DNA of 64,000 bases from Sphagnum compactum (lineage: Eukaryota). How positions within the stretch are numbered: position 1 is the first letter of the stretch; the number at the start of each line of letters is the position of its first letter. A program made the translations under genes and the position numbers. The stretch covers positions 31,362,213 through 31,426,212 of the forward strand of contig OZ234493.1 of NCBI GenBank assembly GCA_965153455.1. Reading direction: 5' to 3'. Under the pieces are notes generated by a model, which was not told where the DNA came from, searched no databases, and was given only the letters and a program-made list of their open reading frames with translations. Positions 1 through 64,000 of the stretch are shown here, piece after piece.

Positions 1-454
1 AAAAGAACCCACTATACAACAACAACTATCAGAACAATCTGATGTTCAATGCAGTAACGGCCCTGCTCTGCTGCAACAACGTCATCAACAGCGACAACAG
101 ATCCTCCTCGCCCTAACATTGAAGGAATGTACAAATTAGGGGCATTTTATATACTAGATGAATGATCAGAGATGAGCTGCTGCTGCTGCTGCACAAAACA
201 GTAGTAGTAGCTAGCTAGCGGGTGCAAATCATGTGCTGAAGAAGCTGCTGCTGCTGCCTACAGGGATGATGATCAGGGGTTGAGCTGCACCATGGGGTTA
301 GAACTTGGTTGTGGAAAGATCAGGCAGAAGACAATATGGGTCTTGTTGGTCGGTGACTTGGTACTCAAGAAACGAAGCAACGGACTAGCTGCAGGAGAGA
401 AGCTGAGTCGGAGGCAAAATGCAAAGCAGAAGAGAAAGAGACACACAGAGAGAC

Positions 455-496
<42 letters not shown>

Positions 497-520
497 GGCA
501 GAGGGGGGCGGGGGGAGGAG
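1..520 (-). other. Probable 5' leader/UTR of a minus-strand gene continuing beyond the window
   Basis: GC-richer sequence with a (CT)n tract on the minus strand (~458-495), resembling the 5' ends of both complete genes in the window. Also CAG/CTG triplets and a short uORF-like MVQLNP* (273-293). No coding exon was identifiable. Confidence 0.4.
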
Positions 521-528
521 CAGAGTGT

Positions 529-790
529 CAGTTAGTAGAGTAAGGTAGCTTAATTAGTGAGCAGTTAGTGAGCACGGAAAAACCAGTCAAGGACGGGAAC
601 TGACTAACTGACACGAAGAGACTGACTAACTGACTGTTCTCTATCTTAACTGTATCCATGAATCATCAATCATTAATTTACCCACGTCCTGCTTTGGTTG
701 CCTCCGACTAGGCTACGCTGGCAGGGCAGGACGCTTAATTAAACCCCCACCCCCCCCCCCGGCTTACGAACTCTGCAGGTGTCAGTTAGT
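529..790. promoter_or_regulatory. Cluster of five CAGTTAGT motifs (contains the MYB core CNGTTR)
   Basis: CAGTTAGT at 529, 562 and 783; reverse complement ACTAACTG at 603 and 625. The cluster lies just upstream of the putative minus-strand leader. Confidence 0.45.
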
Positions 791-979
791 GTGCAGGAAA
801 TATTATGGACTAGGTAACCGACTCAAGCGCATAGGTTAGTGTGAATAGTTAAGGCACCCACCCAGCCAGACAGACCCTATTCACACTAACCAGCATGCGC
901 CCCTCCTCCAGCTGGTTATTATTATAATTATTATTATTATTAGACATACCTATCAATCCCTCATGAGAATGAATCCCAG

Positions 980-1458
980 ATTTTCTCTCCTTTCATCCAT
1001 GTAGAGTGGTTATGAAATTTTCATCCAAGTTGCAAAACGGTTATGGAATCATTGGGCCAATGAGAGCCTAGGGTGAGTGGGTTGGTGGTGGTACCTTGTG
1101 CTAATTATTAGGTTGCTGATGAATGAGGTTTTCTCTCTTTTTCATCCATGTAGAGTGGTTATGAAATTTTCTTTCACCCAAGTTCTTTTCATCCATGTGT
1201 TAGAGTGATTATGAAATTTTCATCCAACTCGTAAACCGGTTATGGAATCATTTTGGGCCAACAAGAGCCTAGGGGGGGTGGTGGTACCTTGTGCTAATTA
1301 TTAGGTTGTTGATGAAGCAAAGGTCAAAAGGTTGTGGGTTGTAACAGTGTAAACCCTGTTGTCAATGGATGAAAAGATATGTAATCCTCCTCTTCTCAAT
1401 GGATGAAAAGATATGGATGAAAAGATATGTAATCCTCTTCTTCTCAATGGATGAAAAA
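980..1458. repeat. Local tandem duplications (~150-bp unit x2 at 980-1316; ~35-45-bp TCAATGGATGAAAAGATATG unit x3 at 1362-1458)
   Basis: TTTCATCCATGTAGAGTGGTTATGAAATTTT...GGTACCTTGTGCTAATTATTAGGTTG.TGATGAA occurs twice. TCAATGGATGAAAA occurs three times. Confidence 0.85.
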
Positions 1459-3601
1459 CTCATATTCAATGTCCTGTCCAGATGATGCATGCATAAAATT
1501 TGTTTTTAAAAAAGGAAGGGCGAGACCTTATGCTTGGTGAACACTGAGTCAAGAATGAATGAAAAGCTTGACAACTTATGGATGGTAGATTATGATGTTG
1601 TTTTCATTCGGTCCCACATTTCTTGGTTTTCTAAGGAAAGTGAAATTTTGGTATTTTTCCTTTTCTTGTTTTTTTCCTCCTCTCGGTTTTGAGAATCTTA
1701 AGTGCAATTTTGAGAATAATCTTTTAAAATTCATATAACCTTTGATTTTGTAATTTTTCTAAAAAAAATTTAGGAAAACTAAATAACCCAACTAAAACTA
1801 ATAAAACTTGATTTGTAATATTAGTTTTATTCATCCAACTAGTGCACAAAGCCCAGGTAAAAAGGATTGTGTATGGATTGCTATGTACATGCAATTATAA
1901 CTAATATAACGTGCTCAAAAAGCAAATCCTTGACTATTGTCCTTTCCAAAAACTTGTACTACTTATATATAGTTTTTAAAAGGAGTTGGACTTGTTTTTA
2001 TAAAGGACAACTACAACAAGATCCAAGTTCAAGTTTTAGGGTTCAAGTTTTAGGTTTCAACAACAAAAGGTCATTTTACAATGTCCAAATCCAAATCTAG
2101 TTTCAACAAAATTTTGAAACCTCCGCCGATCTTAGATATCCTAAGAGACAATAAGAACCAACAATAGAACCGGCCTTATACCTTGAATGGGCCAACACTA
2201 ATATTTTAGTATTTACATCCATACATGTTTTGGGTGAGTGTTTAAAGTTTTGATTGAATTCATCTTACTTACTTACACCTAAGGGTTTTCCTTCCAAATT
2301 AGGCAATCCAAACATGTCAAACTCTTTAACTCAAAAAAACAACAAAGTTTGTCCGAAAAGAAAAACATCGATTATGAACCCCCAAAAAAAAAGAGGGGTT
2401 GTCATGTTGTTACAATGCATGTTTAAGTATACAAACAAGAATACTACACCAAATAATAAATATTACAAATGCATGAAGGAAAAGATGGAAAAGGGTTGAA
2501 TTTTTACAACCAAAAAAATGGTCATTTTTTACAACACCATTACACCAATGGTTCAAATAACATAGAAACCACGACAATCTCAACCCTACATAATTATATC
2601 GTTAGATTGATGCGTAATCAACATCACTAAAATTAAACCAAACGTCCATGAATGCATTGATTTTGCCATATGTAAACCAAAATCATAAACTCACATTACT
2701 ATAATAGATGGCATCATCAACATTTTGAAAACAATATTAGTAGGTACACATTCAACTACATACACTACTCAATTCTTCAATTTCACTCACATGCTTGTTT
2801 GTGAATTGTGACATATAATTTATATGGAAATAAATAAAATACATGCATTAGGACATTCTCTCTTCCTTATATTGCATGCCTTCTACCAATCTCGTGACAA
2901 TAACCATACTCAATAAACAACATATTTCAGATTTTCTCACACATTCTTTGAAGATTTGCTCTATCAAATAATACCAAAAATCACTAAATATCTCATAATT
3001 AGTAAAAAAAATTGATTTCATTAGGTTTGCAATGCTTAGCAAGATTCTAACAAACTTCTACAATTCAACTATCTCATAGGATGACACAACTTGCACCGTT
3101 TCAATTTCTAAAATCTTCAATCCCAAAAAATGCCACATTACACTCTAGATCGAACTTCCACAACTTATAATTACCTTTTCATGACCTTAGGCTCCTAACC
3201 AAAGTTAAGATCATATAACATGGGATGGGTCAAGAACAAAACCAAAGCATAACATGAGCTCAATATGTGTAACACATTTTGATGGGAAGTGAGAGGTGTG
3301 TGAGAATCAATAAAAGGGAGTCCCAAGCCCCACAAAGTTGTTGTTTTTTTTTGAATGTTAAGCTTTTCAAGGAGTTTCTATGTGTTTAGACTAATCTATG
3401 AAAGAATTGTAAACATGTTCAAATTGAGTGGTATTTATATCCTTGTTCAAAAAAAGAACCATAAAAAAGTGGGCTTGCATGCCAAATGAAAATGTATTTT
3501 TTGTAAAATTATTGCAATTTTGAAAAATCAAAACACTATTCCACATGGGGACATGCAAAATATACTACAATGAAAATCATGCCTCGGATGGGAGTCTAAA
3601 C

Positions 3602-4049
3602 TAGTGTGAGGTAGTTATTTATTTGGTTGGTTAAAACCATTAGTTTTGCTTTCAATTCTAGTTACCTGGAATTGAATTAAAATTGGGTTTGATTTTTGGA
3701 GTCGATATCATTTTCCAGTTTTAAAAGCGAATCTAGTTCTAAAATTAGAACCTAAACTTAAACCCAATTTTATAAATTGAAATTTTGGAATTTTTTTTAA
3801 TTCTTTTTTTTGGGAAAAAAAGGTCTAGAATTGGGGGTTAATTCACAAATAGTTATTAGTTTCAAACCAAGTTACTTGGAATTAAGAACTAAGTCTAATT
3901 TCCATAACCAATGCCTAATTTGTTTTCAAAAATTAGACTTGAGGTTCCACTTTTTGTGGAATAGAATTTAAACTAGATCCATTCAACATTTTTTTTTTAA
4001 AAATACGAACTAAAGGTTTTTCATAAAAGGAAAAAATCACCCAACACTA
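3602..4049. mobile_element. Non-autonomous hAT-type element (GGTTC/GAACC-rich MITE family)
   Basis: Ends TAGTGTGAGG.. / ..CCCAACACTA. Both ends align in reverse orientation with 28700-29210. The TSD is degenerate (GTCTAAAC / ATGTAGAC). Confidence 0.6.
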
Positions 4050-4715
4050 ATGTAGACAAGGTGTTTGTGTGAGTTTGTGATGAGTTGCAAACTTAATTTT
4101 AAACCCAAAATTACATTAACTAGGCAAACATTAAATAGGAGCAATGAATTAAATGTGGCACCAAGCTCGACATAGTTGTAAGACAATGCCCAACAAGAAA
4201 AATATTTTTGAATTTTTTTTACTATATTTGAAATTTGATTAACACTTTAATTATCTTTTGTACACGATATTTCCAAGGAAAAGAAAATCTAGTGGTTAAA
4301 TCTCTACCTTCAAACCAAAGATCTAAGGTTTGATCATTTTCCCAAATTTTGTTTTCTTCCACTATGAAATGGATTAAAAAATTAAGCTTGAGGAAAAAGG
4401 AACTTTTCTTTGGTAAAAGGGGAGAAAATGGTAACTCGAACTGTCTCCTCTAGGAAACAACTTCCCTTGGGGAAAAAAAAATCTCTCAAGAAAAAAGGGA
4501 CAAAATAATAGCCCTAACCATGTTCCCCCATGGACAACTTCCCTATGGAAAACATATTTTCCCCCAAAGAGAAGGGGACAAAATGGTAACCCCAACCATG
4601 TTCCCCAAGGATTAACTTCCTTAAGAGAGAAGGACTTTCCCAATGCAAAAAAGCTTAAGTGAAATTTTTTGGAAAACGAGTGCAAGGGGTAAACTTTTGT
4701 TCAAATTAAACATTT

Positions 4716-4966
4716 TTTATATCGTTGGAAACCTCTTAAAATGTAGATATCAAAAATGATCTTGCATTTTCAATTTGAAGTTATGAACTAAAAGTTTTGA
4801 GGAAAAAAAAACTAAGAATCAAATTGACAATTTATTGGGAAAAGCAATTGACCATTATTTGTTTCATAGTTTTTCTTTTCACCATAATTGTTAGTTCATA
4901 AGTTCAAATTGAAAATGCCAAATCGCTTTTGATATTTATGTTTTGTGAGCTTTTCAACAATATAAG
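4716..4966. repeat. Long imperfect inverted repeat (foldback / MITE-like), ~110-bp arms
   Basis: 4716-4824 pairs with 4857-4966. Core GCATTTTCAATTTGAA(G/C)TTATGAACTAA is present on both arms. Confidence 0.85.
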
Positions 4967-7163
4967 GAACATTTGGAAGTTGCTCCTTGGGGAAGGGAAC
5001 ATGGTATATACCTACTTACCTATCTAGTTAGGAGCCACCAAGTGCCTTATTTACTTATCGCTCCCTATATTGCAAGCACTTACATTAAGTACCTACTTAG
5101 CTTTCGTACCTACCCACTTACATAGGTAGTTAATTAGGTAGTGTGAGGGTGGAAAGTAGGAGTATTTACATGATAGTAGGTTACCAAGGTGAAACCCTAG
5201 TTAACTCGGTTGTAGTTCATCTACTACAACGGATGGTGCTCCGTCCTCATGTCGAGGAGGCCGTGTAAATGGCTTTGCTTCCGAGGCCTGGTACATACCC
5301 TACACTTTTTGACAAGAATTTTGTATGTTGTATGTAGCCTTACATACAAAAGGTGAAAAAGGAAAAAGGCCCACTCTCGGTAATGCTTGTTTTTTTTTGT
5401 CGGGGAAATGAGTGTCATTTTTCGAAGTTCTTTTCTTCGATCTTTTGTCATTCATTCTTCGAGTTCTTTTGTTCTTTGAGGGTAATGAGCTCGTACAAAC
5501 ATGGCCAGCCCGTAAAGCTCCGAAGAATATGTCTCGGACGGACTTTTTGACATCCGATTCAATCATCCGAATTTCAAGTCTCAACAAGTTGAACCCCAAT
5601 TATTTGGCACAAAGAAAAGTCTAAGTGGGTCTCTTTAGTCTTTTTTACACCCCCCCCCCCTCCCCTCCCCTCCCACCCCTCTAAATTATTTAGTTTGCCA
5701 ACTAGGGATGAATGAATGAATGAATGAATGGCTTAGTCCTTCTCTTCATCCATAAAGGCTTCTTCCCTTCTTTCGGACCTGCCCACTTTTTTTTTCTTAC
5801 TTTTTTTCTAAAGTGCCCATGTCCAACATAGTTGCCCAACCCTGGAAATTTTGGCAAATATTTCCAATAAAATAAGAAAAATTAATCATATTTATACTCG
5901 AAATTTGAAAACTTCCAAAATTTTCCCCAAATATTTTGATAAAGGAAAATACAAAAAAAATTGGATTTTTTTTTTAAAAAAAAAACTAGTACACCCTACA
6001 CCACTCTAGATTTGAGTTTATGTTTTAACTATTATATTGTTAATAATTGTTCAAAGGCCCAACTAATACATGCAAAAATCATCTTTTATATGCATTCCCC
6101 ACATTTAGCAATTGCACTTCTTGTCATGAATTCATTGCCCGATTATGTGATTCACCAGTATTTATATTTTCATTTCTATATTTTTATTTCCTTCTTTTTT
6201 TGTATTGATTACAATAGGTATATAGGAAATTTTATTGCAAAGCCCATTACTGTTTCTTTTCATTTTTTAATATCAAAATGTTGGCAAATTTTAATAAGAA
6301 AACTTCGTCAAATTTACGCTAGAAAAAAAAAATCCAAAATTATCGCAATTTATTTGTTGAAAAATAGGGGGAAAAAAACATTGAAGCCCATACACCATAT
6401 CCAAATTGGAAATTTTCAATGCCCTTATAGATGATCAATATATCTACCCAATAATGGTCATAACCACATGAAAACACAATGTGAAAATATCTAACCCCAA
6501 ATAGTGATCAAAATTATCAATTTAAAATAGTATATCATGCACACAAGTTGCATTGTCATACATCACACTAAAAACTAAAAACACGTTTGCACCAAATATT
6601 TGTATTATACAAATCAATGAGATTCTATACCCATACATATTATGTGTATTGGTAATGGTTTGCAATTGCATGTTTGATTGGTTGATACTTGTGTTTGGTT
6701 TTCTTTTCATATGTAAACACTAATATGGACGTATGTTTTTATGTTGGTTTTTATGATTGAAAATTCAATCAAAACAAACTAGGGATGAAATTGTCCTCAT
6801 TTATGTCATATCAATCATTTATGCCAAAATTTTGAATTTTTTATTGAATTTATCGTTATGACTAAGAGGAAATTGACGTGAAAACATTATTTTAATTCAA
6901 AATATTAATTTTTTTTTGATAAATAGTAATAACTGATTTTTTCAAGACTAAACTATAGACAAACCCAAAGTCACACTAGATCCATGATTCCATTGTTGAA
7001 AAAAAGTTTTGTTTAGTGAGGTAAGTGAACCTATGATAGGTCATCATGATAACATCACAAACCCAACATATCCAAAGTGGGGTTTGGACCCTTACCTCTT
7101 TGACCACAACCCAAAACCTCTCCCATCCAACTATCATAACACATGGTGATTCATATAGTATTG

Positions 7164-7198
<35 letters not shown>

Positions 7199-8661
7199 AA
7201 TTTATAATTATATTATATAATTAGGTAGCTTATTTATATTATCATTTAGTTTAAGTTTTTAAATTGAGAATGGTAAATAAGTACATTAGTTTTTATATTT
7301 TGATTTGGGAAAAAATCAAGTATAAAAAATAAATTAATTCAAGTTTCACAAGTACTTTAGTTGTGGCTTTTTAGTAAATGAAAAAAAAAAATAGTTTGAT
7401 CTTCAATTTTTTTTCATGTCATTTTATTATATTTCAAATTTTTTATTTTTTATTTGAATAATTAAAACAATAAATGAAAACATGAGTTTTGTAATTTACT
7501 TTCTTTTTTAATAATTTATTTTTAAAATTAAAAATATTTCAAAATGTTTTCATATCAACACATTATCAAAAAAACATTACAACCTATGATAAGTCATATC
7601 TAGATGACTAATTTTAATCACATTAGTCAAATTGAACTTCACAGAGGTGCCCATACATCATGCTTCGAACATAATGTCCAATTTGAATAAATAATTAGTT
7701 TTTTTTAGTCAAAACAAACATACCTAGTTTTGATTTGAGTCAAATCAAACATAATCAATCACTTTAAACAAATGAATTTGATTCTACAATCATCTTAGTC
7801 ACAATGCTAATAATGAAAAAATCATGTTTTTGTAATAACGAAATTACAATATAAAAAAACTGGGTACATTTATGGAAGTAATTTATTATGGTGATCTTGT
7901 ATTATACAAATTATGAAAAAGTCTCAAACTAATAGCATGAGATAATTTGTCATGTTCAACAATTAGACTGATGTTTGATTTCACAGTTTTCATCATACCA
8001 AAATGGGTTATTATATGTTAATATTTTGCTAGAGATGTTTATTGTTTATGATGTAACTCAACTAACTTTCATCCTTGATAAACTCAAAGACATTTGATGA
8101 AAGCAAAAATTTAATTTTGTGTTCACACATGTTTGACCAAGAATGAAAAACTCTAAATTTTAGGTTGCACTAAATGCCATAGGATGAAATTAAACATTTT
8201 GAAAGTGAAAAACAAATGTGTAGACTTAATAATAAGTTTGTGAATGCAATTTTTTCCAAATTACACAAAGCTTCATGTTTCACACCATAATTGGGATTTC
8301 ATGTTCAATAACAAGTGAAATTGTACTAGAAATTAAAATTGCATATATTGCTTCCAATGTTCTCGATCCTTTATGCAAAACATGTAGACATGATTTTATT
8401 TTTTTGTTTAATGGTTTACTAATTTTTGCAAACACACTATAAAAATGAATTGTGCAACAACCTCCAAAACCAAACATACATTTGTGACGTAAATGAATGC
8501 ATTGAAATGACACATTACAAATTTTCAATGTGGGAAATGGGCGTATTGGGATCAAATCCAATAACATTAATTAACTACACGTCCTTATACATTTCAAATC
8601 ATATTTACATTTACTCCTATACTTGTGGATGTGAAAATGATTTACTAATCCATCTAAATGT

Positions 8662-8667
<6 letters not shown>

Positions 8668-8710
<43 letters not shown>
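8668..8710. repeat. (AT)n microsatellite. Others: (AT) ~7166-7195, 20739-20770, 60233-60259; (CA) ~20853-20877, 31030-31053; (CT) ~49785-49822
   Basis: Directly visible dinucleotide runs. Confidence 0.95.
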
Positions 8711-8714
<4 letters not shown>

Positions 8715-9297
8715 AGTACATGAATTTAGTTGTATAACTTAAAAAGCTTTACATTTACACAATTATACACCCTTTTAACACAATATTTGCACTTACATTT
8801 AGAGAAATGAACCAAAGATGTAATGTATTCGGGGTAGTACCATCAATTACCACATTCAAATTTAGTGTTAATTCTTTGCCCCTCCCTCACCAATAAATAG
8901 TAAATATGAAATAATATATTTTTAAGGAACACATAAATGTCACAACTAGCCACACGTTATGGCCAACAAATCAACAACTATCAATGATTAATGAATCGTT
9001 ACGGCCAATCAACAAAAAACAATAATTTTATGTTCTACAATCTTATGGTACCCATGATATATTGCACAAAATCTACAAGAGTGAGTCCAAATTTTAACAC
9101 CTCTAACCAGTGCAATAACTTCATCCATAATTTGTAATATAAACATTTAATTACAACCATTGGAATTGTTCTTAGACCATTTTTCATTATTCCTACATTG
9201 AATTAAGTTTTGGCCTTATTCAAATTCGAACTTGGAGCCATGAATTGTTTACTTTGCCAAAAGGAGGTGAACTTTGCTCCAAGTTGTTTGGTAAAAC

Positions 9298-12200
9298 TAA
9301 TGTTGCCTAAATATGAAGTTTTGATACTCACCCCATGATACTAATATGGCATATTCTTTAAAATTTTATAATAAAAGGATGTGCATAAAAGCAATTAACA
9401 ATGTATTTATCAATATATATATAAATTGATGTCCATTTCTTTCCTTTAGTGGATATGGATGTGTTGGTTTTCAAAATCAAAATAATGATAGGATATGTAC
9501 AAAAGTTAAGGATGAATTTTGATGTTTGGAATTAATTTTTGAAATCACACATTAATTTACAAGAACATACAAATTTTGCAAAATCAATAATTTATGGGGT
9601 AGTTGAACTTCAATTTTTTCAAGAACTCTACCCAATGCAAGACAAGCTTTCTATCCCAACCACACCCCATAGAAAACACATAAGCACCCCAACCCTACAA
9701 AACACAACATCGTCCATGTCATTGGTGAGTTGCACAAATGAACCATGCATTCATAATGCGACAATTTAATTTTTTCCAATGCAAATTGTCATTTAGATTT
9801 GGGATTCCAAAGGTTGCATTACAAGTTGTATTATATAAATTTGAGATTCTAACAACCTTAAAGGAGAATAGAAAAACAACAAAAATATTTGTGATCTCAC
9901 CTTGCTAAACCTAATCCCTACTACAATTGTTTAAAATAACTTATTTCCTCAAGCAAGTCATACTTTTCTTTAGCCAATGGATTTTCAACTTTCATAAAGT
10001 CTACCAAATTTGTATGTAATGTACAATTCAAATGTCAATCATTAAGTTAGTTCTTCATCACAACAATGATGTGATTTATGTTCTCCACTATAACTTGCAA
10101 CATCTTAGAATTATCGACACATTGGCAAGACTAAACACACATTTAGTTTCAATTTGTGGTATTGGAATTCCTAAAATGTATTTGGCAAAAAAACCAATGT
10201 TTGGGAATTGACTTTCATGATTGTGCCACAAAACAAGGGGATTGACACATGCAACTATAGTTAGAAATAACCTCCTAAACAAATATAACTCCCCAACAAG
10301 TGCACATGAAGACTCTTCAATAAAGGTGGCAACATCAAAAATGTTATTGTCTTCTTCAATAAAATCATTAGATCTAACAATTAATCCATCATTTGGTGTT
10401 GCACATGCTTGAATAATAATGTAATATTTCAAAGACCATCATTAGAAAGGGGATTACTACATTTGCATTGTATTCAAAAGAAAAACATATACAATCCCCA
10501 CATCCCACATAATTTTCCATAGCCCGCAAAGACTTGAAACAAGGATATAGTTGGACATGTTTTTTTGAAAGACGAAGACCTTGAAATCAAAGGCATCAAA
10601 AACATTAGTCTCATTTGTAATTCATCCATCTTAAATTCCAAAGTTAGTGTTAAATTAATAGACATAATGAAAGCATCACATAATAGCCAATGATTTCATG
10701 ATTGGTTCATCATGTACATAGTGACGACATGATTCAAGGCATTCGTGACTACTTATATAATTATCCATATTTCAGCCTTAGGAATTGTTTTCAATGCAAA
10801 GTCCTTTGCCACCTATAACACAAGATAATGACATGTTTGAATTCCAATGCCTCCTCAAACATAATCACTTTATTACCAAATTTGGTCTTCATCGAACCAG
10901 TTTTGAATTTTGTGGTTGCAACAATTTTTAACACATAGCTTCCCACATTTTTGTTTCCCCTTTCTTGATTTAGAAAATGCATGTGATTATCTTCTATATA
11001 CCACCTTAGGTAGCCTTCACATTAACATGTTTCAAACCCACAATCACCTTTTCGTCATTTGTAACATATTAATAGGCCTTAAACATAATGTGACCAAAAT
11101 AAATACTTTCATAAACCCATAATGATGAAAGCCAATAATGGAACGTAATGTTGTCACCATAGGCATTATCTTTCACAAAAATAATTTCATGATGCGTCAA
11201 ACCATACTTTTGAAATAAAGATTACAACTAACTAGTCATGAAAAGCCCCTGGTTTGATGAATTTCAAATAAACCTACAATAACATGCATAGGGGTTCAAA
11301 AATCATTTAAATAATTAATTATAAGGGAAAATGTGTCCACACCACCCCTAGTCATCCAAAGATAAAACTAGTGGACATGGTTGTTGCAAATGTGAGATTA
11401 AACAACACCTAATTTTTGTCATGATCATTGTAGGAAATATTTCTTCCACCAAACTAAAGTGAAAAGCAAAAATAACACATGGGCATTAACCTAACATTAT
11501 CATCCATAGACAAATATTTTCACAAATGGAAAGGGCCATGTAACCTTTACAAATATACAACATTGGATTTTCAAAAAATTGTTATTGTGCCTTATAACCT
11601 TTTTTGTAAAGATTTGTGAAAAAACAAAATGTCATGATCGCATACCCATTTTGCCTATATCTCTTTTTCGTTGGTTGTCAACCATGATTTGCCTCAACAA
11701 CTTTCTTCGCACTCATCAACTTCCTCTAAACAACCAACCTTGAATGTGCAAATTCAAATATTGGTCTTCATAGGAATGATAATTTTAGCCTTGTATTTGA
11801 TGAGACCACCCTTAAAGTAGATCCTTAGCACATAGTATTAGCACTTGCTTGCTTTGTTTTGCAAATAACAACATTTGCGAATTTTTTTAATCCACAAGTT
11901 GTTATTGATAAGAAAAAACCCCTAGCAAATAGAGTTTTGCCTATGTGGCTTCCATGCTGCAACTTGAACTTGTATAACCACAAGTTGCATAACTCAATTT
12001 CAACATAATTAATCATAGTAGCTTGCATATGCATGTTGTCTTTAACATCTAACAAGTTGCAATTCACATTAAAAGTTGTTATTCTAACATTTTCTTTGAC
12101 CATGTTGACAAATTCAAGCAAACATACATTTTTTCTAACCATCAAACATGGACTTGACATTTAACCATAATAACACAAAGACAAAACACAAAATTACAAC

Positions 12201-13134
12201 CTTATTTATTTATTTTAAATGTAAAGGTAATTGAGATTGCTTAACGCTTGCTATTGAAAGACCATAAGTGCATGGGAACATTGCAAACTACAAAATGAAG
12301 ACAAAACACAAAACAAACAACAAAATTAACGATAAAATACAACAAAGTAAAAACTTTCAAGTTCAAGTGCAAAAATTCACCTTGCAAAGTGTGAAGACCT
12401 TGAATTTCACAATGCAAGAAATGCAAAGTGAAAAGTGTGTGAAATGCATGAAGGCAGAAAATGGAAAGTTGTGATTCTCAAGTTGGAAGAGCAAAAATTT
12501 CGATGCTCAAGTCCAAAATGCAAAGACTGAAGTTCAAAACTTAAGACCACCTCTTCCAAAAAACACAAAAATCACAAACTGACAAGCTTAAGACTCAAGA
12601 CTCAAAATTGCCTCTCCCAAAAACACATAAACCATACACTTGAAATCAACAAACTCAAGACTCAAGATTGCTAAAAGTTGCAGAGGCACTACCACTCCAC
12701 CGATGAAATAAACGTTACGTTGGTGTGCATGCTTGTGACTACGACAAAAATTAAAATAAAATGCAAGCTTTGCTATTGCTTGAAAAAAACACACACACAA
12801 ACGAAAACCCCAAAACCCTAACAAGAAGCTCCATATCTAACCCCCTTAAACCCTAATTATTGGATAAATGCACGTGTATGTATATATGTGGATTCAAGTA
12901 CTGTATATCTTTTTCTAGTGGGTATGAATAACCCTACCTATCCCCATATCTGGTCCCCTAGTAACACTAGCATGCAGATATATGAAAATTAGCCAAACCT
13001 AACCTCCGGATATACATAACTAACCAATAATGGTTGAATAATCCTGGATATTTGGAAAAAAAGAGAAAAAAATTCAGGATATGGTTAGATTCATATCCAG
13101 ATTTTTCCACATTTCCAGTGTCCAGCCAACACTG
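9298..13134 (-). mobile_element. hAT DNA transposon related to 21056-28682, ~3.8 kb, decayed, without the cargo block
   Basis: The end at 9298 (TAATGTTGCCTAAATATGAAG..) aligns with the right end of the larger copy over >100 bp. The end at 13134 (reverse complement CAGTGTTGGCTGG..) and its subterminal region resemble the larger copy's left end. The TSD is only degenerate (GGTAAAAC vs GTGAAAAA). Confidence 0.75.
9921..12050 (-). pseudogene. hAT transposase pseudogene
   Basis: Fragments collinear with 25870-28106: SFDASSK/DLFIEEDNNIFDVATFIEESSCALVGELYLFRRL..NPLVLWHNHESQFPNIGFFAKYILGIPIPQIETKCVFSLA, MKTKFGNKVIMFEEALEFKHVIILCY, NLVDFMKVENPLAKEKYDLLEE. Many stops and frameshifts. Confidence 0.9.
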
Positions 13135-13352
13135 GTGAAAAACAATCACCCTGAAGAAGATGTGTGCGCTCCAGACTTTAAAGAGCAAATTGTTCATGAC
13201 TACAGATTTGATTTTGCAAGAGTTTCCTGCAAAGCACAATCATTCTCAAACACACTTGTTCTCCAATGATCTCTCCAGGTTAGTACGTTGACTGAATCCA
13301 GGTTACTTGTTCTTCCTGTCAGGACAATACAATACCATAGATTGTAGGCCTA

Positions 13353-13652
13353 ATAATAGGGCATCAAACGCGTAACTGGGAATGAAAATTTTACAAAAGG
13401 AAATAACTGGGACCCAAACTAGTTTTTTGCACCAATTTTGGTGGTAAACTGAGTTCCCTCCTGTGTTTCCTTTTTCCTGAGCGCCTCCACTGCTGCTACA
13501 TATATATATTCACACTGGTCCTACCTGTACAACTCCTATAATCGCTCTCGAACCTTGTGCATTAAATGCTGAGTTTAAGCATTTCATACCCAGATTTAAT
13601 AAAAGTTCATTGCTTTGCAGATACCTCTGAAAGAGGGGATAGGGCGCCCAAG
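13353..13652. repeat. Dispersed ~300-bp repeat, inverted copy at 35064-35363
   Basis: For example, CTCTCGAACCTTGTGCATTAAATGCTGAGTTT here is the reverse complement of AAACTCAGCATTTAATGCACAAGGTTCGAGAG at ~35142. Similarity extends over the whole segment. Confidence 0.9.
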
Positions 13653-16639
13653 CAGAGGAGCGAGGGGGTGAAACAGAGCGTGACTTTTTTAAGGATAACT
13701 CTAATATTTTGCAGAAATGTTGAAAATTTTGAAAAGTATTAATTTTTTTCAAAGGACACAATCTGGCAAAGAAAAAATAAAGAACCTTTAGAATATTCTA
13801 CTTTCATATAAGGTCCAGTATTTTCTTAATGAATTTTGTGATGTAGTGAAAGTGGCAATCATCCATAGGAAGATTTAGCCAATTTTGGCTATGAAAAGTA
13901 GTTAATTTTTTTTTGGCTAGCCCTTTTATTTAAGTGCTGCAATCTATATATATATGTTGCTAGTATTGGATGAATAGGGGGATGAAAGTACCTTTGTCCA
14001 ATCATGTAGAGGGAACAAAGATTGGTCATGAGTAGGTAGGTATTCAAGGCCCAACTTACTCCCTCCTACCTTTTGGTTATCCTAGTACAACTTTGGTGGA
14101 TGGAAAAGAAAGCTAGCAAGTAAACTTTCTTGGCTTTTGGAGGGCCCTTCATATATGTGCATGTCACTCCTAGAAAGGATACCAAAAAGGAGGAGGGATG
14201 ATCTTACTTGGGAGTCCTCAATGAGGAGGGATCGTATGCTTACTCATATTAAGGAGAGATCTTTCACCTACCAAGGGCATAGGTAGGTGAAAGAGAATGC
14301 AAGAATTCTCTTCTCCAAAAGGCAGCCTGCCCGACTTGTTGGCCTTGCCTACCAAGGTAAGGATGTTGTGTTTGGATTCATTATAGAGTATATAGTAGCT
14401 TAAGGGATTTTGGCTCCTAGGTAGTAGGTCTATTTTTATATGAGGATTTTTGAAACATGATATTTTGGCTTGTGTGGAAACTTGAGATCAGTGTAAGTGC
14501 ATTTAGGATATTTATTTACATGTCATGTAAGTGTTTAATTTATTATATTCAAATCAATGTAACATCGGATATGTATGTGTGAATGCATAACCATGTAAGG
14601 CCATTTCATGTCATGTAAACCAATTGAAGTGCAACTATTTAAAAAAATACATGTAAATTTGTGTAAATAAACAAAAGAAGGGAGAAAAAGAGTGCAAAAC
14701 AAGGCCTTGTGACCCAACCCCTTTCCTAATTTTTCCCCCCTTCTCCCTTCCTTGAACCACCTCCATCCCCACTAACATTGAACATTATGATTTGAAATGG
14801 AGAGAAAAAAACGTTATAGCACTTCCCATTGTCATTATGATTATGAGTGCATAAAAATGAAGGTATTTCATTTTCATCATCATTGTCAATTATGGATTTC
14901 AATTTAACAAACTTTTGACATGAATTAGGGTAAAATGCACAGCAAAGCCTAACACATGCTGATGATGATTGGCTAGATAGTTTGATTGGTCCAGGTGGGT
15001 TGCTGTCAGTAGTCTCTCACCTGTTTGCAGTCCCAATTTTAGTTTTATGGGTGGGGTTGGAAAAGAAAATAAATAACTAAACTTGGATGCGAGAAATAGT
15101 TTTGCAAGGTCACATACTGAGCATCAGTGGAGGTGCTCCAAGAGGCTTGGAGAGTTAATAATTTAATAGAATATTCTTGAAATTTTGATAACTCTAAGCT
15201 GAATTTAGGGTACTTAAAAAAAACCAGATAGATTTTAATACCCATCCCTAAAACCCAACCCGATAGGATATGTATATTGTAATAATACATTGACAACTTC
15301 CACACATGTTTATCAAATAATTAATTAGTTGTGAAATTTTCATTTCAACAAAAAATCTTCAAAATTTCACTAATCCCCTTCACAAATTTTTGTTATTTGA
15401 AAAATTAATGATTTTCAAAAATTTCAGGGTTTAATTAGTGTGTCAAATGTGTGTTGCACCACGGTTGCGCATTCACAATGAATATGATGTAATCAAAAGT
15501 CTTGGAGAGTTGTTAATTTAGGTGGCTGATATGGAATTCAATTGCTATGAAAGACTGGAGGATGGACTTCACTCCCCAAAACCTCTCATGATTCCTATGT
15601 AGATAGCCCAACACTATTCAAACCTGGACTCTCTCTTCTTTGGTAGGTGGTAGACACTAAAAGATGAACACTAAAGCAGGTGAGAGTGTGCTCATTGTTT
15701 TGGTGTGCATTCAAATTGGACATGATTAAACTAGACATTATAGGTCATGCTTTTGTTGTAATGAGTTGAAGGTTTGGAGCCCAAATGGCAAAGCAATAAC
15801 CTATCTCGAGCAATGATGGTGGAATTTTAAAAGATGGCCATGTGGGTGTTAAGTTCATTGTCCCAAATACACAGCCATTTTTATTTTTTTGCATTATGAG
15901 TAAAGATTTTGGAGGATTTGGTCTTTAATGGTAAGGGCGGGTTGCAAGAATTGCATCATGAGCAAAATTTTCGAGCTTTTGGGTTCTTTGTTCGCAATGG
16001 GATATTTGATGATGCCATCCAACTCATGCTTGGTTGGTGAACCCCTAAAGGAGTTTGAGTAGCCCAAAAGAACATAAGTCCCCACAAGGTCATTAATATA
16101 TATATATATAATTTATTATTTTATTTTAAAAATTGATATTAAAATTTTGGCCAAAAAAAGAGAAAATTTAGTCAAACTTACACTAGAAAAAATAATCCCC
16201 AATTTTACACAATTTTTTTTTCAAAAAGACGAAAAATAAATTTCAGAAATGAAATCGCTAGTCCTTATAGTTAGAGTCAATTTTATTTTTCTCTGACCGG
16301 ATATTTGTGAAAACTTTCTCTTTGATATCATAATAGTCGAATAATAAATCGGCTCTTTGATTTAGTTTACACCTTTTTAATTCATATATATATATATATA
16401 GCTTGAGAAAGCTTACCTTAACCTAGTGCTCTAACCCTAACCTAACCCTAGATTGAGAACCCCTTCTCATCATCTGGGGGTTGAATACATGGGGGTGCCG
16501 GTTCTTTCCATGATGTGCTCCAGGGGTGTTTCTAGCCAGCGGGTATCTGCCGAGTCACCTCCGGCATATACCCAAGGAGATTTAAAAAATGAGTTTCTAA
16601 TGAAGAAAGTGATATCCGTCCAACAATGGTTCTGTTTAC

Positions 16640-17290
16640 GTAGGACTATCACAAGCCTACATAGGGGACTACATAAAACTTACCTGGAGGGTTATTTAGG
16701 GCCTACCTAGGGAGACACCTAGGGGTCTAACTAGGTTATGGGATACATATAGCCTATTTAGAGGGATACATAGAGCCTACTTGTGAGGGCTAATTAGGAA
16801 TTTTTTAGGTTAGGGGATACCTACGAGTTATTTAGGGAACTATCTAAGGTTAGCTCATAGTGCAAAAGGGGGTTACGTAAGGTTTACATAGGGGTCTATT
16901 TAGGTGTTACTTAGGGCTGATTCATAGCCCCTATGTAAACCATATGTAGTTCCTTAAGTATCCCCTTTAAGTAATCTTTAAATATCCCCTAACTTAGTTA
17001 GGTCCCTATGTAGCCCCTATGTAACACCTTAAGTAGTCCCTATGTAACTTCTTATGTAAGCTTTTGATAACCTTTAATTTAGATAGCCCATAACCTAGGT
17101 AAATCCCTTCATGGTCTAAGTAGTCTTCAAGTTATCCTTTATGTTCCTTAGGTAGCACATTAAATAACCCCTACATATTCCCTAACGTAGGAAACATTCT
17201 TATGACTCCTTATGTAAGCCTTATGTAACCTCATTAATAGCTCATAGGTATTCTTTAAACTAGGTAGGCCCTTTGCTATCCCTTAGGCAG
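16640..17290. repeat. Low-complexity foldback array of TACATAGGG / CCCTATGTA-like motifs
   Basis: The left half is rich in TAGG(G) and the right half in (C)CCTA. The central arms GGTTTACATAGGGG (~16881) and CCCCTATGTAAACC (~16928) are a perfect inverted pair. Confidence 0.65.
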
Positions 17291-17749
17291 TCCTTAAGTA
17301 AACTTTTTATCGTCCCTATCCTAATAGGTAGGTGGGTAAGTAGGAGGTAGATAGGTACTAAATAAATAAGTACCCCAAGGGTAGGTAGGTATAGGTAGGT
17401 TGGTAACCTATAGAATGTTGCTTGAAATGAATGTTCAATCTTTGAAATGAAATAATTATTTGTGAATTGTTTAGTTGCAAACAAAATTTAGATGTTTCAC
17501 CTAATCTAAATTCATTAAAAATTTTGATTTGTCACTAAATCCTCGTTAATTTTTCTTTGAATCATTGAATATCTATTTTTGGATCATTTTTCATTTAATG
17601 AAATTAAATTCAAATTTCATTGGTGGAAACATTTTTTTTCATTGTGTATGAAAACATGGCACATAGTTATGTTGAGGTTAGAAAGGATGTTCACCATGTA
17701 AATACCTTGTGAGTTTTCTTGTCTCTTTGTTTTAGGTATTATATGTGGT

Positions 17750-18722
17750 TTTTGAAAGTGCATTCATGGATTAAGTTCTATTTGTTTTCAATTTCAGTTT
17801 GTGTAAGGTTGAGACAATCCACAACTCAATCTAGGGCTTCCACCATCACCTCCTTGTTCCTTCTAGTTGTTTCAATAACTAGTGAAAAGACATTACTTCA
17901 TTTTTATTTAATTCCCATGTTTCCATGTGTAGTTGGGGTCATTGAAAACTTCTATGTTGTTAGGTGTGACCACTATCTTTGTTGGTTGTGAACACGAAGT
18001 TTGATGGATTAATAAGTTGATGAAGGTGCTTCACAATGATGAGTATTTTTCAAAAAGTCATCCATGTTTATCCATTCATTCGCATTGAAATTGTTGCATT
18101 GTTGTCTCATGTGTATTCATTTACGAAATAGTTTTCGTCGAGAAGCTCTTCCATGAATGACCATCATGGTTATGCTAAATTATGATTTTTTGTATATTTA
18201 GTTTTGATACTAGCATGGTGTATTCCCATCTCCATCCACTTATAAGTCCCAAACATGGAATGGAACATTGATGTTCCATTCTCCTTGAAACATTAATATT
18301 GTCTTATAATAGTTTTGGTTGAATTGCCTTGGCAAGTTCAACTTGTTATTTTGACTAACATTAGAAGCTTTTAGAAAGAAGTATTGTGACTCGTCCCCTT
18401 GTGATAGTTTGCAACTTTCTTCGAATATAAGTTCAACATATTCCATTTGTCCTTGCACATTTTTCCATTGTGTGCTGACAACATATTGATTTTGTTTTGA
18501 AGTTCTTTCATAATCTTGGTCCATCATTGTGTTGTAGGAATCATACGAGCTCTTGGATCAATGATTTTTTTTTCTCTAACATATTTTGCATGTTTACACC
18601 TGATCACACAAGCATTTCATTGTGCTCCCAACTGACATTGTGTTGTCGAGTTCCATTGTTGCTACTAGATCTTCCTTTCAAACATGTGCCTCTTTCAATA
18701 CAATTTGAATTACCTACATCCA
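17750..18722 (-). pseudogene. Second Harbinger-type Myb/SANT (trihelix-like) ORF remnant, no adjacent transposase seen
   Basis: NVSWEHNEML..IDPRARMIPTTQ*WTKIMKELQ..NGKMCKDKWNMLN..KKVANYHKGTSHNTSF*..KLNLPRQFNQNYYKTILMFQG..PFHVWDL. Same motif order as 41250-42340. Confidence 0.75.
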
Positions 18723-20164
18723 TTGTGCACACCGTAAATTAATTTGCTCAACATTGCTACATGCAATAGGTGTTTCCAAGATAAAGGCACACAAAAAAAA
18801 AAAAAGATGTAGCAAGATGTGTAGAAGGAACACATAGAAAAAGATGCACAATAGAGATGCACAACAAAGAGATGTAGAAGATCGATGCAATAGAAAAATG
18901 CATAGAAGCGAGAAGCAATGTGCAACAATTAAGCAAACACGAGTTTGCAAAGTTTGAATCTTTGTGCATTTTGGAGAGAAAAACTGGGCCAGGTGTTACA
19001 TGTCAATAACTTACGTCATGTGAATTCATGGTGGTAAACTTGCGATTGAAGATAGAGGTGAAAATCTACATTTTTCCAAGCTTTTGAAGTAATCAACAAT
19101 AGTTTATCACTAATCACTAGCACATTAAGTAATGTGTTTAGTAATGTGCCATGTGTGCACACCACATAGACTACTTACCAATGACTAGATGCATAATGTG
19201 ACCATTTGTAACTTATATTAACTTTACCAATCTTGCTATCACTTGTGTGTGAAAGTAGCTTAAGAAGGTAAGAAGGGCTGTTTTTTACTACTTACATACT
19301 AGCAATCCATTAGCAGGTTTCTAGGAGGCAGGTAAGTAAAAGAAAGCAACCGAATTAACCACCATGGTTAAATAGGGAATTGAAACCCAACAGAAAAGTG
19401 TTTGCTAATCACTTATCATCCATCATCCATGATGCACAGGTGTGGTTCACTTTGGCCTTGAAATACATATATGCACATAAGTCTTTGCAATGATATTGAC
19501 CTCGATTAACATACCGTAGTACCATGGCAAGTTCAACATTTTAGTGTCAAAATGATTATTTTATTTTGAAATTTTTCATGTTGAAAAAGGGGGGGAAAAT
19601 AAAATAAAATTCCGGAATTTTCTTTTTTTAAATCTCTGTTTTCCTTCACCAAAAAAATAATTTGAAATTTTCTTTTTGGGGGAAAAATTTCCGATTAGTC
19701 GAATTTACACGATTAAAAAACAACCAAAATTTTCTCAATTTTTGGTCCAAAAAATGACAAAATTTGTCAAAAATTTATAATCACCAGTTCCAACAGAGTT
19801 ACACGCAGAGTGACTGCACAAGTGTAAAACAGCAACCGAGCTAGGGAACCAAGGTTAGCTAGGGAACTGGAACCCAACGGGAAAGTTTTCCCTGTCCACC
19901 TATCATCCATCCATCCCTCACATGTAACTCTTGTTGGTTCACTCTGACCTACAACAACTTATTCCATCCATAGCAATAAGAGGGATGTGCTACACTTCCA
20001 CATCCAAATAATTGTGACAAAAATTAAATAAATAATTGTGACAGGTTTATTCCAAGTCAAAGACTAGGTGACTGGCTTAAATCCCCATTTTCTTAAAAAC
20101 CATTAGAAAAATATGTGTGTTGCAATTTATTGACAATTTCTTTTTTTTAGTTATTTGGTTTCTA

Positions 20165-20526
20165 GGTTTGTTGGTCTTGCCTACAAGGCAAGGATATAGT
20201 GTTTAGATTCATAAGATTCATAAGGAATGACGCAAGGTTAGTTCACCTTCATTCTTCAAGGTTAGTACCGTAGCTTAGGGAATAATAGGTCTATTTTGAT
20301 ATGAGGATTTTTGAAAGATGATATTTTGGCTTGTGTTGAAAGTTGAGATTAGTTATATAGAGTTATAATATCTTGAAGGATTTTGGTTTCTTTTTGAGGA
20401 TTGTTTGAAGATTATATATTTTTGCATGATGGTGAAATATTTTGAGTTTTCATCACTCTTCTCTTTGCCTTAAGATACTTTTTGATGTAAATGACAAGGC
20501 CACAATGTGACACACACCCCTTGTTG
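20165..20526. repeat. Dispersed repeat family (other copies: 14338-14490 same strand; 36660-36990 inverted)
   Basis: Shared core AGGTCTATTTT.ATATGAGGATTTTTGAAA.ATGATATTTTGGCTTGTGT.GAAA.TTGAGAT. The 36660-36990 copy is near-identical over most of its length. Confidence 0.9.
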
Positions 20527-20735
20527 GTTTTTGCAATGGGTGTTGTTTAGACTACCTAGAGAGACCAATGTTGTTGGTCTGGAAGTGTATGTAGGTCAAC
20601 ATACACTATGTGCCCCCACCAAAAAGATGGTTTTCCAATAACTCCTCCATCCTGTCAGATTCCAACTTTCTTCATGCAAATCATGTCTGGGAGAAATTCC
20701 CACATAATTTTGAAGATGACTCTTTTCTCTTTTTT

Positions 20736-20773
<38 letters not shown>

Positions 20774-21389
20774 TTTTTAAATTTAAAAAAATTACACCAC
20801 TTTTTCATTCAAATCTGTCTGTTTGTGTTGAGTCAATAGAGTTTTATAGATACACACACACACACACACACACACACATGAAGCACTGAATAAGCATTAT
20901 AGGTAAACCATGGTTGGTGACCACCTACACAACCATGGTTTCCCTATAACTCACATTGCTGTAGCTTGTGATTTGTAAACATATGATGTTACAAAATAGG
21001 GGCCAGAGTGAAACTGCAACTAACTGCCACACTATGGAGGGTGGAGGGTTTAGGGCAGTGTTGCCCGCATATATCGAAAATTCCGGATACGAACCCGGAT
21101 AGTACCCATATATGCATATAGTCATACGCGGAATTTGTTTTTTCAAATGTTCATCTTTATATATATCCGGCATAAAACGGTCATGCAATAACCAGTGCTC
21201 ATCCATATCCGGGTGGGAATTGCCCGTACCAATATGCACATCCGGGCACTCATGGATGGATATGCCCGGATATGCATAATATGCATATGCATCTCCAACG
21301 CATAACCGGTGCATTTTGGCATATGATTGGTTAGGGATTAAGGTTAGGGTTAGATCGAGATGGAGCTCGCACCGCTTAGGGTTTAGTGA

Positions 21390-21550
21390 TCTAGCTTCAT
21401 CATCCTTGTGTGGCTTTTCATCCGATGTTCCCAAGGTTGAGGCAACATGACCCTTGACTTGACCAACTTTTTCTTTGGTAGCTTGAACTATCTCAGACAC
21501 CTTCTAAGCAGCATTGTCCTTTGCTTCACTGCCTTGTCCTTTGTTGCTCT
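21390..21550 (-). pseudogene. LEA (group 3 / LEA_4-like) gene fragment inside the hAT element
   Basis: Minus-strand translation ..(ATKDK) SEAKDNAA*KVSEIVQATKEKVGQVKGHVASTLG.. shows the A/K/E/Q/T-rich periodicity of group-3 LEA 11-mer repeats. The TAG is probably a former CAG. Confidence 0.6.
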
Positions 21551-21748
21551 CTATGAAGTTGACGGTCTCAAGTTGAAGGTGTGAAGTTGAAGTTCGAAGG
21601 TTTGAAGTCTAAGGTCACTATGGTCAGAGGTATGATGAAGTTGAAGGTATGAGCTTTAAACATCTAAGTGCTTTCTTTGTGAGGTTTGAGGTTTAACGTC
21701 AGAACATTTTTTTCTTTGGCTTTGTTGTTTTGTTTGGTTTGTAATTTA

Positions 21749-21956
21749 TTTCCGGAGTAGGTGTATGCAATAATGGCAGTAGTGGATTTGTATGAGGATT
21801 TCGTGCCTTGGAGCCAAAGTTCCCGCATTCTATGGTGTAAACATGATGATGATGATCAAGGTCTTCTTAACGCAAAAATTGAAGTTGGGTTCAAGTTCTT
21901 TGTGAAGAGATATATCTCACATGTGTAGCTAGCTGAAACCACCCAACCTAATCAAA
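21749..21956 (+). pseudogene. Captured exon of a COQ10-like (coenzyme Q-binding START/polyketide-cyclase domain) gene inside the hAT element
   Basis: Translates FPE*VYAIMAVVDLYEDFVPWSQSSRILW...NAKIEVGFKFFVKRYISHV*L..PNLIK followed by a GTAAGT donor at 21957. This fits the plant COQ10 pattern SPEQ.F.VVAAVDLY..FVPWCQ.S...DAELEIGFKFLVESY.SHV. Disabled by two TAG stops and a 4-nt duplication. Confidence 0.85.
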
Positions 21957-24900
21957 GTAAGTATCCATCCATCCCATTTCTTGCCCCCCAAAAAAAGGAC
22001 CCACATCCTCCCTCTCTCCTTTTCTATGTGTGATCTTTTCCTACAAAAAATGCCTATTCAACAATACCTCCGCATGTGTTCCAAAGCTAACTAACCATTC
22101 CAGTTTCTCTGGCATTTACAATTGGTAAAACATTCTGTTGTTGTGGACTCCTTCAACATTTTCATCGGCCATTTCATCATGCCTAGAGGTTTTGGAGCAT
22201 ATTAATATCCCTTAATGTTTCGTGACTTGGCTCATTGGAGTTCTTATCATCTTTTACATACCAACAAACTTCCTTTTTTTTTGGAAATGTTTAACAATGT
22301 TCACAACACATTTGTGCCCTAGTTTTTTTTCTCCCTCTAAGCTCATGGGTAGCTAGGAATGCATGACTGATACATGTTTTTGTCTACTTTTGTCATGTGT
22401 GGTAAGGATAAGTTGCCTTGACCTCTGATGTCTAAATTTCAACAATTCCCTGTAATAGGTGCATGCAAGTTTACAATATTGAAATTGACCATTGACATTG
22501 TTGCATCTTGGAAAGGGGTTTGTATTCTTTTTGCATGTTTTCAATTTCTTTTTGCAGCTTTACTCCTTCAGGTTGGTCTTGTTGCTTGTGGAATCTAAGA
22601 CATGAATGGAAAATGCCAGACGGAAGATGCTTCTTTTTTTTATGATGCACAATCAAGAAAGCACCAAAGAGGTGCAAAGACCTCTTTGGGATAATGTGGA
22701 TTTTTGAAGGATATGGTGTAAAAACCTCGATGCAATCAAATTATTTTTTAATATCTTGACAATTTGTAGTTTCCCAACCTCTAATCCATCATTAATGGGA
22801 TTGAGATCAAACCTTGTTTTGTTGCTATATATGGCATTTTATCCCACTGCCAAAGGGTGCAGCCATTCCCACTCCTTGCGAATGGGAGCTTTTTCAACTT
22901 TGTTATAATTATTCTTGTAGTAAAGTAAGATGATCCAAATTTAGATGAAATGGGTAGCTAAACTGCTATTTGTTGGATTTCTACTTATCTGTTTCCCATG
23001 TTGTGAAGCTTGGAACCAACAATAAAGGAGCCTTGGTTCTCTTATCCTTGTTTACCTTTATGTCTACTTCTTTTTATTGCTCCCTCTACTATGTGGTCTG
23101 ACACCATCTGCACACAAGAACATCATAGTGATCCATTATGTGCCACATAACACTATGATTGCACATACTCCATGTCATCTTCACATATTGGAATGGTCTG
23201 TGCGCTTCCAGTTACACTTCTCTGTAAAATATGTTCTAGAGTTCTTATGAATAATTGAACTAAAATGTGTGTACAAGACAATGTGTGATATGTGAATGAA
23301 ATCTACTTTTGGTTGCATTAGCAAAGAAAGTGCAATTTGTGTTTTCACAAAAATGTGGAATGAACCAAGAATGTGAGGTTGAAACTTGAAACCTTCATGT
23401 ATTCAATGAGGACACAAAGAAATGGCAAATAGCCAAGTAAAATAGAGGTGGGAAGTGAATAATGATGAAAGGGTATAACTAAAAATTTCTACAGTATGGG
23501 TTAAAGATGATGTAGAAATCAAAAACATGCAAGGCAATCTATGGATCATGAAGGGATGGTGAATGGTGAAGATATGCACTCTTTGAGTTGTTTCATCTTT
23601 CATGATAACTATTTAGTTCTATGTTAATCTCAGTCCATTGGAGTAAATTTCAGAATTGGAAGTGTTAATTTGCATTGTAAGAGATGATATTTTTTTTAAT
23701 GCGTCCAATGAATATAGTTGGTTGGCTTCATCCTTGTTTCGTATCAACCCAACATGGTTTGAACTTTAGAATATAGTAGGGCTTTATGAAGTTAGGAGTG
23801 GATTGGATAGAAATCAACTAGGCAATGGTTATATATGGCCTCATGAAGTTTTGTTTTTAATGTTAAATTGTCTTCAAATGTACATGTCAATTTGATTTCA
23901 TGTTTCCAGTGCGAAGGTCAAGAATTTAATCATGACTAATGTCTTTGGATGGTGAAATGTTTTTCGTCACAATGTGCAAATTCCCATAAATTGAATTTGT
24001 ATATTTGAATATGCCAAACATTCACTTCCTTCCTGTAAATATGCCGACTATGGGGGTCAAGGTTAAACTCAACTTCTACCATAATGATTTTTCTTGCATT
24101 AATTACATCTACCAATGACAACCAGAGGTTTTGTATTTGGTGTATTACATCATAAGTCAAAACAATGCTTATTTATAGGTTTTTTCATGTGGATGCAAGG
24201 TTTTGAAATATGGTTGTTAGCATGAAAAGCTTACTTGTGTTTTCATATGTTTCCTTGTTCAATTTGGAGATGATGTTTTCATTCCAACTAATGAGCCCCA
24301 TGTTTCAATTGAAGCACGATTAACCGGGGAACCCATCCTGATTTCCAATTTGTGAAATGCTACCAAGGTATATGTGATACAAGTTTCTAGATTCAAGATG
24401 TTGACATATCGCACTCCAAGTTGTTAGTATATAAAAAATAACAATGATTATTTTATTATTTGATTTAGTTAAAGGATATCTTGGCAGTGCTCAGTGATGA
24501 CAGTAGCTTGATTAGCAATGAACATGGACTTTGTGTTCTAAAAGCATATATTTTTAGATATTATCATTCATAGCAATTGTTCTAAGTTATTTGGTTCATG
24601 GTTACTTTAACATATTGATTGAGTTCTGTTGGCAATTTGTAGAAACCAATGGTTGGGCTGAGACTTGCACAACTTTTTCAAATTCCATCATTGTCATGGT
24701 TTTTTATGAACAATTATTACTCTAGCTTGGCAACTGGAATATATCTCCATAGAAATTGTTTGACATCTTTCAAGTGTCTTCTTCTACTTTTATATGTCAT
24801 CCATCATTCCTCCAAGTCTTTGCGACCTTGTGTAGAGTACCATATACAAAAAGATGTTTGCTAATCATCTCCTGGATTTCTAATTCAAGTTTCAACATTT

Positions 24901-25869
24901 TCTTCCCATCTTCCCGCTTTAGATTCTCTTGTGGACTGGTTTTTGTTTTGGTTTTTCTTTGCAGAGAACAATAATGTCATCACCAAGGAACAATGATTCC
25001 TAGCTTATGAATAAGATGGAATTTGTTTTGTTGTTTTCAAGGTTTCTTTGGGCTTTGCAAACAATAATGAGTGTTGTAATATGCAACAAAATATTGGTTG
25101 GTTGTGATATTGATTAATGAATTTGGTTGTTGTTGTTGGGGTTTTTTTTTTGTTTTACAAATAACAAACAATGTCACAAAGCCAATGATAATTTCTTTGG
25201 CTCAAATAGTTGATTGAATATGCCTACTTGTTTTTCATTTTTGTGTTATTTTTTGTTGCTTTGCAGACAATAGTGTCACAAAACAACCTTTTCAATTACC
25301 TAAACAACTAGCATGATCTTTCAAACCAAACCCAACACCCAATTCTTGTCACCTAATTCACCTAGATTCTACTATTGATGGTTGATGCATTCATTGAAAT
25401 TATCTTCCAATTGGCGCGTCTATAACTTCGGTGGAGATTCCAACAATTTGGTTTACATCAACACTTCTACATCAACCATTGATAAGATAAATCCTTTAGA
25501 CTTCATGTTTCTTCAATTTGTTTGCTGTACATATTCAATTATGTTTTGTACATGTGTCCATGAACCTCTTCCAATTGAATTGTGAGCTTTCATGCCTTGC
25601 CTTGAACTTTTTTTTTTTTTTTTGCATTTTGTTGGTTTTTTAGGGTTAGGTTGTAATTTTGGTTTTATAGTAGAGAACGATGGTTGAAAATGATGATGTG
25701 CAATTGGTTGAATCCATTGATGATATTGATGGAAGACCATTAGCATCAAATGTTTAAAGTATGCATATGCATGGCTCTGTTGGTGTTATTTCTATTAATG
25801 TTGCCTCAAATCTTGTTGTTGTTGTTATTGCCTCAAATTATACTATTATTGCTTTAGATTCTACTAAGG

Positions 25870-28106
25870 TTCAAATGCAACAGTTGGTAGCTATACAAGC
25901 ACAAATTATAGTTTGGAAACCACACAGTCAAATCTCACTATGTTAGGGTTTTTTTGGGTGTAAATGACAACTTACCTATCGATCTTGAGAAGCCGCAAAT
26001 GTTGCGATGCATTATTTGTAGAACAAAGCAAGTTGGTGCTCTTGATTTACGCCAATGTTCTACTTTACGAAAAGGATTTATTAAATATGGTAAGATTAAT
26101 GGGATCATTCCCATGAAGACCCATGTTGAATTTGTACATCCAAAGTTGGTTGCTCACAAAAAGTTGGCCATTATTGGAAAACTTCTTGTTGTTGCTGCAA
26201 GTCACAATCAATAGTCTAGGAAGAAGTAGTCTAGGCCATCTAGGTGTGCAATCACATCATATTTTTGTGCTACAAACCTTTACAAAAAGTTTGATGAGGC
26301 ACAACAACAGTTTGTTGAAGGCCTAGTCTTGTATACTTGCAAGGGGTACATGCCCCTTTCCACTTGTGACAATATTTGTTTGAGGAGGTTGGTATTACAC
26401 CTATGCTCGCGTGTTGTTTTTCCTTTTCAGGCTATGTTTGTAGAAGAAGTGTTGCCTACAATGGTAAAAAAAACCATGCGATTACATGTGTTGTTAAGGC
26501 TTGTTAAGGCAACAACATTGTTAGCTAGTTTTGATCTTGGATGTCCAAAGGTGGCGTGGACACCTTGCCTTGGTAATCAATTATTTAAATGTATCTTGGA
26601 TGCCCCAACATGTTACCATTGGTTTGTTTGAGGTTCATGAGATCGATGGGCTTTCCATGGCTGGTTAGTTGCATTCATTATGAAAAGTATGATTTAATGC
26701 ATCGTATGATTGCCTCTGTGAAAGATGAACGCAACAACTTGATGTCTAGATGGCAATAACATTGCGTTCCATTGTTGATTGTTGCCTTTTGAAACTTTAG
26801 TGGGTTTATGAAGGTACGTGTTTTGGTCACATTATGTTTAAAACTTGCCAATATGCTATTAATGATGAAAATGTGACTACAAATCTGAAACAAATTAGTG
26901 TGAAGGTTGCCCAAGGAAACTTATAAAAGATAATCACAATGACAAAAAAATCAGGAAAGGGAAGGTAGGAATGGGGAAGGGCATGTGTTGAGAAAAGGTT
27001 GCGGCCTCGAAAACTTAAGACCCCAGTGAAAACAAGATTTGTTAGTAAGGTAATCATGTTTGAAGAGGTATTGGAATTCAAAAAGGCCATTCTTTTGTGT
27101 AATGGGCGGCATAAAACAATTGTTTTGTAACAAAGAATTCCTAAGGCTGAGGTATGGGCAATTGCAGAAGCATTCACATTTGGTTGAATCATGTTGTCAC
27201 TGCCTATGTGATGAACCAGTCATGGGGGCATTGGCTACTATCTAATGCTCTTAATACATGTATCAATTTAACATTGATTTTGGAAGTTGAGGTTGGACAG
27301 GCTACTGATGTTTTTGATGCTTTGGATGCATCTGATACTGAGTTTATCATCTTTCAAAACAACATGCAGGCAGTTGTTAAGGTCATCAAACCTTTTCTAC
27401 AATTTCTGCAAGCCTATGATTCACATCAAGTGCATAATATGTTCGCCCTTATGTTTGATCCTAAGTTCAAGTCTTTGAGGGTTGTGGAAAATTATGTGGG
27501 ACATGGGGCTTTTATTCATCTTGTTGTAGAGTATGATGCCAATATAGTAATCCCTCTTTTAATGATTGTGTTTGAGGTACTAAACCTTATTGTCCAAGCA
27601 TGTGTAATAAAAGTTATTGGATCTGTTGCTAGGTTTGGTGATTTCGTTGAAGAAAACAATAATATATTTGGTGTGGGCGCAACTATGGAAAAGTCATCAT
27701 GTGCACTTGTTATTGGGGAATTGTCCTTGTTCAAGAGGTTATATGTATCCCCTGCTACATGTGTTGATCCTTCAACTTGGTGGTGGATTCATGAAATCCA
27801 ATTCCCAAATGTTAGCTTCATTGCTAAACAAATATTGGGAATTATAAGATCACAGAGATTGAAACTGAACGTGTGTTCAATCTTGTTGGTGTTTTGACAT
27901 TTTTGAGACACTATAGGTTGCAAGTGGATAATTTAGACCAAATCATCACTGTGGTGACGAACTGGCCTGACAATCCTCATTTGAATTATTCACAACATAA
28001 GGATTTGACAGACTTTGTGAAAGTTGAATTTGTATCACCTAAAGACAATTATGATTTGATTGAGGAATCAAATTATTTTGAACAATTGGAACTGGATAAG
28101 GATTAA
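25870..28106 (+). pseudogene. hAT transposase pseudogene (BED finger, DDE core, hATC dimerisation domain)
   Basis: Frameshifted, stop-containing translation. BED-like region: VWKPHSQISLC..LRCIIC..MKTHVEFVHP. Catalytic motifs: SFDL(W)MSKGG (D1), VKDE (D2), TCFGH (CxxH), PVKTRF. hATC region with catalytic E: DPSTWWWIHEIQFPNVSFIAKQILGI..SQ(I)ETERVF. Confidence 0.92.
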
Positions 28107-28699
28107 TTTGGCATTGGCAAGGTGAATTAAAAAAATATTATTGTTTTTGGGATTGCATAACTTGAATGATAATTTGCACTTTGCACTTCATTTGAACCAA
28201 TGATTTGGTCTCTTTATTCATGCAGAGGTTACTTGTGGAGCTCATCAACAATAGGGATGGCTTTTATTTTGTTGGGTGTGTTTGTGGGTTAGGTGGGGTG
28301 TATGTGGGGGTGTGGTTGGGGCAGGAAACTTGTGTTGTGTTGGGCATGGTTCTTTAAAGAACTAGGGTTCAACTCCCCCACAAGTTATTGGTTTTTTAGA
28401 TGTTTTTTAATGCTCTAGTGGAGTAGGTCTATGACTAAAAAATTAATTCCACAAGTCAGGACAAATTCCTAACCTTTATACATATCTTATGATTAATGTG
28501 AGTTTGAAAACTAGAAAATGGATATCCGCCAAAATGAAAAATAAAAATAAAAAACATATCTATCCAATCAAGGATACTCATAATTTTTTTCTTGTGCATA
28601 TCCTTATGTTATAATTTTTTGAAAAATATTCCATATAGGTAACCTGAGAAATGTTTCAAATCTTCATACCCGAGCAACACTGGTTTAAGGTTTAGAGTT

Positions 28700-29210
28700 T
28701 AACATTGGGTGGTTCTTGCTATTTATGAACAACCTTTAGTTCTAATTATTTAGAAGAAGTTAGAATGGATTCGGTTCTAGTTTTAGTTCCACATAAAATG
28801 GAACCTTGGGTTTAATTCTTGTCCAATTTTTTGAAAAGAAAACATCTCATGTTTTTATTTTGGTTCTAGTTCCACCAAAAAATGGAAATCCAGATTTGGT
28901 TCTTGAAAAAAGAAATTCAAGTTCCAGTTTTGGTTATGGAAATTAGACTTGGTTTCGGTTCCACTTCCAAGTAACCCAGTCTAAAATGAATGATAAACTT
29001 CTAATTAACCCTCAATTGACCTTTGGTTCCAAACCATTTTCCCCCCAATTTATTTGATTTTTTCAAAAATTATGATTCCAATTCCAAAACCAAACCCAGT
29101 TTCAATTCCAATTCCAAAAATCAAACTTTGGTTTTGGTTTGGTTTTTACTAATAAAATTATACTAAAACCAACAATTCGAACCAACCAAACTGAGTAATT
29201 GCCCAACATT
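28700..29210. mobile_element. Non-autonomous hAT-type element, same family as 3602-4049, abutting the large hAT
   Basis: Ends (T)AACATTGGGTGGTTCTTGCTATTTATGAACAACCTTTAGTTC.. and ..GTAATTGCCCAACATTG; internal GGTTC/GAACC-like repeats. Confidence 0.6.
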
Positions 29211-32200
29211 GGTGTGAACAAAAAACACTTTTCCATTGTTCTTGTCTCATAGATAACCATGGTGGTTAATTATGTATCTACTTGCTTAGGAGTCACCAAA
29301 TGCCTTACCTACTTACTTATCTACATATTTGCCACTTAAATTCTTACTTATGTAAGATACTTAGCAAAATTACATAGGTTACCTAGGGAGAAAAATGGTG
29401 AAAAAGTAGGAGGGTTTACAAGATAGGTCAAGTTACCAAGGATCAATGGAGTTTGACCAAGGCGAGCCATATGCTCACCAACATTAGGTGTAATGCTTAT
29501 CTTTCTTTTCATCAAAATTTGTAAAATTAGATGTGATTTATGTTATTAAGTCCATGCCAAAAATCATTTTGTGACCCACAAAAGGAGGTCTCGCACATTC
29601 TCTATAGGAAACAAAGACATACTCTTCAAACACTGGTAGGATATTGTAGTACATGGCGATTTTGGCACAAATTAAATTATTTTATATTTTGCAGAAGTTT
29701 TTGAAAAAAAATCCTATTATTGAAAATTTAGAAAATTTAGATTATAAGAATCTAGAATCAAACCTTGGCCTTGGACAAATAAGCACATTAATTGTGAACA
29801 AACTAACCACAAAGACAATACGAAATTCTAAAGTTGAGTTATAATTTAATATGTAAAATTGTTATATGCTTAAAAGTCCACAATTAAAAACTCACATGGT
29901 GAATCTAAAATTTTAAAATAAAAAAATTATTTGCCACTTGTGTGTTAAATTCGCCTAAGTACTATAGTAATTACTTGGTGATCTATATCAATCTAAAATT
30001 GAACAAGTTTGTAATGTTATAATCATGTATGTATTTACTAATCAATATCAAGGTTGGTGACTTGAAAATTACGGAACCTACCATTGATTGTTATCATGGA
30101 CATCTAATGTAATTGTTGGATGGTACTCAATATATCATCCATTCACATCACTAAGCAAAGAAATTTGGAGTAGAAGTCAATTGTCTAGAATAACACAATG
30201 AAAAATTCATTCAATGATCAACCTCCATTCCCCACTTCTTTCAACATCTTCTCTATCTTTATCCTCAACACCTCCTTAGTTCTCCCTAGTTTGTTTATTC
30301 TTCCCTAATTTGCAATTGTTTGAAACAAAAACTTCACCACTAGATCCTAAAAAAACAAAATATAGAATGGTCTACTTTCTTACCTTATCTACAAAACAAT
30401 AGGTTGGGCATGATCTAGCCACTTTTCAAGATCGCACCCAATCTTCAAACTTGAATTGTGTTCTTGCCCATTTGAAACAACCTACTATTCAACTTCTCTT
30501 GCTTTCTAACTATTGCCCCCACTTGCTCTTTTTTTCTCCTTCTTCAATTTTCTTCTTTACACCCCATATAGAAGCTCCTTTCCCTAGCTTCTTCAACAAA
30601 CTTACCTGTTGAAATAATTGCCCACCATTAAAACCAAATGTGAATTTCAGCCTAGCCAAAAAACATCCAAAATGTTCCAAAAAAGTTGTAATGTGCAAAA
30701 CGAATAAAACCAACATTGTATGGTGAAAGCAACAACCCTAACCTTAGCCTAATGAGAATGCCAAGTTATTTTGGTGTAACGATTGCACACCCAACATGAA
30801 AAATATGCACACAAGTTTGTTGAAAAACTAACTTGGTGATGAGATGAACAAACTACACGTATTGTGTTGAGGTTAGGCATGTGTCTAGTTTAGTTTCTTT
30901 GGATAATTCCGTATCTTGTGATTACATTTCACATTGAAAGAAGTTCCAAAATCAAAAAAAGTATCTTATCAAAATGACCTAATAGATATTCCATTGAAAA
31001 TATTTATAAGTTGTAATTTTTGAGTTTATACACACACACACACACACACACACAAATGAGTATATATAAGAGATAGCATCTTAAGAAGTTGGATAAGGTG
31101 TAAGCAAGAGACTAAAAGCTAAAAAAAATTCAAATTACACTCCCATTTTGGGGGGTGAACTCTTGGGGAATCCTGAATGTTGTAAAATGAATTTGGGCAT
31201 GCAACCAACTCCTAGGATGGGTAACAAAGTGTCATTCCCAAGATGAAGGGAAATCTAAAAACATTCAAATTGGAATTAGACCAAACAATGGACAAAAACT
31301 AATATAATGTTTTTGAATGTTTTTTCCATAATAAACCTTAATTGCATATACTATGATCATTTGCAACAACATTGAAATTGCCAATGTGAGTCTTGAACGT
31401 TTTGACAATATAAGGAATCAAATGAAATTTGAATGAAAAGTTTGATACATCATTCAAAAGATATTTTTAAGGAATATAATTTTAAAAATTATATTCTCAA
31501 ATTTGGATACCATTTGAGAAAGATATGAAATTTTTATTTTTTGGGATTCATAAATAAACAAAGATTGGGAGTCCCAATTCAAGATGAGCCCACATTTTTT
31601 CATTCCAATGTGAGTGCAACAAAATGGGCAAATGTTTGGGGTTGCATCACCCAACCTTGTCCAAATAAAATTATTTTTGGTTTCTCAAATAAGTTTTGAA
31701 AAGGGTTACAACAAATTGTGCTCATATTCCTAGAAATATTCATTATCAAAAATTGAAAAATGTGCCAAAACAAATATCATTTTTCAAATATCAATTTGGA
31801 AGGGGAAATGACATCCAATTTATGAGCTTAACATGACATTGGAAAGCTTTCAATGAGAGTTGCAACATGGTTTAATCACATTCTCAGTATTCTTATTTTT
31901 TTTCTGGAGGAATTATGAGCCACCCAAAAATCACAAAACACCAATCAAAATAGCAAAATTTGGGATTTTTGAAAAACAATGCCATTTAATGTAATCTCAT
32001 GGATATATGCAAAGTATATTATTCCTAGAGAACAATGCAAAGAAACCTCACCGTGTTGAATTTAGAATGAAAAATTATGGTAAATTTGTGAGGTAGTTTG
32101 GTTTAAAATTACATTAATCATGACCTCTTTGTCATTCGTGCAATTGAGGTGATGGAAATGTGCATGTAACGTGTGTCATTTTTTCCTAATCATCTTGAAG

Positions 32201-35063
32201 TTTTTGCACCCTTGTTTTAGTTGCAAGGAGCCATGGAATATGTTTCATTTTTACAACACAAATTACATTGGTATTTGTTTTGATTTTGGGAGCTAAATGT
32301 AATTAGTCTAGCTACTATAGGTTTTGAATATTTATTGAGAATGTAAAAAATGGTCATTTGCTTTAGGTTTGTTATTGCTAAGGTAATTGAACTTTAACCT
32401 TTTGACCAATATTAACACTAAACATGTAATATCATCAAGCTACACAAACATACTAACAAACATTTTATTTTCAACTTTCACATTTTGTTGTCATTGTGTT
32501 CCTAACACCCATATTTTCAATGGTTTTGCCCCTTATGAAGCCCATAAGTTGAATGACATGGAGGCTTACATTTAGGGAAAAATGTTCACATTGTGTTATT
32601 GGGGCTTACCATGTTTGTAGTTTTAGGAGACATTATTATCTTTCATCTTCCAAGCCTACATGAAACATTTTGACTTCATAAAAATTAGAATTGATCTACA
32701 ACCATGTCGGGAAGGATTGTTAATGGTCTCAACTAGAGGTCATATTTACATTTTATTATTCATTTTCATGCTCACCTTCTAATATTTTAATTGAATGAAA
32801 TTGAAATGTCAATCTTTTTAATCAAAATGCTTAATGTTGTAATCAAGATGAGGATAATTTGATATGTTTCCAATGTAAATCTAACAAAAGAAAGTTTTAT
32901 TGAATTTCACTTCCAAAATTTATGAACTAAATTTTGATGTATGTTATAAAGGGGTTGTTGCACCAACAAAACTAGGCTCGGAGAAAGATGCATCTGATGG
33001 ATTTAAGTTGTTAACATGTTAATTTTATATTATTAAAATGAATTGTTGTTTATTGTGTACTGAAGTGCACCAAGACATTTGAAGTTCAAGCAAGAAATCA
33101 AGAAACAATGAAGTTGATGGTAAGTTTATATTTGCATGTGATGAAATTCAACTTTGAAATGTATTCCTATTTTTCTTGATGCACCTCACTTTGAAAATAA
33201 ATATTTGTGTTTAAATGTAACATGTAGTTTAGTCACAATAAGTGGTTATGATGTGTTGTTTATGTTACACTTTGATGATAAGCCAATCATGACAATGTGT
33301 TGTTGTTTGCAAATTGAAGTTTAGCTATAAGATACTCTTCCTCAATTTGAAAATACGGACATTCAAGTATTGATTGGGATCCAATATTAAAAGGTCAACA
33401 CCAATTTAGGCTATCTCTAAGTTTTAAACTAAATATGGGTTTGATTTTAAAAATTGGGCCAATGGGTTTACATGGGACAATACCTACCTCAAGTCAAGCC
33501 CCAAGTCCCAAGATTTGGACTTGGACCCAACCTATGAAACGCCTAGGTGAACTAGAGCCCACCCTGGAATTAGCCCACATGTCCTATGGCCTTTTTAAAA
33601 AATAGGATTTAAGTATTGAAGGTTTTTAAGAGGGGCTACAATTCCACCCAAAGTACTTGATCTAACATTGGTTTATTGATGAAATTTTTTCATCAACTTG
33701 TCAAAACAATTCCATAATACTTTTGCATTTCTCTCCTTTTGATTAGTTATATAAGTGATAATAACATGGAAGTAATATGAAAAAGATACAGTTAAAATTT
33801 TATTTATTCCCAATTATAATAGTGGAAGTGTGGACAACTTGGATATGGGATAAAAATACCCCCCCTCCCCCTCCCACCCAATCCCCTTAAATTTAGATAG
33901 CAATAAAAGATGATAAGTAATAACTTGACATTATGTATATAGAGAAAGTGTATTCCATTGCAAAGGACCAATTTTGAATGTTAATACATGCGATTACATC
34001 ATTTTCAAAATTTATGTAATATTGTAATTTTTTAACCTTGAATGTTAATACATGCGATTACATCATTTTCAAAATGTCTATAATTTATTTTCTTGTAGTG
34101 GAGTTATAATGTGTTTCAAAATGGACATACATCCATATTTGAGTTTCAAGCAATTAGCAAAACCATATCATTGTCAATTGCAATAGTCACAAAATAGTAC
34201 GATCCATAAATGGACATCAATTACAAAATAATAAAATTAATTCAGTATTTATTAATTTCATTGAATTAGCTGTAGCATAATATCATTAGCAAAACCCACT
34301 AGATTCAAGATAATAACATATGAAAAATTTGCATGAGTTGCAACTTAGTTTTTCTATAGTTGAACTTTTATCATCCATGTTGAATGGATGATGATTCATG
34401 TAAGCACCATGGTGGCTTGCAATCATTTTTCTTGAAATTTTTTTGTGGTAGTAAACTTTTTAGCTTGAATGTTTAATTGCAAGTCACTTGCATGCAATTT
34501 CACATATTTGGGTGATGTTATTGTCCACGTGGCAACTGATGCAACTTGGAGTATGTAAATATTATGAGTTGCAATGGTTGTTACAATTGAAAAATGATAT
34601 AAGCTCAATTGCAAGAGCATTTTTTTCATAATATCTTTGGAAAAGTTTTGATTTGATGATCAAATCCTCTAAGTCTTGATGGGTTAATTTCTATCCAACA
34701 ACTTTTGTTAAGGCCCTTGCTTTGGTTTTAAAGGTTATGGCCAATTGTGTTCCAACCTAAGCGATGGATATTTGAACATGATTATGAATCTTAATGTAGA
34801 TTGAAATGAATAGAATCCAGACATATAATTTATCTAAAAAAATTGGATAAATTTGTATATTGTATTACAATCCCATGTACTATGTACAGGAATGGTTAAG
34901 AGAAAATTGTCAATTGTCTTCACTTGCTGCATTCACAATCATTGCAGAAAGGATGAGAATATTTCTACCTTTGTGAAGCTAAAAACACAAGGTGGTTGAC
35001 AGAAAAGTTTGTTGCAATAGAGTTACCCATAAAGTCACACTGTCTTCACCCTGTCTTTGGGCC

Positions 35064-35363
35064 TGCTTTCACTCCCCTATTCCCTCTTTCAGTGGTATCT
35101 GCAAAGTAAGAAATTTTATTAGATCTCAGTGTGAAATGCTGAAACTCAGCATTTAATGCACAAGGTTCGAGAGCAATTATAGTAGTTGTACAGATAGGAA
35201 GAGTGAAAATATATGGAGCAGCAGTGGAGGCGGTCAGGAAAAAGGAAAGACAAGATGAAACTCAGCTTACAACCAAAATTAATTGGTGGAAAAATTAGTT
35301 TGGGTTCTAGTTATTTCGTTTTGTAAAATTTTCATTCCGAGTTAACCATTTGATGCCCTATTA
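35064..35363. repeat. Dispersed ~300-bp repeat, inverted copy of 13353-13652
   Basis: Direct visual alignment with the reverse complement of 13353-13652. Confidence 0.9.
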
Positions 35364-36659
35364 TGCCGAAACTGGCTGTTCTCGCCCCCTAATCAAGTGA
35401 CTTTACTACAGATAACTCTAATTTCACAGATCGTTGTATAAACCAATAAAAAGTCATAACAATACATCAGATGTCATTTGCGATAATATTCTAGAATAAT
35501 AAATAAATGCATTCAAAAGTTTAAAAAATTTGGGTAAATGTAAACACATTGTTTACCTTCTTCAGCTGTGTGTCAACATATGAAGGAAAAAACAGACTTG
35601 TAGAAAGGAAATCTTTCAGTTTGTAGATGACATGAAACGATCGATGCGCAATGTCCAAACTTATGATTTGGGTACCTTAAACAATTTAGGAACCCCCTTG
35701 CTCAAGTAAGTGAGAGGTCAAAAAACAAAGGGTTTTGATTCTTTGAACAACTTGGAATTGGAGACTTTAGAACTTTACAAAACTTTAGAACTGAGACTTT
35801 CAGCCACCACCCTCTCTCTTCTTCACCAGCAAGAATTGCTAATGGAGCCAACTTATTCTACTTTTGACCTAAATTTGCCTTTTTGTGAAGGCAACTACCT
35901 CATGCTGACCAGATGCCAGGCCATGTTGGCTTTGCTTACACCCACTGCCTTCCTGGCTTTGATTCAATTCTTGCAGCTTTTGGTATATTAGTGCACGAGC
36001 GAGCGAGCGAGCGAGCAAGCCAGCGTACTGGTCTACTTTCAAGTTTCAGGCATTTCTAGTTGACAACATTGTATGGAAATAAAATGTTTAAAAAAGTTCA
36101 TCACAAATGAAAATGCAACATGGTTCCATCCTTCTTCGACTCTCAGAATTTTCTGCAAATGACTTACACTTCCAGTTGAGTCATATAATAACTCAAAGAA
36201 ACTAAACAATTGGAGATGTTTATTCAAATGGGTCTTGCACTAGTTCCAGCAAGTCTACATGACAAGCAGCAGTATGAGATTTGTTCATAAGTAAACAAAT
36301 TGAATCAAAATGCAACTCCATTCCTTTTTCAACTCTCAGTTGTTTTTGACACATCCTTTTACTAATGTCGCTTGGGAAATTTGGATAAATTGCTTCTGGT
36401 TTTCTTGATGGGTGGGAGGTATTGTTTTTTGTTGGGCATTTGATGTGCGAGGGTTTAGGGTTGGTATTCACGGCCACACAACTTAACCCTAGTGTCGAAT
36501 TATGCTTTTTGGACCTATGTCAGGTGCCATCATCATTTGTGCAACAATGTGGTAGCGAGTTTAGTGTAGTGTCAGACGGTCAAGTGGCAGATTGGTGTAT
36601 TTGTTGAAAACTATATCTACATACTTGAATGCTATGCTCTAGCGGGGTTGGTCACATCT

Positions 36660-36990
36660 ACAACAAGGGGTGTGTCACATGCAGCCTTGCCATTTACTAC
36701 ATTAAAAAGTATCTTAAAGCAAAAGAAGAATTATGGAAACTCAAATATTTCAGCAGGCAAAAATATAATCTTCAAAAAAATCCTCTAAAAGAAACCAAAA
36801 TCCTTCAAGATATTATAACTCTATATAACTAATCTCAACTTTCAACACAAGCCAAAATATCATCTTTCAAAAGTCCTCATATAAAAATAGACCTATTATT
36901 AGCTAGGGGTCCAAATCCCTTAAGCTACTAAACTCTATAATGAATCTAAACACAATATCCTTGCTTTGGAAGGCAAGTCCTACAAACACT
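36660..36990. repeat. Inverted copy of the 20165-20526 / 14338-14490 repeat
   Basis: AAAGAAACCAAAATCCTTCAAGATATTATAACTCTATATAACTAATCTCAACTTTCAACACAAGCCAAAATATCATCTTTCAAAA matches the reverse complement of ~20310-20393. Confidence 0.9.
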
Positions 36991-37601
36991 AAGTGCAACA
37001 ACACATGTGAGCAAACTGGCAAAAATCATATCCAACTTGCAACACTCATTGCAACCATCTTATGACAAAATAATACTTCATGAAACAGAATTGCTGCAAA
37101 AGTATGGTTCCCTTTTGCAGAACTTCATCATCTCATTCAAATCTAATGCACGGTCTTTCTCATCATCATCATCATAACACATAACTAGCTTTAGGGTTTG
37201 TCGCCCGGACATGTCTCATACTCATTGGACATCCATGCCCCCCGAATGATATCACATATTTAAGCTGCTGACTGACTAGCAGTTTTCGACCTAGGTCTAT
37301 TACTTTACATCCATAACCTGCTCAGCACATGGATGATAATGCATCACAGAAAGAATGCATCCGGATATATTCATCACTAACCTAACTTTACATCTATAAC
37401 TCGCTTAATAACTGGTTGCATCACTAGTTATATCCGGTTATCCAGGTCACTGAAGGGTGAAATGGCACCTTCACGGGTACCATGGTAAAAGCTCCCCAAA
37501 AAATTGGGTTGCTTTTGAACATGATAGATACCCGGTCCTGGAACAAAACCAGGTTCTCTGGGTGCAAATTTAACATTTCCTTGGTTGATTATTAGCTCTA
37601 A

Positions 37602-37823
37602 AGATGCATTCAGACTTGGTGTTAGGGACTCTAGTAAAGTTTGAGTCCCCTAACACCATGCTTCCCATTTAGTTAGGACTTAAACTTAGTTACCATGAAT
37701 TTTTTTGTTAAGCTAACATTCACTTAAGATTAAGCTATGGCCCCATTTAAACATTGGGTGCCATCTAGGATGCCACCTAGATTTTCATTTAACATTGACT
37801 TAACATCAAGTTTGGATGCACCA
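37602..37823. mobile_element. Tourist-like (PIF/Harbinger) MITE, copy 1
   Basis: TIRs AGATGCATTCAGACTTGGTGTTA / TAACATCAAGTTTGGATGCACCA. TAA flanks both sides (37599-37601, 37824-37826). Homologous to 38632-38845. Confidence 0.85.
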
Positions 37824-38481
37824 TAAGAGGCCTCACTCAAAGGAGGGGATGGTACCAGTGTAAATGCAAGTTCACCAGTTCACCCTGACCGTTACAACAC
37901 ATAGTTCTTTGTTTGAATGAAATGAAGCACTATTCACTTTCTGCAGTTGACGACGTTGGAAAAAATAAAATCTTGAAGGATTCAAATCGCCTTCAAAAAT
38001 AAAAAAAATTCGTGCGATTTGATTTGATTTGATTCGATGTGATGTCGGCCTTGTATGTAGACACTAGTAGAATTCCAAATTGGTCTTATGATACAAACAA
38101 AACATGCGGTGTTGGGGTTATCTATCCTTCCTGACACGGTCTCATGAACAGAATGTGAAAAAAGAAAGGGTCCTGAATGTCACTCCAAAAAAACTGAACT
38201 TTTCAACTTATGCTTTTTGCAGTCATGATGGACTCTCTTCACTCTTCAGTCAAAATGGACAGACAGGTTCCACAGACTGTTGTTGTTGCCTGCCCAACTA
38301 GATAGAGAGCCGTATCCAGCCGACCAAACCAGTCGGCTATCCCTCCCCAAAGAAGCATGTGCATATCTTGTAACAATGTTACACTCGTATTCATCAGTGG
38401 TAGACAAGAGTGTGAAGCATTGGGACTTTTTTTTTCCCTTTGTTTTTTTCTTCCCTTGAAATGTAATTGTCACTCAAGAGA

Positions 38482-38918
38482 GATTCGTGTTGTCACCCTA
38501 AGTTTCATAGGGTCAACTGCTCTGACAAATGTGTGCTAACATACTAACTGGCACATAGTACAAGTGATTCGCTCTTTCACCCTAAGGTTCATAGGGTCAA
38601 CTGCTTTGACAAATGTGTACTAACATACTAAAGGTGCATTCACACTTGGTGTTAAGGACTCAAGTATTAAGTCCCCTAACACCGAGCTAGTCATTTTTAG
38701 GACCTCAACCTATTTACCATGAAGATTTTCTATTAAGTTAACATTCATTTAATATTAAAAATCACCCATTTAACATTGGGTGCCACCTAAGATACCAACT
38801 AGATTTTCACTTAACACTGACTTAACGTTAGGTGTAAATGCGCCTTAACTGCACATAGCACAAGTGATTCTTTCTTTCACCCTGAGGTTCATAGGGTCAA
38901 TTGCTCTAACAAATGTAT
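38482..38918. repeat. 84-bp tandem repeat (~2.6 units) interrupted by a MITE
   Basis: Units GATTC...TCACCCTAAGGTTCATAGGGTCAACTGCTCTGACAAATGTGT.CTAACATACTAACTG begin at 38482, 38566 and 38866. Confidence 0.9.
38632..38845. mobile_element. Tourist-like (PIF/Harbinger) MITE, copy 2
   Basis: TIRs AGGTGCATTCACACTTGGTGTTAAG / CTTAACGTTAGGTGTAAATGCGCCT. TSD TAA (38629-38631, 38846-38848). The empty site is visible in the neighbouring tandem-repeat unit. Confidence 0.9.
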
Positions 38919-39939
38919 GTGAATGACACATAGAATATTGTGAGGTCTAGCAAATAGTTTACAAATAGTTTGCCACGTCATTGGGCATGTCACGCCATGC
39001 CCAATGACGTGGCAAAATCTCTCCGGTGTGCCCTACACATCAGATTAATAGGCACTCGTTAGAACCCCCCACTTGTGACCACCTGCCACTCATTTAGGCC
39101 CTCCCAACTGTTCCATTCCCTAATACATAACTAATGGACAAAATATATGATCAATGAGAAAAAAATGTTCGCCCACACAACGTACTTTTATTTTTATTTT
39201 TCAATTTTTGATTTCACATAAATTGGCAATTTTTTGCTGAAAAAACACATCTTGCATAGTAAAGACTTTTTTTTTTGGGTTTTTGAAGTTTTAATCCCAA
39301 AAATTTCTAAAATGTTATAAAAATTCCACCACCCAAAAGAGGAAAAAAAAGGGGTCATGCACATAGCTGGTCACAAACCCTTATATGCAAGAGAAAGTGA
39401 TACACATTAGGGTTTACATTATTTGATCACTAACAACTTAAAATTGTTTACTTAACAATGCAATACGGACATGTAAAGGTAAGTAAAATTTAACTTCAAA
39501 TTTTATAAGTTGACTTCAATTTTACAACACTTTGTGTGTAGACCTAGGTTAACCTTTTGGCTAACATCATTGCATGATGTTGTTCATTAACCATCACTTC
39601 ATTTTCAATCAGAAGTTTCATTGATCTCATTATTTCATTTGAGCATCTTGTTCACTTCATTCGCTAGTCTCTTTCATTTTACTTTCTTATTCATTTCATC
39701 TCTTTTGTTTCGCACACTCATCTTCTTTTGCACATCCACCTGCGATCTTGCTTTGCACATTATTTTATCCTTTTTTGACGATTTGTTATCTCTTTTAAAA
39801 TTTTCATTGTTTTCTTTTAAAATTGCAGTGTTGGATTACAAGCATGTGATTTTTGTAGGGCTTTTTGTGTACTTGATAAATTGTTGTAAAAGTTATTATT
39901 GCTTCTAGTTGCAACTTTTTAGTGAAATGTGTTTGCAAC

Positions 39940-40970
39940 AATAACTTTCAACTTTCTATTGACATCTTTGTGTTTCCATCAAAGTCAACTTGTCTACAAC
40001 ATGGGATTGTTTCAAACATAACTTGGACATTGGGTGAACTTGAGGTTGACTACTTAATTTTGATCTTCCTCCTCATAGAAGACAACAACAAACATTGGTT
40101 GCAAAATTTTTGAATGAAGGAATATACTTTGTTTTATGTTGTTAATCAACTCAAGCCTTTGCTTCAAAAACATGACACATGATACAAACTCATCATTCTA
40201 GTTGAGGTTTGAGGGGCATGTGCTTTGAACAAAATTATTCAAGGTTACAACTTGTTGATTTGTAATGAATTGTTTGTTGTAATTTGATTGATAGTCTTGC
40301 TTGTGCTCAGAGAAATCATAATTGTGATCAACATTGTCTTCAAGAAGGTATTCATTTAACCTACTGGAACCAAGATGCAAGTAATAATGTAAAGTTTTAA
40401 AACTTTATGTGGTCTCCTGAACATTCAAGGGGCCATAGATGGTACAAAATTTTCAATTTCATAGCTTGATAGACCTTTTAGTGAGAATTAAATTTATCCC
40501 AAGATAGGTGGTTATAACATTAAGTGTCAATCTATTGTAAACAACTGCCAAATGTTTACTAACCTATTTGTTAGTCTTCCAAGGAGTGTGAATGACTTTA
40601 AGGTTCTTAGGAAATTTGGAGTTTATGTTAATGTTTAACATGGATTTTTTCATGAAGACAAACATAAAGACAATTTTATTCATAACCTATTGGGAGATAT
40701 GGGGTATCCCTAATATCTTGGTTGATGACACCACATAAAGAAGGTGAAACAAACATTCTTGAGATGCTTTATAATAGGAAGCATAGATGAGGACAATAAG
40801 TTGTAGAAAATGCATTTAGCATATTTTAAAAAACTTTTCATGAACTATAAAGGAAGATAGAAATGCAGATTTCTATTGTTCTAGATTTGGTTCCTTGTTG
40901 TAGTTTGTTGCATAAAATTATAATTAGTCGTCATAAAATAAATGTGGAACAAATCTTGAATTGTTACAAG
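39940..40970 (+). pseudogene. PIF/Harbinger (DDE_Tnp_4, HARBI1-like) transposase remnant
   Basis: NIQGAIDGTKF (~40420), GYNIKCQSIV..FTNLFVSLPRSVNDFKVLR, LLGDMGYP (~40687), YNRKHR..VVENAFSI, with multiple stops. The 5' boundary is approximate. Confidence 0.88.
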
Positions 40971-41249
40971 AGGTTTATGTTGTGGAAGACTTTACACAAA
41001 ATCATTAAGCACGAGAATATGAAGAAAAACATTGGAAGATAAGAAGTTTTTGGTGTGAACATCAATGTGCCAAGGGGGTGACAAAGGAATTTGGCTTGAA
41101 AATGTTAATCAATTATGCTTTGAATAGGTACACAAATATGAGCACATTGTTTTGTTTGAAATACTATGAACAATTCTATGTAGTATGTATATGTACGTAG
41201 TTGAAAGTTTCAAAATGTTACAATGAATCCTCAAACCATTTCTTTGTCC

Positions 41250-42340
41250 CCTTTGCCTATAGGCTTATGAATTTTAGCAACATTATCAAATTGGTATTTT
41301 GCTTCCACTTTGTGTATGTCATGCCCATGACTTGAGTTAGCATGAAAATTGCTTGGACCATTTTTATTTAATTTTCAAATTCTTTTGTGTTTTTGACTTC
41401 AACATCTCTTTGTTTGAAATACTCAATTTTGTTGGCTTTGAAGCTGTTCTTACCCTTTTTTATGGAGCTTTTCAATGTCTAGATTAGTAAAACAATTGTT
41501 ATCAATTGAATTTTTTATTGATGTCATTTGTATTTTGGTGCTCCTTTTGGTTGCTTCCACCATGCTATTGTTTTCCATACAAGTTTTTTGTTGAACACCT
41601 ACATTTTTGAATGGTCTTCGATTAACAATAGGCGGAGGTTTGGGAGTTTTTATTAATGCATATGAATCCTTGTTTGGTGGATTATCTTCATGCATGGCAT
41701 CATTCAAGGAATCTTGAAACTCTCCTAGGCATATATTGAGTTTTCTTTGGTATTTGGTGTTGGAGGAGTGTGCATTATTTGTGTTTGGAATCAATTTTGT
41801 AGGTGGTGTACATGACTCCAACTTGTTCACATTTCACCTTGGTAAGATGAAAATAGAAATCAATAACATAGTTGTTTCTTCCTTGAAATAGAATTGTAGC
41901 AATATGATGTCATTGGGAGTCACAAAATCATGTACATGTAGAGAGTGAAACATTGGTTGAACCCCCATGAATGCATTGATAATTTCATAGATGACCTTGT
42001 TGTAATGTTAACATACATTTTGATTTTTTTTTTGTCCGAGGTGAAATCCCAGTATGATTTATTATTTCTTATGAGGACATGTAATTGAAACATTGCATTT
42101 AAAGTCTCCATAAATTGCACCCTATTTATTTTTGCATGTTGCATTGTTTTGTAGTAGAGGTGAATGCTTGTTTGTATTCATGATGTTTACAATCTTGTGT
42201 CATTTAGAGTTTGTGGTCTCAAACTAGTCGTTTGGGTGAATTAGATCCAATCTTGTTATGTGTTTAAAAAAAAGAAAAATTAACATGATGATTTCTTGGT
42301 ATTCCTAGTTTGGTTGCCATGGCTTCTTTGTTTGCATCTT
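41250..42340 (-). pseudogene. PIF/Harbinger ORF1 Myb/SANT (trihelix-like) DNA-binding protein remnant, convergent with the transposase
   Basis: Minus strand: (W)EYQEIIMLI..FETTNSK(W)HKIVNIMN..NATCKNK(W)GAIYGDFK..NKSYWDFTSDKK..YNKVIYEIINAFMG, with tryptophans decayed to stops. Low-complexity and coiled-coil-like C-terminal part. Confidence 0.75.
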
Positions 42341-42768
42341 GTTGGTCAACTCACAAGTGGAATTCAATGTTAGTTCAACACCAACATTATTCATTTTGTT
42401 TTTGAATTTTGCCCTCATTAGTTCTCCTCTGTAATTTGTGACCTCTTCTTGAATTTTGTGATCCATGACCTCTTTCTATGACAATCTTGATTGAGTCTCC
42501 ATATATTTTTACAAGTTCCATGTCAGCAAGTTGAATGCATTTAAAATTTTGTGTTTGTTTCGTATCACATGTGTAAGTCAATTGGTTCTCACTCTCTTTT
42601 ACATTGTCAAATTCCATGGCGAAGCTACTAGCCCCTTGTTATCAAGACATGTTGAATGCTCTCAAATACTCAAAGTTGTGAAGGTAGAAGTGTCGTGAAG
42701 ATTCGTAGAGACATCATGAAGGTTATGAAGCTATTGCAATAGGAACTTCAGTCAAAGCTCTGTTGTAT

Positions 42769-42842
42769 GTTAGTTATGAAGCTTTGTAGCCATGCTCCAA
42801 GTTTCGTTAGTTATGAAGCTTTGTAGCCATGCTCCAAGTTTC
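42769..42842. repeat. Perfect 37-bp tandem duplication
   Basis: GTTAGTTATGAAGCTTTGTAGCCATGCTCCAAGTTTC x2. Confidence 0.95.
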
Positions 42843-44220
42843 ATAGGATCATGCGAATGGACTGATTTGTGATCAGATTTTTGAAATATAACTTGCCACA
42901 AAGTTATTAGGTCAATTTTCAGCCTATCAATTTAACAATTGGTTTCCAATGCATTTTGGTTTTCTTTTCACAACAATTTAACATTGTTCTTTGTTCTTTG
43001 ACATTTTTTGGTAACATTGTTTCAACAACGATTGCCACATCCGATGCCATGGATGGTTGTATCTTTCTTGTTTTCTGACATTCGTTAACCATTGCTTTTA
43101 ACTTGAGATGTGAACGAACTATTAGTACCAAACCACAACTACTGAAAATAATATTCATTCCACTAGGGACAATCAACATTTGTCATGACAATGGTGCCAA
43201 ACATCCAACTCACTTTAATTTTGTTTTGAATTTTCAGTGTTTCCTCCATGTGGCTAGGTTGCTCATATGGTGACTTCAGTTTAGAACAAGTTGATCCCAT
43301 GGAGATATAAAATAACTTTACTGTAGAAATTATTGACAACAACACTATTGTGAAATGTCACTAATTGATAAAATTTCTGAGCTCAAGTTTTGATTACTTA
43401 CTTTACAACTAAGCGCCATTGCACAAACTTTGAAAATAAACATTCAGTTTTTTTACAAAAGAAATTTGAGCAATTTATTGATTCATAAGGTTATTATAAG
43501 TGTTGTTCCCAGTCTTTTATTTAAATATGTGATCAGGGTTTTTGCAACTTGAATTGAAAACTAAGGTGTTTGATTAAGTTGAAAAAATCTGCCAAACCCG
43601 AAACTTAATATTGAGAACCCAGAGACTAGAACCAGTGTTGGGTGGTTGTTAGAAACATGAACATACCCCAATGGTTATCAGAGCAGTTCTTATGATTGAT
43701 AACCATTATTCTTGACTTCAAATGAGTTGATATTCACAACAGTCTAGAACCAGACAACAACTGGTTTTCACTTTTAAGAGAAACTTTTTTTGTTAACTAG
43801 TTTTAGTAGTGTAAAACACATGAGATGTTGAATAGTAGTCAGGTTTTACAAACTCCAGGAAGTTGGAAACATACAAGTAAGCTTTCAGTGAATCAGCACA
43901 TACCGCAGGATCAGCCACATAGAATGGTTTTAGTCCAAAATTGAGGATATCCATTATGCTTTGAAAACTCTTTGTCGATAGTCACAACTAAAAACAGTTT
44001 GCAGAAAAAATTGCATATAACTATACCGAGTGGGAGGAAAGATAACACTATTTCAGGGTAGGTGATAAGTTGAGGTCTGTTTGCAACTTAGATGGCAGAT
44101 CTGCATAACTAAATCTGGACCTACTGCAAGACCAGGTAGCTTTCTGTAATGCCTTTCATCAGTACAGCAAATTCAAAACTTCTTCAGGCCAGACAAAACT
44201 GGGGGATTGGTCATGGAGGC

Positions 44221-47200
44221 TTACATCCGATCTTCTCTCTGTCTGGGTGCGCACCGGATGATCTCATCCACACGTAGGATCATCTCTGCAGCCTCTGTAG
44301 CTGACAAAAGCACTGCCTGTTTAACCTTGAATGACTCATAAATGCCAAGCGCCTCCATATCGCCCACCTGCCAGAACAATTCGTTCGAAATTCAGCATCC
44401 TTCAGAAACAGGAACTAACAAAGAAGAACAAAGGCATGTTACCTCAAAATCCTCCAGGTCTACGAACTTCCTTTCCTTCCTTTTCTATTTAATGATGACT
44501 GTTAATTTTTAAAAATTTGATGCGAGTGAAGCCTTCAGAACTCGTCACCTTCCTTTCCTCAAGAGTTCTGAAGGCATTATTCACAACAAAGGGGGGGCCA
44601 AATTCATACAAAAAGCAGAAACTTAGAGAAGAAACTCATGACTCGCCTCGCCAGTGATGACATCAATACCGGCCTTGCTGTGGTCTCCAGAATGGGCAGC
44701 ACGCAACTGGGAGACTAAGTCAGCACTATCCAAGCCAGCATTATCAGCTATGGTTATAGGGATTGCACGCAATGCAGATGCAAATGACTCCATAGCAATC
44801 GATTTCTTGCCAGGGGTTTTGCGAGCAAGCTCATCAACATGTTTGCCCATGAGAATCTCAGGCCAGCCACCTCCCAGGAGCACACGGCTGTCCTGGACTG
44901 TCTGCACCAGCACACATAGTGCATCATGCAGCGACCGCTCAGCTTCATCCAGCACGTGTGAACTGCCAATCACCATAAGAAGATCAGCATTTTGAATGCC
45001 AATGAATTCACCGATCTAAGGTCTGTGAAAAGTGACAATCCTGAGATTGAGAAAGCCACCAGTAACAACAGCTAAACAAGTAAGACCAACAGTAAAACTG
45101 CTGCAAGTTACAGGCTTCTATCTAGCATTGTCAATTAAGTTCTCTTTGGAGGACTACAAATTCCTCAGAGTACTAAATAACTTCCCAATGGTGTGTCAAA
45201 CAGGAAAATTGATCTCAAGAGTGGAGAAAACAGGGAAATGATGGATAACTGATAGAGACCTTTCTGATGATGTAGCTCATCCAGCCACTTGCTAGCAATC
45301 TATATCCTCTTCAGCACAAAGCAGCCCTCCTAATGCACCTTAGGTTTCCAAGGATCACCTATTCTCTATCAAAGCACTGTTGGACTAGTTGAGGAGCTTA
45401 TCATAGTCAAGTCATTTTCCATTCTCCTTGCTCATTATTAGAAAGTAGGGGTTTGTAGTCCTGCAGTTTCTCAACAGACATCATCCTCACACAAAAAATC
45501 ATTAACAGCTAGTCGTAAGGAAGAGAGTGATGAGAAAACAGGTCAATCACCTGGCTCCACGGAGAACAATAGTACAGGCCTGGCCCAGTTCAACACCTGA
45601 AAAGTGGATGAGTCTATCTTCACCAATCATGATCTCCTCAATGAGCTTGCAGTGCCCAAGCTTTACAGACTCAGGACTGTCAAAGGTTGATGTAATTTCA
45701 CCCCCTGTTACAAGAGCTAACCGCTCAATGCCCTCAAAATCAGCATGCTCAATGGCCATAATGCCAGCATCTGCAAATAACTCTTCTGGGTAGTTATATA
45801 TGAGTTGACGGTTTACAAAGCAGTTGATTCCATGCTTAATGATTTGGCCCACTTTGTTCTTCATCTTGGTCTTTTCTGCTGCTTCAATATCAGCTACTTT
45901 TGACATTGCATCCACACGCACACGTGCACCATAGATCTTGACTTTGTCTGTGTCCATAGCTGTATTAGCAACAAGGATGTTTGCATTCTCAATTCTCTTG
46001 GGCTGTCCAACTCCAATCTTCTTGTCAAGAATGAACCTGCACTTCATCAACAATTGACAAAGATGACAGATTGCTCATGACAAGAATCAGAGCCTATGAG
46101 GTTCTCCATTTTTGACCCCTAAAGCCAGTGAAGAACTGGTGGTGATGTTGATTTCATTACCAGAATGAATACAGAGAACAAGAAGCCATTGCCACAGTGA
46201 GAAAAGAAGGGACCCACATACCCCTCATCCAGATATGAATCCTTCAGTGAACCTCCCGCCTTCTTGATGATTTGAATTGCTTCCATGTTGGAACTTCCCT
46301 GTGGTCAGAGACAAGGACAACCTCAACAGAGATCACAGCCACAACGAAAATTGTTCATAATTGAAGATGATCTGTACATGAGTTATTTCACTTTAGTGCA
46401 ACAATCCAAAAGGGTGGGATCAGGTAGGTATATGAAAAATCCCTGTTGCATACTGAATTCACTACAAGGACATACTGAGCTCCCTCAAAAGGATCACAAA
46501 ACTACATTACACCCAGGGTAAAGATAATCAAGCAAGTGTACCTTCAACCGCAAGACTGCATCCACAGCGAGGTTAGCAAAATGCTCCTTGTCCTGAGACA
46601 AAATTTTGGAGCTCAGCGTTGTCATTGCAATGTTACAGAGGTCAGACCGAAACTTCTCTGCAGTATATAACACACAGATCACAGTTGTGACATGAGTTAC
46701 AATACAGCAAATGACATTGAGAAATGTCAAGAAAACACTGTGATTCTCAAGCAAACCTTGATGCAGGATTCAAAACAGTGTTTACCTATATCCTCTCTGT
46801 TGTCACGGACACTATTTTCTAGAGCGGTACGTGCTGTTTCAGCTGCAATTCGGTAACCTGCAAATCTCAAGCAACCCATCAGCAACCAGAGCATGTGACA
46901 TCTCATGCAAACCAAGGAGCCCAATCCAAGCTTGTACTCACTTGCTTGGTGGATTCCTCTTCTATTAGACCTTCTGGTGCAAGCAAATGAAAAAGGTATT
47001 CAGAGGAAGCCTTTTAGAAGATACCAGCAATTATGGTCATGGGGTGGATCTTGAGGGCAACTAGCTTCTCAGCTTCTCTCAGTAATTCACCAGCCAGCAC
47101 CACAACAGAGGTCGTCCCATCCCCAACCTCATCATCCTGAACTTTGGAAATGTCTGTTGCCACTAGCTCCAGTTAGATATCCCTCTCTCCTCATGAAATA

Positions 47201-49953
47201 AATACCTTGTGAGTTAGCACATGCAGTTGTCATAGCATGTGAAACTAGTTAGGCCATGACACTTTCTCATTCTTGGTTCTAATCAACATTAGATATCATT
47301 GAGAGTGTTCAAGAGTATCTTGAAAAGGCCCAGCAAAGGTTTGACCCCTCCATGATCGCAATCACATCTGTATCAAAGCCATGAACTATGGAACTCATAT
47401 GGACCCTGTTTAAGAAGACCAACAGCTTCAAACTTTGAATTCTCCTTGAAATAGCAGTGGGAAACAACATCAACGTAACTAGAATAAAGAGGGCATACCA
47501 ACAAGAACTTTTGCTGCTGGGTTGTCAACATGCAATGACTTCAAGATGGTTGCCCCATCATTTGTGACTGTAACACCATGGCCTCTACCAGTTGACTGCA
47601 AGATCTTGTCCTGCAAGAAAAAGTATTGCTACAGCATTCAAAAGAATATCACATGACAATTTCTCCTCTCAAGGGTTTCAAAGCCTGATGATTACCATAT
47701 ACTTTTTGTTCTGCTGCTTCAAGACTTACTCATTAGTCTTGACCACAATATAGGTGCAGGATGTGCAGATGTTTGGAAAGAAAGAACTCACCATTCCCTT
47801 AGGACCAAGAGTTGTTTTTACAAGATCTGCTATTGCAATTGCTCCAATGAAAGATGCCTGCATGCCCAATAGAGACTTCAACTTTTTTGGAACAAACAAG
47901 AAGACGAGTGCACAAGTGGCTTGGCATTAGTATGCTTGAACTTACTGGATCCGGCATGGCTTCAAAACTCTCACACAAAGAAGTTCAATACTCCAAGGGA
48001 GAGACAATAAAACAATGAGCAAAAGAGAGGCCAATAACTAAGTACAAAAAATTGTTCACTGCAGAGAGTTCCGTGTATCTGTCAGGATAACTTCCTGTTC
48101 CTCACAAGTACCAACATGCAGTAGTATCGCCAGGAGAAACCCAAAAATCATCCAGAGCAGCCCCCCTTACTGAACCTTCCTCAGAATTCATACAGTGATA
48201 CTACAACAATCAAAGGCACCATCTGGACTCTAGAATCTAACATTCTTGTTTTTCTTTCATGACTGCCACATATTCAGGACTGATTGTGGGATATGAAGTA
48301 GAATTTGGAAACTGGACTTGGCTCCTCAAATTTACATAACCATTTTCTGTTTACTCTAAAAGAAACTGCTTCCCACATGAAACACTTTAACTCCAAAGAC
48401 AGGTGTGATAAACAGAGAGGAGAAATAATAAGGAAAAATAAGGAGGAGGAGGAGGTATAATGGAAAGACCATTCTGGCACGCTCGCCCTTCTCTTCCATT
48501 GCATCAGCCTTCAACAGTGCATCCCCCTGTTAGCACACCCATCCAATATTCCCAAACAGAAACACAGAAGGAAGCTGTCAGCAAAGTGATGCACACATCT
48601 CCACTGAGAACATGACAATTACTTTTCACGTACATGATGAACCAGGGCAGAAGGCTTTGAGCTGCAAGTTGGTGAGACAAACCATCCCAACATGCTGATG
48701 TGTAGATGACATGAAGTTACAGAGAACCTGATCCACTCTTCAAGAAAGTTGATTGACTGAGCTCAGAACGTTCTCAGGCTATGGAGGCATTCAGATATGC
48801 GCATAAGCAGATGGCAGCTTCCTTTTGATGGGAGTATGACAGAAGAAGGAAACATATACATACTTGTACCCCAGGCACATAAGGAGGAGTTAAAACTCAC
48901 TCCTTATAACTGGGAGCCACAAAATCAAATGTGGTTGGTCCAACAGCCAATTACAGTGTCTGTGCAGAAGAGACAAAAGTTCCACAGATCACAAGCAAGG
49001 TCCTGGTGAGTGAAAGGAAACTGCAAATGGATGGAAACCCTAATTACAGGGCTTCTTCATGTTGTGACATTTGATGGGCTTGGTACCAAATGGCTGATGA
49101 AACTACCTGAAATGAGGAGCTTGGAGTTGCAACTCAGTTCTGTGGTAACTCAGTTCTATCACATGCACAGCAACATGCGGTCCATCACAATGTATGTATG
49201 CTTAAGGTAGTTTGCATCACAATCTACGCTTCAATGTGAATGCTCTGTCAAGTAGGGTTTCAAGAACCTCAACCCTAAAAAAACTTCTAGCTCACTTTCC
49301 ACTAATAAGGGCAGATGGCGGCGGAAAGACGAGTATGGGAAAAGACGAGTGTCGTTTCTGTCTCTCTTTTCTGTGAAGAGCTATGGTCGCTATTGTTTGA
49401 TTTGCAGCTAGATAGGGTTTAAGCGAAGGCGAAGAAACGAAGACTTCGGTCGTTCTTATAGCCGCGGCTGCAGTCATACGGGCCTAGAAAATCTAATGAG
49501 AATTCTCAAACTTCGTTTGAGAATTTAGCTAAAATACACACGGGTTTGCAATGAAACAAACGATCGCTTTTGTGGGGCGGCGGCTCAAAAGAACAACGAA
49601 TGCAAATACATCGGTAGTCCCTGGATGCAGAATGCTTCGTCTTACTACTGGAGAAGCAAAGCAAAAGCTCCTCCAAGATGAAAACTGTTGCAAGAACCAA
49701 ACCATGAAAGCAAGATCCGAGACCAAAAATACATATACCTAGTCAAGTATTGAAGAACAACCCGGAATATCTTCTCAAGAGTGTTCTCTCTCTCCCTCTC
49801 TCCCTCTCTCTCTCTCTCTCTCTTCTCCTCAGAGCCGAACACCGGAACAAAAAAACTACCAACGATAACAACAAGGGCTTCCAAACGCATTTCTGCACCA
49901 AATTGAGATAGGAAAAGAGCGTCAGGAACCGGAGATCATACCCCATGCGCCAT
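44221..49953 (-). CDS. CCT2: T-complex protein 1 subunit beta (chaperonin CCT/TRiC beta), 11 coding exons, 529 aa
   Basis: Hand-spliced exons: 49942-49953 (MAHG, least certain), 48470-48526, 47792-47857, 47499-47610, 47025-47153, 46786-46857, 46542-46657, 46222-46298, 45551-46036, 44647-44962, 44221-44367. Total 1590 nt, with phases consistent throughout. Motifs: [68 protein letters not shown], and C-terminus [21 protein letters not shown], as in plant CCT-beta. All introns are GT-AG except the last (GC-AG). Confidence 0.97.
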
Positions 49954-52900
49954 GATGCGTGTCGAAGATTACCGGCGGCAACAACAGCAGCTAGCGTCGA
50001 TCGATCGGGAGAGAGCAAAATCAAAGGCGAAGTTGGGAAGAAGAAAGAAAGACAAGACAAGACAAGAGCAGCTCGACGGCAGCAGCAGGAGTGGCGCCAA
50101 ACCGTAACAAGAAGATTCTGACCTTGCACCCTCACAGATTCCAACCGGAATGTCGTAGGTTTCTTGACTCCGTTCCAGGGCGTAACTTTCGTATGCGGAC
50201 CAGAATGGGCGCTGTCAGAGACTCAACAAGGACTCAGAGTCCCACAGTGGAACTCTTTTCTCAAAATTATTTATATATACCCATGTCATGTCTTGAATGA
50301 ATGAAAAAATGGAAGGATAATTGACTATTACAATGGTGGTGCACAAGTTATTGAACTTTCCGTAGTATTTTCTTTCATTGGGAAATTCATTCAATAAAAA
50401 TCAAAAAAATCGTATCTCCACGGGAAATTGGATTCACAGAACATAAGGTTTAAAACTCATATACTTTGTAAAATTTATGTTACAATATTGTTGTCAATGG
50501 CACCTGCCACACTAGTTGAGTTGAATATCCTAGTGTGGGCTCAAAGAGCTTGAAGTTATGAAAATATGCTTGAAATATGCCTATCCCCAACATTTGTATT
50601 AACAAATGTTGGGTGGGTATGTCCATTTCAACATGCCAATTCGGATACTCAATTTTTACATTGGGTATGAACATGAGCTTTCAAAAATTATTTTGAATGG
50701 ACATATGGTAAATAGGTTGATAATTGAACATTTAGTGTATTGGTCACCTCGCTCTCACTCAATAATGGCCCTTTGTCTTTTAGTGTCAAAAGGCAAAGTG
50801 TGGAGCATTTAGAGGGCACATTTGTAATATTTTAAATTGTTCCTAAAGGTTAAGAAATGAGGAAGATATGACTCCCCAAAAGTTTAGGAGGTTAGAATAA
50901 AACCCACACACACACACAAGTTGGCACTTAAAAATAAAACAAAAAATATTCATGATATAATAACTTTAAGATGCTATCCATAATAAAGTACACCATGATT
51001 ATCCAAAATGTATATGCACAGATTATATGTTCAAGCATAATTTGATTAATTTGAATCCAATAGAAATTCATAAGCAAAGGAAATCATCTAATGCATGCAT
51101 CCGACAAGGTATATTTGCAATGAATAGTTAATAACCTAGTAAAACTATGCAATGAAAAATCAAATATCTAAACTAGTTTAGAATATCTCATAGTTCCATT
51201 GCCACCTAAGTTCACCTAATTTTAGCCTTAATTGCTCAAGGTTTAAAAGACCTTTGGTTGCACTTACCCTTATGCATTTTTTTAGACACATCAATAATTG
51301 AGAAAAAATAAGAATTGGGCAATCACCTTAATGGTATTTGTGTGTTCCAATAGGTATAATTTTGGCAATGACTCCAAGTTTAGATGTATTTCTATTAATA
51401 ATCCTTAACATCGCATGCTCCAAAGGCAATACACAAGAATTACAAAGATGTTTTGGTCATTTTTGGTATCTAAAGTACCAAGGTCCAATTTTTTTAAAGG
51501 TTTATCAAAATTTTATCATTATGTCAACCTTTTTTTATATTTTTATTTAGTTTTATTTTATCATACCCGAGATACAAAACGGATGATATTGATGGAATTT
51601 AGAATTGTGATGATCTAAAATATTATATTATCAAATATTTGATACTTTTTGATTCATTAATATTGATGGGAATCAAAAAAATATAAAGAAGGACTTTGTT
51701 AAGGATTAAGTCCTTTTCGTCCTTAATGGTAGACCTTACATGATTCTCATGTATCATGTAAATAAGTTGATACGAATTCATCCCAAGTAAAAATTACTTG
51801 GGCATCAAATCTATATGTATACATGATGAGTCGAAATGAAGTAATAAGAGCCAGCTTGAACATAATTAATGCATTTTTGACACGTTCATAAGTCTCAAAA
51901 ATTAAAATAATGTTAAAAATGTGTGTTATATTTGTGTAACTTTTTTTAAATATATCAATTTAACATTTGGATAAGTTTGAAAATAATCCAATAAATGTAA
52001 TATATTTTTCATTACATATTAAATTTTATACCAAATATTTTGTTTACTTAAAATAATATGACACAATATAAAAACACTATCTAAACACAATGTTCAACAT
52101 TATTTTTATTTTTTTGACCAATCTCTGGGGGGACACTAGTATATATAAATAAATAAATAATACAAGAATAAAAATATAAGGTGCAATATATTGATTGTTG
52201 GGTAAAAAATATTCAAATAATCAATTTAATTATAATATAAGGTATGTAATAATTTAAAATAATGAATTATAATTAATATAAGGTGGCTTCAATATGTATA
52301 TATTAAAAAATTAGATAATAATAAGGTGATAAAAAATAGGTTGGACAATTATCTAATACCCCCTATAAATGATCGTTTGATGCATGTAGATTTCAAACTT
52401 GACATTAATTGTCCCCCTTGAAGACCAATCCCATGTTGCCACATCATTTAGTAATAAGACTAGTCATAAGTAACACAATAGGCACCAACAACTCTCATTA
52501 CCCCATTTTTACTTTGATTTGATAATCCCTAGTCCACATGTGTATGTTTGTTTCATACACATTAAAAATTTGGTAAGACACCATTTATACATTAGCCTAT
52601 TTCCTTACTATACACATGAATTTTTGTTGAATTACCATTTATATTTGATAGTCTTGCATTATGCAAATCAAAACACATCCAATTTATTAGGTTATAATCC
52701 ATTCTACAAGAGCTTAAAAACCAAGTTGTAAGATTTTTGAATTTGGGAAATTTTATGATTAACCAAATTGAATGATAGGAGTTGCAATATGGATATAGCC
52801 ATATATAATCTATAGTAGTTTAGGTTGATGTTACCAAAACGTTATTCATTTGAATAATAGGTTAAAGGCCCTCTTAGTTTTACTAACCAATTTCAAATGT

Positions 52901-53431
52901 GAGTTTACTTGAACTTATAATGCACAATGCAAAAAGAAATGGGCTTGGGCATAGTGATTTATTTTTCAAATTACAAATGTTGCATCATTGGCTATCATCC
53001 CAAGAGGGATTTAACAATAAATGGCAACATGTTCTTAGAACCTATCTAAACAATAAAAAAAACTATGAATTAATTTTAAACTACTGCCAAACTAAAAGCA
53101 AAGTCAATTTTCTAGAAAAAAAAAATCTTTCTTGAAATTTGGTGATTATTTAAGAAAAAAAAGAATATTATGATAAAATATTCTTTTTTACTTTTATTTT
53201 TAAAAAAATTTGAAATTTTTTGCACCAAAAAAAACATTGGTGGCCATGGAAAAAGTTTGTGGATTAACAACATGCTAAAAAATCTAGAATGTCAATCATG
53301 TCAACATGGATTCTATATGTCATTTTACATATTTTACTTATTGTTAGACAAATTTTTACAAGACATTAATTACCTATCCAGCTCATTTGACTGAAATATT
53401 TTCTTTATATCATATATTTATTCTTAAAATA

Positions 53432-53586
53432 CCCCAAATTGGGGGTACTAATCCTTAGTTTTGCAAAAATGGGGATGAAATCAAAAGTTAGGATGAAAAC
53501 AATACATAGGGAAAAGAGGGGACCAAACTAGTTTTCTAACTTAAAATTGGTCCTCACAAGAATTTCACCTCTAGTTTTGGAATTGC
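53432..53586. repeat. Dispersed repeat, direct copy at 63541-63715
   Basis: Both copies contain CCCCAAA(T/C)TGGGGGT.CTA..CC.AGTT ... ACCAAACT..TTTTCT.AC.TAAA(A)TTGGTCCTCACAAGA.TTTCACC..AGTTTTGGA.TTGC. Confidence 0.8.
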
Positions 53587-56500
53587 CTCACATGCACTTT
53601 CACAACTACTCCTATTCTTCATTAATTTAACTCTTGTTAGAACAAAAACATGCAAATATGGTGACTTGATACCTAGTTTCATAAAATGGTACCTTGTTTC
53701 AATCCCTTTATAACTACACTCAAATTGAGAATGAAAAGGGATAATAAGGTCAATTTAGGGCCCAAATATATCTTGACTTTAGGGATAACTTGGGTAAATA
53801 GGCTAATGAACGAACACACATGCTCTTAAAAAGCCTTGGTTGATTCTCTCATCACTTTCAGCCCTAGAGGATCGAACGGTCTCAATAGTCCTTTACTTGG
53901 TGCCCCTATAGTCATTTACAAATCTCCATTTGGGTTTGAAATGTTTCAAAATAAGTGGGTCAAAAAATAGTCCGACCTCTTGTGAACAAATATCTTTCAA
54001 TGTGCAACTAAAATGCATCTTATAACTATGCATGCCAAACTTCATACACAAATAGTATCCTTCCTATTCCCAAATGATGTGGATTTTATTCCAAACAATT
54101 CTATTTACAACAAAAACACTTGTGCATAGGTACAATTTGCCTTTCAAAAAGTGAAAAAATGAGGATTATGAAGAATGACTACTCATTACCAAAACACAAA
54201 GAGAGAAATGAATAGGGGAAGTATTTTGACATAAGGGAGTGGGAGTTTTAGAGCCCATTGACAAACACAAAACAACATCTCCAAATGGAAGGTTTATAAA
54301 CCCCAACCAAAAGTTTTGATTGGTCATTTGATTTTAGAATATCATTGAACAATTACCAACAAAGCAATAGGCAATGTTTGCTAATATGCCATCTTTTGAA
54401 TTGTTTGGGTGCTTATTCACTTTGCTAATGTGCCATCTTCTACATTGTTTGGGTGCTCACTCACTCATGGGTGTTCAATGATGGGTGGTTCTACCCTAAT
54501 CCACTTTTAAAAGAGGAAAATTATAGGTCTTTGCAACACTTTTGTCACGCGAGCTTTTCCAAAGCCTAATTCTGGTCAAATGCATTTTATTTCAAAAATT
54601 CCAATGGCAGTTATTGTATTGATCCTCATTCAACCACACTTTACATGACATGAATTTTGGCATTTTGGTTTCTTATGAACTTCGATAGTGGTCTTATTGA
54701 ACAAGTATTGGTGCATAATATGCAGGGGCTTGAAGATTGCATCAACACATTAGGTAGTCTATTGGCTTGGACTCATGGTCACCTTTGCAAATGGTCTTGG
54801 GGGTTGAATTAAACATTATGCCAAGCTCAAAGTATCAACATTAAACGACTTAATTATTACCGGGATTAATTTGTAAGCTTATTGTCCAAATTGTGGGAAA
54901 CTAGTGGGGTTCAAGTCTGTCGAGGAAGAATCGAGCAATGATGTTGTCTTCTTATGGTGATTAGAAAGTGTCCAACTTCAAAAAAGGTATAATAGCCTAA
55001 TCTTAAATCTGAAAAAAAAAATTAGTTAAGTTTGTTCAGAAAACTTCATGTCATTCTTCTTGAGTTGCTAAGGATTAGGAGTCATGTTTGGAGACCTAAA
55101 TGGTGGAAGGTTTAGGGTCAATTATGCAAAATCCTAGGAGTCTAACTAAGTGTTGCTATATAACATTTTTGTCTTCTAGAACTTTTAAGTCTATTGTCAA
55201 GTTACTCCTCAACAAGTAATAATATTCCACCATCCTGCTATTTGGATTTGCTATGATTGACAAAGTGAGGCATAAATTTAAAGAGTTTGCATCCAGCTTT
55301 AGTAACCAAAGTGTTTTGAATTATTGCTGCAAAAAAGGAATAAGTTACATTGACAAAATAGAACTCCAAAAATGACCACAAATAGTTTATCATTATTATG
55401 GAAGTCCCATTGATGTATTTTTCCCATCCTTCTTTGTGTTTTCCTATTTTGCTTTAACATTTTTTTTTTGTTTTGCTCATGAGTGTTTTCCTATTTTGTT
55501 TTCACATTTTTTTGTTTTTGCTCATGAGCAAGGTGTGAGACACATTTAGAATCAAGGCTAAGTATGAAGATTAGGAAAATGTGGAATTTTGATGAACCAT
55601 TCATCTTGACAAATTGAGAGTAAAGTACGAGCGTTGGAATATTTAGTGTGGTTGCCCCGAGTTGGTGGATTCCGTTCAAATTATTGAGGTCAAATAACTC
55701 ATGGGCAAACCAATGGGTGTGTTTATAGTAACATTTCATCTGAGTTTATGTTTTAAGTTTAATAATATCAACACGCACTAAATTTTATCTAAAAGGAAGA
55801 GAATGTTATTAATGAACACAAGCTCCATTTTTCCATAAAGTATAACTGAAGTCTCCATTTGGGTATCCAACAAATCCTTTCTAGCATCTTTGTTTGCTTC
55901 GTTCATAACCATCTTCTTCAATCTCCACCAAGTCCTCTTGGTGAAGAATTACAGTGTCACACCAACTTGCGCCTCATTGTTAAAAACAATGTCTTTTTTA
56001 ATTTGTCTCCCATTGTTACAAAAGCAATTTCACAATGCTTAGAAGGGATCCGAGCAGAAAATGCATTCCTTTTCTGTCAAAGTTCCAAAACAACATTCTG
56101 GGTGCTAATGTGCACTCCAGAATGTGTTATTTATGCATTTGATTCCATAAGAAAACAATCAGTGTTTTTACAATAAAGGATGAAAAGGAACCCCAAAAAA
56201 GTGAAGAAAAAACTTGAAAAGACTCCAAATCTCCTACCACAACAGGATAATTTCCAAGTTGAACTTTTTTTCCATTTAGCCAGCTTTCAAAAATCCTTCC
56301 AAAAATTCTGTTTTTTTGCCTTTCCATCTAAAACTCCTCCTGAAAATTCTATAATTCTAGTGTATCATATAACAAGTCCTTATTTTTATACTAGTGCAAC
56401 CCAAGTTAATAAGCTGGTTTTCCAAAACAAGAGTTGACATGTCTACTGTGTTATGCACTACAGCCTCAAAGCCAAACCCAATTTGATATATACACATGAT

Positions 56501-57586
56501 TAGTCCTGCTGGCCAAAATGTGTCTAACTTGAATTAAAAACAAATAGCAAAACTTGCAACACAACAGTAATGCAACCAATATATCCTAACCAGAGCTCAA
56601 GATAGATCTCTCTAATCACAGGCTCAGACCCATTTGCCACACAAAGCCTGCACCCTAGAAGGAAGCAATTTCTGAAAATGGAACTGAAAAATGCATAGAA
56701 GTATGCTAGGATAGTCACAAGATCTGGAGGACAGGTGACATGAAATGAGCCAGATTCATAAACCAGCCCTTCAAATTCTCTCTATAGTCCCCATTTTCAT
56801 GTTCAAAGTTTGAATCATGCCACAGAAAAATGACACAAATTCAATGTACTCAAGGGACTTGGAAGTCATAACTCCTAACTGAAAGAAGATTTATCTTCAG
56901 TGAGGGAGGAGCATTGAGTAAAGGCCCAGGGGCCCTAATACCGTAGTCATGCTGTTACCACCAGGTAGAGAGCATTGACATGAGCAACTGTTGCAGTTTG
57001 AGCACCTCATCGACTTGAGTCAACAGTAAATTTACCCAGTAACATCACACCAAGAATTTCTGATCCTCAACACACTGAAGAAGTCAACAGATGTCTTTCA
57101 GCTAGGCAAGGTAATGTATTCTTGCCTCATAATGTCCATCCCAGCTCCTGTCAAACATAAAGATGCTAGACTGATGCATCATGACCTTGGCTCATAAAAA
57201 AATTGTATAAGAAATCAAGAGGCCACCCAAAACTGGCCATGGAGCTTGTCACAAGTAGCATCACATGGCTGGGTAAAATTGCAGCTCCACTCCATCTCAG
57301 ATACTTGGTGTTCAATTCACCAGGTAGACCCATTGGTCTCTCTGGTCCAACAATATGCAATACTACACTGCCAGTCCTTGGCACACCAAACTAGTCTCTA
57401 CACAAATTGCTCATGTAAACTGAATTTGCAGTGTACATGAACAGTCTATTATTGGATGTGCATGCCACCCCTGACTGTTTTGAATATTGAATTCCTGTTT
57501 GGGGCTGTGGACAGATCTTTGCATACAACAAACCCCAATGGCAGCAACATATATGCCATTATAGAATTTTCTTCCTAAATCTCCAA

Positions 57587-60231
57587 TCAATGAGTGTATT
57601 CTGCCTTCTCATAACTGGGCACTAAGTCCAAAAGTTGGAAGGCTGCACCTCGTGTAAATTTCCTAGCAAATAAGTAGCAGGGTCTAGGCTGTCCTTCAGA
57701 GCTGCACCATTCAATTCGCGACTCGGTGTCATAACGGACATTGTTGATGTTCTGTCCCACCCACCATTCAGTGATCAGAAAAGAGTTTGACACAACTAGG
57801 ATCAGTGGAGACTAGACCAGCAACATTCAATTGGTCTCCAGAAAAGTGCAATTCATTGTAGATAAAACAGCCAGTTCAAATACACTGCCCAAACTAGATT
57901 ACATTAATGCAGCTTTGTGATTTGAAAACTATCACAAGAACACTCATTCAAGAGCATCAAAATAAAGAGCACAGATTCACAGTCAATTTCACTGTCTTGC
58001 CATGCAGATGTCTTGTGTCAGCTACATTGCTGAACCCACACACCTGCAATCCTCACCTGTCCTGACTAGACAAAAAACTGTTCAAGAAGTGCTAGGTCTG
58101 GATGGATTTAAATTGGCTACAATCTTTAGACAGGGGAGCAATGTACCTGAATATTTGTAATAGTTTTAAGTGTGGCATCTGCAGCGTTGAAGGTGACAGG
58201 ATGCCATCCTTCCCGTCCTTTTCCACTTTTAGAGTTTTCCCACCAGGTGTATGTCAATGTTCGCCGTTCAATTTCTGTCTCCATTTCTTGCATCTATTTT
58301 CCCCCATGTGGCCACATCGAATGGTCAAAAAACTGTCAACCACATTTACTAAATTCCAACAGATCAAGAAATCATAGCATGCTACAATTGCCTACCAACA
58401 TGTGGACTTAAATGTGTTGTTGCCCTTGTTCTTCATGTTGGTCATTCAATTGGTTTTTGACAGAGCTGTGATCACAGCTCAACACAGCATTTTTGAAAGT
58501 AACAAAAAAATCTTAGTAGAGACTTTGCCATATTGATAAATCTCCATAGATCACTTCAAACATACAATTGGCTGCAAAGTTAGGGAGAGACTCACTGCTA
58601 ACAGAGTTTGTATGTAGTGCTCATCAGGTATGCAGTTTTCCTGTGTCTTATTCACCTGAAATCGCAACAGTGGAATAGAAGTGAGTTCCAGGATTGTCAT
58701 GGAAATGTTGCCCTCAGTAATATTGTGTAAGTGTGGTGTCCAGATGGCCAGCACTAAACTTCTCAGAAAATACATCCCATCACCTACTTCTTCCCCTCTA
58801 GAGAGATGACAGAGAAAGTTATGGTACTGGACAAAGCAAGACAGTGCACATCCCTTGGAGGCTGTGCAGAGACAGTCAAAATCATAGAGTGACAATAAGG
58901 AGAGTCTCTCACCACAGTGTGTTCAGTCCAAACCTCTGGCAGTATCACTTTCTGCATCCAGCCAGCCAGCCATGCACTCCATGTCCTGTCAGCTGCTGTC
59001 TTGCAGCAACAACACTAGTACACTAACAGACCCCCTGTTAAGGTAGACATGACCATGTTCAATGGACAACACCGACAGACAACTGCAATATCTCCTGAAG
59101 CAGAAAACCATGTAGTCAATGATAGGAAGACCCTCCATTCCCCTCTAGATCAAATTCATCCTGCAGTTCTATTTTGGCATGCAAAAACACAATATACTCT
59201 TGGGAGGGTTTCATTCTCCTTGCTAGTAATTCACTCAGCAAAACAAACACAAGAAGTTGCCCAAAGACAGGCAGAGCTAGATCAAGGAAAAAATATACCT
59301 TGCAATGGTTCTGGAAAACAGGGAAAACCAAGGAGTCTGTGACAATTTTTTCTGCATGCTTCCGGATCAGCACAAACCACTGTCCCACCCACACACCAAA
59401 ATCCATCATGTGTGAAACATCAGATTTCCTTCTTTTAATGCCCCCAGTGTTGCTCTGTTAATCTGCACTAAGAGGATCATATTGCACCAAGAGCAAGAGA
59501 CACAGTATCCTCAATGGGTTCGACTTTGATAACAATCATAATATTTGCAGTCATCCAACCAACAGTTTAAAGATAAGACACACAATACATCACCTACCTG
59601 TGATCCTTTGCGCCAAGCCCCTTTTGGAATCACAGAACTCATTTTGGAGTTGTACTGTGTGTCATTGTAGTCAACAAAACTGTCTACCCCAGCAGCCCAG
59701 TCCAACTTCATCAATTCTGTAGCCAATGACTTCTGACAAAGGACCATTAGTGACTGAAACCATAAATCTTTAAGCAGTGGGTCTTCATGCAATCCTAGCC
59801 AATCCATTGTTCTCCACATTGGTGACTAAAACAAGGCCAGATGTCCAGAATGTGTGGGAACCCAGAACTGCCTACCTGTCTACAAAGCTCTTATGCGAGG
59901 ACATGACATAGTTGTAGACATAGCCAAAATTGTAGAGAGGAATGCAGCTGCACAATTCCAGGCATCTGATGTGTCAACACATCTTCATGGTACCTATTCA
60001 GATTTTCTCCAGACTTATGATTTAGGTCAAGCTGACTTGAATTGAGAGATGAACCAAAAATAAGGGTACAGAAATGTCAAATGTCAATATCTGCAAACCT
60101 TCATGCATGCCGACATTGCATTGCACAGAGAGAGAAACAGTTTACAAATGTTCATACATGAGTTCATTTAATTTAGCTGGGAAATAATAGTCTCCTTCTG
60201 CTCTGCTTCTTGTGAGAGAATTTCATGTAAG

Positions 60232-60262
<31 letters not shown>

Positions 60263-61239
60263 CCTGTCTGACAGAAGCAAGAAGCGCAGATTAAGAGGAT
60301 CTTGCAAGGCTGCCAACAACAGCAACCGCTCTGCTTCAATCATGGTTGCCTCTCCCCACCCTACCTGCAGACAAGTGTTATCATCACCACTGCATTTCAA
60401 ATTACTTGATGCTGCAGCAAACCAGCGCAAGACACAAAAGAAGTACATAATCATAAAGAGAACTTCCATCACCATATTCTTCTTCACAGTTAGGAAAAAA
60501 GTACAAGTACCATCATGTAGCAAAGGCAAACCAAAGAATTTTCTAGATCGGAAAGCTCCCGACTTCAATTACTCAGACAATGATGTGCCACAGTGTTCAT
60601 GAACACATACCTGAATGGGCTTTTTGATCTGGCGATTGATAAAGGCATGGCATTTGGTCACTGTCTTGGTGTACACATATCCAGGCCTTGCATGGATATA
60701 GACACTGTATTCATGCTCATGTGACCCCTGTTATGTAACCCCAACTTAGTCCTCTTGAGGCTTCAGCTCTTAGGTATTATCAGAGCATCTCAGAAACTCT
60801 AAACATGGAGTAGGTACTCTAGAACTCTCAGCATATCCGAAATAGCAGAATCCAGACAAATGAAAGGCCTAACTTATATGAAACCTACACTGATGTGCAT
60901 CAGAAAGACTTTCAAATGCAAGAATTTCAGCAAATGGAAAGGGATAGGACGCAGCATAAAAAATGTTATTGTGCGTACCTCGAAGAAATGCTGCCAAAGA
61001 ATGTCCAGTGGCATGGATTCACGCGCCAGAAACATAAAGGCTAACTTCGGCTTGGTTGAATTCCGGTACTCAGCACTACTAGTGTCCCTGTGACTTGTGA
61101 GCAACACATCGTCCAAAGAGTTGTCCAGAACCAAGGACTGCAGTTTGAAAAGGAATAAGATGACGAGACTAATTCCCACGCACAAGACTGCCCCAGCCCT
61201 CCATCTCCAGCGCGGATAACCAGACACTCTCTTCTTCAT
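57587..61239 (-). CDS. BC10-like glycosyltransferase (DUF266 / GT14-like, Core-2/I-branching 'Branch' family), type II membrane protein, 10 exons, 374 aa
   Basis: Exons: 60979-61239, 60611-60727, 60264-60364, 59876-59947, 59598-59679, 59299-59379, 58913-58951, 58596-58655, 58147-58293, 57587-57751. Total 1125 nt, all GT-AG, phases consistent. N-terminal TM segment AVLCVGISLVILFLF. Motifs: KPKLAFMFLAR, YSVYIHARPG, VGWGEATMIEAERLLL, FLLLSDSCIPLYNF, WRKGSQWFVLIRKHA, CIPDEHYIQTLL, GWHPVTF, CYLFARKF. Confidence 0.95.
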
Positions 61240-64000
61240 GGTTGCGCCACCCGTCCCGCCCGCCAACCCCGCTCGCCGGCAACTCACAACCTACCTTCAA
61301 ACGTCACAATGCGCCTACTCACATTTCTCACCAAAACTTCAAACCCCCTCTCCCTCGTCCTCCTCATTCTCTGTTCCCATTTCCGTTCCACTTCCTCTCG
61401 TTCTCTTTTCCAGATCATCCCAACTGCTGCTCATTTCCCTTCTTTCTTTCATTTCTCTATTTCTCTGCTGCATCATCAGGCATACATACTCTCTTTCCTC
61501 TTCGTAAAAAAAAAACTAACTCACTCACTCACTCACCCGCTCTCCAAAATTCTAGACCACAAAACGTCCTCAGAAACCGAAAAAAAACACACACACACAA
61601 ACACAATAGGGTTGGTTGTGCATCAAGGTCCTGGCGAGTCCCACACGCATATCACGTGAAAATGGGTACTAAAACTGGAGCATTCGAGGAGGACGAGGAG
61701 AAGAAACGGAGGAAAAGGGAAGGAACCAAAATAAACTGACACCTACCCAGCAAAGAAAGAATGGAAGCAATGCATGAAAACCCGCGAGAAATGGGAAGCA
61801 CAACAAGCGCTGGCAGCAGACAAATGCCAAAGGACAAAAAAAAGCGGGAGCCGTGAAGCGCTAGTAACTTCACGTATTAGTGTGTCGTGTACAGAGGAGC
61901 GTAAGCTTTCGGTTGGTTGTAGGTCGAGGTAGGCCCTGGGGGGGGCCAAGCAGGGTTAATTATGTATTTATTTATTAGTAAGTAATAATTAGTTAATTAA
62001 TTAATTAACCAATGAACGAACTTACAGAGGTAAAATGTGTAAGTTGGTCTTTTAAATTATTTTAAATTAATTATTTTTAATGCAAGTTAGTTTTCGGTTT
62101 TCTGTTGTTGTCCGGAGGGTTTAGGGTGTGTGTGTGTGTGTCTAGGGTAAAGTCCAGCCCCCCTTTTTTTTTCCCTTTCCCCCCTCCCCGCCTCTCTCAA
62201 AGGTCCCGATTATTTCACCAAGTGTGAAGTCCTCAATTACATTCCAAAAAGGAATATGCACTTTTTTTGGATATTTGTATGTACGGAATCTAGTCTGTAA
62301 GTAGATTCTAAACAAAGGTGTCATGAACATGGTGGCCCTACCCTATACATGAATGAATTAGGGATCAATTTTGATGATTGTACTCATTATATCTGATTTT
62401 GAGTCAATAACTTACATGAGTTTCCAGAAGTTATGAAGCCCTAATACACAAGAATTGTTGTGTTTGTTTGTTGGTATACAATCTTTGCTAAGTTATGGGT
62501 TTTGCTGCTTCTTCATCTACAACCTCCAACCTCCTCCTATCTCTTCATTTGTTCTTCTTAAGTTATTGCTACCCAGAATCCAGCCTATGCACCTCAATCA
62601 CCCCATGTGGTAGACGACTTGCAATAACCTCAAGGGTTGATACTTAGATTTTCAGATATCATATTTGAGATACTTGATTCATTAAGAACTGGGTTTTTTT
62701 TTTTTTTTTAATTTAAAATTTTGATACCCAAGTTAGGTTAGATGAGTTACCCCCAGGTTCGGTTCTTAAGGGTTTAAGGAGCAAGGAGTGTAGGAGTAGA
62801 GAGATTAGAGGAGTTGGGTGTCTAAGAATAGGGGTCTAGGAGTAAGGATTAGAGCTTCATAATGAACCTTGCTGATTTGTTTAGGGTGTCCTTCCTAAGT
62901 GGAGGAAGGAACCTTGCGCTGATATTAAGGGCCATTGTTAGGATTGGGCCCGGCTTATTATATTCCTTCCCTCCACTTTTGGGGAATTTCCAAAAATGGA
63001 ATTATACCTGGCAGCAGGTCTTTACGTCAGGTAAAGCCGTTGGTCGGTGGAGGGCATTACCGAAATTGGGCCTGCACTTTAGCTATCACCTCGTGTGCCC
63101 TTATTTTGGTGATGGCCTCCACCTAGGGCTTTTACCCTACACATAAAAGACCCACAGCTTGGGGCTTTTACCTAGCCCCAAAGGACCCTAATATGCATCA
63201 TTTAAAAATAATAATAGACTTTGCACTTGAGCTCTTTGCTGATAGCAAAAAGTGGTCTATTTTTGGATTGTACTTTGAAAGTAGGGAGTATGGTACCAAT
63301 TTCAGTTTCAAAATAACATTGCCACTCTTAGAGAATACTTTTGGTGCACATCCAAAACCCAAATTGGCTGCCACTATTTTTGGCCTTGACTAATAGCCCT
63401 TTGTAAGAACACCCTACCCTACCTATTATTATTCGGTTTCAATTTTGTTGTGGGCTACAGAATGTACAATTTTATTTTTTTGGCCACCATTAGATATTCT
63501 CACAAGTTTTGAAAGCAAATAGAGTTTTGAGTGTAAGTATCCCCCAAACTGGGGGTGCTAGGTCCCAGTTATGCCCCAAAACTGGGCACCCAATCAAAAA
63601 TGTCAGGACCATAATAGGTAATAGTACACAGCAAGGAAACAAAAAGGGGGAACCAAACTGATTTTCTCACCTAAATTGGTCCTCACAAGAGTTTCACCCC
63701 CAGTTTTGGATTTGCATTATCCCACCCACCTAGCCACCCCTCATCTATTTATCTACCCACCAACATTTTAAACAGGTACCTACCAAACCCCACCTACATG
63801 GTTACACCTACCTACCTGGTCGGCATTCCAATAGACCCAGTCCAATAGAGCCTCAACAGTTGAAAACAATGAGGAAAGAATAAAATGAAGAGATTACATG
63901 GAACTTGGTCTTGTTCATTGAAGCAAAGTAATAAAAGCACGATTAACATATTTGTCACCCCTTATGTAAGGATATAACAAACAAACATTAGCTATAAACA

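Follow-up and report, generated by a model that had tools for sequence, protein, structure and literature searches.

Whether the 7.6-kb unit at 21056-28682 of the window (the whole stretch of 64,000 nucleotides that was analysed) is one hAT element, and how pieces resembling host genes came to lie beside its transposase, are the questions that this locus raises. Our analysis confirms that the unit is a single hAT element, now decayed. Its left end (21056-21067) reads CAGTGTTGCCCG and its right end (28671-28682) finishes in ...CGAGCAACACTG, the two being complementary at 11 of 12 positions. The left terminal inverted repeat (21056-21072, plus strand, CAGTGTTGCCCGCATAT) agrees with the 17-nt end pattern CAGTGTTGCCCGGATAT at 16 of 17 positions, and the right one (28666-28682, minus strand) at 15 of 17. 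Besides these two ends, with 1 and 2 mismatches, the pattern matches the window only at 16612-16628 with 3 mismatches; 0.08 matches are expected by chance, and none of 100 shuffles gave three or more. In copy L011 the pattern is matched twice at 16/17 (chance expectation 0.01), and the same position forms the left end at every one of the 27 loci whose left end could be aligned. The preliminary description held that terminal inverted repeats and an 8-bp target-site duplication bound the unit. The ends and the unit stand, but the duplication in the window is not identical: its left copy (21048-21055, GTTTAGGG) and right copy (28683-28690, GTTTAAGG) agree at 7 of 8 positions, one change separating them. 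At L006, L001 and L002, which are related filled sites, both flanks read GTTTAGGG (8/8).

That single mismatch, together with the fact that the left 4.8 kb of the element is unmatched in a sibling copy, could suggest that the two termini stem from different hAT insertions with ordinary host DNA between them, paired by chance or as a one-off composite. We regard this as extremely improbable. The same two ends bound a full-length copy at an unrelated site (L005, 7479 bp), which is collinear with 21056-28688 at 84.4% identity and is flanked by a perfect GTATAAAC duplication, a recurrence that contradicts the two-insertion reading. The related filled site L006 also speaks against it, being collinear over 19496-31000 at 87.6%, with flanks 92-93.5% identical and an 8/8 GTTTAGGG duplication. 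Moreover, no internal copy of the end sequence was found in the window copy or in L011. Both termini thus belong to one element and one insertion.

The element shows two features of the hAT superfamily, i.e. an 8-bp target-site duplication and short terminal inverted repeats. The assignment follows from the 8-bp duplications, the 17-bp inverted repeats and the Dimer_Tnp_hAT domain (PF05699), which lies above its cut-off of 21.4 bits in open reading frames of three homologous copies: L005 (31.0 bits), L006 (24.9) and the sibling in the window (21.8, at 10091-10438 on the minus strand); L001 falls below with 18.5. The domain goes undetected in the window copy itself, where a frameshift splits it, and no hAT Pfam family matches the open reading frames of this copy at E<=0.1. 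The zf-BED and hAT-like RNase-H families gave no Pfam match in the window copy or in the homologous frames searched. A CxxC...HxxxxH spacing can be discerned by eye in the frame 25912-26211, and the protein-atlas neighbours of the transposase carry BED zinc-finger and RNase-H-like families with scores of 0.89-0.91, which we treat as leads only.

The transposase is a pseudogene at 25912-28106 (plus strand), preceded by an upstream region (24938-25911, plus strand) that is also present in the site C copies described below. It is broken into several frames by multiple frameshifts and stops, with its C-terminal dimerisation region near 27700-28010, and its 2.2 kb of remnants make up 29% of the unit, in keeping with the earlier statement that it is restricted to the right third. 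No intact transposase reading frame was found in any copy examined (the window and nine loci), the longest frame measuring 248 aa in the window and, among the nine loci, 182 aa. The earlier suggestion that the element was still autonomous while it shuffled exons is not borne out, since the transposase is broken in every one of these copies. As none has an intact transposase, we can only infer past autonomy of the family, in which a cargo-bearing long form would have provided its own transposase.

A sibling hAT of a related lineage lies at 9298-13134 (minus strand). As the preliminary description noted, it lacks the cargo block: its similarity to the element is confined to 25875-28686, where the transposase and 3' end are 66-68% identical, and to a 333-bp left subterminal region, its left end aligning through ...ATGGAGCT..TTAGGGTTT. 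The 5' subterminal region of the element (21056-21388, plus strand) is common to this sibling, is matched by all copies and stops exactly where the cargo starts. Since a cargo-less sibling matches up to 21388, the cargo is an addition.

The best defined part of the cargo is a complete COQ10-type exon (PF03364) at 21745-21956 on the plus strand, now a pseudo-exon, which was delimited by tblastn, by the exon limits of homologues and by alignment. We take COQ10 to be the name of the eukaryotic members of PF03364. A 259-aa protein of this family (P0004; PF03364 at 82.3 bits, PDB 1T17 at E 3e-13) matches the window at 21734-21937 with E 3.7e-19, and the window fragment alone reaches 17.8 bits against PF03364, under the cut-off of 23.4. 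The exon has the same limits in seven intron-bearing homologues (L022, L023, L024, L026, L028, L030 and L032), corresponding to about residues 106-171 of P0004. Upstream lies an intron-derived pyrimidine-rich tract with the former splice acceptor (21700-21744, plus strand, from sequence and alignment), whose final dinucleotide at 21743-21744 is AA in the window; of the 13 other aligned copies, 6 have AG. Downstream, the splice donor GTAAGT (21957-21962) and an intron-derived flank (21957-22037, plus strand) occur in every copy that covers the region. A whole exon with the limits of its homologues, a pyrimidine tract with AG, a GTAAGT donor and no further exon of P0004 anywhere in the window by tblastn together indicate that the COQ10 piece was captured at the DNA level. 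The plus-strand exon and its donor had been recognised correctly. The window exon carries in-frame TAG codons at 21758-21760 and 21926-21928, a fourfold GAT at 21845-21856 and a frameshifting 4-nt duplication of tagc (21926-21933). One source labels a copy of this piece as RatA (COQ10/RatA START-domain family, PF03364).

On the other strand lies what had been described as a LEA-like fragment. It is real as sequence, an amphipathic-repeat frame remnant of 38 codons at 21390-21503 (minus strand), identified from the listing of open reading frames and by comparison with other copies; a match to a LEA family was not obtained. Most of the frame has been removed by a deletion of ~720 bp, whose junction (ATCT, 21389-21392) is identical in the window, L005 and L014 and belongs to the subfamily of sites A, B and D; L011, L018, L036 and others have 455-783 additional bases at this position. 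Pieces of up to 128 aa persist in other copies. The remnant of a tandem array lies at 21556-21608, which in L011 is a 33-bp array of 5-8 units.

Searched against Pfam at E<=0.1, neither the window remnant nor the L011 and L018 frames of 103-115 aa matched a LEA family, the only matches being to Apolipoprotein, DUF883 and YtxH, all sub-threshold, and no LEA family was found at E<=0.001 in 14 of the long database matches. Apart from the transposon copies, the closest relatives do not exceed 38% identity and comprise various amphipathic-repeat proteins, none with a LEA name. These results leave room for the frame being an accessory frame of the element, or a compositional look-alike made by repeats, instead of a captured host gene, which we consider possible but rather doubtful. 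The frame is missing from the sibling hAT, and across copies it spans ~200 codons, contains an internal repeat of 99 nt and ends at a common stop. It is also broken in all 19 copies examined, so that it was not retained by selection in the element. The repeat in L011 (99 nt, 33 residues) is a multiple of 11 residues, a matter of resemblance only. We recovered no parent gene for either the frame or the COQ10 exon. Of the fragments claimed to come from at least two host genes, the COQ10 piece alone can be tied to a host gene family; the LEA-like frame is at most a candidate.

Copies of the family are present at 32 of 41 fetched loci, all 41 of which were retrieved by a search with the COQ10 piece. 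The loci are metagenome contigs 82-93% identical to the window and represent related genomes, site A alone being shown for the genome of the window. The copies, which are 11-18% diverged from the window copy, occupy six distinct sites (A-F) with differing flanks and 8-bp duplications. In 17 copies with both ends visible, the duplications agree at 8/8 positions in four (L005, L006, L001 and L002), at 7/8 in ten (the window and nine others), at 6/8 in two and at 5/8 in one. A phylogeny computed for 20 of 33 copies recovers every site as a clade, with support of 97-100 / 94-100. The preliminary description had proposed checking for the cargo at independent insertion sites, and the same LEA-like and COQ10 block is indeed found at all six.

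Forms with transposase remnants are seen at sites A, B and C, to which self-mobilisation and mobilisation in trans are both compatible routes, and 2-3-kb deletion derivatives at sites E and F. The site E copies L007, L017, L018, L025 and L027 are 2.1-2.2 kb long, with only the exon and both ends left. The deletion junctions at sites E and F bear a signature of repair, with 6-bp microhomology (TTTGTG and TTCTTG, respectively) and filler of ~16 nt. Six sites with their own 8-bp duplications, the same cargo and a shared frameshift point to one capture followed by transposition. The frame-breaking 4-nt insertion in the exon is common to all 12 copies extending over the 3' part of the exon, and an extra 18 nt occurs in all 14 aligned element rows and is missing from the genuine genes aligned (L021 and L023); from both we conclude that the capture happened once.

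An insertion nested in the common ancestor would be distributed among the copies in the same way, so the cargo could have arrived as a mobile element in its own right, for example a Helitron or a MULE carrying genes, and been inherited by all descendants of the ancestral hAT, the capture being then the work of another transposon family. A palindrome with an 8-bp stem does lie at the left edge of the cargo in full-block copies (L011, 2228-2250). We nevertheless consider a nested element highly unlikely: looking for one, we found no internal copy of the terminal repeats and no inverted repeat bounding the cargo, the sole inverted pair in L011:1884-4400 being a palindrome in the hAT subterminal region. 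The cargo edges show no duplication in the sequences inspected, Pfam finds no transposase or Rep/helicase family in the cargo, and outside the hAT copies no part of the block turned up a second time, either in the window or in the sequences flanking the 41 loci.

The identity of the element would be unchanged if its route were another, i.e. if host DNA between neighbouring hAT insertions had been mobilised via the outermost ends, with no repair synthesis. The cited part of Gisby and Catoni (2022, PMC8903248) gives such a model for hAT and PIF elements as proposed for Pack-TYPE, and the window holds two hAT copies 8 kb apart. A composite is expected to contain inner ends; none was found at up to 3 mismatches, though decay could have erased them. 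The cargo, which packs a tandem array and two oppositely oriented pieces of unrelated genes into ~1.9 kb, also resembles patched filler and not a single host stretch, and we judge this route unlikely.

We therefore favour capture by the hAT element itself, and consider it very probable that the unit in the window is a member of an ancient and no longer active hAT family that underwent a single capture, then spread and later formed a subfamily. The ancestor would have taken up, once, foreign DNA immediately internal to its 5' subterminal region, the block consisting of the antisense LEA-like frame, the 33-bp tandem array and the sense COQ10-type intron-exon-intron piece. Cut-and-paste transposition would then have carried the element with its cargo to at least six sites, both in long versions that include the transposase gene and in short ones with internal deletions. 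The window copy probably represents a subfamily that formed later, having shed ~720 bp of the LEA-like frame and acquired 2.9 kb of further DNA. This subfamily-specific segment (22038-24937) is present at sites A, B and D, site C having an unrelated ~325 bp instead; it has no Pfam match, no Rfam match and no second copy within the window. We infer that the capture and the later deletions arose through error-prone repair synthesis with template switching at excision double-strand breaks. Replication errors in the repair of such breaks are also the capture mechanism suggested for Ds in the cited part of Du et al. (2011, PMC3260210).

A bolder possibility, to which we give only tentative credence, is that the transposase-bearing lineage made at least three separate acquisitions (a LEA-like gene, the COQ10 exon and then the 2.9-kb segment) and transposed after each, which would make it a carrier of exons in series and no dead-end Pack element. 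If this is true, copies with both COQ10 splice sites could enter host transcripts by splicing when inserted in introns.

Annotators should read the COQ10-like and LEA-like frames of this hAT family as transposon-borne pseudogene pieces. The public gene predictions P0001-P0003 and the P0017 cluster are such pieces, and one of them was named a RatA toxin by its source. The case also shows that pipelines that file every transposase-matching element as 'autonomous' (PMC8903248) will miss the cargo in such elements. Within this one hAT family the whole series can be followed, from a single capture through the spread of the transposase-bearing long form to a later subfamily enlarged by 2.9 kb and to short derivatives whose junctions bear the marks of repair.

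Gene capture of this kind has been described for hAT elements before, and the present family illustrates it clearly. The novelty of a transposase-bearing hAT with genic cargo had been overstated, as two such cases are published, going by the portions of the sources cited. The grapevine hAT Hatvine-6 (Benjak et al. 2008, PMC2528002) is described there as having a transposase-coding region, terminal inverted repeats and a variable region highly identical to genic (exons, introns) and non-genic host DNA. Our element is likewise a plant hAT that combines a transposase region and terminal repeats with captured genic DNA. The additions in Hatvine-6 are, by that account, often unique or found in few elements, whereas here one block is common to six sites, deletion derivatives included, and every copy is decayed. 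The hAT of Pyrenophora tritici-repentis (Manning et al. 2013, PMC3538342), as portrayed in the part cited, carries a histone-H3-like gene with a transposase, is likely autonomous and measures ~5.6 kb; a short derivative of ~2.3 kb arose by internal recombination at a short shared sequence, and both forms are multicopy. It thus resembles our family in having a long form with transposase and cargo and a short internal derivative. In contrast, that element is fungal, its copies are nearly identical and its cargo is a whole expressed gene, while ours carries one exon and a broken frame in copies 11-18% diverged from that in the window.

The family also has hAT ends, an 8-bp duplication and, enclosed by the ends, gene fragments that include introns, features that it shares with the Pack-hAT (Pack-TYPE) elements of maize and rice (PMC8903248) and with gene-fragment-bearing Ds (PMC3260210), as far as the cited parts describe them; gene fragments are called a rare feature in hAT elements in the latter. 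Host coding DNA between the terminal repeats and target duplication, one mark of Pack-TYPE elements, is provided by the COQ10-type exon. By the definition in that part of PMC8903248, they are non-autonomous and without transposase sequence. The window copy keeps a 2.2-kb transposase remnant and hence is not Pack-TYPE, while the five site E copies listed above have no transposase, and the short forms of sites E and F match the descriptions of Pack-hAT and Ds gene-fragment elements in the cited parts of both sources.

The hAT copy at 21056-28682 starts with CAGTGTTGCCCG at 21056 and closes with CGAGCAACACTG at 28682, in an AT-rich eukaryotic window (GC 35.5%, no N) whose host genes elsewhere are split into exons. 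The 17-nt end pattern CAGTGTTGCCCGGATAT, derived from related copies, is found in the window at the two ends of the element (with one and two mismatches) and at one further site with three mismatches, against a chance expectation of 0.08. The preliminary description had the unit bounded by an 8-bp target site duplication; the flanks, GTTTAGGG on the left and GTTTAAGG on the right, do pair at 7/8 positions, although the duplication is imperfect. The 3-mismatch site lies at 16612-16628 on the minus strand (CATTGTTGGACGGATAT), just ahead of 16641, where the collinearity of the window with the metagenome contigs L001, L003 and L006 starts, and could mark where a further element of hAT type ends. 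Two apparently ordinary host genes of the window are represented by TCP-1/cpn60 chaperonin exons at 44626-46769 (minus strand, E 5.6e-31 and 6e-36) and by core-2/I-branching enzyme exons at 58554-60568 (minus strand).

The element contains one exon of a COQ10-type gene. A frame at 21761-21925 matches Polyketide_cyc at E 0.0041, under the cut-off. A protein search with the COQ10 piece returned three short predicted proteins, P0001-P0003, whose similarity covers the exon and also the non-coding DNA flanking it on both sides, and one genuine family member of 259 aa, P0004 (PF03364, 82.3 bits; PDB 1T17 at E 3e-13). Using tblastn, P0004 matches the window at 21734-21937 with E 3.7e-19, and no other part of it was found there, the next matches being at E of at least 0.3, so that the piece is an isolated exon rather than a gene resident there. 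The matching exon of seven intron-bearing homologues (L022, L023, L024, L026, L028, L030 and L032) begins at YSPEQ, ends at LIK and has an intron after it. By direct reading the window piece is exactly that exon, at 21745-21956, with a pyrimidine tract upstream and GTAAGT (21957-21962) downstream, and hence the COQ10 exon with its splice donor is present in the element as had been proposed. Two TAG codons (21758-21760 and 21926-21928) and a 4-nt tagc duplication (21926-21933) disable the exon. P0001-P0003 and the P0017 cluster are public gene predictions that are in reality frames of transposon cargo; one such prediction carries the source name 'ribosome-associated toxin RatA', which looks like an annotation artefact.

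An alignment built from P0001-P0003 and the window fragment was run against metagenome contigs and gave 341 pattern matches and, among them, 41 confirmed loci (L001-L041). Nine of these (L021-L024, L026, L028-L030 and L032, with 51-58% protein identity) represent genuine COQ10-type genes or transcripts, and the remaining 32 are element copies from related genomes rather than the window's own. All 32 were recovered via the exon, a search that would miss any members of the same subfamily lacking the cargo. The copies occupy six distinct insertion sites with different flanking duplications, and the recurrence of the cargo at independent insertions is thereby confirmed. Site A, flanked by GTTTAGGG, is represented by the window, L001-L003, L006 and L012/L013, with a 7.6-kb element holding transposase remnants. 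L006 is collinear with window 19496-31000 at 87.6%, with 92-93.5% identity in its outer flanks and GTTTAGGG on both sides of its element; it is the insertion of the window element as found in a related genome. A second version of site A is seen in L001-L003, where L001 and L002 reach 9.3 kb with two later insertions, and a third one, without the left end of the element, in L012/L013. Site B (L004, L005 and L041; GTATAAAC) has a 7.5-kb form with transposase remnants. Its L005 copy of 7479 bp is collinear with 21056-28688 at 84.4% identity; the flanks are unrelated and the GTATAAAC duplication is perfect. Site C (L008, L010, L011, L016, L019 and L020; GTAGCAAC) has forms of 6.6-7.3 kb with transposase remnants, and L009 shows the site C structure with no flank visible. 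At site D (L014, L015 and L031; left flank GTATCAAC) the right end falls outside the contigs. The copies of site E (L007, L017, L018, L025 and L027; GTTTATTC / GTTTACTC) are 2.1-2.2 kb long without the transposase, and those of site F (L033-L040; GTTTTTTC / GTTTTTTG) about 3.1 kb. Both ends are visible in 17 copies, among which the duplication agrees at 8/8 positions in four, 7/8 in ten, 6/8 in two and 5/8 in one.

Of the 33 copies, 20 entered a maximum-likelihood tree based on the sequence from the left end up to and including the exon; the 13 left out are near-duplicates or copies lacking the left end (L002, L003, L004, L009, L012, L013, L015, L020, L027, L033, L034, L038 and L039). Each site forms a clade, with supports of 100/99 (A), 97/94 (B), 100/99 (C), 100/100 (D), 98/98 (E) and 100/100 (F). 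The branches between the sites are short, as would be expected if the insertions came in a burst and the sites then diverged separately.

The exon entered the family by a single uptake. In a DNA alignment of 14 element copies and two genuine genes (L021 and L023), every aligned copy has ~18 extra nt, including a GAT run, that are absent from both genes, and a frame-breaking 4-nt insertion is common to 12 of the 12 copies that extend over the exon's 3' part. Six copies (L005, L011, L013, L014, L036 and L037) have an AG acceptor, and the window has AA. Given these shared features, the uptake happened a single time, in the form of genomic DNA that included the intron borders of the exon, and the exon then spread with the element.

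The cargo might alternatively be a nested element with its own terminal inverted repeats. Neither the window copy nor L011 was found to contain inner copies of the end sequence; within L011:1884-4400 a small subterminal palindrome is the sole inverted pair, and no signs of a nested element or of surviving inner composite ends were found at the cargo block. The sibling, a hAT copy at 9298-13134, aligns at its left end with the left end of the element family across the whole 333-bp subterminal region, and the similarity ends at 21388, where the cargo starts.

The second cargo piece had been described as a LEA-like host-gene fragment. The frame itself is present in the window as a remnant of 38 codons (21390-21503, minus strand), while the assignment to a host LEA gene is not supported. 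At 21388/21390 the frame is extended by 455-783 extra bases in copies of sites C, E and F, and one deletion junction is common to the window, L005 and L014. When the copies are combined, the frame comes to ~200 codons and contains an internal repeat of 99 nt; all 19 copies examined have it broken, in pieces of at most 128 aa. It matches no LEA Pfam family, with only Apolipoprotein, DUF883 and YtxH seen below threshold. A search against 1.84 billion representatives gave 38 hits, and no LEA label appears in the Pfam annotation of 14 hits or the source names of 10 hits. We take the hits at 58-82% identity to be short frames of other transposon copies, the cluster members having been inspected for P0017 alone among them; the remaining ones are at most 39% identical and are mixed amphipathic-repeat proteins. 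'LEA-like' thus fairly describes how the frame looks, and any host parent is putative.

Sites A, B and D have in common a 720-bp deletion and a 2.9-kb segment (22038-24937), and since this subfamily is present at three sites, the 7.6-kb form must have moved after these changes. The 2.9-kb segment has no Pfam match at E<=0.1 except for a chance-level one to ENTH (E 0.043), no Rfam match at E<=0.1, no second copy in the window and no similarity to the unrelated ~325-bp segment that occupies its place at site C. The short forms at sites E and F are internal deletions. The site E junction has a 6-bp microhomology, TTTGTG, and site F has one junction at TTCTTG and a second one with ~16-nt filler. 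Such junctions are of the type that would be expected from error-prone repair synthesis after excision; the term used for the formation of Ds elements is 'abortive gap repair'.

We also observed several other insertions, repeats and rearrangements in and around the copies. Three insertions of 820-836 bp (L001 10576-11412, L001 16550-17372 and L019 10491-11314) are members of a single repeat family at 74-76% similarity. Their starts read TGTCGCAACCCC / TGTTGCAACCCC and their ends GCGTCA; with a 5-bp overlap at the insertion point they look like solo LTRs. They post-date the insertion of their host hAT copies and are missing in the window copy. The site C copies L011 (7429-8064) and L019 (14157-14779) have in common an insertion of 620-635 bp (85% similarity) at the equivalent of window 28238-28243. 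A dispersed repeat of ~250-330 bp, 86-92% alike, is found near hAT copies in the window (14336-14492, 20167-20529 and 36661-36986) and in several loci, e.g. L005 17063-17386. L001, L003 and L006 contain ~4.3 kb (L006 877-5223) that is missing in the window at 17414-17416, and part of it abuts element position 21582 in L013, a deletion variant of site A. In L041 of site B, positions 1380-2417 hold the equivalent of window 21887-22924 in inverted orientation with ~450 bp unmatched on each side, which could be either a rearrangement or an assembly artefact.

The transposase is present as remnants only. Frames of transposase character at 25912-28106 are cut up by frameshifts and stops, the longest being 248 aa, and none of the 104 frames (>=40 aa) of 20415-29269 matches a hAT Pfam family at E<=0.1. 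The protein search gave no longer homologues of the 248-aa frame, and its protein-atlas neighbours, to be read as leads only, have hAT families with scores of 0.89-0.91. The Dimer_Tnp_hAT cut-off is exceeded by L005 (31 bits) and L006 (24.9 bits), with L001 just below it (18.5 bits). Across the transposase region of nine loci examined, the longest frame is 182 aa. The element family is thus dead in all the material seen, and the long form may once have mobilised itself or been mobilised in trans. The sibling at 9298-13134 is 66-68% identical to window 25875-28686, and one of its frames just passes the Dimer_Tnp_hAT cut-off (21.8 vs 21.4 bits). It lies on the minus strand and belongs to a related, cargo-less lineage with decayed ends (TAATGTTGCCTA / CAGCCAACACTG) and flanks ggtaaaac / gtgaaaaa agreeing at 5/8; the 41 fetched loci include no copies of this lineage.

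No paper on hAT gene capture in mosses was found by title, and 'hAT' is absent from the main text of a 2026 review (PMC13317346). In grapevine, the account of Hatvine-6 describes a common transposase and terminal inverted repeats with variable regions of genic and non-genic host DNA (Benjak et al. 2008, PMC2528002). A likely autonomous hAT of ~5.6 kb with a histone H3-like gene and a 2.3-kb derivative is described by Manning et al. (2013, PMC3538342). Ds elements with gene fragments are treated by Du et al. (2011, PMC3260210), where such fragments are called rare in hAT elements and work is cited that suggests replication errors in excision-break repair as the capture route. As given by Gisby and Catoni (2022, PMC8903248), Pack-hAT elements are non-autonomous, and any transposase match leads their pipeline to class an element as autonomous. 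The window copy, proposed as a transposase-bearing 'Pack-hAT', falls outside the Pack-TYPE definition, whereas the site E copies fall within it. The window family is a further, well-resolved case of the published kind of hAT gene capture.
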